Assembly (NCBI GenBank): GCA_963770975.1
Contig: CAVYRM010000001.1
Coordinates: 127,792 to 191,791 of the forward strand
DNA: 64,000 nucleotides
Origin: an uncultured delta proteobacterium
GTDB lineage: Bacteria > Desulfobacterota > Deferrimicrobia > Deferrimicrobiales > Deferrimicrobiaceae
Direction: 5' to 3'
Shown here: positions 1 to 64,000 of the stretch, piece by piece
Layout of the letters: every line of letters starts with the position of its first letter
How positions within the stretch are numbered: the first letter of the stretch is position 1
Notes under the pieces: model-generated
Told to the model about the DNA's origin: nothing
What the model saw: the letters and a program-made list of their open reading frames with translations, nothing else
Databases searched by the model: none
Position numbers and translations under genes: made by a program

Positions 1-3000
1 TTTTCCGGGATCCGGATCTCGATAGCATCCCCGGAGCAGATCCGCAAGTGGTCCCACGGGGAGGTGAAGAAGCCGGAAACGCTGAACTACCGGACGTTCA
101 AGCCGGAACGGGACGGACTGTTCTGCGCGAAGATCTTCGGGCCCATCAAGGATTACGAGTGCAACTGCGGCAAATACAAGAGGATGAAGCACCGGGGGAT
201 CGTCTGCGAGAAGTGCGGCGTGGAGGTCATCCAGTCGAAGGTCCGCCGCGAACGAATGGGTCACATCGAGCTGGCGTCCCCTGTAGCGCACATCTGGTTC
301 CTCAAGAGCCTTCCCAGCCGGATCGCCACGATCCTCGACATGCCGATGAAGGACGTCGAGGCGGTCATCTACTTCGAGAAGTACATCGTCATCGACCCCT
401 GGGAGACGGACCTGCAACCCCAGGAAGTCCTGTCCGAGGCGAGGTACCGGGAGAAGCTCGAGGAGTACCGCGAGAAATTCAAGGGAGACAAGGAGAAGTC
501 GGACCTGCTCCGCGAACGGTTCCGGGTCGGGATGGGGGCGGAGGCGATCCGCTCGCTCCTGACCGGCCTCGACCTGGAGAAACTTTCCGAGGCGCTCCGG
601 AAGGAGATGGGAGAGACCGCTTCCGAGGCGAAGAAGAAGAAGATCTCGAAGCGGCTGAAGATCGCCGAGGCGTTTCGCGACAGCGGACAGCGGCCGGAAT
701 GGATGATCCAGGAGGTGATCCCCGTCCTGCCTCCGGACCTGCGTCCACTCGTCCCGCTGGACGGCGGCCGTTTCGCCACGTCGGACCTGAACGACCTGTA
801 TCGCCGGGTGATCAACCGGAACAACCGGCTGAAGCGGCTCCTTGACCTGTCCGCTCCGGAGATCATCATCCGGAACGAGAAGCGGATGCTCCAGGAAGCG
901 GTCGACGCCCTGTTCGACAACGGACGCCGCGGGAAACTCATCACCGGGTCGAACAAGCGCCCGCTGAAGTCCCTCTCCGACATGCTGAAAGGGAAGGGGG
1001 GGCGGTTCCGGCAGAACCTTTTGGGGAAACGCGTCGACTACTCCGGCCGCTCGGTGATCGTCGTGGGACCGGAGCTCAAGCTCCACCAATGCGGCCTTCC
1101 GAAGAAGATGGCGCTCGAGCTGTTCAAGCCGTTCATCTTCAACAAGCTCGAGGAAGGCGGCCACGCCACCACGATCAAGCAGGCGAAGAAGATGGTCGAG
1201 AAGGAGAAGCGGGAGGTCTGGGACGCTCTCGACGAGGTCATCCGCCAGCTGCCCGTGATGCTGAACCGCGCCCCCACGCTTCACCGGCTCGGGGTCCAGG
1301 CCTTCGAACCGGTCCTGATCGAGGGGAAGGCGATCCAGCTTCACCCGCTGGTCTGCTTCGCCTTCAACGCCGATTTCGACGGGGACCAGATGGCGGTCCA
1401 CGTTCCGCTCTCCATCGAGGCGCAGATGGAGGCCCGGGTCCTGATGATGTCGACCAACAACATCCTCTCCCCCGCCCACGGGAAGCCCGTCATCGGGCCT
1501 TCCCAGGATATCGTGCTCGGTATCTACTACCTCACCCGTCTCCGGGAGGGACGGAAAGGGGAGGGAAAGAGGTTCTACAGCCCCGAGGAGGTCCGGATCG
1601 CCTACGATGCCGGCGAGGTCGAGCTCCAGTCGGCGGTGAAGGTGCGCATCGACGGGAAGATAGTGGAAACGACCGTCGGGCGCGTGCTGCTCTACGAGGT
1701 GGTGCCGAAGGAGGTCCCCTTCGAGTACGTCAACAAGGTGATGAAGAAGAAGGACCTGGCGGAGCTCATCGACGTCACCTACCGCAACTGCGGCCAGAAG
1801 GCGACGGTCATCCTCGCGGACCAGCTGAAGAACCTCGGGTTCCAGTACGCCACGATGTCCGGGATCTCCATCTGCATCGACGACATGGTCATCCCGTCGA
1901 GCAAGAAGGCGATCCTCGATCGGGCGGCGGACGACCTGAAGAAGATCATCAACGAGCATGTGGAGGGCCTGATCACTCCCGGCGAGCGGTACAACAAGGT
2001 CGTCGACATCTGGTCGGCCGCAACGGAACGGGTCGCCAAGGAGATGATCAAGGAGATGGGAACCGAGACCGTCAAGGGGAAGGACGGCAAGGAGAAAAAG
2101 GTCCCGAGCTTCAACCCGATCTACATGATGGCCGATTCCGGGGCGCGCGGATCCGACAAGCAGATGATGCAGCTGGCCGGCATGCGCGGACTCATGGCGA
2201 AGCCTTCGGGCGAGATCATCGAGACCCCGATCCGGTCGAACTTCCGCGAGGGACTGTCCGTGGGCGAATACTTCATCTCGACCCACGGTGCGCGGAAAGG
2301 GTTGGCGGATACGGCGTTGAAGACGGCGAACTCCGGGTACCTGACCCGCCGGCTGGTCGACGTCGCGCAGGACTGCATCGTCGTCGAGGACGACTGCCGG
2401 ACGCTCGACGGCATCGGCGTGCGCGCGCTCATCGAAGGCGGGGAGATCATCGACCGCCTGTCGGACCGGATCCTCGGCCGCGTGGCCCTCGAGGACCTGT
2501 ACGACGTCGAGGGGAAGCTCCTCGTCGCCGCCAACAGAGAGATCACCGAAGACGTCGCCCGGCAGATCGAGATGTCGGGACTCGACGAGGTGAAGATCCG
2601 TTCCGCCCTCACCTGCGAGAGCAAGCGGGGAGTCTGCGCGCTCTGCTACGGCCGCGACCTGGCCCGCGGGAAGATGGTGGCCATCGGGGAGGCCGTCGGG
2701 ATCATCTCCGCGCAATCCATCGGGGAGCCGGGCACGCAGCTCACGATGCGCACGTTCCACATCGGGGGCATCGCGACCGCGGGTTCGGTGGCGCAGAGCT
2801 CCCACCAGTCCAAGCAGGCGGGACGCATCAAGTTCCAGGGAATCGTCGCCGTCCGGAACCGCGAAAAGAACCTCGTGGCGATGAACCGGAACGGGTACCT
2901 GGTCCTCCTCGACGAGAACCACCGGGAGCGGGAGAAATACCAGATCCCGTACGGCGCGGTCATCATGGTGGCGGACGGCGAGAAGGTGAAGGAAGGGACC

Positions 3001-4143
3001 CGGCTCGCCGAATGGGACCCGTACAACATCCCGATCCTGACGGAGGTCGACGGGGAGATCAAGTTCGGGGACATCATCGAAGGTCTGACCATGCGGGAAC
3101 AGGTCGACGAGGTGACGGGCCGCTCGACGCGCGTCATCACCGAGTCCAAGGACGCCGAGGTGCGGCCCCGGATCTCCCTCAAGGAGTTCGGCAGCAGGAC
3201 GACCCGGAAGCTGCCCGGATCGTCGAGCGAGGCGCGTTACCTCCTCCCCATCGGGTCCAACATCCTGGTGGACGAGGGACAGAAGGTCCAGGCGGGCGAC
3301 ATCATCGCGAAGATCCCGCGGGAAACGACGAAGACCAAGGACATCACCGGGGGTCTTCCCCGCGTGGCGGAACTCTTCGAGGCGCGCAAGCCGAAGGAGT
3401 ACGCCCTCATATCCGAGATCGACGGCATCGTGCAGATGGGGAAGGACTTCAAGGGGAAACGGAAGATCCAGGTGGTTCCGGAAGTCGGTGCGCCCCGGGA
3501 GTACACGATCCCGAGGGGGAAGCACATCACGGTCCACGACGGGGAACGGGTGCGCGCGGGCGAAGCGCTCATGGACGGATCCCCCAACCCCCACGACATC
3601 CTCCGGGTGCTCGGGGACAAGGAGCTTGCCCGCTTCCTGGTGAACGAGATCCAGGAGGTCTACCGGCTCCAGGGGGTGCGGATCAACGACAAGCACATCG
3701 AGACGATCGTCCGGCAGATGCTCCGCCGCGTGAAGATCGCCGATCCGGGCGACACCACGTTCCTCGTGGGACAGAGCGTCGAGAAATGGATCTTCCGGGA
3801 AGAGAACGAGCGGGTGGTCAAGCAGTCGAGCGGCAAGCCCGCGACCGCGGAACCGCAACTGCTCGGGATCACGAAGGCGTCGCTTTCGACGGAGTCGTGG
3901 ATCTCGGCGGCCTCCTTCCAGGAGACGACGAAGATCCTGACGGACGCATCGGTGCACGGGCGGGTGGACTACCTCGCCGGGCTGAAGGAAAACGTGATCA
4001 TGGGACGTCTCATCCCGGGAGGTACGGGAGCCGCCGCATACCGGGACCAGGAGTGCGAGTCCGACGCCCCGCTGGTGATCGAACCGCCGCCCGTCGTGGA
4101 GCCGGAGACGGAGTTTCCGGTGGACGAGGAGGAGGCCCGGTAA
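1..4143 (+). CDS. rpoC: DNA-directed RNA polymerase beta' subunit, 5'-truncated by the window edge
   Basis: The frame is open from base 1 ([33 protein letters not shown]...) and matches the RpoC N-terminal region. The zinc-finger Cys ([12 protein letters not shown]), NADFDGD catalytic motif and C-terminus are present. Stop at 4141-4143. Confidence 0.97.
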
Positions 4144-4192
4144 GGGACGGCGGCAACGATCCGTTTTGAAGGGTTTTTCGGAAAGAAAGTCG

Positions 4193-4222
4193 TTGACAGG
4201 GCCATGGCAGTGTTGTTATAAA
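4193..4222 (+). promoter_or_regulatory. sigma70-type promoter of the str operon (rpsL-rpsG-fusA-tuf)
   Basis: TTGACA at 4193-4198, an 18-nt spacer, then TATAAA at 4217-4222, about 50 nt upstream of the rpsL ATG. Confidence 0.5.
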
Positions 4223-4273
4223 TAGCAGTTCATTCTATCGGGGTTTGAGCTTGGAATAACGGAAGGAACGGGA

Positions 4274-4645
4274 ATGCCCACGATCAACCAGCTGGTCAGG
4301 AAAGGGCGGACGGTCGTCGCCAACAAGAGCAACTCGCCGGCGCTCGATTCCTGCCCACAGAAACGGGGGGTTTGCCTCCGTGTCTACACCACCACCCCGA
4401 AGAAGCCGAACTCCGCGCTTCGCAAGGTGGCGAGGGTAAGGCTTACGAACGGGATGGAGGTTACGGTCTACATCCCGGGAGAAGGGCATAACCTTCAGGA
4501 GCACTCCGTGGTCATGATCCGGGGAGGACGCGTGAAGGACCTCCCCGGCGTCCGTTACCACATCATCCGTGGGAAGCTGGATTCCGTTGGTGTCCAGGAC
4601 AGACGGAAGTCGCGGTCGAAGTACGGTACCAAGCGACCCAAATAG
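4274..4645 (+). CDS. rpsL: 30S ribosomal protein S12
   Basis: [12 protein letters not shown]... over its full length matches universally conserved S12. Confidence 0.98.
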
Positions 4646-4804
4646 CTTCCCCACTTTCAGAACGGTAGTACCTGTCAACGCCCGGCGGATCTGCCGGGGA
4701 GGGTAAAAAAGAGAAGTACCGGTTCCGCCTCGTGATCCCTGGGGCGGAAATGATGTGTTTGTGCGTTTTTATTCCGAGGCAACCTGCCGAGGGGGTTCGA
4801 TCGC

Positions 4805-5275
4805 ATGCCCAGGAGAGGTTTCATATCCAAGCGGGTCGTATCGCCCGATCCGGTATACGGCGACGTGCTCGTCGCGAAGATGATCCACGCGGTCATGCTG
4901 CAGGGAAAAGCGCGGGTCGCCGAGAACGTCGTGTACGGGTCGATGGACGTCCTGAAGGAAAAGACCAAGGAAGACCCCGTGGCGGTCCTCAAGAAGGCCA
5001 TCGAGAACGTGAAACCGGTGGTCGAGGTCAAATCCCGCCGGGTCGGCGGCGCCACCTACCAGGTGCCGGTGGAGATCCGCCCGGAGCGACGCCTCTCCCT
5101 CTCCATCCGCTGGCTCGTCAGCTTCGCGCGGGAACGGGCGGAGAAGACGATGGTGCAGCGGCTTTCGGCCGAACTGCTGGATGCCTTCAACAGCCGGGGA
5201 AACACGTTCAAGAAAAAGGAAGACACCCACAAGATGGCCGAGGCCAACAAGGCGTTCGCGCACTATCGCTGGTAA
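4805..5275 (+). CDS. rpsG: 30S ribosomal protein S7
   Basis: [20 protein letters not shown]... matches S7. GGGG Shine-Dalgarno upstream. Confidence 0.97.
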
Positions 5276-5308
5276 TCCGGCGACGCCGGGGAAGGAAAGG
5301 ATCGGTTC

Positions 5309-7390
<2,082 letters not shown>

Positions 7391-7431
7391 CAGGAACCTG
7401 CGCCGCACGCGGGGGAGAAGGAGACGCACAC

Positions 7432-8631
<1,200 letters not shown>

Positions 8632-8661
8632 GGCAAGGAAAGGCCAAAGGGGGACACCGAA

Positions 8662-8976
8662 GTGGCGATAGAGCACCAGAAGATTCGGATCCGGCTGAAA
8701 GCCTTCGATTCCAGGCTTCTGGACAAGGCGACCGGCGAAATCGTCGAGAAGGCCCGCCAGACGGGCGCGAAGGTCGCGGGGCCGATACCCCTGCCGACCC
8801 ACATCGAACGGTTCACCGTCAACCGGTCGCCCCACGGGGACAAGAAGAGCCGCGAACAGTTCGAGATCCGTACCCACAAGCGCCTGCTGGACATCCACGA
8901 GCCTCCCGGCGCCACGATCGACGCCCTGATGAAGCTCGATCTGCCGGCGGGCGTGGAAGTTGAGATCAAGCTCTGA
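8662..8976 (+). CDS. rpsJ: 30S ribosomal protein S10
   Basis: [16 protein letters not shown]... matches S10. Confidence 0.97.
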
Positions 8977-9020
8977 CGATCACTGAAGAAAACGACCGAG
9001 AACGGAAGCAGGGGCGAACC

Positions 9021-9656
9021 ATGACGACCGGAATATTGGGAAAGAAGCTGGGCATGTCCCAGGTCTTCGACACGGAGGGGAAGGTGATCCCGGTCACCGT
9101 GATCGAGGCGGGACCGTGCACCGTGATCCAGCGGAAAACCGCGCAGAGCGACGGCTACGACGCCGTGCAGATCGGTTTCGGTCAGATGAAGGCCGGGAAG
9201 GCCGGAAAGCCCATGCTGGGACACTTCCGGAAAGCCGGCAAGGGCGCGTTCAGCGCGCTCCAGGAGATGCACGTCGAGGGCGCCGATCCGCTCGACATCG
9301 GTTCCGAGATCAAGGTGGACATCTTCAAGGAAGGCGACGTCGTCGACGTGATGGGCCATACGAAGGGAAGGGGATTCTCGGGCGTGATCAAGCGCTGGAA
9401 CTTCAAGGGCGGGCGCGCCACCCACGGTTCGATGTTCCACCGTGCCCCGGGGTCCATCGGGGCGTCGGCGTACCCGTCGCGGGTCATCAAGAACATGAAA
9501 ATGGCCGGCCACCTGGGGAACGAGAGGGTCACGATCCTCAACCTGCGCGTGGTCGGGGTGGAGCCGGAAAAGAACCTGCTGCTGGTCAGGGGTGCCGTTC
9601 CCGGCGCAAAAAACAGCCTGGTGTTCGTCCGCCGGGCCGTGAAGAAACACGCGTAG
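9021..9656 (+). CDS. rplC: 50S ribosomal protein L3
   Basis: [16 protein letters not shown]... matches L3. Confidence 0.97.
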
Positions 9657-9672
9657 GACCGAGGAGCGCGAC

Positions 9673-10296
9673 ATGGCCACCGTGGAAATCGTGAACAAGG
9701 AACGGAAAGGGACGGGAAGCGTCGATCTGCCCGATTCCGTTTTCGGCGCGGAAGTGAAGATTCACCTGATGCACCACGTCGTGACGGCGAAGCTCGCCGC
9801 CGCAAGGGCCGGAACGCACGACACGAAGACCAGGAAGGACGTTTCCGGCGGCGGGAAGAAGCCGTTCCGCCAGAAGGGGACCGGCCGCGCCCGGATGGGC
9901 ACGTCCCGCTCCCCGCTCCTTCGCGGAGGCGGCACCATCTTCGGCCCCCACCCCCGGAAATACGAGGGAAAGGTCAACCGGAAGGAGATGAAGGCGGCGC
10001 TCCGCAGCGCGCTGAGCGCCAAGGCGCTCGAGGAAAAGATCATCCTCGTGGACGACCTTTCCCTTCCGGCACCGAAGACGAAGGAATTCCTCAAGGTCGC
10101 CGCCGCGCTGGGGCTCATCGACGCGCTGATCGTCGTCGATGGGGCGCCGGAGAACCTGGCCCTCGGGATGCGGAACCTCAAGGCCTTCAAGACGCTTCCG
10201 GCGAAGGCGTTGAACGTCTACGACATCCTCTCCTACGACCAGCTCGTGCTGACCCGCACGGCACTGGAGAAAATCACAGAGGTGCTGGGCCGATGA
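9673..10296 (+). CDS. rplD: 50S ribosomal protein L4
   Basis: L4 family. Position between L3 and L23. Confidence 0.95.
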
Positions 10297-10580
10297 ACCT
10301 CTCCGATGTCATCAAGCGGCCGTTGATCACCGAGAAGGCGACCACTCTGAAAGCGGTCTCCAACTCGGTGCTGTTCGCCGTGGACACCCGGGCCAACAAG
10401 AAAGAAGTCCGTGAAGCCGTGGAGAAGATGTTCAAGGTGAAGGTCGAGGATGTCCGGACGATGACCGTCGCCGGCAAGGTGAAGCGGCGCGGGAGGACGA
10501 TCGGACTTCGACCCGGATGGAAGAAGGCCGTGGTCACGTTGAAGGCGGGCGAGAAGATCGAGTTTTTCGAAGGCGTCTGA
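10293..10580 (+). CDS. rplW: 50S ribosomal protein L23
   Basis: L23 family. Its ATG overlaps the rplD stop. Confidence 0.95.
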
Positions 10581-10620
10581 CGGGCGCGGGGAAGGCGCCT
10601 TTCCTTAAGGAGACACAGCG

Positions 10621-11445
10621 ATGGGCATCCGCAAGTACAAGCCGACGTCCCCCGGCCTCCGGGGCATGACGGTCCTCACCAACGAGGACCTGACGGCGAA
10701 GAAGCCGGAGCGCCGGCTCACCGAGAGCCTTTCGTCGAGCGGCGGGAGGAACAACCTCGGCGAGATCACCGTGTGGCACCGCGGGGGCGGGCACAAGCGG
10801 AAGTACCGCATCATCGACTTCAAGCGGAACAAGATGGACGTCCCGGCGACCGTCGCGGCGATCGAGTACGACCCGAACCGTTCCGCGAGGATCGCCCTCC
10901 TGAACTACGCCGACGGGGAGAAGCGGTATATCCTCTGCCCGGTCGGGCTTTCCGTCGGAGACACGGTTCTCGCGGGCGCCGGCGCCGACATCAAGCCCGG
11001 GAACGCTCTCCCGATCCGCCAGATCCCGGTGGGGACGCTCGTGCACAATATCGAGCTGAAGGTCGGGAAAGGGGGCCAGATCGCCAGGTCCGCGGGTTCG
11101 GTCGCCCAGATCCTCGCGAAGGAGGGATCGTACGCCCATCTTCGCCTCGCCTCCGGGGAAGTGCGGCTGGTCTTCATCGAATGCATGGCGACGATCGGGC
11201 AGGTGGGAAATCTCGATCACGAGAAGGTTTCGATCGGGAAGGCGGGCCGCAACCGGTGGAAAGGGATCCGGCCCACGGTCCGGGGCGTCGTCATGAACCC
11301 GGTCGATCATCCCCACGGCGGAGGCGAGGGACGCTCCTCCGGAGGCCGTCACCCCTGCACTCCGTGGGGGAAACCGACCAAGGGCTACAAGACGCGCAAG
11401 AACCCGGCGACCGACAAGTACATCGTCAAGCGGCGCGGAAAATAA
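10621..11445 (+). CDS. rplB: 50S ribosomal protein L2
   Basis: [15 protein letters not shown]... and the conserved HPHGGGEG motif. Confidence 0.98.
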
Positions 11446-11463
11446 AGGAAAAGGGGTTTCGAA

Positions 11464-11745
11464 GTGGCGCGATCCATCAAGAAGGGGCCGTACGTGGAAG
11501 AGGGCCTTGCCAGGAAACTGAACAAGGCCGTGGAAACCGGCGACAAGAAGATCATCAAGACATGGTCCCGCCGCTCGACCATCACCCCCGAAATGGTCGG
11601 GTTCACGTTCGCCGTGCACAACGGGCGGAAGTTCATGCCGGTCTTCGTTACGGAAAACATGGTGGGGCACAAGTTCGGCGAATTTTCCCCCACGCGGACG
11701 TTCCACGGCCATTCGGGAGACCGCAAGGCCAAGGTCAAGAAGTAA
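11464..11745 (+). CDS. rpsS: 30S ribosomal protein S19
   Basis: [13 protein letters not shown]... matches S19. Confidence 0.97.
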
Positions 11746-11767
11746 CAGCGGGGAAGGAGATCGGCAG

Positions 11768-12100
11768 ATGGAAGCAAGCGCGACGGCGAAGTTCATGCGC
11801 GTCTCCCCGAGGAAGGCGCGCCTCGTGGTGGACCTGATCCGGGGGAAGAAGATCTCCGATGCAAGGACGATCCTCTCCCTTGCGAAAAGGGCCTCCGCGG
11901 CGACCGTAAGGAAGGTTCTGGATTCGGCGATCGCCAACGCGGGGCAGACCGGCGTGATCGACCTGAGCACGCTGTACGTCAAGAGCGCCTGCGTGAACGT
12001 GGGGGCCTCCCAGAAACGGTTCCGTCCGTCGCCGATGGGCAGGGCCCACAAGTACAAGCGGCGGACGAGCCATATCACCATCGTGGTGGATGAGGCGTAA
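11768..12100 (+). CDS. rplV: 50S ribosomal protein L22
   Basis: L22 family. Synteny. Confidence 0.95.
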
Positions 12101-12155
12101 CGGGAACGCAACGCGACTTTGCAGCGAAGGGCAACACGCAAACAGGGAGGATGAT

Positions 12156-12812
12156 TTGGGACAGAAGACACACCCATACGGCTTTCGGCTGGGGATCATC
12201 AAGAGCTGGCGTTCCCGCTGGTACTCCGAAAAGGAGTACGCGCCGCAGCTCCAGGAGGACCTGCGCATCCGCGGCTTCGTCAAGGGCCGCCTGAGCCACG
12301 CGGGGGTCTCCTCCATCGAGATCGAGCGCCGCAGCAACCGCATCAACGTCCTCATCTCCACGGCGAGACCGGGGATCGTGATCGGCAAGAAGGGCGCCGA
12401 GATCGAGAACCTGAAGAAGGAGATCCAGAAGCTGACGCCGAAGGAAGTGTCGATCAATATCCTGGAGATCCGGCGGCCGGAAACGGACGGCCAGCTGACC
12501 GCCGAGAACGTGGCGATGCAGCTCGAGCGCCGCGTGGCGTTCCGCCGCGCCATGAAGAAGACCGTCCTCTCTTCGATGAAGCTGGGCGCCAAGGGGATCA
12601 AGATCCAGGTATCCGGCCGCCTGGGCGGCGCGGAGATGTCGAGGACGGAGTGGTACCGGGAGGGGCGTGTTCCCCTCCACACGCTGCGGGCCGATATCGA
12701 CTACGGTTTCGCCGAGGCGCGGACAACCTACGGGATTATCGGTGTGAAGGTGTGGATCTACAAGGGCGAAGTATTGCCGAAGGCTCCATCTTCCCCCGCC
12801 ACCAACGAATAG
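12156..12812 (+). CDS. rpsC: 30S ribosomal protein S3
   Basis: The conserved S3 N-terminus [13 protein letters not shown] begins at a TTG at 12156, with AGGGAGG at 12145-12151. The ORF track's start at 12090 overlaps rplV and is probably too early. Confidence 0.93.
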
Positions 12813-12825
12813 GAGAACGGGAACG

Positions 12826-13236
12826 ATGCTCGCCCCCAAAAGGGTCAAGTTCCGCAAGATGATGAAGGGACGCCGCCGCGGGAAGGCGCAGTCCGGGAAT
12901 ACGCTGAACTTCGGGGATTACGGCGTGAAGGCCTCCGACGCAGGGTGGGTCACCTCCCGCCAGATCGAGGCCGCGCGTGTCGCGATGACGCGTTTCATCA
13001 AGCGCGGCGGGAAGATCTGGATCCGGATCTTCCCCGACAAGCCGATCACGAAGAAGCCCGCGGAAACCCGCATGGGAAAGGGAAAGGGCGCGCCCGAGGA
13101 GTGGGTCTGCGTCGTCCGGCCGGGGCGCGTTCTCTACGAGATCGAGGGCGTCGACGAGACGACCGCGCGGGAAGCGTTCCGCCTGGCCGGGCACAAGCTC
13201 GCGATCCAGACGATATTCCTTTCCAGAGGAGCGTAG
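12826..13236 (+). CDS. rplP: 50S ribosomal protein L16
   Basis: [16 protein letters not shown]... matches L16. Confidence 0.97.
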
Positions 13237-13242
13237 GCGTCC

Positions 13243-13443
13243 ATGAAGAAAAGGGATGTGCGGGATCTTGGGGCGGAGGAGCTTCGACAGAAGGAGCGGG
13301 AGCTGCGGGACGAGATCTTCCGGCTGAAGATGAAGCGTGCGGCGTCCGCCCTCGAGAACAAGATGCAGATCCGCAACAGGCGCAGGGACCTGGCCCGCGT
13401 GGTCACGTTCCTCCAGGCGAAGACGGAAGGAAAGGCGAACTGA
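13243..13443 (+). CDS. rpmC: 50S ribosomal protein L29
   Basis: 66 aa, helical, L29 family. Confidence 0.93.
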
Positions 13444-13444
13444 C

Positions 13445-13726
13445 ATGACGGCCGAAGGAACGATGGAAGCGCGCGGGGCCCGGAAGAAAAAGGTGGGCAC
13501 GATCGTTAGCGACCGGATGGACAAGACCGTTGTCGTCCGCGTGGAACGGCTGGTCCCCCACGACGTATACAAGAAATACGTGAAGCGCCGCGTCACGTAC
13601 AAGGCGCATGACGAAAAAAACGAATTTCGGGTCGGCGACCGGGTGGAGATCGTCGAAACACGCCCCCTGAGCAAGGACAAGAGGTGGCGAGTCGCCCGGT
13701 TGATCGAACGCCCCGCCGTGCGGTGA
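13445..13726 (+). CDS. rpsQ: 30S ribosomal protein S17
   Basis: ATG at 13445 gives [35 protein letters not shown], matching S17. The ORF track's start at 13337 overlaps rpmC in another frame and is probably too early. Confidence 0.93.
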
Positions 13727-13754
13727 GCGGGAATACCCCTGCGGAGGCGATGAA

Positions 13755-14123
13755 ATGATCCAGATGCAAACCATGCTCGACGCGGCCGACAATTCGGGAG
13801 CGAAGCGCCTTTGCTGCATCAAGGTGCTCGGAGGCAGCCGGCGCCGTTACGCGGGCGTCGGCGACATCATCGTCGTCAGCGTCAAGGAGGCGATCCCCCA
13901 CGGCAAGGTCAAGAAGGGGGACGTCCACAAGGCGGTGGTCGTCCGCACGGTGAAGGAGATCGGACGGCCGGACGGCAGCTACCTGCGCTTCGACCAGAAT
14001 TCCGCCGTCCTCGTCAATCCGCAGGGCGAGCCGATCGGTACGCGTATCTTCGGACCCGTCGCCCGCGAGCTGCGCGCCAGGAAGTTCATGAAGATCATCT
14101 CCCTGGCGCCGGAAGTCCTGTGA
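13755..14123 (+). CDS. rplN: 50S ribosomal protein L14
   Basis: [19 protein letters not shown]... matches L14. Confidence 0.98.
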
Positions 14124-14137
14124 GCCGGAGGGCCGAA

Positions 14138-14479
14138 ATGGAATCCGCCAACAAGCTGCAGATCCGGAAGAACGACATCGTCAAAGTCATCTCCGGACGG
14201 GAGAAGGGGAAGGTCGGCAGGGTCCTCAAGGTCGACCGCGAGAAGGCCAGGGTCCTCGTCGAGAAGCTCAACATGGTGAAGCGGCACATCAAGCCCGGGA
14301 AGACCCACCCGCAGGGCGGGATCGTCGAGAAGGAAGCGCCCGTTGCCTACTCGAACGTCCTCGTCATGTGCGACAAGTGCAACAAGCCTACCCGGATCGC
14401 GATGGCGGTCGACGGCGCGGGGAAAAGAAGCCGCGTCTGCAAGCGATGCGGGGACGTCCTCGAAGCGAAAAAACGGTGA
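14138..14479 (+). CDS. rplX: 50S ribosomal protein L24
   Basis: ATG at 14138 gives MESANKLQIRKNDIVKVISGREKGKVG..., the L24 KOW motif. It is the tail of track ORF 13811..14479. Confidence 0.95.
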   Translation: MESANKLQIRKNDIVKVISGREKGKVGRVLKVDREKARVLVEKLNMVKRHIKPGKTHPQGGIVEKEAPVAYSNVLVMCDKCNKPTRIAMAVDGAGKRSRVCKRCGDVLEAKKR

Positions 14480-14520
14480 ACGGATACCTCCGCCGACACG
14501 GCGGATGGGGGTGAACGGAA

Positions 14521-15060
14521 ATGGCCAGACTGCAGGACCAGTACAACAAGGATGTCGTTCCCAAGCTGAAGGAGAAATTCAGGTACCGGAACGTGATGCA
14601 GGTTCCCCGTCTTTCCAAGGTCGTCGTGAACATGGGGCTCGGGGACGCCATCGAGAACGTCAAGGTGATCGAGACGGCCGCCGCGGAGATCGGGATCATC
14701 ACCGGTCAGAAGCCGGTGGTCACGAAGGCGCGCAAGAGCATCGCCAATTTCAAGCTGCGGGAAGGCGTCCCCATCGGGGTCATGGTCACCCTTCGGCGGG
14801 ACAGGATGTATCACTTCCTCGACAAGCTGATGTCGATCGCGCTGCCCCGGGTTCGCGACTTCAAGGGGGTTTCGCCCAAGGGATTCGACGGGCGGGGGAA
14901 TTATACGCTCGGGGTCAAGGAACAGATCCTCTTCCCCGAGGTCAACTACGACAAGATCGAAAAGATCCGCGGCATGAACATCACCATCGTGACCACGGCC
15001 CGAACCGACGAGGAAGGCTTGGAACTCCTGCGCCTCATGGGCATGCCTTTCCGGGCGTAA
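14521..15060 (+). CDS. rplE: 50S ribosomal protein L5
   Basis: [20 protein letters not shown]... matches L5. Confidence 0.97.
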
Positions 15061-15081
15061 AGGAAGAGAGGAGAGCAGAAG

Positions 15082-15267
15082 TTGGCAAAGAAATCGATCA
15101 TCGCCAAGTCGAAGCGGACACCGAAGTTCGCGGTCCGGAAATACAACCGGTGCCCGCGCTGCGGCAGGCCGCGCGCTTTCTATCGGAAGTTCCAGCTCTG
15201 CCGGATCTGCCTGCGTCAACTCGCCCTTCGAGGCGAGCTGCCGGGCGTGGTCAAGGCGAGCTGGTAG
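15082..15267 (+). CDS. rpsZ: 30S ribosomal protein S14, type Z (zinc-binding)
   Basis: 61 aa with CPRCGR...CRIC, a Cx2C..Cx2C motif. Confidence 0.95.
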
Positions 15268-15277
15268 GGAGGGGAAA

Positions 15278-15676
15278 ATGGCGACCAACGACCATGTTTC
15301 GGATCTTCTGACGCGCCTGCGGAATGCGCAACAGGCCCGTTTCGAGCAGATGGAGATCCCTTCGACGAACATCCTCCAGGGAATCACGCAGATCCTGAAG
15401 GAGGAAGGGTTCATCAAGGGCTACCGGATCGTCAGCGAAAAGACCGCAAGCCGGCTCCGCATCTCCCTGAAGCTTTCCCCGGAAACGGGGTACGCCATCA
15501 AGGGGATCCGCAGGGTGAGCCGGCCGGGCCGACGGGTCTACGTCGGAAAAGACGATATCCCCACCGTGAAGAACGGGTTCGGGATCGCCATCGTGTCCAC
15601 GTCGAAGGGCGTGATGACCGGGGAAAAGGCCAAGAAGCTGTCGATCGGCGGCGAACTGCTCTGCGAGGTCTGGTAG
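15278..15676 (+). CDS. rpsH: 30S ribosomal protein S8
   Basis: S8 family. Synteny. Confidence 0.96.
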   Translation: MATNDHVSDLLTRLRNAQQARFEQMEIPSTNILQGITQILKEEGFIKGYRIVSEKTASRLRISLKLSPETGYAIKGIRRVSRPGRRVYVGKDDIPTVKNGFGIAIVSTSKGVMTGEKAKKLSIGGELLCEVW

Positions 15677-15715
15677 AGACGGCTTCCGGGGTTCTCCCGA
15701 AAGAGGAGTGAAACG

Positions 15716-16249
15716 ATGTCAAGAATCGGAAAGAAGCCGGTGGTGCTTCCCGCCGGGGTGAAGGTCGAAGTGGGAAACGGGTTGGTGACCGTCTCCGGCA
15801 AGAAGGGGAAGCTTACGCGTCATGTCCCGACGAAGGTGGCGGTCGAGTTGAAGGAGGGATCGGCGACCGTCACGCTCCTCGACGAGGGCGCAAGGAACCT
15901 CTACGGGATGTACCGAACGATCCTGGCCAACATGGTCCTGGGCGTGACGGACGGATTTTCCCGGACCCTCGAGATCGTCGGTGTCGGATACAAGGCCGAA
16001 TCCAAGGGCGGCGCGCTTCACCTCGCCCTCGGGTATTCGCACCCGGTCGTCTTCCCGCTGCCGGAAGGCATCACCGCGCAGGTCGAGGGAAACACGGTCA
16101 TCAAGTTGAGCGGGACGGACAAGGAACTCCTGGGGGAAACGGCCTCCAGGATCCGCATGCTGAGGAAGCCGGACGTATACAAGAACAAGGGTATCCGCTA
16201 CCGGGGCGAGCGGCTGATCAAGAAGGTCGGCAAGGCCGCCGGCAAATAG
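15716..16249 (+). CDS. rplF: 50S ribosomal protein L6
   Basis: MSRIGKKPVVLPAGVKV... matches L6. Confidence 0.97.
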   Translation: MSRIGKKPVVLPAGVKVEVGNGLVTVSGKKGKLTRHVPTKVAVELKEGSATVTLLDEGARNLYGMYRTILANMVLGVTDGFSRTLEIVGVGYKAESKGGALHLALGYSHPVVFPLPEGITAQVEGNTVIKLSGTDKELLGETASRIRMLRKPDVYKNKGIRYRGERLIKKVGKAAGK

Positions 16250-16288
16250 CGGACAACGCACAACCCTTTACGACGAGGATCGGAAGTC

Positions 16289-16657
16289 ATGAGCCAGAAG
16301 AACCAGCGGGAAACCGCACGACAGAACCGCAAGACCCGGATCCGGAAGCGCATCTTCGGAACCGAGCAAAAGCCGCGGTTGTCCGTCTTCCGCAGCGCGA
16401 AGCACATCTATGCCCAGGTGGTGGTCGATTCCACCGGTTCCACCATCCTTGCCGCTTCCACCCTCTCCCCGGAGATCCGGTCGGAGATCGGGGACCTCGA
16501 CAAGAGCGGCGCAGCGAAGAAGGTGGGGCAGCTGATCGGGAAGAAGGCGCTGGAGAAGAACATCCAGTGCGTCGTATTCGACAGGAACGGGTTCCTGTAC
16601 CACGGGCGGATCAAGGCCCTTGCGGACGGGGCGCGGGAATCCGGACTGGTATTCTGA
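16289..16657 (+). CDS. rplR: 50S ribosomal protein L18
   Basis: L18 family. Confidence 0.95.
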
Positions 16658-16697
16658 GCGGGAACGCACACCTTTACGAGGACACGGGGAGGAAGGT

Positions 16698-17198
16698 TTG
16701 AAAAGAGTCGATCCGGAAGCGCTGGACTTGAAGGACCGGGTGGTGCACATCAGCCGCGTTGCGAAGGTCGTGAAGGGCGGGCGCCGCTTCTCCTTCAGCG
16801 CGGTCGTCGTCGTCGGCGACGCCAACGGGCACGTGGGGACGGGTCTCGGGAAGGCGAACGAGGTGCCGGATGCGATCCGCAAGGCGGTGCAGAACGCGAA
16901 GCGGTCGCTGATCGAGGTCCCGCTGGTGGAAGGAACGATCCCGCACGAAGTGACGGGGGAGTTCGGCGCGTCCAAGGTCATCTTCCGGCCGGCGTCCCCC
17001 GGCACCGGCGTCATCGCCGGAGGCGGCGTCCGGGCCGTCATCGAGTCCAGCGGCATTTCGAACATCCTGACGAAGTCCCTGGGAAGCAACAACCCGCACA
17101 ACCTCGTGAAGGCGGCCATCGACGGGCTATCGCAGCTTCGAACCTCCGAGCAGGTGGCCGGGATCCGGGGGCCGAGAGAGGAAGAGGCGACGGCATGA
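16698..17198 (+). CDS. rpsE: 30S ribosomal protein S5
   Basis: [14 protein letters not shown] is the S5 dsRBD motif. The likely start is a TTG at 16698 preceded by GGAAGG. The track ORF's start at 16620 overlaps rplR. Confidence 0.9.
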
Positions 17199-17389
17199 GC
17201 GGACAACTTCGGATCACCCTCGTCCGGGGACTGAGCGGCCGGACGGCCTACCACAGGAAAGTCGTTCGCGGCCTCGGGATCACCCGCATGAACCGGCCGG
17301 TGATCCGTCAGGACACCCCCGAGATCCGCGGCATGGTGGAGAAGGTCAAGTTCCTCCTTCGCATGGAAGAGATTGGAGAGGCGAAATGA
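17195..17389 (+). CDS. rpmD: 50S ribosomal protein L30
   Basis: [16 protein letters not shown]... matches L30. Confidence 0.95.
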
Positions 17390-17823
17390 AGCTCACGGAT
17401 CTGCGCCCCGCGAAGGGGGCGAAGAGCGCGCGGAAGCGCGTCGGGCGGGGCGAAGGCTCCGGGCTCGGGAAAACCTCCGGGAAGGGGAACAAGGGTCTCC
17501 GGGCGCGAAGCGGCGGCGGATCGAAGCCGGGATACGAGGGCGGACAGATGCCCCTCCAGCGGCGCCTGCCGAAGCGCGGATTCGTAAACGTCTTCCGCGA
17601 GGAAATCGCGGTGGTCAACGTGAAGGAGCTGAACCGGTTCGCGCCGGGTTCGGTGGTCGATGCCGATGCGCTTCGTCGTGAAGGCCTGTTGAAGGGATCC
17701 TGCGCGGGCGTAAAGCTCCTCGGGGACGGAGAGGTCACCCGGAAGCTCACCGTCAAGGTGGACCGTGCAAGCAAGACGGCGATAGAGAAGATCAAGGCCG
17801 CCGGCGGGGCCGTGGAGGTCTGA
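17386..17823 (+). CDS. rplO: 50S ribosomal protein L15
   Basis: Gly/Arg-rich N-terminus, L15 family. Confidence 0.95.
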
Positions 17824-17827
17824 TCGC

Positions 17828-19135
17828 GTGCTCAACGGTTTCCAGAACATCACCCGGGTACCCGAGCTCAAGCGACGGATTCTCGTCACGGGGCTCCTGC
17901 TCATCGTCTACCGCATCGGGATCCACATCCCCACTCCGGGGATCGACAACCTGGCGCTCAAGGCGGTGTTCGACAGCCAGGCGGGGACCCTGTTCGGGCT
18001 GATCGACATGTTCTCGGGGGGGGCGCTCGCGCGTTTCTCGATCTTCACCCTGGGGATCATGCCGTACATCAGTTCCTCGATCATCCTTCAGCTTCTGACC
18101 GTGGTCATCCCGCAGCTCGAAAAGCTCTCGAAGGAAGGGGAGCTCGGACGCCGGAAGATCACCCAGTACACCCGGTACGGGACGATCGTCCTGTCGGTCA
18201 TCCAGGGGATGGGGATCGCGATCGGGCTGGAAAGCGTGAGCGCCGGCGCGGGATCGGTCGTCTATCATCCCGGCTGGTCGTTCCGCCTCATGACGGTGAT
18301 CACCCTCACCTCGGGGACCGCGTTCCTGATGTGGCTGGGGGAACAGATCACGGAGCGGGGGATCGGGAACGGGATCTCCCTGATCATCTTCGCCGGTATC
18401 GTCGCCCGGTTCCCGAGCGGCCTGGTCAGGACCGTGACCCTGGTGAAGACGGGCGAGATGAACATCTTCTCGGGGCTCTTCCTGCTTCTCCTCATGGTGG
18501 GCGTCGTCGCGATCATCATCTTCTTCGAGCGGGCACATCGCCGGATCCCGGTGCAATATGCCCGAAGGATCGTCGGGCGCAAGGTCTACGGCGGACAGAG
18601 CACCCACCTGCCGCTCAAGGTGAACACGGCAGGGGTCATCCCGCCGATCTTCGCCTCCTCCATCCTGCTCTTCCCGGCGACGATCGCGAGTTTCATCAAG
18701 CACCCGATCACCCGGACGATCTCCGAGGCGTTGACCCCCGGGCGGCTCGGATATGAGCTGCTCTTCGTGGCGTTCATCATATTCTTCTGCTACTTCTACA
18801 CGGCCGTCACCTTCAACCCCGTCGACGTCGCGGACAACATGAAGAAGTACGGCGGGTTCGTTCCCGGGATCCGTCCCGGGAAGAAGACGGCGGAGTACAT
18901 CGACAAGATCCTGACCCGGATCACGCTGGGGGGTGCGATCTACGTTTCGGTCATCTGCGTCCTGCCCAGCATCCTGATCGCGCGCTTCAACGTCCCCTTC
19001 TACTTCGGGGGAACGGGACTCCTGATCGTCGTGGGCGTCGCGATGGACACGGTCCAGCAGATCGAATCGCATCTGATCACACGGCATTACGAAGGATTCC
19101 TGAAAAAAGGCCAAATGAAAGGGAGGAGGGGATAA
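17828..19135 (+). CDS. secY: preprotein translocase subunit SecY
   Basis: 10 TM helices, 435 aa, immediately after rplO. Confidence 0.97.
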
Positions 19136-19139
19136 GCCG

Positions 19140-19784
19140 ATGATGGGAATCATTCTTCTGGGCCCTCCCGGAGCGGGCAAAGGGACCCAGGCAAAGAAGC
19201 TGACCCAGTCGTTCGCCATTCCGCAGATTTCCACCGGAGACATGCTTCGCGAGGCGGTCAAGAACGGAACCGCGCTCGGAAAGCAGGCCAAGGCCTTCAT
19301 GGACGGCGGTGGGCTGGTCCCCGACGAAGTGGTCATCGGGATCGTCAAGGAACGTCTCGCCGCGGCCGACTGCGCGAAGGGATTCATCCTCGACGGGTTC
19401 CCGCGCACGATACCGCAGGCCCAGGCGCTCGACAAGGTGACCAAGGAGCTGGGGAAGGAGATCCGCTTCGTCCTCTCCCTCGAAGTCGATCAGAACGCCC
19501 TGATGGAACGCCTTTGCGGGCGCAGGACGTGCACCGGGTGCGGGGCGATGTACCACGTGAAATTCAACCCCTCCAAGGCGGACGGGAAGTGCGACAAGTG
19601 CGGCACCTCCCTGATCCAGCGGGACGACGACAAGGAAGAGACGATCAAGAACCGCCTCGTGAACTACAACAAGGCCACCGCGCCCCTGCTGGATTATTAC
19701 AAGAATACGGGGAAAATACGGACGGTGATGGCTTCGGGTGAGATCGACGCCATCTACGCCGCCATCGTGAAAATCCTCCGGTAG
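19140..19784 (+). CDS. adk: adenylate kinase with a zinc-binding lid
   Basis: P-loop GPPGAGKGT. Lid motif CTGCG...CDKCG (Cx2C-x16-Cx2C). Confidence 0.96.
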
Positions 19785-19787
19785 GGG

Positions 19788-20537
19788 ATGATCCTCGTAA
19801 AGTCGCCTCAGGAGATCGAGGTGATGCGGCGCGCCGGCGCCGTCGTAGGGACGTTCTTTGAAGAAGTGAAATCCTTGATCCGCCCCGGCGTGAGCACATG
19901 GGACCTCGAGGAATTCGCCGACCGCTTCATCGGGCGGCAAGGCGTTCGGACCGCCTTCAAGGGGTACATGGGGTACCCGGCCCACCTGTGCACCTCCATC
20001 AACGAGGAGGTGGTGCACGGGATCCCCTCGAAGGAACGGATCGTCCGGGAAGGCGATATCCTGAGCGTCGACTTCGGGATCGTGAAGGAAGGGTTCTACG
20101 GTGATTCCGCGATGACGTTTCCCGTGGGGAACGTGGACGGTGTTTGCCTGCGCCTTCTCGATGCGACGAGACGCTCCCTCTTCGCCGGAATCGGCGAAGT
20201 CCACCCGGGAAACCGGCTGGGGGATGTTTCCGCGGCGGTCCAGGAGATCGTGGAATCGGACGGTTTTTCCGTGGTGAGGGATTTCGTGGGCCACGGCATC
20301 GGCAGGTCGATGCACGAGGATCCGCAGGTACCGAACTTCGGAAAACGGGGATCCGGGCCGAAGCTGCTGCCGGGAATGGTAATCGCCATCGAGCCGATGG
20401 TGAACGCAGGCGGATGGGCCGTGGAGATGCTTGCGGACGGGTGGACGGTCGTGACGCGGGACCGCAGCCGATCGGCCCATTTCGAGCACACGGTCGCAGT
20501 GACCGAAGGCGGAAACATGATATTGAGCGTTCCTTGA
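19788..20537 (+). CDS. map: methionine aminopeptidase type I
   Basis: MAP family. Metal-ligand residues D, D, H, E, E are conserved. Confidence 0.95.
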
Positions 20538-20574
20538 CCTTATTGTATATAATTATTCGTATGTAAAGGGGAAT

Positions 20575-20793
20575 ATGTCCAAAGAAGAGGCGATTGAAAT
20601 CGAGGGTACCGTAATCGAGCCGTTGCCGAACGCGATGTTTCGCGTGGAACTCGACAACAAGATGAAGGTGCTCGCGCACATCTCCGGCAAGATGCGGATG
20701 CACTTCATCAAGATCCTGCCGGGGGATCGCGTCACCGTTCAGTTGACTCCGTACGACCTGACCCGGGGACGGATCACCTACCGGTCGAAATGA
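20575..20793 (+). CDS. infA: translation initiation factor IF-1
   Basis: [26 protein letters not shown]... matches IF-1. S1-like fold. Confidence 0.97.
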
Positions 20794-20806
20794 AGAGGGG
20801 ACGAAA

Positions 20807-20920
20807 ATGAAAGTCAGACCATCGGTGCGAAAAATCTGCACCAAGTGCAAGGTCATCCGGCGCAAGGGAGTCGTGCGGATCATCTGCGAGAACCCGAAGC
20901 ACAAGCAGCGCCAGGGATAG
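20807..20920 (+). CDS. rpmJ: 50S ribosomal protein L36
   Basis: Not in the ORF track because it is under 60 aa. [37 protein letters not shown], 37 aa, a zinc ribbon of C-x2-C..C..H. Confidence 0.95.
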
Positions 20921-20969
20921 ATTTTACGGCTGATCGCCGGATTCGCCCGGGAGGGCAAGGAGGAAACGG

Positions 20970-21353
20970 TTGGCACGCATAGCGGGAGTGGACATTCCGA
21001 AGACGAAGAAGATCGGCACCGCCCTGACGTACATCTACGGGATCGGTCCGGCCGCCGCGATCAAGATCCTCGAGGAGGCCCGGGTTTCCCCGGATCTTCG
21101 CACCAGCACCCTGGGGGAAGACCAGGTGGCGCGGATCCGCGACGTCATCGACGCGAACTACCGCGTCGAAGGGGACCTGCGCAAGGAAATATCGATGAAC
21201 ATCAAGCGGCTGATGGACCTCGGATCGTACCGGGGTCTCCGTCACCGGAAGGGGTTGCCTGCGCGGGGACAGCGCACCCACACCAACGCCCGCACCCGCA
21301 AGGGACCCCGCAAGGGCGCGGTCGCCAAGAAGAAGGAAGCCACGAAGAAGTAA
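20970..21353 (+). CDS. rpsM: 30S ribosomal protein S13
   Basis: [26 protein letters not shown]... matches S13. Confidence 0.97.
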
Positions 21354-21404
21354 GGACGGCTGGAGCAGCCGGCGAGAACCCCGCCGCTGGGCGGGTGCGG
21401 AGGA

Positions 21405-21797
21405 ATGATGGCAACGCCGAAAAAGAAAGGCAAAAGGAAGGTACGCCGGAACGTGCCGGTCGGGGTGGCGCATATCCAGGCGACCTTCAACAACACGATC
21501 ATCACGATCACCGACCCGGACGGGAATACCCTGGCATGGGCAAGCGCCGGCGCCAAGGGATTCAAGGGGTCGCGGAAGAGCACGCCGTTCGCCGCAACCG
21601 TGGCCGCCGAGGAAGTCGCCAAGAAGGCGATGGACAGCGGGGTCAACACCGTGACCGTTCACATCAAGGGGCCCGGATCCGGGCGGGAGGCGGCTCTGCG
21701 GAGCCTGCAGGCCGCGGGGCTCAAGATCAACTACATCCGGGACGTGACACCGATCCCGCACAACGGATGCCGGCCGCCGAAACGGCGCCGCGTTTGA
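21405..21797 (+). CDS. rpsK: 30S ribosomal protein S11
   Basis: S11 family. Confidence 0.96.
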
Positions 21798-21835
21798 TCG
21801 CCGCAACCCCCTAAGGGACAAGGAGGACATTTTCT

Positions 21836-22462
21836 TTGGCAAGGTATCGAGAGGCCGTTTGCCGGCTTTGTCGGCGTGAAGGAGTGGAGCTCTACCTGAA
21901 AGGGGATCGCTGCTTCACCGACAAGTGCGCCATCAAGAGGAGGGGCTACCCCCCGGGTCAGCATGGGCAGCGTCGTCCCAAGCACAGCGACTACGGCGTC
22001 CAGCTCAGGGAAAAGCAGAAGGCGAAGAGGATCTACGGGTTGCTGGAACGACAGTTCCGCAACTATTTCGAGAAAGCCGACCAGATGAAGGGGAAGACGG
22101 GCGACAACCTGCTGATCCTTCTCGAGCGCAGGCTGGACAGCGTCGCGTACAAGCTCGGGTTCGCTCCGACGCGCCGGGAAAGCCGCCAGATCGTCCGCCA
22201 CGGGCACTTCCTCGTGAACGGGAAGAAGGTCAACATCCCGTCCTTCCTCGTTCGCTCGGGGGACGTGCTCGAGCTTCGCGAGAAGAGCCGGAAGATCCCC
22301 AACGTGAACGAGGCTCTGGACGCGGTGGTGAGGAAGGGAATCCCCCCCTGGCTCGAACTCGACCGGGACACCTATCGTGGAACGGTCAAATCCCTCCCTT
22401 CCCGGGCGGATATCCAGGAGCCGATCCAGGAGCAGCTGATCGTCGAACTTTACTCGAAGTAA
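21836..22462 (+). CDS. rpsD: 30S ribosomal protein S4
   Basis: [16 protein letters not shown]... has the S4 zinc-ribbon-like N-terminus. Confidence 0.96.
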
Positions 22463-22492
22463 ACCTCTTTGGGGCCAGGAGAAGGGGGACGC

Positions 22493-23500
22493 ATGTTCCA
22501 GAGAAATTGGAAGCAATTGATCAAGCCGCGCCGCATCGAGGTCCAGACCGATACGGCGACGTTCAATTACGGCAAATTCGTGGCCGAACCCCTCGAGCGA
22601 GGGTTCGGCACGACGCTCGGAAACGCGATCCGGAGGGTCCTCCTTTCATCCCTCCAGGGCGGCGCGATCACCTCGGTATTCATCGAGGGCGTGCAGCACG
22701 AGTTCTCCACGATGCCCGGCGTCGTCGAGGATGTGACCGATATCGTCCTGAACCTGAAGGAGATCCGGCTCCGCATGCACTCTCCGGAGCAGCGCACGCT
22801 CACCCTGGAGGCCAAGGGGCCGCGGCGGGTGAAGGCGTCGGACATCTCCCAGGACCCGATGGTCGAGATCCTGAACCGCGACCATCACATCGCCGAGCTC
22901 TCCGCGAACGCCACCCTTCGGATGGAGATGAACGTCCGCATGGGAAAAGGGTACGTTCCCGCCGAGGGGAACCTCGAGGAAGGCACCCCGATCGGCACCA
23001 TTCCGATCGACGCCATCTTCTCCCCGATCCGGAAGGTGAACTTCACCGTCACCAACGCCCGCGTGGGACAGCAGACCGACTACGACCGCCTGACCCTCGA
23101 AGTCTGGACCGACGGATCCGTGCTGCCCGCCGATGCCGTGGCCTACGCCGCGAAGATACTGAAGGACCAGCTCACGGTCTTCATCAACTTCGACGACGAG
23201 GCCGAGGCTCCGGACGAGCCGGCGCGTCTCGACGAGGTCTCCGGGAACGAGAATCTCTACAAGCCGGTCGAGGAGCTTGAGCTCTCCGTTCGCGCGTACA
23301 ACTGCCTGAAGAACGCGGACATCAAGTACATCGGGGAGCTCGTGCAGAAGAGCGAACAGGAGATGCTGAAGACCAAGAACTTCGGGAAGAAGAGCCTCAA
23401 CGAGATAAAGGACGTGCTTGTCGGAATGGGATTCTCCCTCGGAATGAAGATCGATGGGTTCACGCCGGAAAAATACAGCCCGCCTCGGAAAGAGGATTGA
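22493..23500 (+). CDS. rpoA: DNA-directed RNA polymerase alpha subunit
   Basis: [17 protein letters not shown]... The C-terminal domain is present. The ATG at 22493 is preferred over the track's start at 22469. Confidence 0.96.
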
Positions 23501-23524
23501 GCACCGAGCCAGCGAGGATGACCT

Positions 23525-24076
23525 ATGCGCCACGCGATTGACCACAGGAAACTGGGAAGAAGTCCCTCACACCGGAAAGCCCTGTTGCGGAACATGATGA
23601 ACGCGCTCGTCCTCGCCGAACGGATCGAGACCACTGTTCCCAAGGCAAAGGAACTTCGAAGGATGGCCGACCGCCTGATCACCCTCGGAAAGCGGGGAAC
23701 GCTCCATTCCCGCCGCCGGGTGTTCTCCCTCCTGAGCGACAAGGAGTGCACGGACAAGGTGTTCGCCACGCTCGCCGGGCGGTTCACCGGGCGCGCCGGC
23801 GGATACACGCGGATCGTCCGGACCGGGTACCGCGCCGGGGACGGGGCGGAAATGGCGATCATCGAATACCTGCCCGTCGAGGAGAAGAAGGCCGGCCGGA
23901 AGGGGAAGAAGAAAACCGCGTCGAAGAAGGAGCCGGCGAAAACCGCCGCGAAGAAGGAAGCGAAGGGGAGCATCGCGTCGCCCGGCAGGAAGAGAAAGGA
24001 AAGCGCCCCGAAAGAGGCGAAGCCGAGGGCGACGAGAACGAAAACGCAGAAAACGCCGGAGGGCGGCCAGGGATAA
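23525..24076 (+). CDS. rplQ: 50S ribosomal protein L17 with a ~60 aa Lys/Ala/Glu-rich C-terminal extension
   Basis: [24 protein letters not shown]... is the L17 core over ~120 aa. It is followed by [27 protein letters not shown].... Confidence 0.95.
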
Positions 24077-24108
24077 TTCGGACCGACGACCCGATTCCAT
24101 ATGCATTC

Positions 24109-24140
24109 GACAACGGCCCTTCGGGGCCGTTGTCGTTTTC
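24109..24140 (+). terminator. rho-independent terminator after rplQ
   Basis: GACAACGGCCC-TTCG-GGGCCGTTGTC is a perfect GC-rich hairpin followed by GTTTTC. Confidence 0.7.
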
Positions 24141-24164
24141 GGGCCCCGGCGCGGACGAATCCGC

Positions 24165-24212
24165 TTGACGCTCCCCGGGGCCCGGGATACTATGAAAATG
24201 AATTTCATAATC
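24165..24212 (+). promoter_or_regulatory. fur/feoB promoter with an overlapping Fur box
   Basis: TTGACG at 24165-24170, a 17-nt spacer, then TACTAT at 24188-24193. GAAAATGAATTTCATAATC at 24194-24212 matches the GATAATGATAATCATTATC consensus at 14 of 19 positions. Confidence 0.55.
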
Positions 24213-24216
24213 ATAA

Positions 24217-24684
24217 TTGGAGCGGCCCCCCGCCTTGAAGCATCTTCTCGGACGCATCGATCGTGAAATCCTGGACGCCGGCGGGAAAAGGAGCCGGAGC
24301 CGGTCCGTGGTGATGGAGCGTTTCTTCGGATCGCGCGAACACGTCACCGTGGAGGAGCTCGCCCGCTCCGTGAGGAAGAAGCACCCGGGGGTGGGGACCG
24401 TGACGGTTTACCGCACCCTGAAACTCCTGGAACGGATGGGTTACGCGAAGGAACTGGATTTCGGCGAGGGCGTGAAACGGTACGAAAGCAACCTCGCGTC
24501 GCATCATGACCACCTCGTCTGCAGGAAGTGCGGCACGGTCATCGAGTTCGAGAACGCGAACATCGAAAAGCTCCAGGATTCCGTCACGCGGCAGCACGGC
24601 TTCCACCCCACGGCCCACCGCCTGGAAATCTACGGGTTCTGCCGCCGATGCACCCCCGGGGAAGGCACGGGGGGCGCCGGATGA
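24217..24684 (+). CDS. fur: Fur-family transcriptional regulator (probable ferric uptake regulator)
   Basis: HHDHLVCRKCGTVIEF and the C-terminal CxxC match the Fur family. It sits in front of feoB. Confidence 0.85.
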   Translation: MERPPALKHLLGRIDREILDAGGKRSRSRSVVMERFFGSREHVTVEELARSVRKKHPGVGTVTVYRTLKLLERMGYAKELDFGEGVKRYESNLASHHDHLVCRKCGTVIEFENANIEKLQDSVTRQHGFHPTAHRLEIYGFCRRCTPGEGTGGAG

Positions 24685-26651
24685 AAACCGCCTCGATCGT
24701 GGAAACCGCGCAGAACCCGGTGATCCTCGTCGGCAATCCGAACGTCGGGAAAAGCGTCGTTTTCGGCGCTCTCACGGGCAGGTACGTCAACGTCTCGAAT
24801 TACCCGGGCACGACCGTCGAGATCTCCAGGGGAGAGGCGCGCGATCGCGGCACGACCTACGAGGTGATCGACACCCCCGGCGTCTATTCGCTCCTGCCCA
24901 TGTCGGAGGACGAGCAGGTCACCCGGGATATCCTGATGCGGGAGCCCGGCGCGAAGGTCCTGCAGGTGTGCGACGCCAAGAACATGCGCCGATCGCTGAT
25001 GATCACCGTTCAACTCTCCGAGATGGGGGTCCCGCTCGTCCTGGCGGTGAACATGGCCGACGAGGCGAGGGAATGCGGGGTGATGCCGCGCCTGGAATCC
25101 CTCGAGGGCCGGCTGGGGGTACCCGCGGTCCCCACCGTGGCGGTACGGAAAAAGGGTACGGACCGTCTCCTCCCGCTCCTCGTGCATCCATCGCCCTCCA
25201 CCATCCGGATCGACTACGGGGAGAAGATCGAGGCGGCCATCGTGCGGATGGAAAGGCTGCTTCCGGAGGAAACCCCGGTCGGCAAGAGGGCGCTCGCGGT
25301 CATGCTGCTTTGCGGGGACGACTCCCTCGGACCCTGGATATCGGAGAACGTACCCGTCGCGCGCATCCGGGAAATGAACGACGTGAGGAACCGGCTGGTC
25401 GAGGAATCGGGGGAGGAGATCGTCTTCCGCGTGAACCAGGCCCGGCTCTACTGGATCGACCAGTTGCTCGAGGAACTGGGCGTGGAATCTTCCGCTCCCG
25501 CCGGGAGGAGCATCTCCACGGCGTTCGGGCGATACGCGATGGACCCGGTCTACGGGGTCCCGATCCTCGTCGGCGTTCTCTTCCTGGCCTACGAATTCGT
25601 GGGGGTGTTCGGCGCGGGGTTCCTCGTGGACCTGCTGCAGAAATCGTTCTTCGAGAAGTGGATCATTCCGTCCATCGCCGCGCTGATCGACCGGTTCCTG
25701 CCCTCGGCATTCCTGCGGGACTTCCTGGTGGGCCCCTACGGGATGATCTCCATGGCCCTTTCCTACGCGGTCGCGATCGTCCTGCCGATCGTCGGGACGT
25801 TCTTCTTCGGGTTCGGGATCCTGGAGGATTCCGGGTACCTTCCGAGGCTCGCGGTGATGGTGGACCGCCTGTTCAAGAAGATCGGGTGCAACGGCAAGGC
25901 GGTCCTCCCGATGATCCTGGGCCTGGGTTGCGACACGATGGCGACGTTGACCACGAGGATCCTCGAAACGCGGAAGGAACGGATGATCGTCACGCTGCTG
26001 CTCGCCCTGGGCGTCCCGTGCTCCGCGCAGCTGGGCGTGATCCTCGGCATGCTCTCCGACGTGGGGCCGGCGGCGACCATCACATGGCTCGCCTTGCTGG
26101 TGGGCATCATCCTGCTGGTCGGGTTCCTCGCCTCGAAAATCATCCCCGGGGACTCCTCGGACTTCATCCTCGAGATCCCGCCCATCCGGTGGCCGAAGGC
26201 GGGAAACCTTGCCGTCAAGACGATGGCGCGCATCGAGTGGTACCTGAGGGAAGCGGTCCCGCTGTTCCTCCTCGGCACGTTGATCCTGTTCGCAGCGGAC
26301 CGGCTCGGATGGCTGTCGTGGTTGCAGAAGGCGGGCGAGCCGTTGATCGTCCGGGTCCTCGATCTCCCGCCGAAGGCGATGGAGGCGTTCCTGATCGGGT
26401 TCCTCCGGCGGGACTACGGGGCCGCGGGGCTCTTCAGCATGGCGAAGGCCGGGATGCTTTCCCACCTCCAGGTGGTGGTGAGCCTGATCACCATCACGCT
26501 CTTCATTCCCTGCCTTGCGAATCTCCTCGTGATCGTGAAGGAGCACGGGGGGAAGGTCGCGGCAGGGATGGCGTTGTTCATCTTTCCCTTCGCGCTGCTG
26601 GTCGGGGCCGCCGTAAACCTCGTCGCGCGCTGGGCGGGGATCGTTTTCTGA
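24681..26651 (+). CDS. feoB: ferrous iron transporter FeoB
   Basis: N-terminal G-domain VILVGNPNVGKS..DTPG. Polytopic C-terminal half. 656 aa. Its ATG overlaps the fur stop (ATGA). Confidence 0.93.
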   Translation: MKTASIVETAQNPVILVGNPNVGKSVVFGALTGRYVNVSNYPGTTVEISRGEARDRGTTYEVIDTPGVYSLLPMSEDEQVTRDILMREPGAKVLQVCDAKNMRRSLMITVQLSEMGVPLVLAVNMADEARECGVMPRLESLEGRLGVPAVPTVAVRKKGTDRLLPLLVHPSPSTIRIDYGEKIEAAIVRMERLLPEETPVGKRALAVMLLCGDDSLGPWISENVPVARIREMNDVRNRLVEESGEEIVFRVNQARLYWIDQLLEELGVESSAPAGRSISTAFGRYAMDPVYGVPILVGVLFLAYEFVGVFGAGFLVDLLQKSFFEKWIIPSIAALIDRFLPSAFLRDFLVGPYGMISMALSYAVAIVLPIVGTFFFGFGILEDSGYLPRLAVMVDRLFKKIGCNGKAVLPMILGLGCDTMATLTTRILETRKERMIVTLLLALGVPCSAQLGVILGMLSDVGPAATITWLALLVGIILLVGFLASKIIPGDSSDFILEIPPIRWPKAGNLAVKTMARIEWYLREAVPLFLLGTLILFAADRLGWLSWLQKAGEPLIVRVLDLPPKAMEAFLIGFLRRDYGAAGLFSMAKAGMLSHLQVVVSLITITLFIPCLANLLVIVKEHGGKVAAGMALFIFPFALLVGAAVNLVARWAGIVF

Positions 26652-26854
26652 TGGCGGGAGAAACCGTGAAGATCCCGTGCCCGCTTTGCGGGTTCGAAAT
26701 CGATCCGTCGGACCGGGCCTGCCGGTCGGGATGCCCCATGGGAAAGGGATGCACCCTTGTCTGTTGCCCCAGATGTCGCTACTCTTTCCCCATGCCGGAG
26801 TCGAAGACCGTGAATTTCCTCAAGACCCTTCTCTCGAAAGGAAGCCGGAGATGA
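26651..26854 (+). CDS. small Cys-rich protein (67 aa, 8 Cys), a putative metal-binding Feo accessory of unknown function
   Basis: MAGETVKIPCPLCGFEIDPSDRACRSGCPMGKGCTLVCCPRCRYSF.... Its ATG overlaps the feoB stop (TGATG) and its stop overlaps the next gene's ATG (ATGA). It is the tail of track ORF 24506..26854. Confidence 0.55.
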   Translation: MAGETVKIPCPLCGFEIDPSDRACRSGCPMGKGCTLVCCPRCRYSFPMPESKTVNFLKTLLSKGSRR

Positions 26855-27498
26855 CCGAGCAAGGACAGGACGAGATCCTCGAACTCCTGTGGACGCTTCG
26901 GGAGGAGGGGAGGGCGACCCGGTCCGAGCTGCTTCGTTCGACGACGGAAGCAAGCCCCGAGCAGCTGCTCGAGGAGATCCACGCCGGAGGCCTTGTCGAC
27001 GCGTCCCGGGACGAGATCCTTCTCACGAAGAGCGGCGAGGACCGGGCGCGGGGGATCATCCGGCGCCACCGGCTTGCCGAGGTGCTCCTGCAGAACCTGT
27101 TCGAACTGGACAACACCCAGCTGGAACACAGCGCCTGCCAGTTCGAGCACATCCTTTCCGAGCCCGTGGTGGAGAGCGTCTGCACGTTCCTCGGGCACCC
27201 CCCCGTCTGCCCCCACGGGCGGTCCATCCCGAGGGGGGAGTGCTGCAACCGGATCCGCACCGAGATCCGCCCCCTGGTCATGCGGCTGACCGAGGCTTCC
27301 CTCGGGACGACGGTCCGGATCGTGTTCATGACCCCCAAGTCGAAAAAACGGCTCGAGAAGCTTTCCGCCCTCGGGATCGTGCCCGGAAGCCGGCTGAGGA
27401 TCCTCCAACGGACCCCGTCGTACGTCCTCCAGATCGGCCAGACCACCGTGGCCGTCGACCGGGATATCACCGATGAGATCTACGTCAAGGTATCGTAG
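26851..27498 (+). CDS. DtxR/IdeR-family metal-dependent repressor with a C-terminal FeoA/SH3-like domain
   Basis: RRHRLAEVLL...HSACQFEHILSEP is the DtxR metal-site signature. The C-terminal VRIVFMTPKSKKRLEKLSALGIVPGSRLRILQ is FeoA-like. Preferred start is MTEQGQDEILELL at 26851. Confidence 0.8.
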   Translation: MTEQGQDEILELLWTLREEGRATRSELLRSTTEASPEQLLEEIHAGGLVDASRDEILLTKSGEDRARGIIRRHRLAEVLLQNLFELDNTQLEHSACQFEHILSEPVVESVCTFLGHPPVCPHGRSIPRGECCNRIRTEIRPLVMRLTEASLGTTVRIVFMTPKSKKRLEKLSALGIVPGSRLRILQRTPSYVLQIGQTTVAVDRDITDEIYVKVS

Positions 27499-28768
27499 GG
27501 CCGTCGCGCTCTTCCTTTCCGTCTCCCTCGTCGCGGGGACCTTCACGCCGGCTCTCGCCGGTGATCCCGTCGGGACGAGGCAGCCCGCGCTCCTGCTGAA
27601 GTACGCCGCGCCGGACCTCCCGGATGCGGAGGCCCGCAAGGTGCTCGATCCCCTGGCCGGGATCCTCGGAAAGGAGCTCCAGGTCCGCTGGCTTCCCGTT
27701 CCGTCGGAAACCCCCCGGGATGGCCGGGCTCCCGGCGTTCCCCCCGTTCCCGACGACACCGCCCTGCGGCGGATCGCGGGAAAACTCACCAGGGCATCCC
27801 GGTCGATGGACAAGCTGGAGACTTCGGAAGCCGCAAGGGCGCTGGAGGAGGCCGAGAGGGAGTGCCGGTCGTACCGGTTCACGGATGCGACCAGGCCGTT
27901 TCTCGCCGAAATCTTCCTCCGCCGGTCGATCCTGCGCTTCTGGAAGGGAAAAACCTCCGAAGCGGAGGCGTTGGCTGCCCGCGCGCGGGCGATGCGCCCC
28001 GGGTTCTCCCCGGACCCTGCGATGTATTCCCCGCAATTCCTGTCCCTCTGGGAGGCCGCGAAGCGACGCCCCGTGCCGGAGGCGGAACTCCTGGTCCAGT
28101 CCCTCCCTTCCGGCGCGGAAATCTTCATCGACGGGGAGCGGCAGGGGGTCACCCCCTCGCGCGTCAGGATACGGAAGTACGCCCCGCTGCGGGTCCGGGT
28201 CTCCCACCCCGGTTACCGGGACGAGGAAAGGACCGGCCAGTGGCTTCCAGGGGATACGGAGATCCTCGAATTCACCCTGTCGGGCGACCGGGTGGCCCGC
28301 CTCGGAGACCTCCTGTCGCGGGCACCCCGCGAGAAAGGCGCCGGAACCGGCCCTCTGCTGGAAGAGCTCTCCAAGGCGGCGGGAACGGGTCGAGTGGCCG
28401 TATTGACGCTGGAAAAGGATGGAAACGGGGGAGGGTGCCTCGCGCGCCTGTACGGCCATCGGACGGGCGGACGGGACCTGGCCCTTCTCGGGGAGAAGGT
28501 CGTGGCCGGGGGGGAGGAAGCCGCGGAGGTATCCGGGTCCTGGGCGGCGAACGCGCTTGCAGCCGACGGATGGCCGCGTGCGGAACGCGTCGAAAGTCCG
28601 TGGTACTATAGTGCCTGGTTTTGGCTGGGGGTAGCATCGGTTGCGGGATTGGCCGTCGCCCTGGGGGGGGGAGGCGGCGGAGACGGAGGAGGAGGGACCG
28701 GCGGAGGGGGCACCGGCGGAGGAGGAACCGGCGGCGCCACGGACGGTACCGTCGCAGTGAATTTCTAA
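27473..28768 (+). CDS. secreted/membrane PEGA-domain protein with a C-terminal TM helix and a Gly-rich (GGGGT)n tail
   Basis: Signal peptide VALFLSVSLVAGTFTPALAG. PEGA-like SLPSGAEIFIDGERQGVTPSRVRIRKYAPLRVRVSHPGY. TM helix WFWLGVASVAGLAVAL, then GGGGGGDGGGGTGGGGTGGGGTGGATDG. Confidence 0.6.
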   Translation: MRSTSRYRRAVALFLSVSLVAGTFTPALAGDPVGTRQPALLLKYAAPDLPDAEARKVLDPLAGILGKELQVRWLPVPSETPRDGRAPGVPPVPDDTALRRIAGKLTRASRSMDKLETSEAARALEEAERECRSYRFTDATRPFLAEIFLRRSILRFWKGKTSEAEALAARARAMRPGFSPDPAMYSPQFLSLWEAAKRRPVPEAELLVQSLPSGAEIFIDGERQGVTPSRVRIRKYAPLRVRVSHPGYRDEERTGQWLPGDTEILEFTLSGDRVARLGDLLSRAPREKGAGTGPLLEELSKAAGTGRVAVLTLEKDGNGGGCLARLYGHRTGGRDLALLGEKVVAGGEEAAEVSGSWAANALAADGWPRAERVESPWYYSAWFWLGVASVAGLAVALGGGGGGDGGGGTGGGGTGGGGTGGATDGTVAVNF

Positions 28769-28799
28769 CCTCGGGAAAAGGCAGGGGCCGCATCCCCCC

Positions 28800-30140
28800 A
28801 TGAGCTGGATCCTCACCATTCTCCTGTTGCTCGTCTCCGTGGAAACCTTCGCGGCGGACGCCGAAACCGTGATCCGGGGTCTCGGGAACACGAAGATCAT
28901 CCGTTCGAACGAACCTCCCCACACGATCCTAAACGAAGCCTGCGTCGCGTGCCATCCCAAGGAAAAATTCGAGTACTGGCTTCTCATCTACAAGGGAAAG
29001 GCGCCTTCGCTGACCGTTGACCGGCCGGAAGGCAGCGATCAACGGGCCGGCACCGAAGCAGCCCCCGTTCGCGGGAAGACCAACCGGTACAATTCCCACG
29101 ACTCCCTCGCCTGCAATCTGTGCCACTTGCAGAACCCCACGGAAGCGGCCCCCAAGTTCATCGTGGACGTCGCCGACCTGTGCCGGCTGTGCCATCCGGG
29201 CACGGGGATGCACCACCTCCCCGATCCCGCCGGCCTGGCGCTGGTGAAGAAGGCGATCCTGGGCAGGAAACTGCCCGGAAGGGACGGGGAGCCGCTGTGC
29301 ACGACGTGTCACAAGACCCACGAATCCACCTACACGATGCGCCAGGTATACGCCGAGACGCTCTGGGAAGGGAAGGTTCCCAACCCCCACGGGAGCAGGA
29401 TGCTCTGTTTCGCCTGCCACACAGGACGGATCAAGGAAGGACAGGAAATCCGCCTCACGACGGGAAGGGACAACATCAAGCTCTGCAACGCGTGCCACAC
29501 GAAGCCGGGGGTGAAAAAGAGCCCGCACATCGTGGACGCGACCTCCTCCGAGGGGACGTGGAGGATGGATTACCTCGGGTATCCCCTCAACCAGGGGAAG
29601 CTCGTCTGCTCCACCTGCCACGACGAGGTCTCCCACGGGAAACGGGACCCCGCGAACCCGAAATTCCTTCGGGGCGGCCCGTACGCGGACCCGGACAAGT
29701 TCTGCTATCGTTGTCACCTGGAGGACAAGGATGTCTACAACAACCCCCACCGCCAGGTCGACGGGTTCGGGAGAATCCGGGCGGAGTCCTGCCTCTTCTG
29801 CCACCGCAACAACCCGGATGCGGGAAAGGACGTGCCGGCGAACCGCGAGATGGTGGCCGAGGACCGGGTGGTGTGCTCGAACTGCCACCAGCTGCGCGCG
29901 CACCCCGGCGTCGATCACCTGATTCTCCTGAAGGGGGAGAAGGCCGCCCGGAAGGAAGAGTACGAACGGAGACAGCAGATTCGCCTGCCCCTTGCCGGAG
30001 ATGGGAAGATCACGTGCAGCACATGCCACAACCCTCACGCGAAGGGGGTTCTGAAGGGGGAGAGCGGCGTGGGCGGCGGCTCGAAATGGCGCGTGCCGGA
30101 CTTCAGGGAGGTCTGCGCGCCTTGCCACGGTAGATACTGA
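28800..30140 (+). CDS. dodecaheme c-type cytochrome, periplasmic or outer
   Basis: Signal peptide MSWILTILLLLVSVETFAA. 12 CxxCH motifs. Confidence 0.88.
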   Translation: MSWILTILLLLVSVETFAADAETVIRGLGNTKIIRSNEPPHTILNEACVACHPKEKFEYWLLIYKGKAPSLTVDRPEGSDQRAGTEAAPVRGKTNRYNSHDSLACNLCHLQNPTEAAPKFIVDVADLCRLCHPGTGMHHLPDPAGLALVKKAILGRKLPGRDGEPLCTTCHKTHESTYTMRQVYAETLWEGKVPNPHGSRMLCFACHTGRIKEGQEIRLTTGRDNIKLCNACHTKPGVKKSPHIVDATSSEGTWRMDYLGYPLNQGKLVCSTCHDEVSHGKRDPANPKFLRGGPYADPDKFCYRCHLEDKDVYNNPHRQVDGFGRIRAESCLFCHRNNPDAGKDVPANREMVAEDRVVCSNCHQLRAHPGVDHLILLKGEKAARKEEYERRQQIRLPLAGDGKITCSTCHNPHAKGVLKGESGVGGGSKWRVPDFREVCAPCHGRY

Positions 30141-30164
30141 AGAACGACCCGACCGGAGGAAGCG

Positions 30165-30830
30165 ATGATCGACCTGTTCGTGAAAGGGGGATTCGCGATG
30201 TACCCCCTGCTGATCCTATCCGTGGTGACGCTCGCGATCGCCATCGAGCGGACGGTGTACCTGCGCAAGGCGCGGATCAACACGGGGGAGTTCATGGAAA
30301 CCATCAACAGCTTCCTCTCCAGGAACGCGCTGGAGGAAGCGCACCGGTACTGCGATTCCACTTCGGGTCCGATCTCCCGGATCATCAAGGCGGGACTGAA
30401 GAACCAGAAACGAGGCCGGGAAGACGTGATCCGGTCCATCGAGGACGCCGGCGCGATCGAGGTCGCCCAGCTGGAGCGGGGGATCCTCATCATACAGACC
30501 ATATCGAAGCTCGCCCCGCTCATCGGGCTGTTCGGCACCGTGACCGGGATGATACGCTCTTTCCAGGCGATCGGAGGCGCCGGCGGGGAGAATCCCAGGC
30601 TGGTCGCCGCGGGGATCGGCGAGGCGCTGGTCGCCACCGCGGCCGGGCTGGTCGTCGCCATACCGGCGTACTTCCTGGCGTTCTATTTCATGAACCGGGT
30701 GAGCAAGTTCATCCTGGAGATGCAGAAGAGCTCGATCCAGTTCCTCGACGGCCTGGGCGAGCTCGAGGAGATGATCGCGGAGCGCACCCAGCGGTTCGAC
30801 ACGGTGGGAGGAGACTACCTTGAAGTTTAA
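30165..30830 (+). CDS. exbB: MotA/TolQ/ExbB proton-channel protein
   Basis: 3 TM helices. The family signature region LIGLFGTVTGMIRSF is present. Confidence 0.85.
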   Translation: MIDLFVKGGFAMYPLLILSVVTLAIAIERTVYLRKARINTGEFMETINSFLSRNALEEAHRYCDSTSGPISRIIKAGLKNQKRGREDVIRSIEDAGAIEVAQLERGILIIQTISKLAPLIGLFGTVTGMIRSFQAIGGAGGENPRLVAAGIGEALVATAAGLVVAIPAYFLAFYFMNRVSKFILEMQKSSIQFLDGLGELEEMIAERTQRFDTVGGDYLEV

Positions 30831-31221
30831 GAGAAGGCTCCAGGGAGACGAGGAGGGGATCCCGATCACCAACCTCGTGGACGTGCTCTTTCTGCTGATC
30901 GTCTTCTTCATGATGTCCACGGTGTTGAGTTTCGACCGCGGATTCGGGGTGAAGCTTCCGGAAAGCGGGGCCGCCGGGACGATCTCGAACAAGGGCGTCA
31001 GCGTGCTGATCTCCCGCGAGGGGAAGGTGTACGTGGACGGGAACGAGACGCCGATCGACCGCGTGGGAGAGGTGGTCAAGGCGCGGCAGCGGACGGCCGG
31101 GAACAACGTCGTGCTGAAAAGCGACCAGGACACGCGGTTCCAGGCGATCGCCGACGTGATGGACCGGCTGCTCGCCGTCGGGATCGGGGACCTCTCCCTC
31201 CCCGTCCTGGAAAGAAGGTAG
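30820..31221 (+). CDS. exbD: ExbD/TolR biopolymer transport protein
   Basis: Single N-terminal TM helix ITNLVDVLFLLIVFFMM plus a periplasmic domain. Its start overlaps the exbB end. Confidence 0.85.
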   Translation: MKFKRRLQGDEEGIPITNLVDVLFLLIVFFMMSTVLSFDRGFGVKLPESGAAGTISNKGVSVLISREGKVYVDGNETPIDRVGEVVKARQRTAGNNVVLKSDQDTRFQAIADVMDRLLAVGIGDLSLPVLERR

Positions 31222-31234
31222 GAGAGGCAACGCC

Positions 31235-32110
31235 TTGGAAGGGAAGGGCGTACGGAGGGTATTGCAGCCGGCCTTGTACCTCGGCATCGCGATCCTCGTC
31301 CACGCCCTCTTATTCCTCGTCCCGTCCGGGACCGGATCGAAACCCGCGGACGGGACCACCCGGGGGATGCGGATCCGCGCCGTCGCGGCCCCCGGAAGGG
31401 CTCCTTCGCCGCCGGTCACACCCTCTCCCGCCCGCTTGGCGCCGCAGACCGCGGAGATACCACCGAAGTTCGGCACCGGTCCGAAGGGTCCCCAGGGATC
31501 CGAACCGGCATCCGGATCCGGGGGAACCCCGGGCGGGGGTGGCGGTCCACCGGTGGACGGCGCGGCGACGCCGGGTGCCCCGCCGGTCGGAGAGTACGCG
31601 GCGTACATCGCCCGCTTGCGGTCCGAAGGGGTGCAGGGATGGGCCCGGGACAGCGCGAGCCGGATGCGCCAGGGATGGAAAGGCACGGGGAAAGGCGGAG
31701 GGGGGTTGGGGATCGGGTATGGAGCCGGCGCGGGAGCCGGAGCGGGTGGGCGCGGAGGGGGAAGCGGCCGCAGCGGCGGGGGTGGAACGGGTGACGGCTA
31801 CCTCGACTCGCGGGTGCGGATGGTGGTGACCAGCTACCCTCCGACCACGATCGAAAGACGGTTCACGATGGTGGCGTACCCGGACCTGAAGGTGAAGAAG
31901 CACGAGTACACCGCCGGGTGGTGGAACGTGTTTATCCAGATGCGGACCGATGCCTCGGGGAAGGTGACGCAAACCCGGGTTCTCCGGCCGGAAACGGACG
32001 GACCGCTGGAGAGGATCTTCGTGGACCAGGTGCGCAAGGAGATCGGCCGGTGGACCTTCGATCGCGCGGCCGCCGAAATCAACGTCGACGTGCGGTTCTA
32101 TGTCGAATAG
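31235..32110 (+). CDS. tonB: TonB-like energy transducer
   Basis: N-terminal TM anchor ALYLGIAILVHALLFLV. Pro/Gly-rich spacer. The C-terminal ~80 aa domain resembles the TonB C-terminal domain only weakly. Confidence 0.6.
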   Translation: MEGKGVRRVLQPALYLGIAILVHALLFLVPSGTGSKPADGTTRGMRIRAVAAPGRAPSPPVTPSPARLAPQTAEIPPKFGTGPKGPQGSEPASGSGGTPGGGGGPPVDGAATPGAPPVGEYAAYIARLRSEGVQGWARDSASRMRQGWKGTGKGGGGLGIGYGAGAGAGAGGRGGGSGRSGGGGTGDGYLDSRVRMVVTSYPPTTIERRFTMVAYPDLKVKKHEYTAGWWNVFIQMRTDASGKVTQTRVLRPETDGPLERIFVDQVRKEIGRWTFDRAAAEINVDVRFYVE

Positions 32111-32867
32111 GTCGGCAACCGCCGTTTTTCGCCGGGTTTGCTTTCCTTTCGCCGTCATCGGGGTGCTGGTTTCCGGCGCATCCCTCGCATCCGACCAGGA
32201 AGGGTGCCTCCTTTGCCACCGTCTGTCCCTCCGGGTGGTGGTCGACGGGACGGAAAGGAACCTGAAGGTAGACGATCGAGCCGCCTGGATCCACGAGGCC
32301 CTCTTCTGCTCGGATTGCCACCCGGATGCCAGGAACGCCCCGCATCCGGCACCTCCGGGCGCCGCACAGTGCATCGGGGAGTGCCATGGAGGCGGGGAAG
32401 GCGCGATCTCATCGCATCGGAGAGCCGCCTTCGGCGGGTTGACCGAAACCCACAGGCGGGTCAGCCCGGGGAAAGGCGCCTGTTTGCCGTGCCACAGGGC
32501 TTCGGACGCGAAAACGGGACATGCGGCGACGGAACGACGGTGCGACGGGTGCCATCCCGGGGAGCGGGCCGCCGCGTCGAGAGGGCCGCACGCCCGCCTG
32601 GCGGATTCCCCCGGATTCTGTTCCGGGTGCCATCCGCCGCATCCCGCGTTGACCGGAAAGGGGGATCCGACGATCCAGGCCTGTGCCGCGTCCGGCTGCC
32701 ATGCCCGGGTGTCCCCCGCGATGAAGGCGTTGGCCGACCATCGAACATCGCGCGGGGCGGGCAGCGGAATCGGGAAGGCGGCGCTTTTCTTCCTCCTGGC
32801 CTGTGCGGGATGGCTCGCCGGATCGGCATTGTCCCCGAAGCCGGGTCGCGGGGAGGGAGGAACATGA
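32100..32867 (+). CDS. heptaheme c-type cytochrome with a C-terminal membrane anchor (CbcA-like)
   Basis: Signal peptide. Five CxxCH motifs plus CIGECH (CX3CH) and CAASGCH (CX4CH). C-terminal hydrophobic AALFFLLACAGWLAG. The ATG at 32100 overlaps the tonB stop. Confidence 0.8.
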   Translation: MSNRSATAVFRRVCFPFAVIGVLVSGASLASDQEGCLLCHRLSLRVVVDGTERNLKVDDRAAWIHEALFCSDCHPDARNAPHPAPPGAAQCIGECHGGGEGAISSHRRAAFGGLTETHRRVSPGKGACLPCHRASDAKTGHAATERRCDGCHPGERAAASRGPHARLADSPGFCSGCHPPHPALTGKGDPTIQACAASGCHARVSPAMKALADHRTSRGAGSGIGKAALFFLLACAGWLAGSALSPKPGRGEGGT

Positions 32868-33802
32868 ACTGGATCCAGCCTCCCGAAACGGTCCGGAGAT
32901 TCACGATCCACCAGATCCTGCAGCACGGATTCGCGGTGGCGCTGTGGGTCCTTCTCCTCGGGAGCGCGATCGCGGCCGGGTGGGGAATCTCCGGCGTGCG
33001 TTCCCTCCATGCGGTCGTCGGAATCGCGGGCGGAGCCTTCATCGTGTACCATGCGCTGACACTGGCGGCGATCGGGATCCTCCTCGACATGCCTGCCGAG
33101 AGAATCGCTTTCCTTCCCTGGGGGCGGGACTGGGATGCGATCCGCCGCCGGAAGGGGAGCACCGAAGACCCGGGTAAATACGTTCCGGCGGAGAAAGGGG
33201 ATTACCTCGCGATCCTGGCATGGAGCCTGTTCGCGGTCCTGTCCGGGATCCTTCTTCGATGGCCCTCCTTCTTCGGCGTCCCGGGATCCGGCGCGTACGA
33301 CTGGATCCGCGCCGCGCACGCCGGGTTCGGCGCCTCGCTCACGGTCCACATCCTCGTCGTCCACCTTCCCGGCCGCTGGACGCACGCTTCCCCCGCGTTC
33401 CGACGCGCCGTCCTTTCCGGCACCGTTCCGCTATCGGAGGCGGAAAAGAGGGGGGGGTGGATCCGCGACCTCGTTGCGCTCGGAGTGCTCGTCCCCGCTC
33501 CCGAGGAAACCGTCACGGCGGAGGAGAAGGAATCCGGGACGGTCAGGGAGTTGCTGGAGCGGGGAAACCGCCTTGTCCGCGAAGGGATGTACACGGAAGC
33601 GTGCGATGCCTACGAGGCGGCGCTTCGCCTGTTGCCGGACTATTCGCAGGCGCGGTTCAACTTCGCGGTCGCGCTGTTCCGGGGAGGGCGCAGGGAGGAA
33701 GCGACGACGCAGTTGAGGATATTCCTCGAAAAGGATCCCTTCAACCCGATGGTGGAGAAGGCGAGGGGAATGATCGAGGAGATCGAGGGGTCCGCGGAAT
33801 GA
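32864..33802 (+). CDS. diheme b-type cytochrome membrane subunit (FdnI/HyaC/CbcB-like) fused to a C-terminal TPR domain
   Basis: VRRFTIHQILQHGFAVALWV is the cytochrome b RFxxxxRxxH signature. 4 TM helices carry conserved His. The C-terminal ~100 aa is TPR-like (YTEACDAYEAALRLLPDYSQARFNFAVALFRGG). The ATG at 32864 is the preferred start. Confidence 0.75.
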   Translation: MNWIQPPETVRRFTIHQILQHGFAVALWVLLLGSAIAAGWGISGVRSLHAVVGIAGGAFIVYHALTLAAIGILLDMPAERIAFLPWGRDWDAIRRRKGSTEDPGKYVPAEKGDYLAILAWSLFAVLSGILLRWPSFFGVPGSGAYDWIRAAHAGFGASLTVHILVVHLPGRWTHASPAFRRAVLSGTVPLSEAEKRGGWIRDLVALGVLVPAPEETVTAEEKESGTVRELLERGNRLVREGMYTEACDAYEAALRLLPDYSQARFNFAVALFRGGRREEATTQLRIFLEKDPFNPMVEKARGMIEEIEGSAE

Positions 33803-34344
33803 AGCGAATCGCCGAACGCATCGGGCCGGCCGCGGCCGTCGTCGCGACACTGCTCCTCTTCTGGACCGTGGCCAGGGGAGGAAGCGGGCACGTCAGGAAG
33901 GTCCCTTCCCGTACGGCATCGGCTTCTTTTCACGGCGACGGCACGATCCGCGAGGTTCCCCCGGATCCCGACTGCGCCGGACCGAAATGCCATGCCGCAT
34001 CCTCCCATCGGGCGTCGGGGCCGCGGAGCGCTTTCCTCAACCAGCACGCGGAAATCGTCTCCTGCCTGGGCTGCCACGGCCGGGAGCCGGAACGCGGATG
34101 GGGCGTGCCGAAAGATGGAGGAAAGGGTGGGATTCGCCTGGTCTACTCTCCAAGCCCGGAGCCCGGGAAGCAACACGCCGGTATCGGTCCACCGGCCTCC
34201 TGCACCCGGTGCCATTCGCCTGAAGGCCGGCGAGCGATCCTCTCCGCCGGGGTGAAGGGACTGGGAGAAGGGTTCGATTCGCCGATCGCTCTTCGGATGA
34301 TCGAGGGGGGAGGACGAAAGTGGGTCCCGGACGATATGCGATAA
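33799..34344 (+). CDS. small triheme c-type cytochrome
   Basis: Signal peptide. CAGPKCH (CX4CH), CLGCH and CTRCH. The ATG overlaps the preceding stop (ATGA). Confidence 0.7.
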   Translation: MKRIAERIGPAAAVVATLLLFWTVARGGSGHVRKVPSRTASASFHGDGTIREVPPDPDCAGPKCHAASSHRASGPRSAFLNQHAEIVSCLGCHGREPERGWGVPKDGGKGGIRLVYSPSPEPGKQHAGIGPPASCTRCHSPEGRRAILSAGVKGLGEGFDSPIALRMIEGGGRKWVPDDMR

Positions 34345-35210
34345 CGGCGTTCCTCCTCTTTCTATGCGCGGCGTTGCCGACCGGCTCGGCACGCGGCGCG
34401 GAGGGGGGGAGCGATGCGATCTGGATACGCCAGGCCCAGTCCCGGCAGCTCTCGACCCCGTACGACGTGGCCGTGGACCGGAAAGGGGTCGTCTTCCTGC
34501 TCGAATCCGGTGCAAGGACCATATCGATCTTCTCCCCGCGGGGAGAGTTCCTCCGCGAGATCGCCGGAAAGGGAGGATGGAAGGATCCCTCGGCGATCGC
34601 GATCGGATCGTCCGGCTCGATTTTCCTCGCGGACGGCGTCGGATCCAGGGTATTGGAGATCGATCTCTCCGGAAAGGTGAAGAGGGAGTACGTCGTAGGC
34701 GGAAACGCGAGAGTGACGGGGGTTTCGGTTCTTGGAGACGCGGTCTACTGCGTGGACAACCGGAACCACCGGGTCGCGGTATTCCGGAAGCCCGGCGTCC
34801 CGCCGGAATTCTGGGGAAAGCGGGGGGAAGGCCCGGGGCAGTTCCAATCCCCGTTCCGGATCGCCGTCGATTCTTCCGGACGCGTATTCGTCACGGACGT
34901 CCTGAACGCGCGCGTGCAGTGGTTCACCGCGTTCGGCCGACACCTCGGGACCCTGAAACGATTCGGGGCGGCGGAGGGAAAGATCTTCCGCCCCACGGGG
35001 ATCGCCCTGGACCTTCGAGGCCGGATCTGGATCGGGGACAGCTACACCGGCCTGGTGCAGCTTTTCGGGGAAGGCGGCGAATTCGCGAAGACGCTTCGCG
35101 CGAAGGGACGCCCCGTCGTCTTCGGCGACCCCGTCGGGCTGGCCGTGGCGCCGGGCGGCATCTGGGTTGCGGACCAGCGGGAGAATCGCCTGGTCCTGTT
35201 CCGGGACTGA
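34320..35210 (+). CDS. secreted NHL-repeat six-bladed beta-propeller protein
   Basis: Signal peptide ITAFLLFLCAALPTGSA. Repeated motifs YDVAVD/IAIGSSGSIFLAD/VYCVDNRNHRVAVF/IAVDSSGRVFVTD/IALDLRGRIWIGD/LAVAPGGIWVAD are characteristic of NHL repeats. Confidence 0.8.
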   Translation: MGPGRYAITAFLLFLCAALPTGSARGAEGGSDAIWIRQAQSRQLSTPYDVAVDRKGVVFLLESGARTISIFSPRGEFLREIAGKGGWKDPSAIAIGSSGSIFLADGVGSRVLEIDLSGKVKREYVVGGNARVTGVSVLGDAVYCVDNRNHRVAVFRKPGVPPEFWGKRGEGPGQFQSPFRIAVDSSGRVFVTDVLNARVQWFTAFGRHLGTLKRFGAAEGKIFRPTGIALDLRGRIWIGDSYTGLVQLFGEGGEFAKTLRAKGRPVVFGDPVGLAVAPGGIWVADQRENRLVLFRD

Positions 35211-35229
35211 AACGGGAAGGAGCGCTGCG

Positions 35230-35436
35230 ATGGGAAACATGAAATGGGAATACGGCCAGATCTTCGTTCGTCAACCGGATGTGTTCGGAGGGCTTCCGAA
35301 AAACGGGCTCGAAATGGAGAAGATGAACCGCGCGGGCACGGAAGGGTGGGAGATGGTCGGGGTGGTCCCCTTCACCATCCCTTCGGGGGAAGTACGCGGT
35401 GCGTTCATCCTCTTCAAACGGGAGATCGCCGGCTGA
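35230..35436 (+). CDS. small DUF4177-like protein
   Basis: MGNMKWEYGQIFVRQ...GWEMVGVVP...AFILFKRE, 68 aa. The start at 35230 is preferred over the track ORF's 35167. Confidence 0.55.
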   Translation: MGNMKWEYGQIFVRQPDVFGGLPKNGLEMEKMNRAGTEGWEMVGVVPFTIPSGEVRGAFILFKREIAG

Positions 35437-35455
35437 ACCGGACGGCGGACATCGA

Positions 35456-38217
35456 TTGAAACGGTTCATCGTCCCCCTCGTACTCCTCCTCGCCTTCCTT
35501 GCGGAAGGACGCGGGAATGCAAGGCCTGCCTTCGACCAGGAGAAATGCTCCCTTTGCCACATCAAGGAGAGCGTGTTCTTCGACTCCTCCTTCCTGCCGC
35601 CGGACGGGTTGAAATCCTTCGGGGAAGAGCGTCTTTGCGGAAGCTGCCACAACGGTTCCGTCCAGGACAGCCGGGCCGAACTGTGGAGGGGAACGCAGCA
35701 TCCGGCCGCAGGGTCGGGAAAAGGGAGGTGCACGGGGTGCCACTCTCCGCATGCCAAGGGGGGGTGGGGAGCTCTCGCGGGGAACGGGGCGTCGTTGAGA
35801 AAGGGGGGGAACGCCCTCTGCGGAGGGTGCCATGCGGCACAGTCCGGGAACGGCGGACTCCTGCACGGAAAGCAGATCGGGAATGCCGGATGCAAGGAGT
35901 GTCACGTCGCCCACGGCGGAACCGGGAAGGCCCTGCTTCGCGATACCGGGAGCACGCTCTGCCGGAGATGCCACGGATCGATCAATCCGGAGAAGGACGG
36001 CGGCCATCCCCTCGACGGCAGGAAGGTGCGGGCCGGTGAATCCGCGGCGCTGCCCGGCTGCCTGGCGTGCCATCCCGTCCACGGGAAAAAGGGCGATACG
36101 GTGGACCTCGCCGACCGGTGCGGCTCCTGCCACGCATTCGGGGGAAAAGGGAAGGGGGCCGAGACCCGGTCGCACTCCGGCGTGGGAAAGTGCACCACGT
36201 GCCATACGTTCCACTCGCGGACCGGGGATGGCGGCCGTGCATTCCGCGGAAAGGATATCCGGTCGGATGCGTTGTGCCGGTCGTGCCACCCTTCCTTCAA
36301 CGCCGCGGATGTCCGGGCGGGACGGGCTGCCGGCACGCACGTCACGATCTCCGGGGAGGGACGCCGCGACATCTGCGGCCGTTGCCACCAACTGCACGGC
36401 GCGCCCGCCGGGACACCGCTGCTTCGCTCGCGAAAGTCCTACTTCTGCCTGGACTGCCACGACAGCCAGAACACGATCCGGGAGAGCAGCGGCATCTCGC
36501 TGGCGCATCCCGTGTTCGAGAAGGTCACGAAAGGGCGGCTGGCCGACGTGGTCCGGGAGAAAAAGGTTGCGGTCGGCCCGGCCGGAGAGATCATCTGCGC
36601 CACCTGCCACAAGGTGCACGGAGCGGAAAAGGAGACGCCGCTGCTCGCTTCCGGGGCCGACAAGGGGGAGAGCTGTTCCTGGTGTCACCCGGGCATGCGT
36701 GGGAAATCCCACGGAAAGACCGGCGGCTGGACGTCTCCCGGATGCGATGGGTGCCACCCGGTTCACGGACGAAAGAGTGCGGACGGCGACCCGTGGGGCC
36801 TGCTCTGCCGAAAATGCCATCCGCGGTCTTCCGCGCACCAGGCCGGAATCGGCGATCGCGTCACGGGCAGGGCGATGGACCTCCCGGAGTTCGATCCGCG
36901 GGGAAGAACGGCCGCGTACGGTGCCATCACATGTCCGACGTGTCACGACCCCCACGGGGACAGCGCCCTGCCGAAACGCCTGCGGAAACAGTACCGGCCG
37001 AACGGCTTCCTCTGCACCACCTGCCACCGGTCCCAGGACACGGTCGTCCTCACCCCCCACGATCTGCGGGGCATCGCGGGGGATGGCGTCTGCGAACCTT
37101 GCCACAAACCCCATGCGGGGGAATCTCCGTGGATGTGGGGATTGGCGAGGGGGGCAGGCGAAACGGGGGAGGAATCGTGCCGGGCCTGCCACCTCGCGGG
37201 AGAAGGGAAGGGACTGGGAATGCCGGTCCCCCGGGGGGGGCACCCGACGAACGTCCTTGCTTCCCGCCCCCTTCCGGACCGGTTTCCGAGGATCGGACCC
37301 GAAGGTCGTTTCTCCGAAACGGGGGTCATCTCCTGCTCCACATGCCACGTCGTGCACGGCCGCGGAGTCATGCCGGTGGGCCAGGGAGTCGGAAAACTCC
37401 TGCGAGCTTCGGATGCTTCCCGGAGCAACCCCGTCCGCCATCGGCGATCTGCGCGGAATGCCACCCGGGGAAGGACCGCCGGCACGGGGCGGCGGACTGT
37501 CTCGCCTGTCATCCTCCGCACAGGGATGAAAAGGCGGGAGCGGCCTGCCTGAAATGCCACCCCGGCCAGAAGGGCGCACTGGTCGAACGACACGGGAAAA
37601 CGGGGGCCGCCTGCGGTTCCTGCCACAAGTTGCACGCCAAGGATGCGGAGGCGGGAAATTCCGGGGAACGCTGCGTCCGTTGCCATTCCACCACCCGGAA
37701 GATCCTGAAAACCCCCCATGCGGCGCTGGGAGCGAACGCCTGCGACGGGTGCCACCCGGCCCACAAGGAAATCCAGGTTCACACCTTCCGCCCGAAGCTG
37801 GGCGAGGAGATATTTCCACCGGACCTGCTGTGCCTGCGATGCCATCGCGAAGGAAGAACGGCCCCGGCGCCGAAGTGGCCGAACCATCCGGCGCGTACGC
37901 AGGAGGTGCCGACGAACTACGGCGCGAAAGTCATCCTGGAAACCCCGGTCACGATGGTGGGTCGGTACAAGGAGGGTTCACGCCCGATGTTCCCGCTGTT
38001 CGACGCGGCAGGGAAGCCGGCGCTCTCCGGCACGATGGGGTGCCTGACCTGCCACGATCCCCATGCCGGGGGCGCACGGAACGACAAACCTGCGGCGAAT
38101 GCCTACCTTCGGGATGCGAGCTCGGTTTTTCTGGCCGAAATTTGTGGTTCCTGCCACAAGGAGAATACGGTGGAAAGGGTCCGGAAATTCCACGTCATGC
38201 CGAGAGTGCCGCGATAA
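35456..38217 (+). CDS. giant ~30-heme c-type cytochrome, apparently frameshifted at about 37400-37450
   Basis: TTG at 35456 gives the signal peptide MKRFIVPLVLLLAFLAEGRGNA. 21 CxxCH motifs lie in the frame of ORF 35399..37552. 9 more lie in the frame of ORF 36067..38217. Adding one C to the C4 run at 37429-37432 joins them (..SNPRPPSAICAECHPG..). Confidence 0.7.
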
Positions 38218-38273
38218 AGGAACATTTCCTGCGAACGTTCGACCGCATTTTTCGATATGATGTTGGACACGAC

Positions 38274-38657
38274 ATGGGACGGATTGGCGACAGCAAAGAG
38301 GTGACGATCCCCCTGAAGAACCCGGGACGGGGGAAGCGGAGGATACCGCTGTTCATCGCCGCCGGTCTCGTCTTTGCGGCGGTGTTCATCTCCCTCTTCC
38401 GGGACATGGGCGTCGTGGACAGTTGGAAGCTCGATCGAACGGAACGGCAGCTGCGCGAGGAGGTCGTGAAGCTTCGGCAGGAAAACGCGATTTTGAAACA
38501 AACGGTCGAGGACCTGCGCAGCAACCCTGCGGTCATCGAACAGGAAGCCCGGCGGATCGGTCTCATAAAGGAGGGGGAGAACGTGATCGTCGTTCCCCCG
38601 AAACCGGATGCCTCCTCCAAATCGCCCGTAAAACCCACTCCAACGAAGCGTCCATAG
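38274..38657 (+). CDS. ftsB: septum formation initiator FtsB/DivIC-family protein
   Basis: TM helix IPLFIAAGLVFAAVFISLF, then the coiled coil LDRTERQLREEVVKLRQENAILKQTVEDLRSNPAVIEQEARR. 127 aa. Confidence 0.75.
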   Translation: MGRIGDSKEVTIPLKNPGRGKRRIPLFIAAGLVFAAVFISLFRDMGVVDSWKLDRTERQLREEVVKLRQENAILKQTVEDLRSNPAVIEQEARRIGLIKEGENVIVVPPKPDASSKSPVKPTPTKRP

Positions 38658-38694
38658 GGCACAGGAGCGTCTTCCTACGCCGTGCCGGGGCACG

Positions 38695-38723
38695 TTGACA
38701 CCTCTGCCGGATAGGGGATAAAC
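38695..38723 (+). promoter_or_regulatory. candidate sigma70 promoter for argS
   Basis: TTGACA at 38695-38700, a 17-nt spacer, then ATAAAC at 38718-38723, which is a weak -10. Confidence 0.3.
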
Positions 38724-38760
38724 TGCCTACTTTACGAATATTTATCCATCGAGGGGGCAG

Positions 38761-40425
38761 TTGGACGCTCGGCAGATCGTCGAATCCATCGTCTTCTCCG
38801 CGGTGCGCAAAAAACTCGCGGAGTGGGACGCGCAGAACGAGTTTTCGGTTGCCCTCGAGATCCCGAAGCAGGAATCCCACGGGGACTTCTCGACCAACGC
38901 CGCGATGCAGCTCGCCGGAAAAATCGGCAGGAAGCCCCGCGCTGTGGCCGAGGAACTCGTTTCCGCGCTACGCGAAGAGGATACCCGCGGGCGGTTCGCC
39001 TCCCTGTCCATCGCCGGCCCCGGATTCATCAACATCGTCCTTTCCGAGGATCTCTGGAGGGAAATCCTGTCGGTCGCCCTTGCGAAAGGGCACCGGTTCG
39101 GAGCCTCCGTCCTGGGGGCGGGGAAGACCGTGCACATCGAGTTCGTCTCGGCGAATCCGACGGGGCCTCTCCACGTGGGCCACGGCCGCGGTGCCGCCGT
39201 CGGGGATGCGCTCGCCAGGATCCTCGAGTTCACCGGGCACAAGGTCATCCGGGAATATTACGTGAATGACGTCGGGAACCAGATGGACAACCTCGGACGG
39301 TCCCTGTTGGCAAGGTACCGTACCGAGTGCGGACGGCCCTCCGAACTTCCGGAAGACGGGTACCGCGGCGACTACATGATCGAACTCGCGCGGGACCTGC
39401 GCGGCGAGGTCGGGGACGCGTTCGCCGATTTGCCGGAGGAAGAGGCGCTGCCGCGGTTCCGGAAGGAGGCGGGGGACCGGATCCTGAAGGGGATACGGGA
39501 AGATCTCGAGTCGTTCCGGGTGAGGTACGATCGGTGGTTCGCGGAAATGGAACTGCACGATCGGGGACTCGTTTCGGCGGCGCTCGAGGATCTTCGGGCG
39601 CGCGGTCACCTCTACGAATCCGAAGGCGCCACCTACTTTCGCAGCCAGGCGCTGGGCGACGAGAAGGACCGCGTTCTGGTCCGGGCCGACGGCCGGACCA
39701 CCTATTTCGCGGCGGACGTCGCCTATCACCGCCACAAGCTGCGGGAAGGGTACTCGGGATTGATCGACATCTGGGGCGCGGACCACCACGGCTATGTGCC
39801 GAGGCTGCGCGCGGCGCTGAAAGGGCTGGGCGAGGACGAGAACCGCCTGGAAGTCCTGCTCGTCCAGTTCGTGACGCTGATCCGCGACGGGAAGGCCGTA
39901 CAGATGTCCACCCGCTCGGGGGAGTTCACCACCCTGCGGGAAGTGCTCGACGAGGTGGGTGTGGACGCCGCGCGCTTCTTCTACCTTCTGCGGAGTTTTC
40001 ACACGCACCTCGACTTCGACCTCACGCTGGCGAAGACGCAGTCGCGGACGAACCCCGTGTACTACATCCAGTACGTGCACGCCAGGATCTGCAGCATCTT
40101 CCGGGAGGCGGAAACCCGCGGGGATTCGCTCGCCGGCCGCCCCCCGCTTTCCATCCTGTCGTTCCCCGAAGAGGTCCGGCTGATGAAAGCCGTCGCCCGC
40201 TTCCCGGACGTCGTTTCGGAGAGCGCGAAGATGCGCGAACCCCACCGGATCGCCTTCTACCTGATCGAGGTCGCGGACCAGTTCCACGCCTTCTACCAAA
40301 GGCACCGGTTTCTCGGGGAGACTCCCGAGCGGACGCAGGCCCGCCTGGCCCTCGCTCTTGCGGTGAAGACGGTCGTCGGTTCCGGCCTTTCCCTCATCGG
40401 CGTAGCCGCCCCGGAGCGGATGTGA
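38761..40425 (+). CDS. argS: arginine--tRNA ligase
   Basis: Class I HIGH motif (PTGPLHVGHGRG). Anticodon-binding C-terminus. 554 aa. Confidence 0.95.
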   Translation: MDARQIVESIVFSAVRKKLAEWDAQNEFSVALEIPKQESHGDFSTNAAMQLAGKIGRKPRAVAEELVSALREEDTRGRFASLSIAGPGFINIVLSEDLWREILSVALAKGHRFGASVLGAGKTVHIEFVSANPTGPLHVGHGRGAAVGDALARILEFTGHKVIREYYVNDVGNQMDNLGRSLLARYRTECGRPSELPEDGYRGDYMIELARDLRGEVGDAFADLPEEEALPRFRKEAGDRILKGIREDLESFRVRYDRWFAEMELHDRGLVSAALEDLRARGHLYESEGATYFRSQALGDEKDRVLVRADGRTTYFAADVAYHRHKLREGYSGLIDIWGADHHGYVPRLRAALKGLGEDENRLEVLLVQFVTLIRDGKAVQMSTRSGEFTTLREVLDEVGVDAARFFYLLRSFHTHLDFDLTLAKTQSRTNPVYYIQYVHARICSIFREAETRGDSLAGRPPLSILSFPEEVRLMKAVARFPDVVSESAKMREPHRIAFYLIEVADQFHAFYQRHRFLGETPERTQARLALALAVKTVVGSGLSLIGVAAPERM

Positions 40426-41093
40426 GATCCCTTCGCCACATATTCGGGCGTCGGAGGGGGGAGTCGGACCGCCATTCGTTCGCTTTCTTCGTCGTCGGGG
40501 CCCTCGTCGTGATCGCGGTGGCCGTTCTCCTCGGTTTCCAGCTGGGAAGGTACATCGAGAAGAGCGCGGTGAAGGGGGAGCCCCCGGAGAGAAACGTCGG
40601 GAAGGGATACCCCGGGGACAACGGGTTCAGGGCCGCCACTCCCGCGGACATCCGGAAGGACATCTCGGCATTTTCGGAGGAGGCGGTGAAGATCCCCGCG
40701 GTGTCCCCGCCTCCGGCCGATCTTCCGACAGCGGGAGAGGACCTGAGGAGAACGGAAGCCGAGGCGACCTTTCCGGAAACGCTCTCCCGAAAGGACCCTT
40801 CGCCGGATCCGCTCGCGACGAAGAAGGAAAAATCGAAGGTTCCCCCTCCCGCCGTCGGCAAGAAGTTCTACCTCCAGGCGGGCGCCATGAAAACGAAGGA
40901 AACGGCGGAGGAGATGCGGAAACGGCTCGAGAAGAAGGGCCACAGGACGATCGTCAGCCGCGTCGCGAATCCGAAGCTCGGCACGGTGTTCCGGGTGCGC
41001 GTGGGTCCTTTCGATACCAGGGAAGAAGCCCTGAAAGCGATGAAGGCGATACGGACGGATATGAAGATCGACGTCATCCTGCTGCAAGGCTGA
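40422..41093 (+). CDS. SPOR-domain protein (N-terminal TM, Pro-rich linker, C-terminal peptidoglycan-binding SPOR)
   Basis: GTG at 40422 overlaps the argS stop. TM helix FAFFVVGALVVIAVAVLLGF. C-terminal FYLQAGAMKTKETAEEMRKRLEKKGH...FRVRVGPFDTREEALKAMKAIR is the SPOR fold signature. Confidence 0.75.
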   Translation: MRSLRHIFGRRRGESDRHSFAFFVVGALVVIAVAVLLGFQLGRYIEKSAVKGEPPERNVGKGYPGDNGFRAATPADIRKDISAFSEEAVKIPAVSPPPADLPTAGEDLRRTEAEATFPETLSRKDPSPDPLATKKEKSKVPPPAVGKKFYLQAGAMKTKETAEEMRKRLEKKGHRTIVSRVANPKLGTVFRVRVGPFDTREEALKAMKAIRTDMKIDVILLQG

Positions 41094-41102
41094 GGTGAAA
41101 AC

Positions 41103-42585
41103 GTGATCGTACCCGACAGGGAGCAGTTCCTCGAACAGGCCGCGGGAGGCGCGCTCGTCCCGATGTTCCGCGAGTTTCATGCCGACCTCGAGACGCCGGT
41201 ATCGGCATACCTGAAGATTTCCGCCCGGTTCCCGACCGACCACTTCCTCCTGGAAAGCGTCGAGGGGGGGAGAAGTGGGCACGGTACTCCTTCATCGGGT
41301 TCGACCCCCACCTGTGCTTCCGTGCGGACGCGAACGGGATCTCGGTCCGGAAAGGGGCGGAGACGAAGACCGTTCCCGTCGACGGGGATCCACTCGAGGC
41401 ACTCGAGGGGCTGCTGAAGGGGATCCGCTTTCGGCCGGACCCGGGTCTTCCGAGACTCTCCGGAGGAGCCGTCGGATTCATCGCGTACGACTATGTTCGA
41501 TATCTCGAACGGGTCGGGATCGAGGGGGGTTCGAACGGGGCCCCGGATGCCATGTTCCTTTTCCCGTCTCGCCTAGTGATCTTCGACAACGTCCGCCATA
41601 CGATCCGTATCGTCGCCCACGCCGGAATCGACGGGAACGAAGAGCCGGATTCGGCCTACGAGCGCGCCCTCGCAGGCATCGACGAGGTATGGCGGATCCT
41701 CCGGGAACCGATGGACTGGTCCGACGTGCCCGATGAGGAAACCGAAGGGGAATCCACCGGTTTCGAGATCCCGAGGGAAACGTTCCTCGAAGCGGTGCGG
41801 AAAACCAAGGAGCATATCCGGAACGGCGATATCATCCAGGCGGTCATCTCCAACCGGGCGACCGTCCGCACCCGCCGCACCCCGGCAGAAGCGTATCGGG
41901 TGCTGCGTGCCCTGAACCCGTCTCCCTACATGTACCTGCTGAAAATGGGGGAAATGGCGGTGGTGGGCTCCTCGCCGGAAATCCTCGTCCGGCTCGAAGG
42001 GGACGAGATCCAGCTGCGGCCGATCGCGGGCACGCGTCCGCGCGGCGGTAGCCCGGAAGAGGACCGCCGTATGGAAGCGGAGCTGCTCTCCGACCCGAAG
42101 GAGATCGCGGAGCACGTGATGCTGGTGGACCTCGGGCGAAACGACGTGGGCCGGGTTGCCGCCTGGGGGTCCGTGAAGGCCGACGAATTGATGGTGGTGG
42201 AGAAATATTCCCACGTCATGCACATCGTATCCAACGTGGTGGGAAAGCTTCGGAAAGGGTTGACGGCATTCGACGTGCTCCGCGCCGCGTTTCCCGCGGG
42301 CACGGTCTCCGGCGCCCCGAAGGTCCGGGCGATGCAGATCATCACCGGGACCGAGCCGTTCCGGCGCGGCATCTACGCCGGAGCGGTAGGGTATTTCGAT
42401 CTCCAGGGAAGCATGGACTTCTGCATCGCCATCCGGACCATCGTGATGTCGGGGGGGGAGGCGATGATCCAGGCCGGCGCCGGGATCGTGGCGGATTCGG
42501 ACCCGGCCCGGGAGTGGGACGAGATCCTCAGCAAGGTGAAGATCCTGTTCCGCGCGGTCGGGGTGTCGACAACGGGAGGTTCCCG

Positions 42586-42589
<4 letters not shown>
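41103..42589 (+). CDS. trpE: anthranilate synthase component I, frameshifted at the G7 run at 41264-41270
   Basis: The N-terminal 55 aa are in the frame of ORF 41103..41417. From ..[19 protein letters not shown] onward the protein reads in the frame of ORF 41552..42589. The catalytic [25 protein letters not shown]...GAPK motifs are intact. Confidence 0.85.
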
Positions 42590-44208
<1,619 letters not shown>

Positions 44209-44214
44209 TTCCCG

Positions 44215-44991
44215 ATGGCGTCGCACCTCGAGCGGATACTGGCCGGCGTCCGGGAGGACCTGTCCCTCCGGAAATCGACCGCTTCGATGGAAGATCTCCT
44301 GCGGAAGGAGGATTCCCGCGGACCCGCGAAAGACCTCCTGCGGTCCGTGCCGGAAGCCCCCGGCATCATCGCGGAGATCAAGCGCGCCTCGCCGTCCCGC
44401 GGCTGGATCCGGAAGGACCTGGATGCCGTCGCGACGGCCGGGGCGTATCTCCGGGGGGGGACATGGGCGATCTCCGTCCTGACGGAGACGAGATGCTTCG
44501 GCGGCACGCTGGGGGACCTCTCGTCCGTCCGCGACGCCTACCCGGGCGCGATCCTGTTGAGGAAGGATTTCGTGCTGGACGAGTACATGCTTGCCGAATC
44601 CAGGGCGTACGGCGCGGACATCGTCCTTCTCATGGTCTCCGTGCTCGGCGGGCATACGGCCGGGATGGCCGCCCGTGCGAGGATCCACGGGCTGGAACCC
44701 CTGGTGGAGGTGCGCAACGAGGCGGAGATCGCGATCGCGGCGCGTTCCGGGGCAAGGCTGATCGGAATCAACAACCGTGATCTCGATACGTTGACTGTGG
44801 ACCTGTCGACTGGGGAACGACTTCTCCCGCTCCTGCCGCCGGGGACGATCCCGGTGGTGGAGAGCGGCATCACGGGAGCGTCACAGGTGAGACGGTTCCG
44901 TGATATGGGCGCGCGGCTTTTTCTCGTCGGCGAATCCCTCGCGAACAGCGAGGACCCCGCAGACAAGATCCGGGAGTATGTGGGAAAATGA
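44215..44991 (+). CDS. trpC: indole-3-glycerol phosphate synthase
   Basis: IIAEIKRASPSRG...VLTE...LLRKDF...GINNRDL are the TrpC signature motifs. Confidence 0.93.
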   Translation: MASHLERILAGVREDLSLRKSTASMEDLLRKEDSRGPAKDLLRSVPEAPGIIAEIKRASPSRGWIRKDLDAVATAGAYLRGGTWAISVLTETRCFGGTLGDLSSVRDAYPGAILLRKDFVLDEYMLAESRAYGADIVLLMVSVLGGHTAGMAARARIHGLEPLVEVRNEAEIAIAARSGARLIGINNRDLDTLTVDLSTGERLLPLLPPGTIPVVESGITGASQVRRFRDMGARLFLVGESLANSEDPADKIREYVGK

Positions 44992-45022
44992 CCCCGAATC
45001 AGGTCGCAAAGGAGCCGGAGCA

Positions 45023-46381
45023 ATGAAGGTGAAGTTCCTGCTGAAAGACTCGGAGATCCCGAAGACCTGGTACAACATCATGGCCGACATGCCGAACCCT
45101 CCGGCGGCGGTCCTGCACCCCGGCACTGGAAAACCGGTGAGCCCGGACGACCTCCTCCCACTGTTCCCCATGCCGCTGATCGAGCAGGAAGTGTCGGCCC
45201 AGCGGGAGATCCCCATCCCCGAGGGAGTCCGGGATATCTACACCCTCTGGCGGCCGACCCCGATGTTTCGGGCGTTGCGCCTCGAGGAGGCGCTGGGGAC
45301 CCGGTCGAAGATCTACTACAAGTACGAGGGAGTGAGCCCGGCGGGGAGCCACAAGCCGAACACCTCGATCCCGCAGGCATACTACAACAAGATGGCCGGG
45401 CGGAAGCGGATCGCGACGGAGACCGGCGCGGGGCAATGGGGTTCCGCCATGGCGCTCGCGGGAACGTTCTTCGGGCTCGAAGTGAAGGTCTACATGGTGA
45501 AAGTGAGCTACAACCAGAAGCCGTACCGAAGGATGCTGATGGAAACCTGGGGCGCGAAGGTCGTGCCGTCCCCCAGCGAGGACACGAATTCGGGCCGCGC
45601 GATCCTCGCGGGAGATCCCGACTCCCCCGGATCCCTGGGCATAGCGATCAGCGAGGCCGTGGAGGATGCGGCGACGCGCGAGGACACCAGCTACGCCCTC
45701 GGCTCGGTCCTCAACCATGTCTGCCTCCACCAGACGGTCATCGGTCTCGAAGCGAAGGAACAGATGAAACTGGCCGGGGATTACCCGGACGTGGTGATCG
45801 GGTGCTGCGGCGGCGGCAGCAACCTCGCGGGGATCGGCTTCCCCTTCCTCCGCGACAAGATCGCGGGGACGAAGGATCCCAGGATCGTCGCCGCCGAGCC
45901 GTCCTCCTGCCCGACGCTCACCAAGGGGATCTACGCCTACGACTTCGGCGACACGGCGAAACTCACGCCCATGATCAAGATGTACACCCTCGGGCACGAT
46001 TTCGTGCCCGCCGGGATCCACGCGGGGGGATTGCGGTACCACGGGGATTCCGCGCTGATCAGCCAGATGCGGCACGAGGGACTGCTCGAGGCGCAGGCCT
46101 ACGGCCAGATCGCGGTGTTCCAGAGCGCGATGATCTTCGCGCGGACCGAAGGGATCCTTCCCGCCCCGGAATCTTCCCACGCCATCCATTCGGCCATCGT
46201 AGAGGCGAAGCGGGCGGACGAGGAGGGAACAACCCGGACGATCCTCTTCAACCTGAGCGGCCACGGATTCTTCGACCTCACGGCCTACGACGACTTCCTC
46301 AACGGGCGCCTGAAGGATTACGACTACCCGGAGGAGAAGATCGCCGAGGCGCTGCACCGTCTGCCCAAGGTCGAGGGGTAG
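45023..46381 (+). CDS. trpB2: TrpB2-type tryptophan synthase beta-like protein
   Basis: 452 aa. The long N-terminal extension and YKYEGVSPAGSHKPN...CCGGGSN are TrpB2 family hallmarks. Confidence 0.88.
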   Translation: MKVKFLLKDSEIPKTWYNIMADMPNPPAAVLHPGTGKPVSPDDLLPLFPMPLIEQEVSAQREIPIPEGVRDIYTLWRPTPMFRALRLEEALGTRSKIYYKYEGVSPAGSHKPNTSIPQAYYNKMAGRKRIATETGAGQWGSAMALAGTFFGLEVKVYMVKVSYNQKPYRRMLMETWGAKVVPSPSEDTNSGRAILAGDPDSPGSLGIAISEAVEDAATREDTSYALGSVLNHVCLHQTVIGLEAKEQMKLAGDYPDVVIGCCGGGSNLAGIGFPFLRDKIAGTKDPRIVAAEPSSCPTLTKGIYAYDFGDTAKLTPMIKMYTLGHDFVPAGIHAGGLRYHGDSALISQMRHEGLLEAQAYGQIAVFQSAMIFARTEGILPAPESSHAIHSAIVEAKRADEEGTTRTILFNLSGHGFFDLTAYDDFLNGRLKDYDYPEEKIAEALHRLPKVEG

Positions 46382-46391
46382 CGCCGGGAGG

Positions 46392-47055
46392 ATGTTTCGC
46401 GTCAAGATCTGCGGGGTGACCCGCCGGGAAGATGCCGAGTGCGCGGTGGAGTGCGGCGCGGAGGCGATCGGCATCAACTTCTTCAGGGGTTCGCCAAGGT
46501 TCGTTTCGGAAGGAGTCGCCCGGGGAATCGTCCGCTCGGTAAGGGGCCGGGCGGAAATCGTCGGGGTGTTCGTCAACGAAACGCCGGAACGGATCGTGTC
46601 GATCTGCGGGATGCTTGGGATCGACAGGGTGCAGTTGCACGGGGATGAGCCTCCCGGGGATGCCTTGCGCATCCCGTTCTGGCGGATGAAGGCGATCCAT
46701 GCGGAACGCGCACCGGATCTTCCGGCACTCCTGGCGTATCCGTGCGATGCGTTCCTGTTCGACGCGGGAGGGGAAGGGCGCTTACGGCGGGACCGGCAGA
46801 ATGCTCGATTGGAGCGGACTCATGGGACGATTCCCCGGCGTCGCGGGGAGACACGGTTCGGCGGGAACGGGAAGGCCGTGGGTCCTCGCGGGAGGCCTTA
46901 CTCCGGAGAACGTCGAGGAAGCCATCGTTGCCGCGAGGCCTTTCGGGGTGGACACGGCTTCCGGCGTGGAATCTTCTCCGGGGAGGAAAGATCCGTTGAA
47001 AGTCGCGTTGTTCATCGAAAAGGCGAAAGCGGGGTTCCGTGCCATTGAAACGTAA
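46392..47055 (+). CDS. trpF: phosphoribosylanthranilate isomerase, frameshifted at about 46765-46780
   Basis: [16 protein letters not shown]...LFDAGGEG is in the frame of ORF 46392..47048. The C-terminal half ([15 protein letters not shown]...[11 protein letters not shown]...GVDTASGVE) is in the frame of ORF 46699..47055. Confidence 0.85.
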
Positions 47056-47065
47056 AGGAAACCGG

Positions 47066-48259
47066 ATGCCGGATACGGGCGGTCACTTCGGACCCTTCGG
47101 CGGACGGTACGTCGCCGAGACGCTGATGTCCGCCCTGATCGAGCTGGAGCGCGCGTACCGTTCCGCCCGGCGGGACAGGTCGTTCCGAATGGAGCTGAAC
47201 GACCTCCTCAGGAATTACGCGGGCCGCCCGACCCCCCTGTATTTCGCGGAACGCCTGACGGGCAAGGCCGGGGGAGCCGGGATCTACGTCAAGAGGGAGG
47301 ACCTCGCCCACACCGGGTCGCACAAGATCAACAACACGCTGGGGCAGGGCCTGCTGGCGCACCGGATGGGGAAGAAGCGGATCATCGCGGAGACGGGTGC
47401 GGGGCAGCACGGGGTCGCCACGGCCACGATCTGCGCAAGGATGGGGATCCCCTGCGAGATCTACATGGGGGAAGAGGACGTCAGGCGCCAGGCCCACAAC
47501 GTGTTCCGGATGCGCCTTCTCGGCGCCCGGGTCAACCCGGTCACCTCGGGGAGCCGAACCCTGAAGGACGCGATGAACGAGGCCTTGAGGGACTGGGTCA
47601 CGAACGTCCGTACCACGTATTACCTGATCGGTTCCACGGCCGGGCCGCACCCGTATCCGATGATGGTCCGGGATTTCCAGTCGGTGATCGGCCGGGAGGC
47701 GATTTCCCAGTTCCGGAAAGCGGAGGGGAAGCTGCCGACGGCCGTCGTGGCATGCGTGGGCGGGGGGAGCAACGCGATGGGGATCTTCACCCCGTTCATC
47801 CGCCACGCCAAGGTGCGACTTTACGGAGTGGAGGCGGGGGGGCTCGGCCTCTCCTCCGGGAAACACGGGGCGACCTTGTCGCGCGGGAACATCGGCGTCC
47901 TCCACGGCAGCAAGTCCTTCCTCCTCCAGGACAGGAACGGGCAGATCCTGGAGGCCCATTCCATCTCCGCGGGACTCGACTACCCGGGAGTGGGACCCGA
48001 GCACGCCTGGCTGAAGGTCGCGGGGAGAGCCAGGTACGTTTCGGTCACGGACGAACAGGCCCTCTCCGGATTTTCCATGCTTTCCCGGTTCGAGGGGATC
48101 CAGCCCGCGCTGGAATCGTCCCATGCGGTGGCGTACGCGTGCGCGTTGGCGAAAAAGATGCGCGGCTCCGAGACCGTGCTGATCAACCTGTCCGGAAGGG
48201 GCGACAAGGACATGGGGATCCTGATGGAGCTCCAGGGAGCCGGCCATGACAACGATTGA
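47066..48259 (+). CDS. trpB: tryptophan synthase beta chain (TrpB1)
   Basis: [20 protein letters not shown]...HTGSHKINN...GGGSNAMG. The ATG at 47066 is preferred over the track's 47039. Confidence 0.95.
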
Positions 48260-49040
48260 CGCCGCCTTCGAACGGCTGCGCGCGGCGGGGGAGAAGGGCC
48301 TCGTGGTCTACCTGACCGCGGGGGACCCCGTGCCTTCCTCCTCTCTCCGGTACCTTCAGGCGGCCGCCGACGCCGGGGCGGACCTGATCGAGGTCGGAGT
48401 TCCCTTCTCGGATCCCACGGCGGACGGCCCCACGATCGAGGCGGCGTCCCGACGCGCGCTGTCGACGGGCATGACGGTGGCCGGCGCTCTCGAGCTGGTG
48501 CGGAAATTCCGGAGGACGCACGGCACTCCCATCGTCCTGTTCGGCTATTACAACCCGTTTCTCCGGTACGGCATCTCCCCGCTGAGCCGGGATGCGAGGG
48601 AGGCGGGCGTCGACGGGTTCCTCGTGGTCGATCTTCCGTTCGAGGAACGGATGGAAGCCGTGCCGTCGATCCGGGAAGCGGGTCTCGACTGGATACCCCT
48701 GGCGGCCCCCACGAGCGGGATGGAACGGATCCGCGAGCTCGATCGTTCCGGGTCGGGATTCCTCTACCTCATCTCGGTGACGGGGGTCACCGGCGTCCGG
48801 GAAACCTTTCCCCCGGAATTGACGGAATGGACCCGGAAGGTATCACGGGCGGCAAGGCTCCCGGTCGCCGTGGGATTCGGGATCTCCTCGCCGGCGATGG
48901 CGAGATCCGCCACGCGGTACGCCGACGCCGCGATCGTGGGGAGCGCATGCGTGAAGATCGTCGAAAGGAACGGCCGCGGGACCCGGGGCCCCGCGGAGCT
49001 TTCCCGGTTCGTTCGATCCCTAAAAAAGGCACTGAGGTGA
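48246..49040 (+). CDS. trpA: tryptophan synthase alpha chain
   Basis: TrpA family. Its start overlaps the trpB end. Confidence 0.93.
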
Positions 49041-49047
49041 CGATGCC

Positions 49048-49896
49048 ATGGCGATTCGACTGTTCCGGAAAAGGGACGAAAGCGACAAGAAGATCAAGAT
49101 CCCCGAGGGGATGTGGATCAAGTGCGACGCCTGCCTCGAGATCATCTACAAGCCCGAGGTCGAGCGGAACCTGAACGTCTGCCCGAAGTGCGTCTACCAT
49201 TTCCGGATCCCGGCCCGGGAGAGGATCCGCGCGGTGGTCGACGAAGGAACGTTCACCGAGTTCTCCGAAGAGATGGAATCGGTCGACGTGCTGAACTTCA
49301 CGGACACCAAGAAGTACGTGGACCGGCTGAGGGAGGCCAAGAAGAAGACGGGTCGCAAGGAGGCCGTGATCACCGGAAAGGGGGCGATCCAGGGGACGGA
49401 AGTCGTCCTCGCGGTGCTGGATTTCGAATTCCAGGGCGGCTCGATGGGCAGCGTCGTGGGGGAGAAAGTCGCCATTGCGGCCGAGGTCGCCCTCGAATCG
49501 AAGCGTCCCCTGATCATCTTCAGCGCCTCGGGTGGAGCGCGGATGCAGGAGGGGACGCTGTCGCTCATGCAGATGGCCAAGACGAGCGCCGCGCTGGCCC
49601 GTCTCTCGGATGCCCGGATACCCTTCATCAGCGTATTGACCGATCCCACCACCGGCGGGGTCGCGGCGAGTTTCGCGATGCTCGGAGACATCATCATTTC
49701 CGAGCCGGGCGCGCTGGTCGGCTTCGCGGGGCCGCGGGTCATCGAACAGACGATCCTCCAGAAATTGCCGGAGGGATTCCAGAGGGCCGAATTTCTCCTC
49801 GAGCATGGCATGATCGACATGATCGTGGAGCGGAGCCGGCTCAAGGCGACCCTTGCGCAGATCCTCCGGTACCTGTCGGGCCCCGGGGATCGATGA
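49048..49896 (+). CDS. accD: acetyl-CoA carboxylase carboxyltransferase beta subunit
   Basis: N-terminal zinc finger CDACLEIIY...CPKCVYH. Carboxyltransferase domain. Confidence 0.93.
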
Positions 49897-51176
49897 CCGG
49901 TGGAACCGGACCTTCCGGCCCGGAAATCGTCCGGCCTGGCTTATCCCGGATATTGTCGGCCTTTTCCCGATCCGGCCATCCGGAGGCGGGTTTCCGGACC
50001 TTGCACATCGCCGGAACGAACGGGAAGGGATCCACGGCCTGTTTCGCGTTCGCCGTCCTGCGCCTTCTGCCGTTAGGGCCCCTGGGGTTGTTCACTTCCC
50101 CGCACCTCGTCTCCCCCGAGGAGAGGATCCTCGTCGACGGAAACAGGATATCAACCCGCGGTCTCCGGGAAGGCTTCCGCGCGGCGGAACGGCTCTCCCG
50201 GGGGAACGATCCCCTGAGCTACTTCGAGAAGATGACCTGGGTCGCCTGCGACTGGTTCCGCAGGAAAGGAATCCGGTTCGCCGTCATGGAGACCGGCCTG
50301 GGGGGTCGATGGGACGCGACCACCGCGTGCAGGTCCGCCGTGTCCGTCATCACCACGGTGGATCACGACCACGCCGAATGGCTCGGCACCACGCTTCCGG
50401 GCATCGCGCGGGAGAAGGCGGGGATCCTGAAGATCGGGGTTCCGCTCGTCGCCGGCAGGCTGCGGACGGCGGCCCGCAGGACCGTCCTTCAGCGCGCCGG
50501 CGAGCTGGGGTGCGACGTGTGGGAGCTCGGGAGATCCTTCGATTGGAGGGAACGGCCGGACGGCGCGGTATCGTTCTCGCTTCCCGGCGTCGACATCGAG
50601 GGCGTTCGCATCGGAATGGCCGGAAGGTTCCAGCGGGACAATGCGGCCGTGGCGGTCGCCGCCGCCTGGCGGTTGGCATCCGGCGAGGGGATCGGGCCGG
50701 AGCGGTTCGCCGCCGCCGCTTCGAACGGAGCGAAGGCCGCCCGATGGCCGGGGAGGCTCTGTCCCATCCCCTTGCGGAGGAACAAAGGGGCCTGGGCCGA
50801 CGGAGGTCATAACCCGGCGGCCGCACGCGCGTTGTCGCGGGAGATCGCGGACTCCGCGCCGTGGGGCAAGGGGAAACGGATCGTCGGCATATGGAGCATG
50901 CTCGCCGACAAGGATGCCCCGGGGTATCTGAAGGAAATCGGTCCACGGCTCGACGGGATCGTGACCTACACCCTGGACCACCCGCGAAAGGCGGAAGCTT
51001 CGGACCTGGCCGCCGCATGCCGGCAGCGGGGGGTCGATTGCCGAATCGCAGGCGGCTTCGAGGAGGCATGGCGGATCGCACGGCGATGGACCGGGAGGGA
51101 CGGCGTCGTCCTCGTCTGCGGATCACTGGTGTCGGTGGGGGACGCCTACCGGCAGCGCGTCGGATACGTGCCGTGA
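49893..51176 (+). CDS. folC: folylpolyglutamate synthase / dihydrofolate synthase
   Basis: P-loop GTNGKGST, Mur-ligase fold. ATGA overlap with accD. accD-folC order is conserved. Confidence 0.88.
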
Positions 51177-53323
51177 TCTTCCGGCTCCTCCTGGCCCTCC
51201 TGACGGCCTTCGCGCTCGTCGCCGATGTCCTGGCGGAGACGCGCATCCCCGCGCTCTCCCCCCGGAAGGGCCTGCCGAACCTCGGGTTCCGCCTCGACGA
51301 GCCCGTCCACATGAACGCCGACACCCTTTCCTTCGACGAGGATACCGGGATCGCGACCGCGGAAGGGAACGTCGAGCTCACGCTGGGCTCGCGGACCATG
51401 CGGGCGGACCGGATCCTGTACAATTCGGAAACGGGCGAGGCGGACCTGTCGGGGAAAGTCCGGTACAAGGACGCGGACGAGGAATTTGCCTTCGATCGGA
51501 TCACGATCAACCTCGACTCGGAAACGGGAATCCTCTACAACGGCACGATCCGGATCAGCAGCAGCAACTACCTCATCGCGAGCGAAAAGATCGAGAAGAC
51601 CGGGAAAAGCACCTTCCGGATCGAAAAGGGGACATTGACCACCTGCCCCTGCGATCCCGAGCCGGACTGGAAGATCGACGTCCGCCGATCGCGGGTGACG
51701 CTCGACCAGTACGCCGTCGCGAAAGACGTAACGTTCAGGATCCGCGGCGTCCCGGTCCTCTGGCTTCCCTGGGGCGCGTTTCCCGTGAAGCTTACCCGGC
51801 AGAGCGGCTTGCTGCTTCCGAACTACTCGTCCTATAACCGCTCACGGGGGTACACCTTCCAGATTCCGTATTACTGGGCGATCAATCGCTGGAGCGACGC
51901 CACGTTGACGCTGGATATCATGAGCCGGCGCGGTTACAGGCCGGAGGTCGAATACCGTTTCGTCGCGAACCCGGAATCGGAAGGGGTGATCCGCGCCACG
52001 GTATTCCGCGACCGCTCGGAGCACGAAACGCGGGCTCGATATTTCGGCGAGAACGTCTATCGATCCGGGGCGTTCACGGCGAACGGCAAGCTGGAGGTGC
52101 CGACCGATCCGAGATATTTCCTCGACCTGGTCGATTCCGACGCCCTTCGATCGCTGCGGCATGCCCGCTCGGAAGGGTTCGCGTCGATCGACGGGGAAAA
52201 TTCGGACCATGCGGTTTCCATCGTTTGGAACAAGGATCTCCAGGAGATCCCCGGTCCGGACAACACGGTGGAGCGGGTGCCCGAATACACGATGACCCTT
52301 CTTCCCGGGGGGAGATCGTTCGCGGGATTCGAACTCACGGGGGACCTGTCGGCCACGCGGTTTCAGCGGAGGGACGGTTCCGACGAGATGCGCGCCAGGG
52401 GATTCGGGGAGGTCTCGCGCGCCGTTCCGTTGTACCGTTCGATCACGTTGACGCCTTTCGCGTTCGTGGATCTTCTGGGTACGCAATTCGAACGACCGCC
52501 GGGGGACCGGTCCGGCGCGGGTCGCGTGATCCCCGGCGGGGGCGCGAAATTGTCGGCGGGGGCCCGGAAGGACTTTCCGGGCGACGGCCATGGGACCGTC
52601 CACACGATGGAGGGATCGGCCGGGTACCGGTTCGTGCCGAAGAACCGCCAGGACGACCTTCCCGTGACCGACCGGTGGTCGAGACTTGCCCCGCAAAGCC
52701 AGATCGTCCTCACCTTTTCACAGAACGTTCTCGCCCTGAAGGAAAACGTTTCGCCGAAGGAACTCGTCGCGCTTCATCTGGAATGGGCCTACGACATCGG
52801 AGGGAAGGAATCGTTGGGAACGCCGTACGTCGACCCGCTGGCTCCCTACGTCAGGGCGTTGCGCGAACAGATCGACATCGGCGCGGGCCGTCTCGAGAGA
52901 AAAATCAACGCGGCTTCGGACATCCATGGAACGCTTGTGGTCAATCCGCTTGAAAGATGGCGGTTCCAGGGTGAATTCCTGTACGATCCCATGGAGAGCT
53001 CCTTCACGGTCGGCGCCGTCAGCGGGGAGTGGAAGGTAGCGGAGGATCGCAGATTTCTCGCCGAATACAGGATCTCCCGCGACCTGGCCGAGGATGTCCG
53101 GGGGAGCTTCGCATGGCGCCCGGCGCGTTGGCTCGGGGTCCAGGGGCAGGCGAACTACTCCATAAGGAACGGATTTCTTACGGACGGCAACGCGGGGGTG
53201 AAGATCTTCCCGCGAAGCGATTGCTGGAACGTGGGATTGATCGTCGACCGTAAAACCCAGCCGAACGACACGGGCGTCAAGCTGACATTCGGGCTCAAGG
53301 GCATCGCTTCCGTAGGAGACTGA
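51173..53323 (+). CDS. lptD: LPS-assembly outer-membrane protein LptD (OstA family)
   Basis: GTG at 51173 overlaps the folC stop. Signal peptide. N-terminal OstA/LptA-like jellyroll. Large C-terminal beta-barrel region with alternating aromatic residues. Confidence 0.8.
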   Translation: MIFRLLLALLTAFALVADVLAETRIPALSPRKGLPNLGFRLDEPVHMNADTLSFDEDTGIATAEGNVELTLGSRTMRADRILYNSETGEADLSGKVRYKDADEEFAFDRITINLDSETGILYNGTIRISSSNYLIASEKIEKTGKSTFRIEKGTLTTCPCDPEPDWKIDVRRSRVTLDQYAVAKDVTFRIRGVPVLWLPWGAFPVKLTRQSGLLLPNYSSYNRSRGYTFQIPYYWAINRWSDATLTLDIMSRRGYRPEVEYRFVANPESEGVIRATVFRDRSEHETRARYFGENVYRSGAFTANGKLEVPTDPRYFLDLVDSDALRSLRHARSEGFASIDGENSDHAVSIVWNKDLQEIPGPDNTVERVPEYTMTLLPGGRSFAGFELTGDLSATRFQRRDGSDEMRARGFGEVSRAVPLYRSITLTPFAFVDLLGTQFERPPGDRSGAGRVIPGGGAKLSAGARKDFPGDGHGTVHTMEGSAGYRFVPKNRQDDLPVTDRWSRLAPQSQIVLTFSQNVLALKENVSPKELVALHLEWAYDIGGKESLGTPYVDPLAPYVRALREQIDIGAGRLERKINAASDIHGTLVVNPLERWRFQGEFLYDPMESSFTVGAVSGEWKVAEDRRFLAEYRISRDLAEDVRGSFAWRPARWLGVQGQANYSIRNGFLTDGNAGVKIFPRSDCWNVGLIVDRKTQPNDTGVKLTFGLKGIASVGD

Positions 53324-53358
53324 AGAATACGAATATAAGGAAACCGGGAGGGGCGAAG

Positions 53359-54297
53359 ATGCGGATCATGGTCACCGGAGGAGCGGGTTTCATCGCCTCA
53401 CAGGTCGCGCAGGCGTACGTCGACAAGGGACACGAAGTGCTGGTCCTCGACAACCTTTCCTCGGGAAAGAAGGAAAACGTCCCGTCGGGAGCCCGCTTCG
53501 TTTTCGGGGAGGTCGGGTCGGAGACCGCGGTGGAGGCGATACGGACGTTCCGGCCCGAGATCCTGAACCACCATGCGGCGCAGATCAACGTGCGGAAGTC
53601 CGTGGCCGACCCCGCGTTCGACGCGAAGGAGAACATCCTGAGCGCCCTCGTTCTTCTCGAGGCGGCGCGGGAACACGGCGTCTCCAAGGTGATCTTCTCT
53701 TCCTCGGGAGGAGCCGGTTACGGAGAGCAGGACTATTTCCCGGCGGACGAAAAGCACCCCTTGCGGCCCGTCTCGCCATACGGCGTGGCGAAAGTATCCG
53801 TCGAGCTCTACCTCCACTTCTATCGCGTGCAGTACGGACTGGGGTACACGGCGCTGCGGTATTCGAACGTTTACGGACCGAGGCAGGATCCCCACGGGGA
53901 AGCGGGCGTCGTCGCCATATTCTGCGAGCGGCTGCTGAAGGGTCAGACGGCGGTCATCAACGGCGACGGGGAGCAGACACGCGACTACGTGTACGTCGGC
54001 GACGTGGTACGGGCCAACCTCGCCGCGCTCTCCCGCGGTGAAGGGTTGTCCATCAATGTCGGGACCGGGGTCGAAACCGACGTGAACACCCTGTTCCGAA
54101 AGTTGCGGGACCTCTCGGGGAGCCGGCAGGAGGAGATCCACGGGCCGGGGATGGCCGGGGAGCAGCGCAGGTCGGTGATCGAAAACCTGTTGGCTTCCCA
54201 CGAGTTGGGATGGTATCCTGAGGTTTCGTTGGATGAAGGTCTCGCCTTCACGCTGGCGTACTTCCGAGACAAGGTGAATTCCTCCGGAAACCGGTAG
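53359..54297 (+). CDS. NAD-dependent sugar-nucleotide epimerase/dehydratase (GalE/UDP-sugar epimerase family)
   Basis: Rossmann motif GGAGFIAS and the catalytic YGVAK (YxxxK). Confidence 0.85.
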
Positions 54298-54299
54298 AC

Positions 54300-56099
54300 A
54301 TGCGGATAGAGAAGATACGGAATTTTTCCATCATCGCCCACATCGATCACGGGAAGTCGACCCTGGCCGATCGACTCCTCGAAATCACGGGCACCCTTTC
54401 GGACAGGGAAAAAGTCGACCAGTTTCTCGACAAGATGGATCTCGAACGGGAACGGGGGATCACGATCAAGGCGCAGACCGTCCGCATGCGGCACAAGGCG
54501 CGGGACGGGAAGGATTACATCCTGAACCTGATCGATACCCCGGGGCACGTCGATTTCTCCTACGAGGTATCGAGGAGCCTTTCCGCCTGCGAGGGAGCGA
54601 TCCTGGTCGTGGACGCCTCGCAGGGCGTGGAGGCCCAGACGCTGGCCAACGTGTACATGGCCCTCGACCAAAATCTCGAAGTCATCCCCGTCCTCAACAA
54701 GATCGACCTTCCGAACGCCGAGGTCGAACGGGTCCGCAAGGAGATCGAGGATGTGATCGGGCTCGATACCTCGGGGATCCTCGCGGTCAGCGCCAAGAAG
54801 GGGACAGGGGTTCCGGACCTGCTCGAGAAGGTGATCCAGCAGATCCCCCCGCCCTCCGGGGATCCGGATGCGCCGACCAAGGCCCTGATCATCGACTCGT
54901 GGTTCGACAACTACGTGGGCGTGGTCGTCCTGGCCCGGGTGTTCGACGGTTCGATCCGTCCCGGGGAACGGGTCACGTTCATGGCCACCGGGAACTCCTT
55001 CGAAGTGCAGAAGGTCGGCGTCTTCTCTCCCCACCCGCAGGAGATGGCGGAGCTGGGGACCGGAGAAGTCGGCTTCGTGATCGCGAACATCAAGGAACTC
55101 ACCGAAACGAAGGTGGGCGACACGATCACCGGCACGCGCCATCCCGCCGCGGGCCCGCTGCCGGGATTCAAGGTCGTCCGCCCGATGGTGTTCGCCGGAG
55201 TGTACCCGCTGGCCTCCGACCAGTATCCGCAGCTTCGGACGGCGATCGACAAGCTGCGCCTCAACGATTCGTCGTTCACCGCGGAACCGGAAAGTTCCGT
55301 GGCCCTGGGTTTCGGGTTCCGGTGCGGATTCCTCGGCCTTCTCCACATGGAAATCGTGCAGGAGCGCCTCGAACGGGAATACGGGGTGGAACTGATCACC
55401 ACGGCCCCGACCGTCGGGTACCACGCCGTGAAGATGGACGGGAAAATCGTCGAGGTGGACAGTCCCGCCCGCCTTCCCGAGCCCCTGGAACTGGACCACA
55501 TCGAGGAACCGATCATCCTCGCCACGATCCACCTGCCGACGGAATTCCTGGGAAACGTCCTCAAGCTGTGCGAAGAGCGGCGGGGGGTGCAGCGCCAGAT
55601 GAAGTTCGTCTCCGCGACCCGGGTGATCCTCGAGTACGAGATCCCGCTGAACGAGATCGTCCTCGACTTCTACGACCAGCTGAAGACGGCGTCGCGCGGC
55701 TATGCCTCGATGGACTACGATTTCCTGCGATTCCAGGAGTCGAGCCTCGTGCGGCTCGATATCCTGCTGAACGGTGACAAGGTGGACGCGCTTTCCCTCA
55801 TCGTGCATGGGGACAACGCCTACCCGAAGGGGCGGGAGATCACGGAACGGTTGCGGAAGCTGATCCCGCGCCAGATGTTCGAAGTGGTCATCCAGGCGGC
55901 GATCGGGTCGAAGATCATCGCGCGGGAGTCCGTAAAGGCGATCCGCAAGAACGTGCTGGCCAAATGTTACGGCGGCGACATCACGAGGAAGCGGAAGCTG
56001 CTGGAGAAGCAGAAGGAAGGAAAAAAACGGATGAAGCAGGTGGGCTCCGTGGAGATTCCCCAGGAAGCGTTCCTTTCCATCCTCAAGGTCAAGGAGTAG
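54300..56099 (+). CDS. lepA: elongation factor 4 (LepA)
   Basis: [19 protein letters not shown]... 599 aa. LepA-specific C-terminal domain. Confidence 0.96.
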
Positions 56100-56134
56100 C
56101 GGCCGTCAGCCCGGAATCCCAAGAGGGGAAGACC

Positions 56135-56803
56135 ATGCCAGAGATTGCGGTTCACGCAAAGGGATTGAAGAAGGGGAGGGTCAGGGAATACGCCGAGGCG
56201 TTCGGTGTCGCCCTTCTGATCGCGCTGATCGTCCGCACGCTCTTCCTGCAGGCGTTCAAGATCCCGTCGAGCTCCATGGAGAACACGCTGCTGGTGGGCG
56301 ATCACATCTTCGTCAACAAGTTCATCTACGGGTACCACGTTCCCTACACGAAAGGCCGCATCCTGTCCTTCTCCGTTCCGAAGCGCGGCGACATCGTCGT
56401 GTTCGTCTTCCCCGAGGACCCGAGCAAGGACTTCATCAAGAGGGTCATCGGCACCCCCGGCGACACGGTGGAGATCCGGCAAAAAACGGTCTACATCAAC
56501 GGGGCTCCCCTCCGGGAGGGGTATACACGGTTCGCGGACGGAAAGGATTCGGATGGATTCATGAGGGGCAGGGACAACATGCCCCCGATACGGGTTCCCG
56601 AGGGAAAACTCTTCATGATGGGGGACAACCGCGACCGTTCCTACGACTCCAGGTTCTGGGGATTCGTCGACATGGACGCCGTAATCGGGAAAGCGCTCTT
56701 CATCTACTTCTCCATCGATTGGAACCACGGGGTCGCATGGACCGAAGTCTGGAGGTATCCGGAACTCGTTCGATGGGACCGGATCGGCCGCGCGCTTCGA
56801 TAG
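56135..56803 (+). CDS. lepB: signal peptidase I
   Basis: Catalytic SSMENTL (Ser) and KRVIG (Lys) boxes, GDNRDRSYDSRFWG. lepA-lepB synteny. Confidence 0.92.
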   Translation: MPEIAVHAKGLKKGRVREYAEAFGVALLIALIVRTLFLQAFKIPSSSMENTLLVGDHIFVNKFIYGYHVPYTKGRILSFSVPKRGDIVVFVFPEDPSKDFIKRVIGTPGDTVEIRQKTVYINGAPLREGYTRFADGKDSDGFMRGRDNMPPIRVPEGKLFMMGDNRDRSYDSRFWGFVDMDAVIGKALFIYFSIDWNHGVAWTEVWRYPELVRWDRIGRALR

Positions 56804-56825
56804 CTCCGCTCCCGCTTCCCCTTCC

Positions 56826-56854
56826 TTGACTCGGGCAGGGGATGGGAGTAGCAT
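56826..56854 (+). promoter_or_regulatory. candidate promoter of the pyr operon
   Basis: TTGACT at 56826-56831, a 17-nt spacer, then TAGCAT at 56849-56854. Confidence 0.35.
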
Positions 56855-56867
56855 CTTGGCTGACCTT

Positions 56868-56895
56868 TTAAGCTAATCCCGTGAGGTTAGCAAAG
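56868..56895 (+). promoter_or_regulatory. PyrR-binding anti-antiterminator hairpin
   Basis: GCTAA-UCCCGUGAGG-UUAGC. The loop AAUCCCGUGAGG fits the conserved PyrR binding-loop motif A-R-UCC-N-G-N-GAGG. Confidence 0.6.
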
Positions 56896-56921
56896 GATGA
56901 AGACCAAAAGCATTCGAGAGT

Positions 56922-56954
56922 GCCTCTCCGTCTCCCCGGAGAGGCATTTTTTTT
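56922..56954 (+). terminator. pyr attenuator terminator
   Basis: GCCTCTCCG-TCTCCC-CGGAGAGGC is a 9-bp GC-rich stem, followed by A and T8. It lies between the PyrR loop and the pyrR start. Confidence 0.7.
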
Positions 56955-56994
56955 CGCCCGATGCCGGCTTACCGGCCGGGAGACGAGGTGGGAC

Positions 56995-57558
56995 ATGATG
57001 AAAAATACCGGAGTGAAGACCCTTCTCGACGGGAAGGGGGTGGAACGCGTCCTGTCCCGCATCACCCACGAGATCCTCGAGAAGAACAAGGGCGCCTCGG
57101 AAATCGTCCTCGTGGGGATCGCAACCGGGGGAATCCCCCTGTCGCGGGTGATTCGCCGGAAGATCCAGGCGATCGAGGGGCTGGAGGTGCCCACGGGGTT
57201 CGTGGACATCACCTTCTATCGGGACGACCTCGCCCGCGCGGGACACCAGGCCCGCATGAAGCACACGGAGATCCCGTTCTCCATCGACAAGAAGAAGGTG
57301 ATCCTGGTCGACGACGTGCTCTACACGGGAAGGACCATCCGGGCGGCCATGGATGCGCTGGTCGATTTCGGACGCCCCCGGAACATCCAGCTCGCCGTGC
57401 TGATCGACCGGGGACACAGGGAACTCCCCATCCGGGCCGATTTCGTGGGACGGAACGTACCGACGTCGCGATCGGAGACCGTGGAGGTCCGCGTCGAGGG
57501 GGAGATCGAGGATTGGACGGTCGTATTGAAGGAAGCAACGCCCGGAAAGGGGGAATAG
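56995..57558 (+). CDS. pyrR: bifunctional pyrimidine operon regulator / uracil phosphoribosyltransferase PyrR
   Basis: MMKNTGVKTLLDGKGVERVLSRITHEI...VLVDDVLYTGRT is the PRTase motif. The ATG at 56995 is preferred. Confidence 0.9.
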   Translation: MMKNTGVKTLLDGKGVERVLSRITHEILEKNKGASEIVLVGIATGGIPLSRVIRRKIQAIEGLEVPTGFVDITFYRDDLARAGHQARMKHTEIPFSIDKKKVILVDDVLYTGRTIRAAMDALVDFGRPRNIQLAVLIDRGHRELPIRADFVGRNVPTSRSETVEVRVEGEIEDWTVVLKEATPGKGE

Positions 57559-57561
57559 GGC

Positions 57562-58494
57562 ATGGAATGGCACCGACGGCACGTGCTCGGATTGTCCGAC
57601 TTCCACCCGGAGGAGATCGAGTTCGTCATCGACACCGCCCGGTCCATGGAAGAGGTGCTCTCGCGCGACATCAAGAAGGTCCCCGCGCTTCGAGGAAAGA
57701 CCGTCGTGAACCTCTTCTTCGAGGCGAGCACCCGGACCCGGACCTCGTTCGAGATGGCGGGAAAGCGTCTTTCCGCCGACGTGGTGAACTTCAGCTCCGC
57801 CACCTCGAGCGTCACGAAAGGGGAGACGCTGCTCGATACGGCGCGGAACATCGAGGCAATGAAGCCGAATATCCTCGTCGTGCGCCATTCCGTCTCCGGC
57901 GCGGCCCTCTTCCTCTCGCGGCACGTCTCCTGTTCGATCATCAACGCGGGAGACGGTGCGAACGAACACCCCTCCCAGGGGTTGCTCGACCTTTACACTA
58001 TACTGAAGGTGAAGGGGAAGATCGCCGGACTGAAAGTCGCAATCGTGGGGGATATCCTCCATAGCCGGGTGGTACGGTCGGACCTTCATTCCCTCGGGAG
58101 GATGGGAGCCAGGTTGTGGCTGTGCGGCCCGGCAACCCTCCTTCCGGCCGAAATGGAAAGGTCAGGAGCCGTCGTCACGAGCGACATCCGGGAAGCGGTT
58201 CGGGACGCCGATGTGATCATCATGTTGAGGATCCAATTGGAGAGACAGAAAACCGCGTATTTTCCGTCGCTTAGAGAGTATTCCCGCAGGTTCGGCTTGA
58301 ACAGGGAGATCTTCTCCCTGGCCAAGGAGGATGCGGTCATCATGCACCCGGGTCCGATCAACCGGGGCGTGGAACTGACCGATGAACTTGCGGACTGCGA
58401 TCGGTCCATGGTGCTTCGGCAGGTCGAATCGGGAGTCGCCGTACGGATGGCGCTTCTCTACCTTCTCGCTGGAGGTTCCCATGCTTCTCATTAG
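57562..58494 (+). CDS. pyrB: aspartate carbamoyltransferase catalytic subunit
   Basis: STRTR and HPxQ motifs. 310 aa. Confidence 0.94.
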
Positions 58495-59782
58495 GGGAGG
58501 TCGGGTAATCGATCCGGCTTCACGCCGCGACGAAATCGGTCATCTCGTGCTCGAGGACGGGAAGGTCCGGGAGTTCCTGACCGGCGATCCCCCCGCGGGA
58601 TTCAAGGGGAAAGTGATCCCCGCGGAAGGGAAATGGGTCGTGCCGGGACTCGTCGACATGCACGTGCATCTGCGCGATCCGGGATACGAGTGGAAGGAGG
58701 ACCTGCATACCGGAACGTTGGCCGCGGCGGCAGGCGGTTTCACATCGGTCGCCTGCATGGCGAACACGAACCCGGTCAACGATTCCAGCGAGGTCACCCG
58801 GTTCATCGTGGAGAAAGCGCGCCGTGAAGGTGTCGTCAACGTCTTCCCCGTCGGTGCGGTGACCCGGGGACTGGAAGGGAAGGAGATGGCCGATTTCTCC
58901 GAACTCGCGGAAGCCGGGGCGGTCGCCTTCTCGGACGACGGGAAGCCGGTGGAGGACTCCCTCCTGTTCCGGCGCGCGATGGAATACATGCGTCCCTTCG
59001 GGTACCGGATCCTCTCCCACTCGGAAGATCACGTCCTGGCGGGGGGCGGCGCGGCGAACGAAGGGTGGACCTCCAAGCGACTGGGGATTCCCGGGATCCC
59101 CGCCGCCGCCGAGGAAGTCGCCATCGCCAGGGACATCCTGATCGCGCGCCAGACCGGGGGAAAGCTGCACATCCAGCACATCAGCACGCGGATGGGGGTG
59201 GAACTCCTCCGGATGGCCCGGAACGCCGGCATCGACGTCACGGGCGAGACCGCCCCGCAATATTTCACGCTGACCGATGCGGCGCTCGAAGGATACGACA
59301 CGAACGCGAAGATGAACCCGCCGCTTCGGGGGGAGGACGACCGGATGGCGGTCCTCGAGGGGATCCTGGACGGAACGATCGACGCGATCGCCTCCGACCA
59401 CGCCCCGCACGAACGGTACGTCAAGCGGTGTGAATTCACCACCGCCGCGAACGGGATCATCGGCCTCCAGACCACCCTTCCGCTCTCGCTCTCCCTGATT
59501 CCCGGCGGAAAGGTGTCGCCGTCGCGCATCGTGGAGCTTCTTTCCACCTCGCCCGCGCGGATCCTCTCCCTGGGGGGGAAAGGGACCCTCGCCGCGGGAG
59601 CCGATGCCGACGTGACGATCATCGATCCCGACGAGGAAAGGGAATTCCGAACGGAGGATATCCTCTCCCGGTCGAAAAACAGTCCCTTCATCGGCTGGAA
59701 GATGCGCGGGATCGCCGCCGCGACGATCTGCGGCGGGCGGATCCGTCATTCGGTGTTCGCCGGAGTGGCCGCGGATGCCTGA
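58481..59782 (+). CDS. pyrC: dihydroorotase (or dihydroorotase-like)
   Basis: [12 protein letters not shown]...[10 protein letters not shown]. Amidohydrolase metal ligands. Its start overlaps the pyrB end. Confidence 0.88.
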
Positions 59783-60923
59783 TCGGAAGGCGCTCCTGGT
59801 CCTCGCGGACGGGACGGTGTTCGAAGGGACCTCCTTCGGCTACGAAGGGGAGTGCAGCGGGGAGGTCGTCTTCAACACGGGGATGACCGGGTACCAGGAA
59901 GTGCTGACGGATCCATCCTACAAGGGCCAGATCGTCACGATGACCTATCCCGAAATCGGGAACACGGGGATCAACCCGGAGGACGTCGAATCGAACCGGC
60001 CCTGGGTGGAGGGATTCGTCGTGCGGGAGTCGTGGGGGCCGCCGTCGAGCTGGAGGCACGTCGAGTCGCTCGACGCCTACCTGCGGAGGTACAGGGTGTG
60101 CGGCATATCGGGGATAGACACCCGCGCGCTGACCCGGAGGCTGCGGGACGGCGGATCCCAGATGGCGGTCCTTTCGGCGTCGGATCCCGATCCGGGCCGG
60201 CTGGCGGCGAAGGCGCGGGAACTGCCGTCCATCGTGGGAGCGGACCTGGTGAGGGAAGTCACCTCGGACCGCGTGACGCATTGGGACACCGGCGATTGGG
60301 ACCTCGAAAAGGGATACCTGCCCGCCGCCGCCTTCCGCGAACGGTTCGGACGCACGCCGCGGATCGTCGCGATGGATTTCGGAATCAAGCAGAACATCCT
60401 GCGGATGATGGTCTCCCACGGCTTCGACGTGACCGTCGTCCCCGCGGGCACGCCCTCCGGCGAGATTCTCGACCGCAAGCCGGACGGCGTCTTCCTCTCG
60501 AACGGTCCGGGAGATCCCGAGGGGGTGCCGTACGCGGTGGAGACCGTGCGGGGGCTTCTCGGGCGGCTTCCGATGTTCGGCATCTGCCTCGGACACCAGA
60601 TCATGGGCCTCGCATTGGGGGGGAGGACGTTCAAGCTCAAGTTCGGCCATCACGGATGCAACCAGCCGGTGAAGGACCTTGCGACCGGCCGGGTGGAGAT
60701 CACCAGCCAGAACCACAACTTCTCCGTCGATCCCGCCTCCCTCGGAGACCGCGCGCGGGTCACCCACGTGAACCTGAACGACGGCACCGTGGAGGGCCTC
60801 TCGGTGCCCGCGATGCGCTGCTTCTCCGTGCAATACCACCCCGAGGCGTCGCCCGGGCCGCACGACTCACGGTACCTCTTCACGCGCTTCCACCGGTTTC
60901 TTTGCGGGGAAGAGGATCTGTAA
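59775..60923 (+). CDS. carA: carbamoyl-phosphate synthase small (glutaminase) subunit
   Basis: [11 protein letters not shown]...GICLGHQ...HPE matches CarA. Confidence 0.94.
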
Positions 60924-61810
60924 GTGCCCCCGGATCCCATGCGCTCCGAAGCGTTTCCCCCGATGGCTGCGCTGTCCGCCTGCCGGCTCTGCCCCAGGGA
61001 GTGCGGCGTGAACCGGCTCGAAGGCGGGCGGGGATACTGCGGCGCGGGGAAATTGGTGCGAGTGGCCGCCGTATCCCTGCACCACGGCGAGGAACCGCCG
61101 ATCTCCGGGACGCGCGGGTCGGGGACGGTATTTTTCAGCCACTGCAACATGAAATGCATCTTCTGCCAGAACTACCCGATCAGCCAGTACGGCAACGGCC
61201 GGGAGATGGACGCCGAATCGCTGGCGGCGGCGATTCTTCGCCTGGAGGCGATGGGAGCGCACAACGTGAACTTCGTCACGCCCACTCCGCACGTGCCCCA
61301 GATGATGGAGGCGGTCCTGATCGCGCGCGGAAGAGGACTCGGGATCCCGGTGCTCTACAATACGAACGGGTACGACTCCCTCGATACGATCTCCCTTCTC
61401 GAAGGCGTCGTCGATATCTACCTTCCGGACGCGAAATACCGGTCCGCCGAACTGGCGGAAGCCGCATCCGGAACGCCGGACTACCCCCTCCGCAACGAGG
61501 AGGCGATCGCCGGGATGGTCCGGCAGGTCGGGTTTCTCGCCGCCGATGAAGGCGGGACCGCGTCGCGGGGCGTCCTGGTCCGCCACCTCGTCCTCCCCGG
61601 CAGGGTGGAGGAGACCAGGGACGTGCTTCGCCATCTATCGGAACAGTACGGCCCCGATCTCCCGTTGTCGCTGATGGGACAGTACTTCCCGGCCTGGCGT
61701 GCCGGTTCGACGCCGGGATTCGGGAGAAAACTCACGCGCAGGGAGTATGACGACGCGGTCGAAGCCGCGGATCGGCTCGGAATGCGCAACGTGTTCATCC
61801 AGGAGATATC

Positions 61811-61832
<22 letters not shown>
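60924..61832 (+). CDS. radical SAM protein (PflA-activase / AmmeMemoRadiSam-like) inserted between carA and carB
   Basis: [10 protein letters not shown] is the Cx3Cx2C SAM-cluster motif. An N-terminal [11 protein letters not shown]...YCG Cys motif is also present. GTG start immediately after the carA stop. Confidence 0.75.

Positions 61833-64000
<2,168 letters not shown>

Follow-up and report, generated by a model that had tools for sequence, protein, structure and literature searches.

Candidate extracellular electron-transfer clusters of Desulfovibrio ferrophilus (DFE clusters) bring NHL propellers together with multihaem cytochromes. The same combination is found in uetA-J of Ca. Tenderia, where structural roles were proposed for the NHL propeller(s) (10.1101/2022.05.06.490989). 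In Geobacter sulfurreducens, CbcBA is an inner-membrane bc-type quinone oxidoreductase formed by a dihaem b subunit with four transmembrane (TM) helices and a 7-haem c subunit with a C-terminal TM anchor; CbcB provides three His ligands and the fourth comes from CbcA (10.1101/2021.04.15.440034). The locus described here resembles each of these systems in part, and it also resembles the ExbB-ExbD-TonB and TolQ-TolR-TolA motors.

Gene content of the region

In the window, which is the whole 64,000-nt stretch of DNA analysed (GCA_963770975.1 CAVYRM010000001.1:127792-191791; coordinates are counted from its first letter), 15 co-directional genes occupy positions 24217-38217 of the + strand between rplQ and ftsB. 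We divide the region into module A (24165-27498, with the PEGA gene to 28768), which we read as an ordinary Fur-box-controlled iron-homeostasis operon, and the ten-gene core, or module B (28800-38217).

23525-24076: rplQ, 5' neighbour of the block
24111-24140, + strand: intrinsic terminator hairpin of rplQ, CAACGGCCC-TTCG-GGGCCGTTG and then a T run, at which the ribosomal operon ends
24165-24193, + strand: sigma-70-like promoter, TTGACG-17-TACTAT; 23400-39000 contains just one further promoter-like site
24194-24212, + strand: Fur-box-like operator, the 19-mer GAAAATGAATTTCATAATC, directly after the -10 element
24217-24684, + strand: fur, Fur-family metalloregulator, 155 aa from TTG (PF01475, E = 6e-35)
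24681-26651, + strand: feoB, Fe(II) transporter, 656 aa (FeoB_N, FeoB_Cyto, Gate, FeoB_C)
26651-26854, + strand: Cys-rich ORF, 67 aa with 10 Cys, next to feoB in all Deferrimicrobia-type loci
26851-27498, + strand: DtxR/IdeR/MntR-type metalloregulator, 215 aa, carrying a FeoA/SH3-like domain at the C-terminus (PF02742 and PF04023)
27473-28768, + strand: exported PEGA-domain protein, 431 aa (PF08308), with a C-terminal hydrophobic helix and a Gly-rich tail
28800-30140, + strand: core gene 1, exported 12-haem c-type cytochrome (cyc12), 446 aa, 12 CxxCH
30165-30830, + strand: core gene 2, ExbB/TolQ-type proton-channel subunit, 221 aa (PF01618, E = 4e-33, 114 bits)
30820-31221, + strand: core gene 3, ExbD/TolR-type subunit, 133 aa, with a transmembrane Asp (…NLVDVLFLL…; PF02472, E = 7e-22, 78 bits)
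31235-32110, + strand: core gene 4, TonB/TolA-like protein, 291 aa, in which an N-terminal TM helix and a Pro/Gly-rich linker precede a domain of ~95 aa predicted to adopt a TonB-CTD fold
32100-32867, + strand: core gene 5, 7-haem c-type cytochrome (cyc7), 255 aa, with a C-terminal TM anchor (5 CxxCH, CIGECH and CAASGCH)
32864-33802, + strand: core gene 6, FdnI-like four-helix dihaem cytochrome b with a C-terminal TPR predicted to be cytoplasmic, 312 aa
33799-34344, + strand: core gene 7, membrane-anchored 3-haem c-type cytochrome (cyc3), 181 aa (CAGPKCH, CLGCH, CTRCH)
34320-35210, + strand: core gene 8, exported NHL-repeat six-bladed beta-propeller, 296 aa (PF01436, E = 3e-20)
35230-35436, + strand: core gene 9, DUF4177-like protein without a signal peptide, 68 aa (PF13783, 23.4 bits against a cut-off of 25)
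35456-38217, + strand: core gene 10, giant 30-haem c-type cytochrome with a TTG start, 920 aa once repaired
38274-38657: ftsB, 3' neighbour of the block

From fur to the giant cytochrome, successive genes are spaced by -4, -1, -4, -26, +31, +24, -11, +13, -11, -4, -4, -25, +19 and +19 nt. The ATGA start of feoB overlaps the fur stop, and the operon-like packing of the core includes start overlaps at exbB/exbD, TonB-like/cyc7, cyc7/cytb and cytb/cyc3. This agrees with the gaps of 31 nt or less and the many ATGA/TGATG overlaps of a preliminary description of this DNA, the ~52 c-type haem sites of which are reproduced by the motif count (12 + 7 + 3 + 30 = 52), while its 17 genes are reduced to 15. 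Its statement that no integrase, tRNA or repeat marks a mobile island also holds: there is no tRNA in the 64-kb window, no integrase among the scanned cluster proteins and no flanking repeat in 23000-40000, where the repeats present are haem-motif codons. The GC content of the cluster is similar to that of the remainder of the window.

Pfam cut-offs are exceeded by FUR, FeoB_N/Gate/FeoB_C, Fe_dep_repr_C with FeoA, PEGA, MotA_ExbB, ExbD, NHL and several multihaem families. The top NCBIfam matches of Fur, the actual start of which may be located further downstream than the TTG, are Fur equivalogs below their cut-offs, and the DtxR-like regulator has weak MntR/DtxR equivalog matches. FeoB is complete (G domain with Gate/FeoB_C); there is no stand-alone FeoA, the sole FeoA/SH3 domain being the C-terminal one in the DtxR-like regulator, and none of the cluster proteins matches FeoC in Pfam or NCBIfam. 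The Cys-rich 67-aa ORF has no match in either collection and shows 59-82% identity in loci L001-L017 (tblastn).

The giant cytochrome is split by a 1-nt deletion at 37415/37416, as compared with the 95%-identical relative L008. The first frame runs from 35456 to ~37416 (ORF stop at 37552) with 21 haem motifs, and the next frame continues to 38217 with the other 9. When the base is restored, a 920-aa, 30-haem protein is obtained which is 96% identical to the L008 product, and the relatives have a single ORF of 920-1195 aa with 29-30 CxxCH. The earlier ~30-haem assignment is thus confirmed by the motif count, although not as one ORF in this DNA.

The rplQ terminator hairpin is kept in L001, L009, L011, L013 and L014. 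The 19-mer GAAAATGAATTTCATAATC agrees with the Fur consensus at 14/19 positions (15/19 when read on the opposite strand). In each of 12 related loci, a recognisable Fur box (13-16/19) follows closely on the -10 element, the rest of the spacer being divergent. The genes begin at a Fur-box promoter, as was first proposed, and this finding concerns the fur-feoB promoter only. Since dtxR and PEGA overlap by 26 nt and neither a sigma-70-like promoter nor a convincing terminator was found within 24193-38217, we infer that modules A and B may be co-transcribed in Deferrimicrobia, so that regulation by iron would truly extend to the core in that lineage.

Conservation across related loci

Comparison with 78 related loci revealed that the core order (12-haem cytochrome, exbB, exbD, TonB-like gene, 7-haem cytochrome, FdnI-like cytochrome b/TPR, 3-haem cytochrome, NHL, DUF4177-like gene, ~30-haem cytochrome) is retained in every related locus, down to ~30% protein identity. 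It is kept in 22 Deferrimicrobia-type loci and in at least eight loci of other lineages (L018, L019, L023, L024, L026, L029, L072 and L077), which have a GC content of 46-73% and unrelated flanks; one is labelled Deferrisomatales. All carriers of the core are uncultured MAGs. L018 is devoid of the DUF4177-like gene and the giant cytochrome, and therefore the core is not strictly invariant. The NHL propeller occurs in every related locus covering its position, and the DUF4177-like protein is the best-conserved core protein across lineages (55-67% identity). The 51 metagenome loci retrieved by this 68-aa protein alone all show core genes where the contig is long enough.

The genes of module A behave differently. 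In Deferrimicrobia-type loci, the fur/feo genes always adjoin the core, but the stretch from rplQ to argS is wholly syntenic there, so that this adjacency says little on function because rplQ, ftsB and argS are adjacent too. In contrast, fur, feoB, the Cys-rich ORF, dtxR and PEGA are all absent from the seven non-Deferrimicrobia loci in which 2.2 kb or more precedes the 12-haem gene (L018, L019, L023, L024, L029, L072 and L077), and also from L026. Module A with PEGA was thus seen beside the cytochromes only in Ca. Deferrimicrobia-type genomes, and this confinement places the PEGA gene outside the conserved core.

Since the core recurs elsewhere without fur, feoB, dtxR and PEGA, we consider it the real system. 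These data support a single conserved unit made up of the cytochromes, the predicted quinol-oxidising b/c module and the ExbB-ExbD-TonB-like genes. The proposal that all genes of the block belong to one system is retained for this unit and not supported for Fur, FeoB and the DtxR-like regulator: by the criterion which the preliminary description itself set, the Feo/Fur half is unlinked in relatives, whereas the cytochrome/ExbBD half stays together in the eight other-lineage loci. The link of the core to iron uptake is lineage-specific, putative and unproven. No published description of the ten-gene combination was found in the literature searched, and the core is apparently undescribed. The preliminary description had not recognised the exact combination of the whole block as a described system either.

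Core proteins and their known counterparts

As in CbcBA, the gene for a four-helix dihaem b-type cytochrome stands beside that for a 7-haem c-type cytochrome anchored in the membrane by its C-terminus; the seven haem-motif positions of cyc7 and its C-terminal hydrophobic helix are conserved in five lineages. Like CbcL, a fused form exists, namely the 580-aa cyc7-cytb-TPR protein of L023 with 5 + 2 haem motifs; in L018, cytochrome b and TPR are separate ORFs. The neighbours of the L018 core include a sigma-54 response regulator and a kinase, and cbcBA is sigma-54 dependent. The core cytochrome b is of the four-TM dihaem b type (PF01292 superfamily). Unlike CbcB, it supplies every one of its four or five candidate His ligands and carries a C-terminal TPR, and, unlike cbcBA, the b/c genes are embedded with exbB, exbD and the TonB-like gene. 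The initial CbcA/CbcB-like assignment stands as an architectural analogy only; no Geobacter protein is named among 139 cytb/TPR and 64 cyc12 homologue matches, in which the names are all MAGs. The cytochrome b is 19% identical to E. coli FdnI (formate dehydrogenase-N gamma, PDB 1kqg chain C), from which it differs in the extra TPR and in its partner, a multihaem c-type cytochrome instead of a molybdo/FeS dehydrogenase. Orthologues of cyc3 occupy the equivalent position in L018, L023, L024 and L026.

The exbB-exbD-TonB-like order is present in every locus, and it corresponds to the arrangement of ExbB-ExbD-TonB and TolQ-TolR-TolA: a channel subunit, an ExbD/TolR-type subunit and then a single-pass protein. 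The identity of ExbB is 46-53% for the majority of other lineages and reaches 70-71% in L056 and L072. All NCBIfam equivalog scores are below their cut-offs (TolQ 106 bits against 221, ExbB 87 against 206, TolR 51 against 127, ExbD 37 against 123). Like TonB and TolA, the third protein has a TM-helix His (the invariant H23 within the hydrophobic N-terminal segment), a Pro-rich linker (Pro/Gly/Lys-rich in all lineages) and a C-terminal domain which is predicted to have the TonB/TolA alpha-beta fold.

However, this domain corresponds to no TonB_C or TolA sequence model: ten orthologues gave no Pfam match, TonB_C (PF03544) included, at E <= 10, no NCBIfam family was matched beyond faint similarities (AgmX/PglI tail, E = 0.09; LIC_10042 TonB-like, E = 0.055), and no TonB was among the PDB profile matches. 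The name tonB given earlier is thus justified by the predicted fold and not by sequence profiles. A profile of the C-terminal domain retrieved from 1.84 billion (1.84e9) proteins only 63 representatives, none of which had the weak score that a canonical TonB would be expected to give; the one boundary match checked for context (P0222) was also inside a core. At the profile level, the TonB-like proteins are a small discrete family. In contrast to Ton and Tol systems, the neighbours are cytochromes and the cluster has no TonB-dependent receptor, Pal or TolB. Neither a receptor nor a plug domain was detected among the scanned cluster proteins or the called genes of related loci, and a partner may be encoded elsewhere.

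The core shares with MtrCAB, PioAB/MtoAB and Geobacter Pcc/Ext a periplasmic multihaem cytochrome and a very large second cytochrome. The former, cyc12, matches Cytochrome_C7, Paired_CXXCH and MtrC/MtrF II-IV domains; its similarity to MtrC/MtrF domains is weak, as is that to the DmsE/MtrA decahaem family, for which it scores 46 bits (cut-off 192); its orthologues (32-37% identity) stand first in the cluster in other lineages. Unlike the porin-cytochrome conduits (Mtr/Pcc), no porin gene accompanies the core: no porin-like domain or long beta-barrel candidate was found among the 15 genes or in the core of other lineages, and the core genes include none for an outer-membrane beta-barrel, a TonB-dependent receptor or a lipoprotein. 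As in Uet, one finds an exported NHL beta-propeller beside large multihaem cytochromes and gene order conserved within lineages, but the outer-membrane beta-barrel UetC, the cupredoxin and the prolyl isomerase of the Uet cluster are missing from the core, and the ExbBD/TonB and cytochrome b genes of the core are missing from Uet.

A proposed motor-linked electron-transfer chain and its alternatives

We consider it fairly probable that the region is a composite of the iron-homeostasis module A and an envelope-spanning electron-transfer module B, the latter most likely one machine. The cytochrome b and the anchored 7-haem cytochrome would exchange electrons with the quinone pool, and we infer that the electrons would then pass via the 3-haem, 12-haem and 30-haem cytochromes through the periplasm and beyond. 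The ExbB-ExbD channel with its TonB/TolA-fold partner may convert proton motive force into mechanical action on an outer component. Candidates within the core are the NHL propeller and the 12-haem and giant cytochromes; another is an outer-membrane protein whose gene lies elsewhere. This action may consist in gating, positioning or exporting the cytochrome wire. Most likely, the core is an envelope electron-transfer chain whose outer step would be powered, assembled or gated by the motor. The missing gene for an outer-membrane component and the incomplete core of L018 count against this explanation. A stricter version, which we put forward only tentatively, predicts that the TonB-like protein couples proton motive force directly to the multihaem cytochrome chain and not to nutrient import. 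It would, for instance, pull on the NHL propeller or on a conserved strand at the N-terminus of the 12-haem cytochrome, and so insert, extend or gate a 30-haem wire spanning the envelope.

Oar/PopC of Myxococcus is a precedent for TonB-dependent secretion, and the osc cluster of Geobacter assembles OmcS filaments. By analogy with accessory clusters that assemble cytochrome nanowires, the motor, NHL propeller, TPR and DUF4177-like protein may form a biogenesis machine which exports, folds or anchors the 30-haem cytochrome and is outside the working electron path. The accessory genes alternate with those of the cytochromes and show the highest conservation (55-67% for DUF4177-like and 46-53% for ExbB in most other lineages, as against 25-37% for cytochromes), and structural roles were proposed for NHL propellers accompanying multihaem cytochromes in another candidate cluster (Uet, 10.1101/2022.05.06.490989). 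We nevertheless regard this explanation as rather unlikely: L018 has the motor, propeller and TPR but neither the giant cytochrome nor the DUF4177-like gene, so that the motor cannot serve the giant cytochrome alone, and no secretin, ABC exporter or beta-barrel is present in the core.

Still less probable is that reading of the preliminary description by which the genes, 15 by our count, are one iron-regulated system of reductive iron acquisition, in which Fur derepression under iron limitation would induce cytochromes reducing extracellular or chelated Fe(III) and FeoB would import the Fe(II). It accounts for the position of module A, which precedes B in all Deferrimicrobia-type loci that are sufficiently covered, for the dtxR/PEGA overlap and for the conserved Fur box, whose promoter is the only promoter-like site before argS, with no clear internal terminator. 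But dtxR and PEGA are separated by 16-116 nt in some relatives, the adjacency in Deferrimicrobia extends to rplQ, ftsB and argS as expected of lineage synteny, and the core dispenses with fur, feoB, dtxR and PEGA in at least eight other-lineage loci, with no Fur box upstream of the 12-haem gene in the four scanned (L018, L019, L023 and L024). Induction of a system with ~52 haem irons under iron starvation would also be physiologically awkward. Finally, it is very improbable that divergent Tol-Pal-like envelope maintenance (TolQ, TolR, TolA, propeller and TPR) merely shares an operon with respiratory cytochromes. The propeller is of the NHL and not the TolB type, and the cluster has no OmpA/Pal domain.

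Mtr, Pcc/Ext and cytochrome filaments, the known routes by which electrons cross the Gram-negative envelope, are regarded as passive wires. The location of a Ton/Tol-type motor inside a putative quinol-to-multihaem-cytochrome operon, kept across lineages, suggests that in some bacteria an electron wire is built, positioned or gated at the expense of proton motive force. The link to Fur and FeoB, though striking, should not be counted as part of this mechanism. The carriers, MBNT15/Deferrimicrobia and related uncultured groups, come from sediments and groundwater; iron reduction is predicted for these groups, but has not been assigned to a specific conduit in them (PMC9386147), and the ten-gene core offers a concrete marker and a testable conduit candidate for them. 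If direct coupling is true, it would be the first mechanically energised extracellular electron-transfer conduit and would represent a new class of clients for Ton/Tol-type motors.

Gene content of the block between rplQ and ftsB

The window represents housekeeping DNA with a GC content of about 64%, in which rpoC, the ribosomal-protein superoperon, rpoA and rplQ precede the studied block, while ftsB, argS, the trp genes, lepA and carAB follow it. Between the end of rplQ (24076) and the start of ftsB (38274), there are 15 co-directional genes on the + strand, and not 17 as counted in the preliminary description; its tight spacing is confirmed, since the intergenic gaps do not exceed 31 nt and nine start/stop overlaps occur. 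The features of this block addressed below are as follows.

24111-24212: rplQ terminator, TTGACG-17-TACTAT promoter and an abutting Fur-box-like 19-mer
26651-26854, + strand: Cys-rich ORF of 67 aa
28590-28768, + strand: C-terminal end of the PEGA protein
28860-28900, + strand: mature N-terminus of the 12-haem cytochrome (cyc12)
35456, + strand: TTG start of the giant cytochrome gene

Searches in Pfam and NCBIfam upheld most of the gene labels assigned previously, including Fur, a complete FeoB, the PEGA protein, ExbB, ExbD and the NHL propeller. The DtxR/MntR-type regulator has three domains, the last of which is FeoA/SH3-like, and the 68-aa DUF4177-like protein scores slightly below the family cut-off. 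Four c-type cytochromes carry 12, 7, 3 and 30 haem motifs, giving the total of 52 sites that had been anticipated.

The giant cytochrome retains its predicted number of haems but not an intact gene, which occupies two reading frames in the window. In the relatives, it is a single protein of 920–939 aa with 30 CxxCH motifs, and the alignment of the window to these proteins runs in two frames meeting at about 37405–37441. In contig L008, which is 95% identical, the ORF is intact and has one additional base at 37415/37416; a one-base insertion at this point restores a 920-aa, 30-haem protein with 96% identity to its L008 counterpart. The single-base deletion (within 37405–37425) may have arisen in the assembly, or it may be real, as an inactivating mutation or a polymorphism. 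A generally error-prone assembly is not indicated by tuf, the one other long gene inspected, which is intact.

The block is not a mobile island. There is no tRNA in the window and there are no flanking repeats around the block, in agreement with the preliminary description; there is also no compositional break, its GC content is that of the surroundings, and it occupies a fixed site amid housekeeping genes.

The ten-gene core and its Fur/Feo neighbours

To compare gene neighbourhoods, as had been proposed for this block, we assembled a set of 78 related loci. Four approaches contributed: exact proteins were looked up, species-representative genomes were scanned with the alignment of the cytochrome b/TPR protein (cytb/TPR), metagenomes were scanned with the 68-aa protein, and all window proteins were compared by tblastn with each locus. 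The cytb/TPR homologues form 139 clusters, all from metagenome-assembled genomes, and the few named ones are labelled Candidatus Deferrimicrobiaceae, Desulfobacteria or “Deltaproteobacteria”; accordingly, the MBNT15/Ca. Deferrimicrobiota lineage is the most likely source of the window.

In 22 “Deferrimicrobia-type” loci, the complete array is present wherever the contig reaches, in the order rpoA, rplQ, fur, feoB, Cys-rich ORF, dtxR, PEGA, cyc12, exbB, exbD, TonB-like, cyc7 (7-haem), cytb/TPR, cyc3 (3-haem), NHL, DUF4177-like, giant cytochrome, ftsB, argS. This order is retained down to 42% identity of cytochrome b, and variation is limited to the edges, where a DAO-like flavoprotein, a GGDEF protein and a cold-shock protein are present or absent. 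Such synteny covers plainly unrelated housekeeping genes and is therefore, taken alone, uninformative on function.

At these edges, most Deferrimicrobia-type loci have the DAO-like flavoprotein of the geranylgeranyl-reductase family between the giant cytochrome and ftsB (L002, 15436–16716; also L004, L005, L007, L015, L025, L041 and L043, with a weak match in L035), and most also encode a cold-shock protein and a GAF-GGDEF protein in the interval from ftsB to argS. All three are missing from the window and from its closest relative L008, and other close relatives (e.g., L001 and L014) lack the flavoprotein and keep the GGDEF gene. The array was also found on contigs that public records label Gemmatimonadota and Candidatus Methylomirabilis (L015; P0141), which are probably binning errors.

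A different picture emerges from eight distant loci: L018 (GC 46%), L019 (69%), L023 (53%), L024 (70%), L026 (70%), L029, L072 and L077, of which L024 is labelled Deferrisomatales, a different phylum in the NCBI taxonomy. Here, the order cyc12-exbB-exbD-TonB-like-cyc7-cytb/TPR-cyc3-NHL-DUF4177-like-giant cytochrome is unchanged, except that L018 lacks the last two genes. The flanks are wholly different (AhpC and MlaC; LOG and HEAT repeats; radical-SAM and VTT-domain genes; a sigma-54 two-component pair and plsX), and fur, feoB, the Cys-rich ORF, dtxR and the PEGA gene are absent from all eight. Since its order is kept amid different flanks and without these genes, the ten-gene core is a conserved system, and the Fur/Feo/DtxR/PEGA genes are, judging by their distribution, a neighbour limited to one lineage. 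The single “supercluster” supposed previously thus holds for the cytochrome/ExbBD/TonB-like unit, which remains linked, and not for its Feo/Fur half, which is missing from the distant loci.

Two distant loci have rearranged cytochrome genes. In the low-GC locus L018 (267–3228 and 9635–10699), a single stop codon separates cytochrome b and TPR into two ORFs. Upstream, in divergent orientation, lie the genes for a sigma-54 response regulator and a HAMP histidine kinase, and yceD-plsX takes the place of the absent DUF4177-like gene and giant cytochrome. In L023 (13305–15047), the 7-haem cytochrome, cytochrome b and TPR form one 580-aa protein, a CbcL-like fusion. Such fusion and fission are a further link between these partners.

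The Fur-box promoter suggested for the start of the cluster is conserved. TTGACG-17-TACTAT is one of two sigma-70-like sites in 23400–39000, the second of which precedes argS, and a recognisable copy of the Fur box (13–16 of 19 matches) lies directly past the -10 element in each of the 12 related loci that were inspected. Retention of the box while the neighbouring spacer has diverged is read here as a phylogenetic footprint. Upstream of cyc12, no Fur box with at least 13/19 matches was found in the four distant loci scanned (L018, L019, L023 and L024), and nothing convincing was detected as a sigma-54 (-24/-12) promoter in the window cluster and seven loci. In Deferrimicrobia, transcription from the Fur-controlled promoter may extend into the core, since dtxR and the PEGA gene overlap and neither a promoter nor a terminator was found inside the block; the core may thus have a regulatory tie to iron in this lineage.

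Among these neighbours, the Cys-rich ORF has 10 cysteines and is coupled translationally to both feoB and dtxR; with 59–82% identity in the relatives and no family match, it may encode a metal-binding or FeoC-like accessory protein. The PEGA protein, confined to Deferrimicrobia-type loci, has at its C-terminus a hydrophobic helix, a Gly-rich tail of 40 residues and TVAVNF, an ending that resembles a beta-signal or strand-donor tail.

The TonB-like protein and the motor

The linkage between motor and cytochromes also holds with other queries. The 68-aa protein as a lone query retrieved 51 metagenome loci, all of which contain the NHL gene and the giant cytochrome, and the motor and other cytochromes are present where upstream sequence exists. 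When 1.84 billion representative proteins were searched with a profile of the C-terminal domain of the TonB-like protein, there were 63 matches (57 of them below 1e-10) and none at the weak level expected of canonical TonB proteins, so that the family is, by this measure, small and discrete. P0222, among its most divergent members on a long contig, lies inside a complete core. The 26%-identical 12-haem homologue P0183 is placed in an unrelated context without exbBD; it is thus outside the system and marks the edge of the family.

The label “tonB” itself is not upheld by sequence profiles: neither the full-length protein nor its C-terminal domain was recognised in Pfam, NCBIfam and PDB profile searches, and the full-length profile matched low-complexity linkers only. 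The “cytochrome b” of the window is likewise not recognised by sequence profiles. ExbB and ExbD show the channel motifs typical of their families as well as the transmembrane Asp, score slightly higher against TolQ/TolR than against ExbB/ExbD models, and remain below all equivalog cut-offs. Across lineages, the accessory proteins are more conserved than the cytochromes: identity reaches 55–67% for the DUF4177-like protein and 46–53% for ExbB in most loci (70–71% in L056 and L072), compared with 25–37% for the cytochromes.

Two members of the TonB-like family have unusual architectures. In L019 (7955–9181), the protein comprises 408 aa, with a ~120-aa insertion of two similar beta-rich segments, lacking a Pfam match, between the linker and the C-terminal domain; P0278 is a 2076-aa protein with this domain at its end (residues 1979–2076). 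In the 12-haem cytochrome, different lineages share a short strand-like motif ahead of the first haem (TKIIRSNEPPH, FLIIRSDEKEH, FHVVRPSGEAH, STMLRSDDSRH), to which the TonB-like domain could possibly dock.

Relation to known systems and proposed function

The pieces of the core are of known kinds: quinone oxidoreductases of the CbcBA/CbcL type, Ton/Tol motors, Feo and Fur. The CbcA/CbcB likeness noted previously is valid for the architecture, as the 7-haem cytochrome of every lineage carries a hydrophobic anchor at its C-terminus, similar to Geobacter CbcA, which adjoins the four-helix dihaem cytochrome b CbcB (10.1101/2021.04.15.440034). It does not extend to the sequences, since there is none from Geobacter among the named cyc12 and cytb/TPR homologues; in contrast to CbcBA, cytochrome b of the core supplies all candidate haem ligands itself. 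A further likeness is to Uet, a candidate cluster combining NHL with cytochromes (10.1101/2022.05.06.490989).

The core encodes no outer-membrane beta-barrel, TonB-dependent receptor, Pal or TolB-type protein. It differs from porin–cytochrome conduits by the lack of a porin, their defining feature, from canonical TonB systems by the lack of a TonB_C sequence match and a receptor, and from Tol-Pal by the lack of Pal and TolB. Full-text searches, in which most papers of subscription journals were not covered, found no account of a cytochrome operon that contains an exbBD/TonB-like module and no paper linking DUF4177 to cytochromes. The unit, real and conserved, is apparently undescribed, as the preliminary description had supposed, and its joining with Feo and Fur is, on the comparison of loci, a lineage-specific juxtaposition.

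This conserved operon-like unit of ten genes encodes a predicted quinone-reactive cytochrome b of the FdnI type, its 7-haem partner anchored in the membrane, three other exported cytochromes (45 haems), the NHL propeller, and a complete motor of the Ton/Tol type, proton-driven by family. We suppose that electrons would move from the quinone pool to periplasmic or outer cytochromes, or in the opposite direction, and that the arm of the motor which spans the periplasm would act on one of the cytochromes, on the propeller, or on a partner in the outer membrane whose gene lies outside the core. It is quite probable that all these components, including the motor, form one electron-transfer system; that the motor energises the working conduit, and not its assembly, is suggested with considerable reserve.

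Reduction of Fe(III) minerals would fit the ecology proposed for the lineage: for the MBNT15/Ca. Deferrimicrobiota phylum, iron respiration via many multihaem cytochromes was proposed from genomes only (PMC9386147), in a paper that mentions neither the cluster nor TonB, ExbB, FeoB or NHL. We consider the core to be a candidate cluster for extracellular or periplasmic electron transfer with a new ingredient, which is potentially important and relevant to specialists in both extracellular electron transfer and Ton/Tol motors.

Follow-up and report, generated by a model that had tools for sequence, protein, structure and literature searches.

In the window analysed here (64,000 nucleotides of contig CAVYRM010000001.1, from an uncultured delta proteobacterium), the small Cys-rich open reading frame between the Fe(II) transporter gene feoB and a DtxR-like regulator gene is a genuine gene under purifying selection. 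We rate it modestly better than an even bet that its product is a soluble, cytoplasmic, metal-binding protein of ~7 kDa, with 7 to 8 Cys, that serves as dedicated accessory subunit in a distinct variant of Feo, fur-feoB-X-(DtxR::FeoA), in which X is the small gene. A new metal-binding Feo accessory subunit is probable because the protein belongs to an unnamed, widespread family that always adjoins feoB and in which fusion to FeoA is frequent. The control of FeoB by FeoA and FeoC is a long-standing open question, and most bacteria are without FeoC. A large, unmodelled family tied to FeoA by natural fusions leads to a testable hypothesis, namely that a Cys-rich module acts through the FeoA domain, and cultured hosts of the family exist (Anaeromyxobacter). 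A 2022 survey asked how different Cys-rich "FeoC-like" elements interrelate (PMC8749426); its text has 0 occurrences of Deltaproteobacteria, a label on many of the genomes that hold the family.

The gene and its operon

The elements of the locus are as follows.

24165..24218, + strand: sigma-70-like promoter match, TTGACG-17-TACTAT, the only one in the region, 5' of fur
24217..24684, + strand: fur, first gene of the module (PF01475, 6.3e-35)
24681..26651, + strand: feoB, Fe(II) transporter with GTPase domain, 656 aa (TIGR00437, 392.7 bits)
26651..26854, + strand: small Cys-rich gene; starting at ATG 26651 it encodes 67 aa, starting at GTG 26666 62 aa
26656..26668, + strand: Shine-Dalgarno-like GGGAG, 5-nt spacer and GTG, an arrangement kept in most relatives
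26851..27498, + strand: DtxR/IdeR-type regulator gene, 215 aa (Fe_dep_repr_C, 4.5e-23; FeoA, 7.3e-13)

The feoB product has matches to FeoB_N, FeoB_Cyto, Gate and FeoB_C, and the regulator protein can be aligned to structures of DtxR/IdeR starting at residue 10, its C-terminal domain being the only FeoA/SH3-type domain of the operon. Upstream, an AT-rich stretch like GATAAT hexamers (24194-24218) overlaps the promoter match and, on visual comparison with the textbook consensus, resembles a Fur box. The genes are tightly packed. The fur stop overlaps the feoB ATG (ATGA, 24681-24684), the feoB TGA (26649-26651) and the small gene's ATG (26651-26653) have one base in common, the A of TGATG, and the small gene's TGA (26852-26854) falls within the ATG of the next gene (26851-26853, ATGA); the last two overlaps are as the initial annotation described them. 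The TGATG and ATGA junctions, the conserved Shine-Dalgarno element with its GTG or TTG start, and the single promoter-like site show that the small gene shares a transcript with feoB and the FeoA-domain gene and is translationally coupled to both. The result is a four-gene iron module of iron-respiring anaerobes, fur-feoB-X-dtxR, with translational coupling throughout.

The overlap with the feoB stop had been offered as key evidence of translation, but what relatives conserve is a different feature. At 37 of 50 loci a GTG, TTG or ATG stands four codons ahead of the first Cys, nearly always preceded by a GGGG, GGAG or GGGA element, and the overlapping start is the sole candidate at only 11. The start conserved in relatives would correspond to GTG 26666 in the window, giving 62 aa. 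The gene had also been described as the hidden tail of an out-of-frame ORF at 24506..26854. That mechanical ORF of 782 aa does end in frame with the small gene, and it is an artefact, because relatives have in-frame stops immediately 5' of the small gene.

The 67-aa product, MAGETVKIPCPLCGFEIDPSDRACRSGCPMGKGCTLVCCPRCRYSFPMPESKTVNFLKTLLSKGSRR, has 8 Cys, at residues 10, 13, 24, 28, 34, 38, 39 and 42, a pI of 9.1, and a basic amphipathic C-terminal helix at about residues 52-63. By Kyte-Doolittle analysis there is no transmembrane segment (the highest 19-residue mean is 0.41), as had been claimed, and nothing signal-like was seen at the N-terminus. Pfam and NCBIfam scans returned no match, FeoA, FeoC and PF12669 included.

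That the ORF is translated, as the initial annotation proposed, is borne out by its conservation. It is intact in 48/48 related species-level genomes, all with the order fur-feoB-X-dtxR; these loci lean towards Deferrimicrobiaceae, because an alignment of close relatives served as the query for the genome scan. Over the common ungapped 58-codon core of 45 sequences (44 of the loci, one further relative, L001, and the window), the median dN/dS is 0.18. Variation is concentrated at the third codon position (per-position entropy 0.51, 0.30 and 0.99 at positions 1, 2 and 3), and the other two frames contain 83 and 32 stops. GC-rich DNA does yield many long spurious ORFs, the 782-aa ORF enclosing the small gene among them, and from that perspective the gene might be a chance open frame between feoB and the regulator gene. 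The homologue search, synteny, intact ORFs and dN/dS rule this reading out for practical purposes: all the Cys codons are kept across the 48 species, homologues at 35-50% identity number in the hundreds, and functional fusions to FeoA occur.

An unnamed family beside feoB

A homology search with the 67-aa sequence, as had been suggested, recovered a large family, with 816 clusters at 50% identity for E<=1e-3 and 146 for E<=1e-10. Neither Pfam nor NCBIfam has a model for it, and members are named only "hypothetical". Literature searches combining FeoA or FeoB with zinc ribbon, zinc finger, cysteine-rich or DtxR, and others on GSU1380-1382, likewise found no description of it. Members share the motif C-x2-C-x8-14-C-x2-3-C-P-x5-7-C-x3-[C]-C-P-x-C-x-Y, after which comes a basic amphipathic helix, and the window protein fits the motif, the helix and the position 3' of feoB. 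The conserved product encoded next to feoB is 62-67 residues long, with seven to eight Cys. The description as an 8-Cys protein thus stands for the window protein, which has all eight, but not for the family, where only seven Cys are (near-)invariant, along with P11, L12, P29, P40 and Y44, and Cys38 is present in ~78% of members. Analysis of Cys co-loss gave no signal as to which residues belong to one site and is uninformative, because Cys38 is the sole Cys that is ever missing.

In all inspected genomic contexts the family gene lies directly 3' of feoB, and this recurrence, which had been proposed as a check, extends across phyla, with cases on contigs of Deferrimicrobiaceae, Anaeromyxobacter, Fidelibacterota, Gemmatimonadota and Thermodesulfobacteriota. 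The 4-nt ATGA overlap with the DtxR-like gene is kept in most Deferrimicrobiaceae loci and in Anaeromyxobacter. Moreover, roughly a tenth of the top-scoring members carry the Cys-rich domain N-terminal to FeoA: among the best 150, 16 of the 17 long hits (at least 145 aa) are such fusions, above the Pfam threshold, with FeoA as a separate C-terminal domain. Two fusion genes, at loci L052 and L053, sit directly 3' of feoB, and at L061 a stand-alone feoA comes after the gene for the Cys-rich domain. The association with Feo claimed from the window is thus upheld by synteny and by repeated fusion to FeoA, and the fusions make it stronger than could be known from one locus. A single fusion of the domain to FeoB (P0115) was given little weight; it may be an artefact, because it occurs on one short contig of 2.5 kb, in a broken feoB with the last FeoB helix missing.

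A module of the same type is the Geobacteraceae fur-feoB-1 locus (Gmet_2444 = GSU1380), where feoB adjoins fur without feoA and belongs to a FeoB clade separate from those characterised (PMC2700814). An ideR gene lies two genes downstream there, hence the idea that a family member may be encoded at that locus.

Fold and resemblance to known proteins

AlphaFold runs with 85 and 150 sequences gave models with mean pLDDT values of 60.2 and 65.8, a confidence too low for the fold or the Cys pairing to be assigned. The models show beta-hairpins around both knuckles, CPLCG and CPRCRY, and a helix at residues 54-62 rather than a three-helix winged helix. Foldseek searches of the PDB with both models gave a best E of 0.46. 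Profile matches in the PDB are to C2H2 arrays and ribbon proteins, at the level of the knuckle only, and PDB rubredoxins match weakly (E 0.0075-0.25), mostly over one knuckle. All of these were rejected as homology, because the aligned His ligands are replaced by Cys or absent and the scores come from CPxCG repeats; the Pfam scan of the window protein gave no rubredoxin match. Scattered sub-threshold matches among 150 members include UPF0547 (79/150) and the Rad50 hook (78/150); the counts for UPF0547, Zn_ribbon_1/3/4 and DZR run from 18 to 79 of the 150, and the predicted hairpins would agree with a zinc ribbon. Rubredoxin and zinc-ribbon knuckle proteins are the best matches in both sequence and fold, at non-significant scores, and none reaches a family threshold. 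Like the family, they have two CPxC(G) knuckles ~25 residues apart with short flanking beta-strands, which in the family are predicted (e.g., the Haloferax zinc-finger micro-protein HVO_2753), but the family has a conserved loop of 3-4 Cys inserted between the knuckles and is strictly linked in genomes to feoB and feoA.

Among Feo proteins the closest analogy is FeoC (PF09012; E. coli YhgG/FeoC, K. pneumoniae FeoC), which is likewise small, cytoplasmic, Cys-rich and encoded immediately 3' of feoB; in E. coli, the feoC start overlaps the feoB stop by 1 nt, just as the small gene's ATG does. The Cys motif of FeoC binds a [4Fe-4S] cluster and is required for full function (PMC8749426). Its loop, C-x2-C-P-E-G-K-A-C, resembles the C-x2-3-C-P-x-x-K-G-C of the family, and in the HMM alignment the E. 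coli loop SCKSCPEGKAC falls on family positions 24-34. The resemblance may reflect convergence or chance, because the score, 3.0-3.6 bits, is not significant, lying between the 95th (2.4) and 99th (4.6) percentiles of 5000 shuffles. The view that the protein is neither FeoA nor FeoC is supported: the window protein has no match to the PF09012 profile (hmmscan, E<=1), PF09012 is absent from the 25 families matched most often by the 150 members, and assignment to FeoA (PF04023) fails, as the 67 aa contain no SH3-like FeoA match. FeoC has four or fewer conserved Cys and is found in Gammaproteobacteria. The present family conserves seven or eight, and its members come from Deferrimicrobia, Myxococcota, Fidelibacterota and other groups, with fusions to FeoA in numerous lineages; the low-confidence models depict two beta-hairpin knuckles and one helix rather than a winged helix.

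The membrane peptide PF12669 is also a small Cys-rich ORF downstream of feoB, found in lineages without feoC, and its Cys spacing, C-x3-5-C-x2-3-C-x6-8-C (PMC8749426), overlaps the inner C-x2-3-C-x5-7-C spacing of the family. It is sometimes fused to FeoB, whereas the fusions of the family are to FeoA and not mainly to FeoB. In contrast to that peptide, with its N-terminal transmembrane helix, the window protein has no such segment; it is about double the motif-bearing region in length, and CPxC knuckles, two in number, and the conserved amphipathic helix come in addition. PF12669 was matched neither by the window protein nor among the families commonly matched by the 150 members.

Proposed function and its rivals

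Judged from sequence and context, the protein is most likely a Zn/Fe- or Fe-S-binding accessory or sensor subunit in the FeoC position. The CPxC knuckles Cys10/13 and Cys39/42 would together make up a Cys4 site of rubredoxin or zinc-ribbon type. The inter-knuckle loop C24-x3-C28-P-x5-C34, with Cys38 where present, would form a second site, akin to the [4Fe-4S] loop C-x2-C-P-x-G-K-x-C of FeoC. The conserved basic amphipathic helix could dock on the FeoA/SH3 domain, on FeoB from the cytoplasmic side, or on the membrane. Such a protein would be FeoC-like in responding to metal, Fe-S status or redox state and, with the FeoA domain, would tune the activity or stability of FeoB; in the fur-feoB-X-dtxR operon it might link the imported Fe(II) with the DtxR-type regulator. 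A more specific version, which we put forward tentatively and consider less probable than its negation, is a third FeoC-like class, widespread and previously undescribed, in which a zinc-ribbon scaffold bears a FeoC-type loop sensing Fe-S or Fe(II), works via FeoA/SH3, and links transporter to repressor in fur-feoB-X-dtxR. If true, transported Fe(II), or else oxygen, would feed back directly on the activity of FeoB as well as on transcription.

Cys-rich knuckle proteins very commonly bind structural zinc only, and a purely structural adaptor, with one or two structural Zn, that bridges FeoB and the FeoA-domain protein and senses neither iron, oxygen nor redox state deserves serious attention, at perhaps one chance in four in our estimate. 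The sub-threshold matches noted above, with UPF0547 and the Rad50 hook well ahead of Zn_ribbon_3/4 and DZR, point this way, as do the C2H2 arrays and ribbon proteins among the PDB profile matches, and fusion to FeoA suits an adaptor equally well. The Cys count speaks against it: the seventh conserved Cys makes the number odd, therefore a Cys3(+X) site persists where Cys38 is lost, as is more typically seen in functional or cluster sites than where a second Zn is structural, and the C-x2-3-C-P-x-G-K-x-C loop is weakly like the cluster loop of FeoC.

We think it improbable that the protein is a cytoplasmic Fe(II) acceptor or chaperone that would take up Fe(II) exiting FeoB at an Fe(Cys)4 or Cys3 site like that of rubredoxin and pass it on, e.g., to a DtxR-type sensor. 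The rubredoxin-like knuckles (CPLCG ... CPxCxY) with their weak rubredoxin matches would fit such a role, as would a gene placed between transporter and iron-sensing regulator and translationally coupled to both, but we know of no Feo system that requires an iron chaperone. Moreover, the family cannot in general serve to deliver iron to DtxR, because the L052 locus, with its fusion to plain FeoA, has no DtxR gene nearby. The host lineage, a predicted iron-respiring anaerobe of Fe(II)-rich settings (PMC9386147), is in line with the chaperone reading. More improbable still is a co-regulator of the DtxR-like repressor, an anti-repressor or co-sensor that binds the repressor's SH3/FeoA domain without acting on FeoB directly. 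The conserved ATGA overlap with the DtxR-like gene and the fact that the fusion partner elsewhere, FeoA/SH3, is the kind of domain found at the DtxR C-terminus are both in line with it; the family nevertheless adjoins feoB even where there is no DtxR gene, and feoB is its invariant neighbour.

The module around feoB

The small Cys-rich gene sits in a four-gene iron module, which is given here with the two elements upstream of it.

24108-24135: perfect 12-bp inverted repeat (CGACAACGGCCC/GGGCCGTTGTCG, 4-nt loop, then TTTT), directly after rplQ
24165-24218: sigma-70-like promoter match (TTGACG-17-TACTAT), just 5′ of fur
24217..24684: fur, 5′ of feoB, its stop overlapping the feoB ATG
24681..26651: feoB (TIGR00437 match, 392.7 bits), upstream of the small gene
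26651..26854, + strand: small Cys-rich gene, 67 aa, 8 Cys (positions 10, 13, 24, 28, 34, 38, 39 and 42)
26851..27498: DtxR-type gene with Fe_dep_repr_C and FeoA domains, downstream of the small gene

All 3 junctions are overlaps: ATGA between fur and feoB (24681-24684); TGATG (26649-26653), where the feoB TGA at 26649-26651 and the small gene's ATG at 26651 have one A in common; and ATGA (26851-26854), where the small gene's TGA at 26852-26854 falls within the next gene's ATG at 26851-26853. Judged by these junctions and by the arrangement of the neighbors, the 4 genes are translationally coupled. The initial annotation had described both overlaps of the small gene and named its neighbors as feoB and a DtxR-like gene, as the window sequence and the domain matches bear out. 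It had also seen the gene hidden as the tail of a track ORF at 24506..26854, and it is indeed the in-frame tail of that 782-aa mechanical ORF. As a gene, the 782-aa ORF is rejected as an out-of-frame artifact of GC-rich DNA; it is unconserved, since many relatives have in-frame stops no more than 45 nt 5′ of the small gene. A 638-aa antisense ORF at 24630-26546 is a GC-rich artifact of the same kind.

The initial annotation had based translation mainly on the ATG/TGA overlap, which is not the feature that relatives conserve: in 37 of 50 loci a GTG, TTG or ATG stands exactly four codons 5′ of the first Cys, nearly always preceded by a GGGG, GGAG or GGGA element. At 11 of the 50, the only available start is the one overlapping the feoB stop. 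The window carries both candidates, ATG 26651 and GGGAG-N5-GTG 26666, and thus the protein would be 67 or 62 aa long, tightly coupled to feoB either way; the 5 extra N-terminal residues of the longer form are unconserved in the homolog alignment.

The promoter match is the only one in the region, and an unusually AT-rich stretch made up of GATAAT-like hexamers, GAAAATGAATTTCATAATCATAATT, overlaps it. By eye, against the textbook consensus, this stretch looks like a candidate Fur box; if it is one, the whole fur-feoB-X-dtxR operon (X being the small gene) would be iron-repressed and autoregulated. The inverted repeat probably serves as terminator for the ribosomal-protein/rpoA operon and sets that operon apart from the iron module.

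A conserved gene and its family

That the small ORF is a chance frame and no gene can be given practically no credence. A search of 5.8 billion proteins returned 21 close homologs of 62-77 aa, 0 of them annotated, and one scan of GTDB species genomes yielded 48 loci, mostly from Candidatus Deferrimicrobiaceae or Deferrimicrobium MAGs, in which the frame is intact and the order fur-feoB-small gene-dtxR/feoA is retained wherever the flanks are present. For 45 sequences (44 loci, the related locus L001 and the window) compared over a common ungapped 58-codon core, median pairwise dN/dS is 0.18 with dS near 1, column entropy at codon positions 1, 2 and 3 is 0.51, 0.30 and 0.99, and the 2 alternative frames hold 83 and 32 stops. 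The low dN/dS, the third-position peak and the stops in the other frames together refute the chance reading; the gene is conserved, and purifying selection acts on it. The initial annotation had taken the ORF to be translated and had named absence of conservation 3′ of feoB, with synonymous-like drift, as the opposing outcome; the intact frame, kept synteny and dN/dS speak for its view. Three of the loci (L008, L039 and L041), at 72-79% identity to Deferrimicrobiaceae genes, come from MAGs labeled Actinomycetota, Gemmatimonadota and Limnocylindria, which are probably binning or labeling errors and no true cross-phylum occurrence.

The homolog search that had been suggested for the 67-aa protein, run with a profile against 1.84 billion cluster representatives, found 816 proteins at E≤1e-3, of which 146 reach E≤1e-10, and most are 55-90 aa long; a second indexed search gave 775 matches. 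Where the sources name them at all, the names are "hypothetical protein," obvious mis-calls or, for fused forms, "FeoA." Among cultured bacteria, members occur for example in Anaeromyxobacter dehalogenans and Anaeromyxobacter sp. K (AnaeK_2298, WP_012526319.1). The signature from 287 sequences is C-x2-C-x8-14-C-x2-3-C-P-x5-7-C-x3-[C/x]-C-P-x-C-x-Y, with 7 Cys universal, Cys38 in about 78% of members, P11, L12, P29, P40 and Y44 near-invariant, and a conserved E-S-K/R motif that runs into a basic amphipathic helix. Hydropathy-type analysis places no TM segment in the protein, and no Pfam or NCBIfam model matches the window protein, in keeping with the earlier statements that it lacks a TM segment and is neither FeoA nor FeoC. 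Among family members, FeoC and PF12669 are absent from the 25 most frequently matched families, and matches to generic zinc-knuckle families are scattered and sub-threshold. We found no published description in open-access text, though one may exist elsewhere; the small gene represents a new family that has no name yet and that falls under the established idea of "FeoC-like" Cys-rich Feo accessories.

Linkage to feoB and FeoA

Recurrence of small Cys-rich ORFs 3′ of feoB, the other suggested check, was seen across the contexts inspected: beyond the close subfamily, every one has the gene directly 3′ of feoB. These include members at 53% and 45% identity (L002 and L003), Anaeromyxobacter terrae (L055), a Fidelibacterota MAG (L058), Gemmatimonadota and Thermodesulfobacteriota MAGs (L050 and L051), and three further loci (L054, L056 and L057). 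The next gene usually encodes the same DtxR-type protein, which ends in a FeoA domain. Gene fusion is the strongest evidence for a Feo link: 16 of the 17 matches of at least 145 aa among the best 150 carry the Cys domain N-terminally and FeoA C-terminally, the FeoA part scoring 28-52 bits against a Pfam cut-off of 23. At 2 loci (L052 and L053) such a fusion gene directly follows feoB, and the neighborhood holds neither a further feoA nor a dtxR; at a different locus (L061), a stand-alone feoA comes after the Cys domain. With dtxR next, FeoA fused or feoA stand-alone, the Cys domain always lies between FeoB and a FeoA-type domain, and the family is genetically locked to both.

The seventeenth long match, database protein P0115, joins the FeoB C-terminus in frame to the Cys domain (the region L061 577-1514, with the stand-alone feoA following). 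It could be a true FeoB fusion, or an artifact of assembly or of a deletion, and we give it little weight because it comes from one short metagenomic contig with a broken feoB and the last FeoB helix missing. In P0039, a 107-aa database protein, a FeoB-like C-terminal transmembrane segment (…TLFIPCIANFF…) comes after the Cys domain; this unusual architecture could stem from a chimeric assembly.

Predicted structure and possible roles

Mean pLDDT was 60.2 and 65.8 in the two AlphaFold runs. In the first model, short strands 8-9 and 16-17 lie around a first knuckle and 36-38 and 45-47 around a second, with short helices 19-22 and 53-61; these strands recur in the second model, together with a helix spanning 54-62. 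Against the PDB, Foldseek reached E=0.46 at best, its top matches being tandem zinc fingers, RING/IBR domains and the Haloferax zinc-finger micro-protein HVO_2753, and PDB sequence matches went no further than the CPxCG knuckles present in C2H2 arrays and in rubredoxins. The sites may be nested, in which case C10/13/39/42 would form a ribbon or rubredoxin site and C24/28/34(/38) a second one inserted into it, or sequential, C10/13/24/28 then C34/38/39/42; natural loss patterns favor neither, since Cys38 is the only Cys ever absent.

Escherichia coli feoC (locus L060) occupies the equivalent position and overlaps the feoB stop by the same 1 nt (position 2929), and the FeoC Cys motif binds a [4Fe-4S] cluster and is needed for full function (PMC8749426). 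The FeoC Cys loop, SCKSCPEGKAC, can be aligned with family positions 24-34 (consensus crksCplakgC) at only 3.0-3.6 bits, above the 95th and below the 99th percentile for 5000 shuffled sequences, a lead and no evidence of homology. The window protein has no FeoC profile match, and its low-confidence models show no winged helix. Different small Cys-rich ORFs follow feoB in other lineages, including PF12669, with spacing C-x3-5-C-x2-3-C-x6-8-C (PMC8749426); the inner loop here shares C-x2-3-C-x5-8-C, whereas the product lacks both the PF12669 profile match and a TM helix. The 2022 Feo survey left the relatedness, and even the translation, of such ORFs unsettled (PMC8749426). "Deltaproteobacteria" occurs 0 times in its text (PMC8749426); many family-carrying genomes bear that label. 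The Geobacter feoB-1 locus is a module of the same type, with fur next to a feoB of a separate clade and no feoA (PMC2700814).

The protein is predicted to be cytoplasmic because of its sequence features and its fusion to cytoplasmic FeoA. We favor a FeoC-like accessory subunit, responsive to metal, cluster or redox state. Its cysteines would bind metal in a Cys4 site of the knuckle type and in a Cys3-4 loop; on the cytoplasmic side of FeoB it would act together with the FeoA/SH3 domain and, in the window operon, it might link FeoB with the DtxR-type regulator. That the protein is a purely structural Zn adaptor is possible if on the unlikely side; an Fe(II) acceptor or chaperone seems improbable, and a DtxR co-regulator is very doubtful. 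As far as computation reaches, the proposal of a Cys-rich Feo accessory or sensor is supported, its Zn/Fe-S binding and sensing role being putative. The FeoA fusions and cultured hosts make the role directly testable, which should interest specialists in Feo and metal homeostasis.

The DtxR-like protein (26851-27498) has the only FeoA-type domain in the window operon, stand-alone feoA being absent from it. Here and in its counterparts in all related loci, Pfam matches only the dimerization/metal-binding and FeoA domains and finds no DtxR HTH domain, yet from residue 10 onward the protein can be aligned with DtxR/IdeR structures, which points to a divergent winged helix. Two further proteins are encoded downstream of the module (27473-30140): one has a PEGA domain and a Gly-rich (GGGGT)n tail, and the other is a multihaem c-type cytochrome in which CxxCH motifs are numerous. 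The relative L001 (6874-10545) has PEGA-domain and multihaem cytochrome genes followed by ExbB/ExbD genes, which suggests a larger iron-related gene neighborhood in this lineage.

Follow-up and report, generated by a model that had tools for sequence, protein, structure and literature searches.

We describe here an exbB-exbD-tonB-like gene triad that lies among multiheme cytochrome genes and recurs with them in several uncultured lineages. In the reading that we favour, on a slight balance of probability, the triad encodes a working Ton/Tol-class motor driven by the proton-motive force (pmf), in which an ExbB-ExbD stator would serve a divergent, periplasm-spanning TonB/TolA-type adaptor. The motor would be co-inherited with, and dedicated to, the multiheme-cytochrome module and would not power a siderophore receptor of the classical kind. 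The action of the motor on the cytochrome system, and its manner, are inferred. The genes of the module, by their position in the window (the whole 64-kb stretch of DNA that was analysed), are as follows.

28800..30140, + strand: secreted 12-heme c-type cytochrome (12 CXXCH), first gene of the conserved module
30165..30830, + strand: ExbB/TolQ-type proton-channel subunit (PF01618, E 3.7e-33, 114 bits)
30820..31221, + strand: ExbD/TolR-type subunit (PF02472, E 7e-22, 78 bits)
31235..32110, + strand: putative divergent TonB/TolA-like transducer, with a transmembrane (TM) helix, a Pro-rich then Gly-rich linker and a C-terminal domain
32100..32867, + strand: heptaheme c-type cytochrome of CbcA-like architecture, with a signal peptide and a C-terminal membrane anchor
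32864..33802, + strand: putative four-helix b-type cytochrome with a C-terminal TPR (Ni_hydr_CYTB by orthology), in ATGA overlap with the heptaheme gene
33799..34344, + strand: small membrane-anchored cytochrome with about 3 heme motifs (2 CXXCH and 1 CX4CH)
34320..35210, + strand: secreted NHL-repeat six-bladed beta-propeller (PF01436, E 3e-20), conserved in the module
35230..35436, + strand: 68-aa DUF4177-like protein without a signal peptide (PF13783, E 7e-5, 23.4 bits)
35399..38217, + strand: giant multiheme cytochrome with about 27 CXXCH, in two ORFs (35399-37552 and 37552-38217)

Motor genes and the TonB-like adaptor

The preliminary description of this DNA had reported an exbB-exbD-tonB triad with no receptor in the window, and this was borne out: exbB and exbD were confirmed by Pfam and the third frame is real. 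Both products combine Pfam family membership with the key membrane residues, which were read from the translations as the GEAL..TA.GL..AIP motif of TM3 in ExbB and an Asp in the membrane helix of ExbD (NLVDVLFLL). The end of exbB and the start of exbD share 11 nt. Neither product reached the NCBIfam equivalog cut-offs, ExbB scoring 106 bits against 221 with the TolQ model and 87.5 against 206 with the ExbB model, and ExbD 51 bits against 127 with TolR and 37 against 123 with ExbD. The closest ExbB genes outside the module (43-44% identity) sit in exbB-exbD(-exbD)-TonB_C clusters.

ORF 31235-32110 is a genuine coding frame, with a GC3 of 0.82 overall and 0.87 in the C-terminal third. Its product has more than 100 homologues (90% clustering), and the family of its C-terminal domain is small, with at most 62 representatives at 50% identity. 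A membrane helix was predicted at residues 7-28, and His23 within this N-terminal helix is invariant in 39 sequences, long variants included. The linker, Pro-rich and then Gly-rich, carries two conserved helices and leads to a C-terminal domain of about 90-100 aa. The gene lies directly 3' of exbD wherever the locus extends far enough to reveal its neighbours.

The assignment of this ORF as TonB had been made from architecture, and profile searches in the usual direction did not recover it. No Pfam match at E<=0.1 was obtained, PF03544 and the TolA models included, and NCBIfam gave only faint matches (E 0.01-0.05), far under the cut-offs. Family profiles run against PDB sequences found no TonB. 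The family thus escapes both Pfam and NCBIfam, and source records say only hypothetical. With the full-length profile, the Gly-rich linker gave low-complexity matches only.

What stood of the assignment came from other evidence. The C-terminal domain has a TonB-type fold, a three- or four-stranded sheet packed on helices. Its best Foldseek match, also that of highest identity, was FusB (27-29%; 7zc8, and 9hi3 with ferredoxin), and TolA domain III was among the fold matches as well. In hhalign, E. coli TonB was aligned in the correct register over TonB 178-232 (probability 43%, pairwise E 2.4e-4). The family profile matched the multi-TonB_C proteins P0157 and P0158 at a library-wide E of about 1e-4. 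These two results are suggestive and not strong. Searched against 1.84 billion proteins, the profile gave significant out-of-family matches that all belonged to PF03544, save P0105, a C2H2 zinc-finger repeat protein that was rejected as a false positive. Fold, reverse profile search, hhalign and gene position together point to a divergent TonB/TolA-type domain in the predicted product of ORF 31235-32110.

The likeness to the E. coli TonB-ExbB-ExbD system thus extends to the exbB-exbD-adaptor order, to the Pfam matches of ExbB and ExbD with their key TM residues, and to an adaptor with one TM helix bearing a His, a Pro-rich spacer and a TonB-fold C-terminal domain. Unlike E. coli TonB, the adaptor has a C-terminal domain that is recognised neither by PF03544 nor by the TIGR/NF TonB models; this domain begins with one additional strand (RVxMVVTSYP) and ends in an invariant ...VDVRFYVE. 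Also unlike the E. coli system, the motor genes are always among multiheme cytochrome genes, and no receptor was seen near any homologue.

The Agl-Glt gliding machinery of Myxococcus, with its AglRQS motor and the TonB-like GltG/GltJ, is a Ton/Tol-type motor that divergent TonB-like adaptors have turned to a function other than import. The AgmX/PglI C-terminal model was the only NCBIfam hint for the C-terminal domain of the module adaptor (E 0.01), but the match reached 16 bits against a cut-off of 40, and the module has no Glt proteins, its partners being cytochromes.

Gene order and overlaps in the cytochrome module

The adjacency of tonB and cytochrome genes, for which a survey had been suggested, recurs across distant lineages within a module of 9-10 genes whose order was found in more than 20 loci. 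The 5' part runs 12-heme cytochrome, ExbB, ExbD, TonB-like protein, 7-heme cytochrome and cytochrome b/TPR, and the 3' part 3-heme cytochrome, NHL propeller, DUF4177 and 27-30-heme cytochrome. The order from the 12-heme to the giant cytochrome was the same in every long-enough locus examined. These loci come from MAGs labelled Deferrimicrobiaceae/Deltaproteobacteria, Poribacteria (54% GC) and Rokuibacteriota (64-70% GC), and from a further lineage (L020). All loci that were retrieved with the C-terminal domain and were long enough to show neighbours carry the module. Judged by gene neighbourhood, the motor-cytochrome link is not incidental. Our literature searches found no description of such a module, and TonB and ExbB both go unmentioned in the MBNT15 genome paper; no occurrence of the module in a cultured organism, and no experiment on it, was found.

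The 12-heme cytochrome gene is always immediately 5' of exbB, and its product matched the Cytochrome_C7, Paired_CXXCH and MtrC/F domain II/IV families and, in part, the DmsE family. In the b-type cytochrome five His are invariant; PF01292 was matched by four of six orthologues (best E 2e-12), and the copy in the window gave no PF01292 match at E<=0.1. The heptaheme and b-type proteins are fused into one in locus L015. The 3-heme cytochrome is present in the closer loci and was not detected in L015-L019. The DUF4177-like protein, whose score is just short of the 25-bit cut-off, is the best conserved protein of the module, with 56-89% identity across lineages. The two ORFs of the giant cytochrome (21 and 6 CXXCH) result from a frameshift near 37441: the homologue in L001 is a single 923-aa ORF, and the tblastn alignment changes frame at 37441. 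In other lineages the homologues are of 1098-1197 aa with 29-30 hemes.

The class TolQ-TolR-TolA shares its motor type with the triad, and the TolQ and TolR models scored highest among the NCBIfam equivalogs. The triad might accordingly be this lineage's TolQ-TolR-TolA, acting in the envelope and in division, with the cytochromes as unrelated neighbours. We hold this to be very improbable. The scores lie far under the TolQ/TolR equivalog cut-offs, and the block holds no gene for TolB (PD40), Pal (OmpA-like) or CpoB; the TPR forms part of a b-type cytochrome, and the propeller has NHL repeats. In its distribution the triad is specific to the module and not universal, and the gene set travels with the cytochromes as a unit across lineages, while divIC is unlinked outside the Deferrimicrobia.

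The stop of the tonB-like gene overlaps the heptaheme ATG at 32100-32110, as had been noted before; the 11 nt of overlap can be read directly (...TTC TAT GTC GAA TAG, with the ATG at 32100). From this ATG the product begins with a signal peptide, followed by the first CXXCH, and ends in a hydrophobic helix. The CbcA-like heptaheme of the preliminary description was supported: the protein has 7 hemes (5 CXXCH, 1 CX3CH and 1 CX4CH, each of which aligns with its counterpart in orthologues) and a C-terminal anchor, and a putative b-type cytochrome follows. Of 20 related loci, 13 retain the ATG inside (T/C)AT-GTN; in the remainder the heptaheme starts at a TTG at -7 or within +6 to +56 nt. Among the Tyr codons of the window, only 13% are TAT. 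On these comparisons the overlap exceeds chance and is kept against codon bias, which cannot be read as a strict probability because the loci are phylogenetically related. Overlaps of 4 nt each join the heptaheme to the cytochrome b gene and the latter to the 3-heme gene. The stoichiometric co-expression of motor and cytochrome proposed earlier is only an inference from overlapping genes.

In the inner-membrane quinol oxidoreductase CbcBA of Geobacter sulfurreducens (GSU0593-0594; 10.1101/2021.04.15.440034), too, the gene of an anchored, periplasmic seven-heme cytochrome stands immediately 5' of a four-helix b-type gene, to which the putative b-type gene of the module would correspond; the likeness lies in architecture and gene order. 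Unlike CbcBA, the b-type subunit of the module has a C-terminal TPR, and the Geobacter operon as described lacks exbBD-tonB. Translational coupling joins the tonB-like gene to those of the heptaheme and the cytochrome b, and the adaptor might be a passive scaffold, and ExbB/ExbD mainly a proton path that modulates, or is gated by, the pmf at the CbcBA-like quinol oxidase, for example aiding electron transfer to low-potential acceptors with no mechanical work at the outer membrane. Such an arrangement has no known precedent, and a linker that is long and conserved, with a TonB-fold domain at its C-terminal end, implies that a partner is bound distally; we give the passive scaffold very little credence.

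Receptors and the upstream iron genes

The 64-kb window holds no gene for a TonB-dependent receptor. All its ORFs of at least 400 aa are Pfam-identified genes (RpoC, EF-G, SecY, FeoB, ArgRS, trp, LptD, LepA, pyr/car and cytochromes) or shadow ORFs overlapping such genes, and LptD (50861-53323) gave the sole match to an outer-membrane barrel family among the Pfam-scanned proteins. Similarly, no TonB-dependent receptor was found in any flank checked of the homologous loci, and no outer-membrane barrel in the module or its flanks, where genes for KaiC, radical SAM, HAD, thioredoxin-like and G6PD proteins were seen. No conserved TonB-box-like segment was found on the module proteins. The 12-heme cytochrome has one candidate, 'ETVIRG', at its mature N-terminus; it is kept in the loci of Deferrimicrobia and Poribacteria, but those of Rokuibacteriota and L020 lack it, and it was dropped for that reason. 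The NHL propeller was considered for a TolB-box-like N-terminus, and nothing was found beyond the first propeller strands.

FusB of Pectobacterium (ferredoxin import) and HasB (heme/hemophore receptor) resemble the module adaptor in being TonB-fold adaptors apparently dedicated to one iron or redox-protein system. Both act via TonB-dependent barrels, FusA and HasR, whereas the module has no linked barrel and any homology would be remote. The motor might pull a cytochrome directly, its C-terminal domain binding a module cytochrome or the NHL propeller in place of a barrel, as in the case of FusB and ferredoxin, and the pmf threading, extending or retracting the cytochrome through the envelope. 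FusB as the best match by both identity and Foldseek agrees with this, as do the translational coupling of the tonB-like gene to the heptaheme and a self-contained module with no barrel. We nevertheless consider it unlikely: a search of the module proteins turned up no conserved binding motif, and what the adaptor has in common with FusB is no more than the TonB fold.

Directly upstream of the module in the window lies an iron block, which the preliminary description had missed:

24110..24140, + strand: terminator-like hairpin after rplQ, with a perfect 10-bp stem (ACAACGGCCC/GGGCCGTTGT), loop TTCG and tail CGTTTTC
24165..24193, + strand: sigma-70-like promoter match 5' of fur (TTGACG-17-TACTAT)
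24194..24212, + strand: Fur-box-like palindrome GAAAATGAATTTCATAATC, 14-15/19 against the E. coli Fur box consensus
24217..24684, + strand: fur (PF01475, E 4e-35), start uncertain (24217 or 24274)
24681..26651, + strand: feoB, with FeoB_N, Gate and FeoB_C domains, its start overlapping the fur stop by 4 nt
26851..27498, + strand: DtxR-type metal-dependent regulator fused to a FeoA domain (PF02742, E 4.5e-23; PF04023, E 7e-13)
27473..28768, + strand: secreted PEGA-domain protein with a C-terminal hydrophobic helix and a Gly-rich tail (PF08308, E 5e-7)

The hairpin marks the putative upstream boundary of the block; it escaped the terminator scan because its tail has only 4 T. The sigma-70-like match is one of only two on the + strand between 23400 and 39000, the second preceding argS, and this number, being no more than the shuffled expectation, is weak evidence. 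An equivalent Fur box was found 5' of fur in nine of nine related loci checked, at 12-16/19 (weakest in L010). In the window's lineage the module lies directly 3' of fur-feoB-dtxR/feoA, with nearly no intergenic space down to the motor genes. The PEGA protein belongs only to the Deferrimicrobia form of the locus and had no match in the Poribacteria or Rokuibacteriota loci. It was also considered as the Ig-like insert of the long TonB-like variants, and BLASTP gave no similarity.

TonB systems are classically iron-regulated. The triad might be an ordinary iron-uptake Ton system that powers receptors encoded elsewhere, the cytochromes being neighbours within the same iron regulon (fur, feoB, dtxR/feoA); ferric complexes would enter the periplasm through the receptors, the cytochromes would reduce them there, and FeoB would take up the Fe(II). 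The position of the module behind the conserved Fur box, fur, feoB and DtxR-FeoA, nearly gapless to the motor genes, lends some weight to iron uptake, which fits the window's lineage equally well. In addition, the TonB-dependent receptor SO_2907 is reported to aid dissimilatory iron reduction in Shewanella (cited in PMC5603553). Against this, the Poribacteria, Rokuibacteriota and L020 loci have the module but neither fur nor feo, and their flanks hold unrelated genes on the opposite strand. The adaptor C-terminal domain is far from PF03544, its retrieved members with enough flanking DNA are all in the module, no receptor was seen in any flank, and the roughly 49 hemes of one module protein set would be costly under iron starvation. 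An ordinary iron-uptake role is therefore improbable in our estimate. All the same, a link between the module and iron is probable in the window's lineage, through Fe(III) reduction and Fe(II) uptake by FeoB.

A proposed role for the motor

Under the dedicated motor that we favour, the module would provide a path that carries electrons outward from the quinone pool, or inward to it. The b-type cytochrome/TPR protein and the anchored heptaheme would make up a CbcBA-like quinol:cytochrome c oxidoreductase, and the secreted 12-heme, small 3-heme and 27-30-heme cytochromes and the NHL propeller would be further members of the path. The 27-30-heme cytochrome we take, from the heme spacing of solved multiheme cytochromes, to be able to span the periplasm. 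Proton flow through ExbB/ExbD would pull the TonB-like protein via its His-bearing membrane helix, while its C-terminal domain would pair beta-strands with a partner in the outer periplasm, as TonB and TolA do. The pull may energise the assembly, positioning or gating of a cytochrome conduit at the outer membrane.

A bolder form, which we put forward as speculation and regard as unlikely, is that the TonB-fold adaptor binds a multiheme cytochrome (or the NHL propeller) directly, so that the pmf would serve to insert or extend across the envelope, or to gate, a porin-independent cytochrome conduit with as many as 30 hemes. If true, this would be a mechanically energised electron conduit in several uncultured phyla.

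Ton/Tol-class motors power nutrient import, envelope maintenance, gliding and secretion. A motor within a multiheme-cytochrome/quinol-oxidase module would add envelope electron transfer to these roles, and would bear on how diderms without a recognisable porin-cytochrome complex move electrons or very large cytochromes to the surface. The compact module, present in environmentally widespread, uncultured groups (MBNT15/Deferrimicrobia and MAGs labelled Rokuibacteriota and Poribacteria), would lend itself to heterologous expression and to structural work as a defined target.

Motor genes and their overlap with the heptaheme gene

All the genes of interest lie on the + strand, and the GC content of the window is 62-68%. 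The three motor genes are followed directly by genes for two cytochromes:

30165-30830, + strand: exbB, MotA/TolQ/ExbB family (PF01618, E 3.7e-33)
30820-31221, + strand: exbD, ExbD/TolR family (PF02472, E 7e-22), 11-nt overlap with exbB
31235-32110, + strand: TonB-like gene encoding the adaptor, 291 aa, no Pfam match at E<=0.1
32100 (start), + strand: heptaheme cytochrome, signal peptide and C-terminal hydrophobic helix
32864-33802, + strand: b-type cytochrome/TPR protein, ATGA overlap with the heptaheme gene, four membrane helices, C-terminal TPR domain

Since third-position GC is high in its own frame throughout, and more than 100 homologues were found, the ORF at 31235-32110 is a real gene. 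Its 3' end reads TTC TAT GTC GAA TAG, and the ATG spanning the TAT and GTC codons starts the heptaheme gene at 32100, so that the overlap of the tonB-like stop with the cytochrome start, claimed in the preliminary description, was borne out. The heptaheme gene starts between -10 and +56 nt relative to the adaptor stop in 20 of 20 loci, and an ATG embedded in (T/C)AT-GTN is kept in 13 of them. This ATG is kept despite the fact that only 13% of Tyr codons in the window are TAT, and also in two loci where Tyr has changed to His.

Nature of the adaptor protein

The preliminary description had called the adaptor a TonB, an assignment which the family models did not support, whereas the fold, hhalign, a C-terminal-domain profile and the gene position did. 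The matches in NCBIfam were all faint and confined to the C-terminal 106 residues, namely to the AgmX/PglI C-terminal domain at E 0.01, to a TonB-like model from Leptospira at E 0.03 and to E. coli TonB at E 0.05. Profiles built from the adaptor family found no TonB among PDB sequences. Alignment of 36-39 homologues revealed an N-terminal membrane helix with an invariant His and a spacer, first Pro-rich and then Gly-rich, in which two helices are conserved. The C-terminal domain (residues ~185-291) comprises ~100 residues, is strongly conserved and has VDVRFYVE at its end. AlphaFold2 gave a confident model of the membrane helix as well as of the C-terminal domain; the latter has pLDDT 73-95 (means over blocks of 10 residues), and its secondary structure runs strand-helix-strand-strand-helix-strand. 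Residues 234-290 were placed by hhalign in register with residues 178-232 of E. coli TonB (probability 43%, E 2.4e-4). Foldseek matched the C-terminal domain with probability 0.92-1.0, the best match being FusB, the TonB homologue of ferredoxin import (E 0.01). By analogy with FusB and ferredoxin, the adaptor might engage a cytochrome directly, which we consider unlikely.

When a profile confined to the C-terminal domain was searched against 1.84 billion representative proteins, only 63 proteins came up at E<=1e-3. These included P0153, a HEAT-repeat protein of 2076 aa (E 1.8e-8) with a faint TonB_C match (E 0.031), as well as P0157 and P0158, the weakest significant matches, each of which carries three genuine PF03544 domains. 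Among the 63, the zinc-finger protein P0105 was rejected as a false positive, which leaves 62 members in the C-terminal-domain family. The nearest ExbB relatives outside the adaptor-linked family (43-44% identity) sit in exbB-exbD(-exbD)-TonB_C clusters, and the slot after exbD is therefore the TonB position. We conclude that the adaptor is a divergent TonB/TolA-type transducer missed by current family models; its family goes unrecognised by Pfam and NCBIfam. A Tol-Pal-like role for the triad of exbB, exbD and TonB-like gene appears very improbable.

The spacer is variable, being helical in the lineage of the window and containing an Ig-like insert of ~150 residues in variants of 394-468 aa, while neither the His-bearing helix nor the C-terminal domain varies. 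The long TonB-like form, with an Ig-like region and a faint CarboxypepD_reg match, was found in three related loci:

L003, 2349-3749: long TonB-like form
L016, 4056-5240: long TonB-like form
L018, 9005-10327: long TonB-like form

RVxMVVTSYP, which forms the first strand of this domain (residues 193-202, window 31811-31840), is nearly invariant and resembles xTxVVTA, the consensus of receptor TonB boxes. Speculatively, this strand might fill the box-binding edge of the adaptor in cis.

The cytochrome module and its conservation

The seven heme-binding motifs of the heptaheme cytochrome (five CXXCH, one CX3CH and one CX4CH) all align across orthologues, and the b-type cytochrome/TPR protein has five invariant His. 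PF01292 matched four of six orthologues of the latter (best E 2e-12), the window copy being unmatched. In L015, a MAG labelled Poribacteria, the two proteins are fused in a single 650-aa ORF (10458-12410) with PF01292 above threshold, which argues that they form one complex. In Geobacter CbcBA, too, a heptaheme cytochrome with a C-terminal anchor is followed by a b-type cytochrome (preprint 10.1101/2021.04.15.440034). The two pairs were compared, and are alike, at the level of architecture and gene order, and at that level the earlier label 'CbcA-like' is reasonable. That the triad serves as a proton path or scaffold at the quinol oxidase seems highly doubtful.

The cytochrome upstream of exbB has 12 CXXCH motifs, and the giant cytochrome of the window (35399-38217) has ~27, compared with 29-30 in other lineages. 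The giant cytochrome is a single 923-aa ORF in L001 and is split in the window into ORFs of 717 and 221 aa by a frameshift near 37441, beside a C run, which reflects either a fault in the assembly or a pseudogene. Two further proteins are:

27473-28768, + strand: PEGA-domain protein, signal peptide, helical region, C-terminal hydrophobic helix, poly-Gly tail ending VAVNF
35230-35436, + strand: DUF4177-like protein, 68 aa, no signal peptide, 56-89% identity across lineages

The DUF4177-like protein is the best conserved of the module, and the PEGA-domain protein belongs to the Deferrimicrobia form of the locus only.

Related loci were found by looking up exact proteins and by scanning species-representative genomes, and all window proteins were mapped onto them. 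The adjacency of tonB-like and cytochrome genes recurs within a module of 9-10 genes, in the same order: 12/13-heme cytochrome, ExbB, ExbD, TonB-like protein, heptaheme cytochrome, membrane/TPR protein, small cytochrome, NHL propeller, 68-aa DUF4177-like protein and giant cytochrome. No small cytochrome was detected in L015-L019, and tblastn picked up no heptaheme cytochrome in L018 and L019. The link between motor and cytochromes is not incidental.

The close relatives carry the labels Deltaproteobacteria or Candidatus Deferrimicrobiaceae, corresponding to the MBNT15/Deferrimicrobiota group (PMC9386147). In these, as in the window, the block is flanked by the ribosomal-protein/rpoA/rplQ operon and divIC-argS. 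A GAF-GGDEF gene is present between divIC and argS in L001 (17451-19565) and L002 (17384-19564) and absent from the window (38217-38761). The module occurs without fur, feoB, dtxR and the PEGA gene in L015 (GC 54%), in L016, L018 and L019 (MAGs labelled Rokuibacteriota, GC 64-70%), as well as in another lineage, L020. In these loci its neighbours are unrelated genes, frequently encoded on the other strand. Every member found stems from a metagenome-assembled genome or a metagenomic contig, and GCA_041662145.1 is one of the MAGs with the module. In two distant lineages a secreted AhpC/TSA thioredoxin-like protein, which may be a cytochrome-maturation thiol reductase, adjoins the module (L015, 5947-6960; L018, 18785-20098). 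A DUF6982 protein (PF22478, E 1e-22) lies directly upstream of, or is fused to, the 13-heme cytochrome in the Rokuibacteriota loci (L018, 5952-6425; L019, ~6028).

Receptor search, iron context and proposed role

The first 24 kb of the window carry rpoC, fusA, ribosomal-protein operons, secY, rpoA and rplQ, and the last 25 kb argS, the trp operon, accD, lptD, lepA and pyr/car genes. Every ORF of at least 400 aa was assigned and no scanned window protein matched the receptor domains PF00593/PF07715, confirming that the window encodes no TonB-dependent receptor, as the preliminary description had stated. LptD was the sole outer-membrane barrel family match among the proteins scanned, and no receptor or obvious barrel protein was found in any related-locus flank checked.

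Three elements precede the fur-containing block:

24110-24140, + strand: terminator-like hairpin after rplQ, perfect 10-bp stem and T-rich tail, ending the rplQ operon
24165-24193, + strand: promoter-like TTGACG-17-TACTAT, 3' of the hairpin
24194-24212, + strand: AT-rich Fur-box-like palindrome GAAAATGAATTTCATAATC, abutting the promoter-like site

The palindrome agrees with the E. coli Fur box consensus in 14-15 of its 19 positions, and each of the nine related loci checked has an equivalent box upstream of fur (12-16/19, weakest in L010). Between GAAAATGAATTTCATAATC and the 3' end of the giant-cytochrome gene, neighbouring genes either overlap or have less than 35 nt between them, the one exception being a gap of ~200 nt from feoB to the regulator gene. 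Just one other promoter-like match was found on this strand, 5' of argS, and this is weak evidence. Because of these features, the module is probably co-regulated with fur, feoB and the DtxR-FeoA regulator in the lineage of the window. This Fur/Feo context would suit an ordinary iron-uptake Ton system with receptors encoded elsewhere; however, the module is conserved without fur or feo, and we hold that explanation to be improbable.

We lean towards the triad being a working proton-driven motor of the cytochrome module, and not of a siderophore receptor. The CbcBA-like pair would serve as the electron route linking the quinone pool with the outer and periplasmic cytochromes. Gene identities, fold, synteny and coupling are seen directly in the data; from them we infer that the motor, through its TonB-fold domain, would act on a partner on the far side of the periplasm, and that the conduit would thereby be assembled, positioned or gated. 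Full-text literature on motor genes with multiheme cytochromes, NHL repeats, MBNT15 or Rokubacteria yielded no description of the module, and the MBNT15 genome paper treats cytochrome clusters and mentions neither TonB nor ExbB. We rate the Ton/Tol-class motor as being of a known kind, and its dedicated set of partners as new.

Follow-up and report, generated by a model that had tools for sequence, protein, structure and literature searches.

The question raised by this locus is what a multiheme cytochrome c and a membrane cytochrome b ending in a TPR domain, encoded by two overlapping genes, accomplish together, and in which direction the pair would pass electrons. The genes are located in a window of 64,000 nucleotides (positions 127,792 to 191,791 of contig CAVYRM010000001.1, assembly GCA_963770975.1) from an uncultured bacterium of the Deferrimicrobiaceae, and all coordinates given here are those of the window.

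A heptaheme cytochrome c coupled to a cytochrome b

The first gene of the pair (32100..32867, + strand) encodes a heptaheme c-type cytochrome of 255 amino acids, here referred to as c7, as judged from motif count, hydropathy and homologue alignment. Its N-terminus is a signal peptide with hydrophobic residues 5-32 and a predicted cleavage site between ASLA and SD, while a second hydrophobic stretch, residues 221-246, constitutes a C-terminal transmembrane anchor. The heme motifs are, in order, CLLCH, CSDCH, CIGECH, CLPCH, CDGCH, CSGCH and CAASGCH; five of the seven sites are of the CXXCH type, site 3 is CX3CH and site 7 is CX4CH. All seven motifs, with the CX3CH and CX4CH sites included, are found in unchanged order in each of the 78 homologue clusters (40-96% identity), which bears out an earlier sequence-only reading that had described an anchored seven-heme protein with two non-canonical sites. 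Both CX3CH and CX4CH are already known motif types, and a CxxxxCH/CxxCH domain is described in NCBIfam as TIGR01904.

Apart from the histidines of the motifs, the homologue alignment contains exactly seven invariant ones, namely H65, H82, H106, H118, H164, H181 and H214. The presence of seven invariant distal histidines implies that all seven hemes are bis-His ligated, with heme 3 predicted to be attached to the CX3CH and heme 7 to the CX4CH motif. No histidine lies within the C-terminal anchor in the alignment, the last invariant one, H214, being placed before it. CXnCH motifs, matching distal ligands and an N-terminal signal sequence are thus all present in c7, as required of a multiheme c-type cytochrome. 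Its AlphaFold2 (AF2) model is too poor for interpretation. The homologues of the pair come, every one of them, from metagenomes or metagenome-assembled genomes.

The stop codon of c7 and the start codon of the following gene, b-TPR, overlap as ATGA, with the b-TPR start at 32864, so the c-then-b arrangement is present as originally described; the stop of b-TPR overlaps the start of the next gene in the same way. The two genes adjoin in every locus long enough to tell, and in three loci (L005, L006 and L007) they are fused into single proteins of 572-650 residues which have seven heme motifs and five helices. The overlap, the adjacency and the fusions argue that c7 and b-TPR function as one unit.

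The cytochrome b domain and its relation to FdnI

The open reading frame of b-TPR runs uninterrupted from the ATG at 32864 to 33802, and its cytochrome b domain, delimited by profile, AF2 and Foldseek comparisons, corresponds to residues 1-215 (32864..33508, + strand). Hydropathy reveals four hydrophobic transmembrane helices, which in the AF2 model (pLDDT 91 for the full b-TPR chain) extend over residues 15-39, 45-73, 108-132 and 142-173. Across 115 sequences five histidines of the domain are invariant, H21 in the first helix, H49 and H63 in the second and H152 and H167 in the fourth, and H162 is nearly so; of these, H63 is an addition to the four ligand histidines of the FdnI type. The sole significant PDB profile match of the domain is FdnI, the gamma subunit of Escherichia coli formate dehydrogenase-N (1kqf_C), at a modest E-value of 5.8e-5 and 17% identity. 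In the profile alignment H49, H152 and H167 coincide with FdnI H57, H155 and H169, respectively, and H21 is assigned as the fourth heme ligand from its position alone. The same FdnI chain is also the best Foldseek match of the b-TPR model (E=3.1e-5 over 213 columns, TM-score 0.67 on the target), and a conserved GKY..EK.DY loop aligns with the GKY..QK loop that borders FdnI's quinone site. The domain therefore appears to be the four-helix, FdnI-type diheme cytochrome that had been proposed, with two predicted b hemes, one held by H49 and H152 near the periplasm and the other by H21 and H167 near the cytoplasm.

The kinship is nevertheless a remote one. The b domain of the window has no Pfam match to PF01292 (Ni_hydr_CYTB) even at E<=1, so that profile and fold comparisons are what place it, as a remote member, in the FdnI/PF01292 superfamily, although 11 of 30 members of the b-TPR family do match PF01292, with a best E-value of 9e-11. 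In an exhaustive profile search with the b domain the b-TPR clade scores above 170 bits, and all other proteins follow only after a gap, at about 50 bits. Family members carry automatic JGI pipeline names such as 'thiosulfate reductase cytochrome b subunit' and 'cytochrome b subunit of formate dehydrogenase'.

The TPR domain

Residues ~216-312 of b-TPR together with the stop codon (33509..33802, + strand) make up a C-terminal TPR domain, identified by both Pfam and AF2, that consists of two TPR repeats and a capping helix. The Pfam TPR matches span residues 228-305 (TPR_14, E=1e-7) and exceed the respective gathering cut-offs, with 32.4 bits for TPR_14 (cut-off 23.5), 30.8 for TPR_2 (27) and 29.1 for TPR_19 (25). 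AF2 places five TPR helices at residues 219-309 with pLDDT above 90, and the Foldseek matches of this part are designed and natural TPR proteins. The roughly 100-residue TPR extension pointed out in the sequence-only reading is not a peculiarity of the window, as TPR Pfam domains are present in all listed b homologues (the best 120 of 139 clusters, and 71 of 71 in a second search) and also in the nearest distant relatives retrieved with a profile of the b domain only. Nearly all b-TPR homologues are 301-334 residues long, the few shorter or longer ones being fragments or mis-calls. In the distant homologues the TPR domain is 35-41% identical versus 26-33% for the b domain, and its alignment score per residue is about four times higher. 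Two loci depart from the usual layout: in the distant locus L019 an in-frame stop codon separates b from TPR, and L009 encodes a cytochrome b without TPR next to a separate TPR gene.

The TPR domain, for which both a cytoplasmic and a periplasmic location had been considered, is placed in the cytoplasm by three arguments. The numbers of lysines and arginines in the successive b-TPR loops are 2/0/8/0/6, which under the positive-inside rule locates the C-terminal part inside; the N and C termini of FdnI in the 1KQF structure are both cytoplasmic; and in the c-b-TPR fusions five transmembrane helices separate the periplasmic c domain from the TPR. The domain is a protein-docking module.

A conserved ten-gene module

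Beyond what had been noted previously, c7 and b-TPR form the core of a conserved module of ten genes, which includes a TolQ/ExbB-TolR/ExbD-TonB-like motor. The genes are, in order, those for a 12-heme cytochrome, a TolQ/ExbB and a TolR/ExbD homologue, a TonB/TolA-like protein, c7, b-TPR, a triheme cytochrome, an NHL propeller, a DUF4177 protein and a ~30-heme cytochrome. Some 40 loci, spread over several distant lineages of uncultured subsurface bacteria, retain the module with its gene order; the 19 loci reached via b-TPR have the same ten genes in the same order, and an independent route via DUF4177, which led to 33 loci, recovered the module order in all those that are sufficiently long.

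On the upstream side of the pair, all on the + strand, the module begins with a 446-residue 12-heme c-type cytochrome with a signal peptide (28800..30140). It is followed by a TolQ/ExbB-family proton-channel subunit of 221 residues with three transmembrane helices (30165..30830; PF01618, E=4e-33), whose best PDB match is E. coli TolQ (E=2e-15), and by a TolR/ExbD-family subunit of 133 residues (30820..31221; PF02472, E=7e-22). The cytoplasmic C-terminal tail of the TolQ/ExbB protein, which lies outside the part aligned with TolQ, carries a GG[DE]Y[LI]E[VIF] motif that is kept in all 23 module ExbB proteins and is terminal in 22 of them. The next gene (31235..32110) encodes a protein of 291 residues that is tentatively assigned as TonB/TolA-like by alignment and profile comparison; it has an N-terminal transmembrane helix containing an invariant His23, then a linker rich in Pro and Gly, and a C-terminal domain of ~95 residues that is conserved. 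Pfam gives no match to the protein, but the eight PDB matches obtained with its C-terminal profile are all C-terminal domains of TonB, albeit with weak E-values of 0.3-1.1, and an hhalign comparison with an approximate E. coli TonB sequence yields a probability of 64% and E=6e-5.

Downstream of the pair, likewise on the + strand, are a membrane-anchored triheme cytochrome of 181 residues with the motifs CAGPKCH, CLGCH and CTRCH (33799..34344), a secreted NHL-repeat beta-propeller of 296 residues (34320..35210; NHL, E=3e-20), a DUF4177 protein of 68 residues without a signal peptide (35230..35436), which is the most conserved gene product of the module (57-88% identity across lineages), and a giant multiheme cytochrome with 21 + 9 CXXCH motifs (35456..38217). 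The last is broken by an apparent frameshift between 37441 and 37447, and in the relatives it is one open reading frame of 920-1200 residues. In total the module encodes proteins for about 50 c hemes and two predicted b hemes, its five cytochrome genes being interleaved with the others. No TonB-dependent receptor, TolB or Pal is present in the module in any locus examined, nor does the module encode an outer-membrane beta-barrel. In the window it is followed by divIC and argS.

Upstream flank and regulation

The left flank of the module in the window (24217..28768, + strand) consists of fur (24217-24684), feoB (~24681-26651), a gene for a DtxR/IdeR-type regulator (26677-27498) and one for a PEGA-domain protein (27473-28768), and from fur to divIC every gap is 31 nucleotides or less, or the genes overlap. 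Upstream of fur, at 24100..24216 (+ strand), lie the rplQ terminator hairpin, a sigma-70-like promoter (24165-24193), the only one predicted, and an AT-rich Fur-box-like operator (24194-24218), which with 14 of 19 positions is the best Fur-box match in the window and is kept in four relatives whose flanking sequence diverges. The region upstream of fur is the probable start of a fur-feoB-dtxR-PEGA-module array, and the tight packing behind fur, feoB and the DtxR-type regulator, together with the conserved operator, makes iron-responsive expression of the module in this lineage probable. This left flank is specific to the lineage, and the distant module loci L006-L008, L019, L020 and L054 lack it. 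The production of ~50 c hemes from a Fur-controlled operon is odd with respect to classical derepression under iron starvation. The window contains no sigma-54 activator, whether of the BccR type or another.

Proposed function and its alternatives

We consider it reasonably probable that c7 and b-TPR form an inner-membrane, Cbc-type menaquinol:cytochrome c oxidoreductase which feeds an extracellular electron-transfer chain, and the module as a whole probably exports respiratory electrons towards iron. Menaquinol would be oxidised at a cytoplasmic-side site beside the lower b heme, near the GKY..EK.DY loop, at the same position where FdnI binds its quinone. Electrons would traverse the membrane via the two b hemes to the heptaheme chain, and from there could pass through the triheme, 12-heme and ~30-heme cytochromes and the NHL propeller to an acceptor in the periplasm or outside the cell, Fe(III) being the most likely one. 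Because quinol would be oxidised on the cytoplasmic side, such a route would draw on membrane potential instead of building it, as has been suggested for CbcBA in low-potential respiration. The genomes of MBNT15/Deferrimicrobium are predicted to be those of iron reducers, clusters of NHL propellers and large cytochromes are known from Desulfovibrio ferrophilus, and LptD, which is encoded in the window, shows that there is an outer membrane to be crossed in this organism. More speculatively, the TPR domain may bind either the GG[DE]Y[LI]E[VIF] tail of the TolQ/ExbB protein, as suggested by their co-conservation and shared compartment, or the cytoplasmic DUF4177 protein, and either contact would attach the redox complex to the proton-driven TolQR/ExbBD-TonB-like motor. 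FdnI itself is a quinone reductase, and the sequence does not fix the direction of electron flow.

If the flow were reversed, c7 would take electrons from the periplasm or the outside, be it from Fe(II), a partner cell or a cathode, and the b subunit would reduce menaquinone at the cytoplasmic face in a charge-separating half loop like that of formate dehydrogenase-N. This is how the closest solved relative, FdnI, runs, and clusters of NHL propellers and cytochromes have been tied to electron uptake in D. ferrophilus and 'Ca. Tenderia'; the homologues of CbcL and MtoC, for their part, are known from Fe(III) reducers as well as Fe(II) oxidisers, so the family does not fix the direction of a bc module. 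We nevertheless regard reverse flow as unlikely, since the main carrier lineage, MBNT15/Deferrimicrobiota, is predicted from genomes to comprise organotrophic iron reducers, nothing in the module points to an Fe(II) oxidase like Cyc2 or MtoAB, and bis-His hemes are typically of low potential, which fits outward transfer. No better odds can be given to a role in iron acquisition, whereby the cytochromes would reduce Fe(III) in the envelope with electrons from quinol, the motor would power uptake across the outer membrane and FeoB would import the Fe(II), all under the control of Fur and the DtxR-type regulator. Such a role would suit the position of the module directly behind fur, feoB and the DtxR-type regulator in the window and its relatives, with gaps of at most 31 nucleotides or overlaps, as well as the conserved Fur-box-like operator at the only predicted promoter, and systems of ExbB, ExbD and TonB are classical iron-uptake motors. 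However, the six distant loci named above have the module without fur or feo, the module has no TonB-dependent receptor, its motor protein resembles TolQ no less than ExbB, and ~50 c hemes and two b hemes would make for a very iron-costly way of scavenging.

Two further explanations concern the b-TPR gene itself. That the b protein serves as the membrane-anchoring gamma subunit in a formate dehydrogenase, hydrogenase or thiosulfate reductase with its catalytic subunits encoded elsewhere, and that the cytochrome c is a mere incidental neighbour, is suggested by the automatic JGI names and by FdnI being both the fold and the sole significant PDB match, but is very improbable. Neither the window nor the fully annotated related loci contain catalytic or iron-sulfur genes of any of these enzymes, and in the other loci, compared at the level of open reading frames, only module genes are found between the module ends; the b-TPR clade is also well set apart at >170 bits from the other PF01292 proteins at ~50 bits, and c7 and b are translationally coupled. 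The fusion of the two in three loci contradicts this explanation. Still less credible is that the TPR is a separate gene which was joined to b in the window by a sequencing or assembly frameshift. The apparent frameshift in the nearby giant cytochrome, the stop codon in L019 and the separate TPR gene of L009 could be cited in its favour, yet b and TPR are on one polypeptide in every listed homologue, nearly all of the same 301-334 residues, and AF2 models the whole chain with confidence (pLDDT 91). As the frame is continuous in the window, with no frameshift before the TPR, and the fusion is found in all listed homologues, a frameshift origin is refuted for the window.

Comparison with known systems

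The likeness to the Geobacter CbcBA and CbcL systems that had been drawn from the sequence holds for the architecture and the c-then-b order, while membership of the CbcBA family is not supported. In CbcBA of Geobacter sulfurreducens (GSU0593-0594) the gene for a periplasmic cytochrome c with seven hemes and a C-terminal membrane helix likewise lies directly upstream of that for a four-helix diheme cytochrome b, and the complex is located in the inner membrane as the presumed menaquinol oxidase that feeds extracellular electron transfer. Its b subunit is called 'thiosulfate reductase-like' by annotation pipelines, and fused c-b versions exist in other phyla. In contrast, the heme ligands described for CbcBA are three histidines in CbcB and a fourth in the tail of CbcA, whereas in the window pair the b protein has five invariant histidines and the c anchor has none. 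CbcBA is neighboured by a sigma-54-dependent regulator of the BccR type, unlike the window pair with fur, feoB, the DtxR-type and PEGA genes on one side and divIC and argS on the other, and CbcB has not been described with a TPR domain, nor CbcBA within a TolQR/ExbBD-TonB-NHL-DUF4177 module. As relatives of the b domain that lack a TPR score ~50 bits at best, any relation to GSU0593/0594 is remote, and the pair, compared here by description, is better seen as an analogue of CbcBA, with no claim of orthology.

FdnI (1KQF chain C) shares with b-TPR the four transmembrane helices, cytoplasmic termini, aligned heme ligands and the GKY loop. However, while FdnI partners with FdnGH, the partner of b-TPR is a heptaheme cytochrome c, and b-TPR has the extra invariant His63 and the C-terminal TPR; the electron flow is probably reversed relative to FdnI. 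In Geobacter CbcL and the CbcL/MtrH/MtoC family a multiheme cytochrome c is joined to a HydC/FdnI-like diheme cytochrome b in a quinol/quinone oxidoreductase of extracellular electron transfer, and the three fused relatives, L005-L007, match the layout of CbcL with an N-terminal c and a C-terminal b part. CbcL is, though, a single polypeptide with nine hemes and six transmembrane helices and without a TPR, as opposed to two genes, seven hemes and four (+1) helices in the window. ImcH of Geobacter is another seven-heme quinol oxidase of the inner membrane, with one CX3CH and six CXXCH motifs, but it belongs to a NapC/NirT-like class with three N-terminal transmembrane helices, has no b-type partner and carries the unusual motif at another position.

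The other parts of the module have their own counterparts. Large multiheme cytochromes are encoded beside NHL propellers in D. ferrophilus (DFE_0448-0451/0461-0465) and in the uet cluster of 'Ca. Tenderia', both associated with extracellular electron exchange, although the accessible parts of these cluster descriptions mention no bc-type quinol module with a TPR, no TolQR/ExbBD-TonB and no DUF4177. The tandem of TolQ/ExbB and TolR/ExbD homologues is shared with the Tol-Pal (TolQ-TolR-TolA-TolB-Pal-CpoB) and ExbB-ExbD-TonB systems, and the tol-pal cluster, as the module does, also holds a beta-propeller and a TPR element. The TPR of CpoB is periplasmic, whereas the module's TPR is joined to a cytochrome b and lies in the cytoplasm, and the propeller of the module is of the NHL type.

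Two cytochrome genes form a single membrane complex

The adjacent genes for a heptaheme cytochrome c (c7; 32100-32867, + strand, 255 aa) and a cytochrome b with a TPR tail (b-TPR; 32864-33802, + strand, 312 aa) encode a membrane complex in which a periplasmic, anchored and entirely bis-His heptaheme cytochrome c is paired with a diheme cytochrome b that has the fold of FdnI, the gamma subunit of E. coli formate dehydrogenase-N, and carries a cytoplasmic TPR domain. The c7 protein begins with a hydrophobic signal at residues 5-32 (ASLA-SD), ends with a hydrophobic helix at residues 221-246 and contains the seven heme-attachment motifs CLLCH, CSDCH, CIGECH, CLPCH, CDGCH, CSGCH and CAASGCH. Its TGA stop overlaps the ATG of b-TPR at 32864 as ATGA, and the b-TPR stop overlaps the ATG of the following gene in the same way. 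The sequence-only reading had thus correctly recognized a seven-heme cytochrome with a C-terminal anchor, the non-canonical sites CIGECH (CX3CH) and CAASGCH (CX4CH), and the overlapping junction. In three of the related loci (L005, L006 and L007) c7 and b-TPR are a single fused protein, which is strong evidence that the two act as one complex. The suggestion that the b subunit might instead be a gamma subunit anchoring a formate dehydrogenase or hydrogenase is ruled out by these c-b fusions and by the lack of catalytic genes for either enzyme in the window and in the fully annotated related loci. A sigma-54 regulator is likewise absent from the window.

The unusual heme motifs of c7 are real and conserved. 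A search with the c subunit yielded homologues in 78 clusters at 40-96% identity, and the seven motifs stand in the same order in all 78, site 3 being CX3CH and site 7 CX4CH, which rules out a chance origin. A 39-sequence alignment contains exactly seven further invariant histidines (H65, H82, H106, H118, H164, H181 and H214), the number required for bis-His ligation of all seven hemes, and none in the C-terminal anchor. In the distant versions of the protein site 3 is CX3CH throughout, and the spacer of site 7 varies, being CX4CH in the window family, L005 and L054, CX5CH in L008 (3721-4500), and CX9CH in L006 (7989-9941), L007 (8533-10464) and L019 (4726-5622). CX3CH and CX4CH belong to the recognized minority types and imply no new chemistry: reviews list CX3CH, CX4CH, CX11CH, CX15CH and CX17CH, and the Geobacter quinol oxidase ImcH has one CX3CH. 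The list of known motifs quoted in PMC11492766 includes neither CX5CH nor CX9CH. A CxxxxCH/CxxCH domain is described in NCBIfam as TIGR01904, which the triheme cytochrome encoded further downstream matches weakly. An AlphaFold2 model of c7 from the 39-sequence alignment reached a pLDDT of 54.5, too poor for a fold search, and was left aside.

The b domain is, as judged from profile comparison and predicted fold, a remote member of the FdnI/PF01292 superfamily. b-TPR of the window itself is not matched by any Pfam cytochrome b model; of 30 family members, PF01292 recognizes 11 (best E=9e-11). A profile search of the PDB with the whole protein was dominated by TPR matches and was rerun with the b domain alone (residues 1-215), which gave one significant solved relative, FdnI (1kqf_C, E=5.8e-5). 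In the profile alignment H49, H152 and H167 fall on FdnI H57, H155 and H169, and the GKY..EK loop is aligned with GKYNAGQK of FdnI. The AlphaFold2 model of the full chain has a mean pLDDT of 91.3, and when this model is compared with the PDB using Foldseek, 1kqf_C again ranks first (E=3e-5, 213 columns, TM-score of 0.67 on the target). With four hydrophobic helices, the subunit is in agreement with the earlier assignment as a four-helix diheme cytochrome b of the FdnI type. Across 115 family members H21, H49, H63, H152 and H167 are invariant and H162 is nearly so, and the same 1 + 2 + 2 pattern of histidines is found again in distant lineages. Four of these histidines are presumably the counterparts of the FdnI ligands to its two b hemes. 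His63 and His162 are surplus to two bis-His b hemes; the former lies in TM2, 14 residues past H49, a heme ligand, and is kept without exception down to the most distant b-TPR lineages.

The TPR domain is an integral and cytoplasmic part of the b subunit

Pfam TPR domains cover residues 228-305 of b-TPR, with TPR_14, TPR_2 and TPR_19 scoring above the gathering thresholds, and the fusion noted in the sequence-only reading is found throughout the family: in the full-protein search TPR domains are present in every homologue listed (the best 120 of 139 clusters), nearly all of them 301-334 aa in length. A frameshift artefact that joined the cytochrome to a separate TPR ORF, considered at the outset, is thereby ruled out. 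A word-indexed search with the b-domain profile likewise found only TPR-bearing members. When 1.84 billion representatives were searched exhaustively by HMMER, using only the b domain, the matches formed a tight clade scoring above 170 bits, then a gap down to about 50 bits. Of the first five full-length proteins past the gap four (P0215-P0218) have a C-terminal TPR and one (P0219) does not; one of the four, P0217/P0269, contains an additional N-terminal cytochrome c domain. No Geobacter protein is among the named distant matches of the b domain, which bear generic names such as "formate dehydrogenase gamma" or "cytochrome b/b6", and a scan of a genome collection returned MAGs of the b-TPR clade only. 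An in-frame stop lies between the b domain and the TPR at about 6350-6700 of L019. In L009 (6001-8148) a PF01292 cytochrome b that lacks a TPR adjoins a five-heme cytochrome c; after the b gene come genes for a stand-alone, membrane-anchored TPR protein of 313 aa, for an NHL propeller and for two cytochromes, and ExbBD genes are absent.

That the TPR domain is cytoplasmic follows from three independent arguments, which address the topology question raised in the sequence-only reading. The successive loops of b-TPR contain 2, 0, 8, 0 and 6 lysines and arginines; FdnI, to which the subunit is homologous, has cytoplasmic termini; and in the naturally fused c-b-TPR proteins five helices separate the periplasmic heme domain from the TPR. 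The domain is also better conserved than the redox part of the protein, as distant comparisons give 35-41% identity and a score of about 175 over about 92 residues for the TPR, compared to 26-33% and 81-109 over up to 215 residues for the b domain, and the motifs PxYSQARFN and DPFNP are almost invariant. Such conservation argues for a strongly constrained binding partner.

The complex is the core of a conserved ten-gene module

The pair identified from the sequence alone turns out to be the core of a larger unit, a ten-gene module at 28800-38217 (+ strand). In order, the genes encode a 12-heme cytochrome of about 446 aa, TolQ/ExbB, TolR/ExbD, a TonB/TolA-like protein (about 290 aa; 31235-32110) that no Pfam model matches, c7, b-TPR, a triheme cytochrome of about 180 aa, an NHL propeller, a 68-aa DUF4177 protein (35230-35436) and a multiheme cytochrome (35456-38217) which in relatives has 920-1200 aa. 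Neither an outer-membrane porin nor a TonB-dependent receptor is encoded in the module. The gene order is identical in all homologue-bearing contigs examined. Comparison of the window proteins with all ORFs of the fetched loci by blastp established it in 19 loci, five of which are distant, with b-TPR proteins only 26-30% identical (L006, from a 'Candidatus Poribacteria' MAG, L007, L008, L019 and L020). A second, independent sample started from the DUF4177 gene, which was searched against metagenome contigs, and comprised 33 loci; all contigs of sufficient length among them carry the module genes in the same order. Within the limited literature searched we found no publication on the module or on a cytochrome b-TPR fusion, and the MBNT15 genome paper makes no mention of ExbB or NHL.

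The motor-like components deserve closer description. In similarity the ExbB homologue is no further from E. coli TolQ (E=2e-15) than from ExbB (E=7e-12). Its cytoplasmic C-terminal tail (residues 188-221, encoded at 30726-30827) leads to the motif GG[DE]Y[LI]E[VIF]. The 23 module ExbB/TolQ proteins that were inspected all share this motif, in a stretch not covered by the homology to E. coli TolQ/ExbB, and 22 of them end with it; the L006 ORF continues for eight more residues. In the fourth gene product an N-terminal helix with an invariant histidine is combined with a linker rich in Pro and Gly and a C-terminal domain that is conserved. Neither Pfam nor a full-length profile search of the PDB gave a match for this protein, and a profile of the C-terminal 100 residues matched only TonB C-terminal domains in the PDB, with weak E-values of 0.3-1.1, while hhalign gave a 64% probability for the domain against E. 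coli TonB; given the weak E-values, the protein is best called TonB/TolA-like with caution. A Gly/Ala-rich low-complexity linker is also seen in this protein. DUF4177 has no signal peptide and is the product of the most conserved module gene, at 57-88% identity compared to 26-50% for the cytochromes. The giant cytochrome of the window (21 + 9 CXXCH) has a frame change at 37441-37447 relative to single-ORF orthologues (923 aa in L015), which points to an error in sequencing or assembly or else to a genuine pseudogene.

Proposed function

In Geobacter, CbcBA and CbcL are assigned the role of exchanging electrons with the quinone pool, and by analogy c7/b-TPR probably exchanges electrons between the menaquinone pool and periplasmic and outer cytochromes. 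The complex thus appears to work like CbcBA and CbcL, and to this extent the Cbc-type likeness drawn in the sequence-only reading holds; membership of the CbcBA family is not established, however, as the fourth heme ligand that CbcBA has in the tail of its c subunit is absent from the window pair, and the BccR neighborhood of CbcBA is absent from the window. The electrons likely flow outward, towards Fe(III), since iron reduction has been predicted for the MBNT15/Deferrimicrobium lineage and since clusters of NHL proteins and cytochromes are associated with extracellular electron exchange. The quinone site would lie at the cytoplasmic face by analogy with FdnI, in which case outward flow would be expected to consume membrane potential; this would fit the low-yield, low-potential behavior reported for CbcBA. 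Of all steps in extracellular electron transfer, the one carried out by quinol oxidases of the inner membrane is understood least; to our knowledge only CymA, ImcH, CbcL and CbcBA have been studied, and none of them in those uncultured phyla that predominate in many subsurface habitats rich in iron. The c7 signature (two CXXCH, CX3CH, three CXXCH and CX4-9CH), together with a cytochrome b with a TPR tail, provides a discrete and readily recognized marker by which the conserved ten-gene system can be spotted, both in Deferrimicrobiota-like bacteria and in several further lineages.

TPR domains recognize C-terminal peptides in well-established cases, such as the EEVD of Hsp70/90 and PTS1, and the ExbB C-terminal motif may be a ligand of the cytoplasmic TPR. 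We suggest either the ExbB/TolQ tail or DUF4177 as the candidate partner, because both share with the TPR a cytoplasmic location, joint inheritance and unusual conservation. The most far-reaching proposal, rather unlikely in our estimate, is that the module is an undescribed envelope-spanning redox machine in which a physical tether joins a quinol:cytochrome c oxidoreductase to a proton-driven TolQR/ExbBD-TonB-like motor. In such a machine the TPR of the b subunit would clamp the GG[DE]Y[LI]E[VIF] tail of the ExbB/TolQ pentamer, or DUF4177, and proton flux and electron export would be coupled mechanically or by regulation, for example through TonB-energized gating or positioning of the porin-less outer cytochrome of about 30 hemes for Fe(III) reduction. 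Operation in reverse, with electron uptake and quinone reduction, would be the direction of FdnI itself, and is unlikely set against the grounds for outward flow. The complex might also be assimilatory, serving reductive iron uptake with FeoB under Fur/DtxR control, which would suit both the neighboring fur, feoB and DtxR-type regulator genes and the presence of a TonB-type motor; against it stand the cost in heme, the missing TonB-dependent receptor and the retention of the module without fur or feo in distant lineages, and we regard this, too, as unlikely. Coupling to the TolQR/ExbBD-TonB-like motor at the level of the whole module is the part that could prove truly new, and we know of no description of a proton-driven motor coupled with respiratory electron exit. 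The unusual combination of a TPR better conserved than the redox domain, an invariant ExbB/TolQ tail and a highly conserved cytoplasmic DUF4177 turns such coupling into a testable hypothesis.

Genomic context and probable iron regulation

The left part of the window contains rpoC, ribosomal protein operons and rpoA-rplQ, the middle part fur, feoB, a DtxR/IdeR-type regulator, a PEGA protein, the module and divIC, and the right part argS, trp genes, accD, lptD, lepA, lepB and pyr genes; the presence of lptD indicates an outer membrane. From fur to divIC no gap exceeds 31 nt and eight junctions overlap. The rplQ-fur spacer (24100-24218) contains a GC-rich terminator hairpin and the only good sigma-70-like promoter of the region (TTGACG-17-TACTAT), and immediately 3′ of the -10 box lies an AT-rich element resembling a Fur box, GAAAATGAATTTCATAATCATAATT, at 24194-24218; with 14/19 it matches the Fur box better than any other site of the window. 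Four relatives share its core, ATGAAAATGAATTTCATAATCA, upstream of fur, in intergenic DNA that has otherwise diverged. The gene at 26677-27498, between feoB and the PEGA gene, encodes Fe_dep_repr_C and FeoA/SH3-like domains and therefore a DtxR/IdeR-type regulator and not a plain FeoA, so that together with Fur two iron regulators precede the module. The fur-feoB-dtxR-PEGA flank is found in the Deferrimicrobiota-like lineage only and is missing from the distant module loci. These genes and the conserved operator offer a handle on the link between iron reduction and iron homeostasis.

Several smaller features were observed in the surroundings. Near its end the PEGA protein (27473-28768) has a hydrophobic helix, beyond which extends a long tail rich in Gly, GGGGGDGGGGTGGGGTGGGGTGG...VAVNF. 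Comparison of 38657-38761 with L001-L005 shows two genes that the window lacks: relatives have, between divIC and argS, a gene for a GGDEF (GAF-GGDEF) protein of about 710 aa, and some of them also have a 426-aa DAO-like gene after the giant cytochrome. The trp cluster (trpE, trpGD, trpC, two trpB-like genes and trpA) includes two PALP-family TrpB-like genes, at 44900-46381 and 47039-48259.

Follow-up and report, generated by a model that had tools for sequence, protein, structure and literature searches.

Two open reading frames that meet on the forward strand of the DNA analysed here (64,000 nucleotides in all, referred to as the window) divide a large set of heme motifs between them. The question that this locus raises is whether they are two cytochrome genes or one, and, if one, whether the interruption belongs to the organism or to its assembled sequence.

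Two reading frames share thirty heme motifs

The two ORFs at the locus span 35399/35456..37552 and a second frame that ends at 38217. An earlier note on this DNA had placed 21 CxxCH motifs in the one and nine in the other, and our recount gave the same numbers and frames: 21 motifs have codon starts = 2 mod 3 (first at 35546, last at 37334) and nine have codon starts = 1 mod 3, that is, they lie in the -1 frame (37450 to 38143). None was found on the minus strand of 35000-38600. With Cys and His at their usual frequencies, roughly 0.02 CxxCH per 900 aa would be expected by chance. The 5' part of the gene (35456..37420, forward strand, frame 2) begins with a TTG at 35456 and encodes native residues 1-655 and heme motifs 1-21. 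It has a Sec-type signal peptide, MKRFIVPLVLLLAFLAEG, and this N-terminus is the same as that of the orthologs, including the 920-aa ortholog P0001. The frame then runs on (37421..37552, forward strand) through 43 aberrant residues, RSNPVRHRR...RERPA, to a TGA stop at 37550-37552. The 3' part (37421..38217, forward strand, frame 1) encodes residues 656-920 and heme motifs 22-30 and stops at 38215-38217; its first codon, CCG at 37420-37422, has base 37420 in common with the 5' part. One added base gives a continuous 920-aa ORF. The stretch ASDASPEQPRPPSAI falls within residues 656-920 of the repaired cytochrome.

If the locus held two truly separate abutting cytochrome genes, they would encode a 21-heme and a 9-heme protein, and an automatic gene call on a contig of the Logan assembly does report two products, of 698 aa and 195 aa. 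However, the 195-aa call starts from a TTG within a heme module and has neither a ribosome-binding site nor a signal peptide, and its product would miss three of the nine motifs and would not be exportable for heme attachment. Nothing matches the final 43 residues of the 698-aa call, while the other frame fits the orthologs residue for residue. The earlier note was also right that the 3' part lacks its own start context and signal peptide: the sole start codon in its frame over 37423-37800 is the TTG at 37630, which lacks a Shine-Dalgarno sequence, and the N-terminus LHAKDAEAGNSGERC that would begin there is not hydrophobic.

We found about 60 homologs of 907-946 aa that cover 97-100% of the repaired protein at 46-96% identity, the best of them being 920 aa long and 96% identical. 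In an alignment of 36 sequences, the repaired window protein included, every one of the 30 CxxCH motifs is invariant, as are about 29 other His residues, on either side of the break, and the hemes are probably mostly bis-His ligated. Whole-gene comparison, for which loci L001-L006, L008, L010 and L013 were named, revealed a single ORF with 30 motifs in eight related loci (8/8 intact where the contig spans the whole gene). No split orthologs were seen except for genes cut by contig ends, and the window cytochrome, an ORF interrupted by a 1-nt deletion, is in this respect unlike all of the complete orthologs examined. The single-gene proposal of the earlier note is thus borne out by the full-length homologs, the invariant motifs and the unsplit loci, and in the homolog set to which it had looked for a contrary result no locus has two separate genes at the break. 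We conclude that the two ORFs together make up one gene, which encodes a 30-heme c-type cytochrome of 920 residues; for practical purposes the homolog set refutes the existence of two genes, to which we assign virtually no chance. Sequence comparison places the repaired protein in a conserved family of orthologs from Candidatus Deferrimicrobiota (MBNT15), which carries the NCBI name 'cytochrome c3 family protein'.

The missing base lies in a variable linker

To locate the lost base we relied on L001, the nearest relative, which is 97% identical to the window with 245 mismatches and two indels over 8363 aligned nt. One of these indels is intergenic and the other, the only coding one, is a CCC run at 37419-37421 (forward strand) that is one C short of the CCCC in L001. 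The missing base falls in GATGCTTCCCGG, 8-10 nt upstream of the CCCC at 37429-37432. The earlier prediction that insertion of a single C would yield a protein of about 920 aa was therefore correct, but the alignment with L001 puts the loss in the CCC run and not, as had been supposed, in the CCCC. The repaired junction consequently reads ASDAS-PEQPRPPSAICAECH and not ASDAS-RSNPRPPSAICAECH, a difference of three residues, and the frame-1 reading PEQP agrees with P0001. It can be seen from the 36-sequence alignment that the deletion sits in a variable inter-module linker between heme 21 and heme 22, where the ortholog consensus is undefined ('x') for about 15 columns around the deletion. Loss of one C from this short run (CCC; CCCC in the nearest relative) breaks the frame inside the linker.

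A potential explanation for this layout is programmed -1 ribosomal frameshifting, or another form of recoding, which would give 21-heme and 30-heme products from one mRNA. The 3' frame does lie at -1 relative to the 5' frame, so that a -1 slip would restore the protein. However, there is no in-frame X XXY YYZ slippery heptamer in 37340-37450, the downstream RNA is no more stably folded than its shuffled versions (MFE -52.7 kcal/mol; mean of the shuffled set -51.8; z = -0.23), and the two-frame layout is not conserved, since the 97% identical L001 and all complete orthologs are single-frame. A C3 run is also far too short for transcriptional slippage. We regard a programmed frameshift as close to refuted and very improbable.

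Sequence error or recent mutation

The earlier note had offered inactivation of the gene or a homopolymer sequencing error as alternatives, and for a 1-nt deletion in an otherwise unsplit ortholog family this was the right pair. We consider a homopolymer-length error in the reads or the consensus of the assembly to be the most likely cause of the break, with a probability of about 0.6, and favour it because trpE, 3.8 kb downstream, has a defect of the same type and in the same direction. If the deletion is an artefact of this kind, the organism probably makes the full-length protein.

The trpE gene (41103..42589, forward strand) has a 1-nt deletion in a G7 run at 41264-41270, where the peptide VEGGEKW needs G8, and L004 has G8 in an identical trpE context. 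The window trpE matches the intact TrpE of four related loci in two frames, and the match to Anth_synt_I_N extends over 1-138/140 for the repaired TrpE and over 27-138 for the fragment. Nearly all of 120 TrpE homologs are 491-499 aa long (the three outliers have 478, 479 and 506 aa). The rest of the trp operon is apparently intact, with trpG/D-, trpC-, trpB- and trpA-like genes. The breaks in the cytochrome gene and in trpE are the only two found between 25 and 46 kb, and a codon-bias frame scan of the whole window gave no further ones. A candidate third frameshift at 44206-44221 (trpG/D to trpC) was rejected, as one long ORF is present there in L004 only and the genes are separate in the window and in the other loci. 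An apparent rpoC broken into four pieces was likewise discarded, the pieces being rpsL, rpsG, fusA and tuf, all intact.

Alternatively, the deletion may be genuine, either as a mutation of recent origin or as a strain variant that prevails in the population sampled; we judge this to be possible but on balance improbable. The exported cytochrome would then keep 655 native residues and 21 hemes, followed by 43 nonsense residues. It would lack hemes 22-30 and the beta-rich segment near the C-terminus, and trpE would have been inactivated independently. In the Logan assembly of run ERR12037368, the identical 698-aa truncated product and the 195-aa piece are encoded on a contig of 6959 bp, beside an identical FtsB. 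A second assembly with the same product indicates that the deletion is not a quirk of one assembler or polisher, and if ERR12037368 consists of short-read data then the deletion is real; however, this assembly may share the same reads and so may not be independent. The affected run, of only three to four bases, is short for a systematic, classical homopolymer error, and real frameshift mutations, too, arise most commonly by slippage in short runs. Longer G/C runs in the window stay in frame, among them G8 and G9 runs, and the homopolymer-length spectrum of the window resembles that of short-read relatives, with no platform-diagnostic difference between them; both observations argue against a general compression of runs. 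Two pseudogenes among the roughly 75 coding segments called in the window is a high number but not an absurd one, free-living bacteria typically having about 1-3% pseudogenes.

Against a real mutation, two independent single-base deletions in G/C runs would be needed within 4 kb, one of them in the trpE of an otherwise apparently intact trp operon, and the cytochrome gene is intact in all eight related loci with whole-gene contigs. The 3' part also bears no sign of relaxed constraint: it has no internal stop codons, keeps 9/9 motifs and has a dN/dS versus L001 of 0.42, compared with 0.28 for the 5' part and 0.07-0.59 for intact neighbours, although the substitutions are too few for these values to separate intact from recently broken genes. 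We found no intact allele of the same strain in the protein collection or the JGI metagenomes; the exact repaired cytochrome and repaired TrpE are absent from the former, and a junction pattern accepting both alleles gave no match in the latter. The trpE fragments and a trpC product had no match on record. The species-representative genomes did not include the one from which the window comes, their best match being 66%.

The two breaks matter for annotation, as the uncorrected genome seems to be without its largest cytochrome and without TrpE, and they would distort the heme counts for this Deferrimicrobiota lineage as well as any prediction of its extracellular electron transfer or auxotrophy. 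If, on the other hand, the deletion is real, the locus encodes a naturally truncated protein that has lost its nine final hemes, and it could show whether the C-terminal third is dispensable.

The cytochrome gene ends a conserved operon

As judged by gene order, the 30-heme cytochrome gene is the last of a conserved cytochrome operon. Upstream of it, on the forward strand, lie cyt255 (32100-32867), which has five CxxCH motifs together with one CxxxCH and one CxxxxCH, and genes for a 312-aa membrane and TPR protein (32864-33802), cyt181 (33799-34344), a 296-aa NHL beta-propeller (34320-35210) and a DUF4177 protein (35230-35436). These assignments come from Pfam matches and motif counts. The genes at 32100..35436 share a strand and are tightly packed, with overlapping or 20-nt junctions. 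The order cyt255, TPR312, cyt181, NHL, DUF4177, cytochrome, FtsB, ArgS is shared with L001, L003-L007 and L010-L013, and the upstream operon junctions are kept across orthologs down to 34% identity. Read by eye, the N-terminal membrane domain of the 312-aa TPR protein has four hydrophobic segments with several His residues and was on this basis considered as a b-type cytochrome, but there was no Pfam or PDB match to support the idea.

Further upstream, the forward strand (24217..32110) encodes Fur, FeoB, DtxR-FeoA, a 431-aa PEGA-domain protein, a 12-heme cytochrome (28800-30140), ExbB, ExbD and a 291-aa protein, as assigned from Pfam and the sequences. The 291-aa protein is proline/glycine-rich with an N-terminal hydrophobic segment and looks TonB-like by eye, with no family match. 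Synteny extends from FeoB onward in L003-L007, L012 and L013 and is partial in L010; the PEGA protein gave no tblastn match in L013. It is conceivable, though we think it unlikely, that the string from Fur to the TonB-like protein and the cytochrome operon form one functional unit for cytochrome-driven iron acquisition. A periplasm-spanning heme wire would in that case reduce external Fe(III) minerals, and this step would be linked to the uptake of Fe(II) and to outer-membrane transport energised by TonB, instead of or besides respiration. The order of the neighbourhood is kept while cytochrome identity drops from 97% to 34%, but the preserved order could by itself mean no more than that this region of the chromosome is stable, as the string lies between unrelated housekeeping genes (ribosomal-protein operons, ftsB and argS).

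Domains and predicted location of the cytochrome

Pfam analysis was run on P0001, the 96% identical ortholog, and gave matches to Paired_CXXCH_1 (PF09699; 149.8 bits in seven stretches, cut-off 20.6) and Cytochrome_C7 (PF14522; 129.7 bits, cut-off 24.8), and Cytochrom_c3_2 was also matched. Two decaheme models scored below their cut-offs, DmsE/MtrA (TIGR03508) with 140.9 bits over five partial stretches (cut-off 192.2) and the GSU2203 family (NF041028) with 119.8 bits (cut-off 325). The best match among solved structures was MtrA (6r2q_A, residues 61-322, E=6e-16). An AlphaFold2 model of the ortholog was of moderate quality (pLDDT 66.6, pTM 0.47), and Foldseek found no PDB structure that matched this model with E below 0.4. 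Beta strands at 814-860 have the highest pLDDT in the model, and this beta-rich segment lies between hemes 28 and 29.

The earlier note had taken the protein to be the terminal, distal outer component of a conduit, and this was not supported. The signal peptide, inspected by eye, is of plain Sec type with no lipobox cysteine, and the best structural match is to MtrA, a wire from periplasm to outer membrane. No porin was matched among the cluster genes scanned against Pfam and NCBIfam, although these may include a porin of an undescribed family, and the only outer-membrane barrel among the genes scanned was LptD (51170-53320). A periplasm-spanning role would fit at least as well as an extracellular one. 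The repaired protein would form an extended string of tightly spaced hemes, made up of paired-CxxCH modules like those of MtrA and DmsE. Electrons received from the operon's inner-membrane and periplasmic cytochromes could pass along it through the periplasm, in the direction of the cell surface or of an iron acceptor outside the cell. We infer both the localisation and the direction of electron flow. A 30-heme family with a fixed set of operon partners is a reasonable target for the study of iron reduction in an uncultured phylum.

Comparison with known multiheme systems

The closest likeness is to the MtrA/DmsE/MtoA decahemes (TIGR03508; MtrCAB structure 6R2Q), which have the same paired-CxxCH modules and a Sec signal peptide. 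Most heme motifs of the window protein are likewise paired with an invariant extra His, consistent with bis-His ligation, and it is presumably also a heme wire. However, it has 30 hemes in 920 aa where the MtrA-type proteins have 10 in about 330 aa, it contains an extra beta-rich segment, and no MtrB-like porin or MtrC-like gene is adjacent. The Geobacter poly-c7 protein GSU1996 (a dodecaheme, 3OV0) and HmcA (16 hemes, 2E84/2CVC) also consist of repeated c7/c3-type heme modules, but the similarity is far weaker than to MtrA (weak profile matches to 3ov0_A at E=8e-6 and 2e84_A at E=1e-4; HmcA model score 25.7 against a cut-off of 400), and heme number and length differ.

Two systems of other lineages can be likened to the locus from their published descriptions. 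The PCC3 cytochromes of iron-oxidising Gallionellaceae, with 21-27 hemes in the periplasmic and 10-35 in the extracellular forms, are likewise very large, predicted linear cytochromes of comparable heme number whose length is thought to be enough to cross the periplasm or extend past the outer membrane (PMC10734462). The Uet cluster of Tenderiales and Gallionella encodes the NHL-repeat proteins UetH/I and small periplasmic multiheme cytochromes (PMC10734462), and in the window genes for the 296-aa NHL propeller and for a small cytochrome lie a short way upstream of the 30-heme gene; in contrast, the 11-heme main cytochrome, the beta-barrel UetC and the peptidyl-prolyl isomerase of Uet were not found in the window.

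By the names of its homologs, the window cytochrome comes from the same lineage as the MBNT15 / Ca. Deferrimicrobium genomes, each of which is reported to encode 13-55 multiheme cytochromes, with as many as 43 hemes in one protein, a finding read as dissimilatory iron reduction (PMC9386147). In the accessible portion of that paper, neither the 920-aa family nor its operon is described and the link to iron reduction is genomic only. Giant multiheme cytochromes have thus already been reported in the phylum, and the repaired gene is one more member of a conserved, uncharacterised 30-heme family.

Two overlapping frames encode one 30-heme cytochrome

Two long open reading frames overlap on the forward strand, one running from 35399/35456 to 37552 and the other, one base back from it, from (36067) to 38217. 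Scanning for CxxCH gave 21 motifs between 35546 and 37334 in the first frame and nine between 37450 and 38143 in the second, with none on the other strand of the region; as a rough estimate, usual Cys and His frequencies would yield about 0.02 by chance in a protein this long. The earlier note's description of 21 and nine motifs in two frames, one at -1 relative to the other, is therefore accurate. Translation from TTG at 35456 gives an N-terminus (MKRFIVPLVLLLAFLAEGRG...) that matches those of the orthologues and is, as predicted by eye, a Sec-type signal peptide.

A search of a large protein collection with the protein repaired by restoring one C gave about 60 matches of 907-946 aa, which covered 97-100% of its 920 residues at 46-96% identity; the top match, P0001, is also 920 aa long and is 96% identical. 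Aligning 36 homologues showed every one of the 30 CxxCH motifs, along with about 29 further histidines, to be invariant both before and after the break, and the extra histidines would fit mostly bis-His ligation of the hemes. When searched with the cytochrome, species-representative genomes returned 73 loci, and in eight close loci that span the gene (given as L001-L006, L008, L010 and L013) it is a single open reading frame with exactly 30 motifs. Between 37423 and 37800 the sole possible start in the 3' frame is TTG at 37630, which lies inside a heme module and has neither a ribosome-binding site nor a signal peptide, just as had been proposed for the downstream part. Because of the full-length homologues, the invariant motifs across the break, the single-frame loci and the lack of a usable start in the 3' part, the proposal of one gene for a cytochrome of about 920 aa and 30 hemes is firmly supported.

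Position of the missing base

We aligned positions 31430-39792 with the nearest relative, locus L001 (run SRR33230138), and found 97% identity, 245 mismatches and just two indels, of which one lies between genes at about 38247 and the other within the cytochrome gene. At the latter, L001 reads GATGCCTCCCCGGAGCAACCCC and the window GATGCTTCCCGGAGCAACCCC, most simply explained by a synonymous GCC/GCT change together with loss of one C from CCCC, leaving CCC at 37419-37421. The earlier note had placed the missing base in the CCCC at 37429-37432; however, the second frame already reads PEQP from 37420, as does L001, and therefore the shift lies 8-10 nt upstream of that run. After repair the junction reads ...GKLLRASDAS/PEQPRPPSAICAECH..., while in the truncated product Ser655 is the last native residue and is followed by 43 aberrant residues up to TGA at 37550-37552. 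In the comparison with homologues that had been suggested, the relatives have an intact single frame and the junction falls inside a linker of about 15 alignment columns that is variable among orthologues. The indel at about 38247, the only other one in 8.4 kb, lies between the cytochrome stop and ftsB, where the window has an additional A (CCGCATTTTTCG versus CCGC-TTTTTCG in L001).

A second frame break, in trpE, and the likely cause

Other frame breaks were sought by scanning codon bias across the entire window and by comparing open reading frames between 25 and 46 kb with those of seven related loci. Exactly one more was found, in trpE (anthranilate synthase component I; 41103-42589, forward strand). 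The gene starts at GTG 41103 behind a good GAGGTGA ribosome-binding site, and a one-base deletion switches its frame at the G7 run 41264-41270: the peptide VEGGEKW needs G8, which related locus L004 carries in identical context. The N-terminal Pfam domain is matched over 1-138 of 140 positions in repaired TrpE versus 27-138 in the fragment. TrpE is intact and about 496 aa long in the relatives, and nearly all of 120 homologues have 491-499 aa (outliers 478, 479 and 506 aa). Downstream, the trpG/D-, trpC-, trpB- and trpA-like genes appear intact. In L004 (19788-22235) the trpG/D-like and trpC-like genes share one 816-aa stop-to-stop frame, whereas they are separate in the window (42588-44988); no other locus gave such a joint two-frame match, and L004 has either fused the two genes or acquired a frameshift.

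The earlier note had offered a pseudogene or a sequencing error. We favour a sequencing or consensus error, with a probability of roughly 0.6: two one-base deletions in G/C runs less than 4 kb apart, one of them in trpE, a core biosynthetic gene whose operon otherwise appears intact, resemble consensus error, and the cytochrome 3' part shows no decay, with no stops and 9/9 motifs kept. Relative to L001, dN/dS was 0.42 in the 3' part versus 0.28 in the 5' part, with neighbouring genes at 0.07-0.59. A real recent mutation is possible but less probable. In its favour, a 6959-bp contig of Logan, a separate assembly of run ERR12037368 (possibly the read set behind the window itself), encodes precisely the same truncated product of 698 aa as well as a 195-aa remainder, and on it the truncated cytochrome adjoins an identical FtsB; the deletion is therefore present in most k-mers of that run and did not arise by accident during polishing. 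Neither the protein collection, for repaired cytochrome or TrpE, nor JGI metagenomes, for the junction pattern, yielded an intact allele of the strain, and the homopolymer spectrum of the window does not discriminate between sequencing platforms.

As the 3' frame is the -1 frame, programmed frameshifting was also considered. It was rejected: no in-frame slippery heptamer lies near the junction, downstream RNA folding is no better than that of shuffled sequence (z = -0.23), and the two-frame arrangement is absent from the 97% identical L001. Explanations other than error or recent mutation are very improbable. Overall, the observation is confirmed, the site of the frameshift is moved and a single gene is supported, and the cause is probably but not certainly error; the frameshift itself is ordinary.

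Genomic neighbourhood

The cytochrome gene is the last of a tightly packed forward-strand string, in the order cyt255, 312-aa TPR protein, cyt181, 296-aa NHL propeller, DUF4177 and cytochrome. The small cytochrome cyt255 (32100-32867) has five CxxCH, one CxxxCH and one CxxxxCH (about seven motifs), a mix that is unusual for a small cytochrome, and a hydrophobic segment at each end. The TPR protein (32864-33802) combines an N-domain of about 200 aa, in which four hydrophobic segments with several histidines are seen by eye, with C-terminal TPRs; for the N-domain, neither Pfam nor solved structures gave a match. The TPR protein is translationally coupled to membrane-anchored cyt255, and so might be a novel quinol-oxidising partner. 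DUF4177 (68 aa, 35230-35436) adjoins the cytochrome on its 5' side and, at 72-97% identity across L001-L013 versus 34-97% for the cytochrome, is much better conserved.

Upstream, at 24217-32110 on the same strand, lie genes for Fur, FeoB, DtxR-FeoA, a PEGA-domain protein, a 12-heme cytochrome, ExbB, ExbD and a proline/glycine-rich TonB-like protein. The order of this string and the operon is kept beside orthologues down to 34% cytochrome identity; from FeoB on it is conserved in L003-L007, L012 and L013, with no PEGA protein match in L013. These iron-uptake genes beside the operon may link iron uptake with multiheme cytochromes. The conserved order might suggest that the Fur-Feo-TonB-cytochrome string forms a single iron-acquisition or iron-reduction unit, but this is unlikely; the region also contains unrelated housekeeping genes. 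Housekeeping genes make up the remainder of the window (rpoC, ribosomal-protein operons, argS, the trp operon, accD, folC, lptD, lepA, lepB, pyrC and carB). Homologues of the cytochrome at 49-50% identity are named Candidatus Deferrimicrobiaceae, and those of TrpE at 82-84% Candidatus Deferrimicrobiota and Deferrimicrobium, names that place the window in the MBNT15/Deferrimicrobiota lineage.

Family, proposed role and comparison with known systems

Pfam recognised seven Paired_CXXCH_1 stretches along with Cytochrome_C7 and Cytochrom_c3_2. NCBIfam gave five partial DmsE/MtrA decaheme matches (total 140.9 bits, below the 192.2 cut-off), and scores for the GSU2203 and HmcA models were far under theirs. 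Against solved structures, the family profile best matched MtrA of MtrCAB (6r2q_A, E=6e-16, residues 61-322), followed by OmhA, GSU1996, MtrC and HmcA. From these matches, the protein is predicted to string together MtrA/DmsE-like modules and is roughly three times as long as MtrA. AlphaFold2 modelling of the 96% orthologue gave only a moderate structure (pLDDT 66.6), and Foldseek found nothing useful with it. The model is most confident in a beta-rich stretch that lies between hemes 28 and 29 (residues ~812-860, window ~37890-38035), lacks heme motifs, shows high conservation (VPTNYGA..ETP...G..EG.RP.FPLFD) and could serve in docking or substrate binding.

Like MtrA and DmsE, the cytochrome would work as a heme wire, although it falls outside the decaheme families. 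Most likely it would relay electrons received from the operon's membrane and periplasmic cytochromes across the periplasm, towards the cell surface or an iron acceptor, which would agree with the iron-reducing way of life proposed for MBNT15/Deferrimicrobiota (PMC9386147). The suggestion that it is the distal, outer component of a conduit was not supported: no porin family match was found among the scanned cluster genes, the cytochrome has no lipobox, and its best structural match is MtrA, a periplasm-to-outer-membrane wire, rather than the surface cytochrome MtrC.

The family of the window gene has no characterised representative. Giant linear multiheme cytochromes have already been described. 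The PCC3 proteins, with 21-27 and 10-35 hemes, are very large linear multiheme cytochromes of iron oxidisers, in which NHL-containing Uet clusters are also known (PMC10734462), and MBNT15 genomes are reported to encode proteins carrying as many as 43 hemes (PMC9386147).
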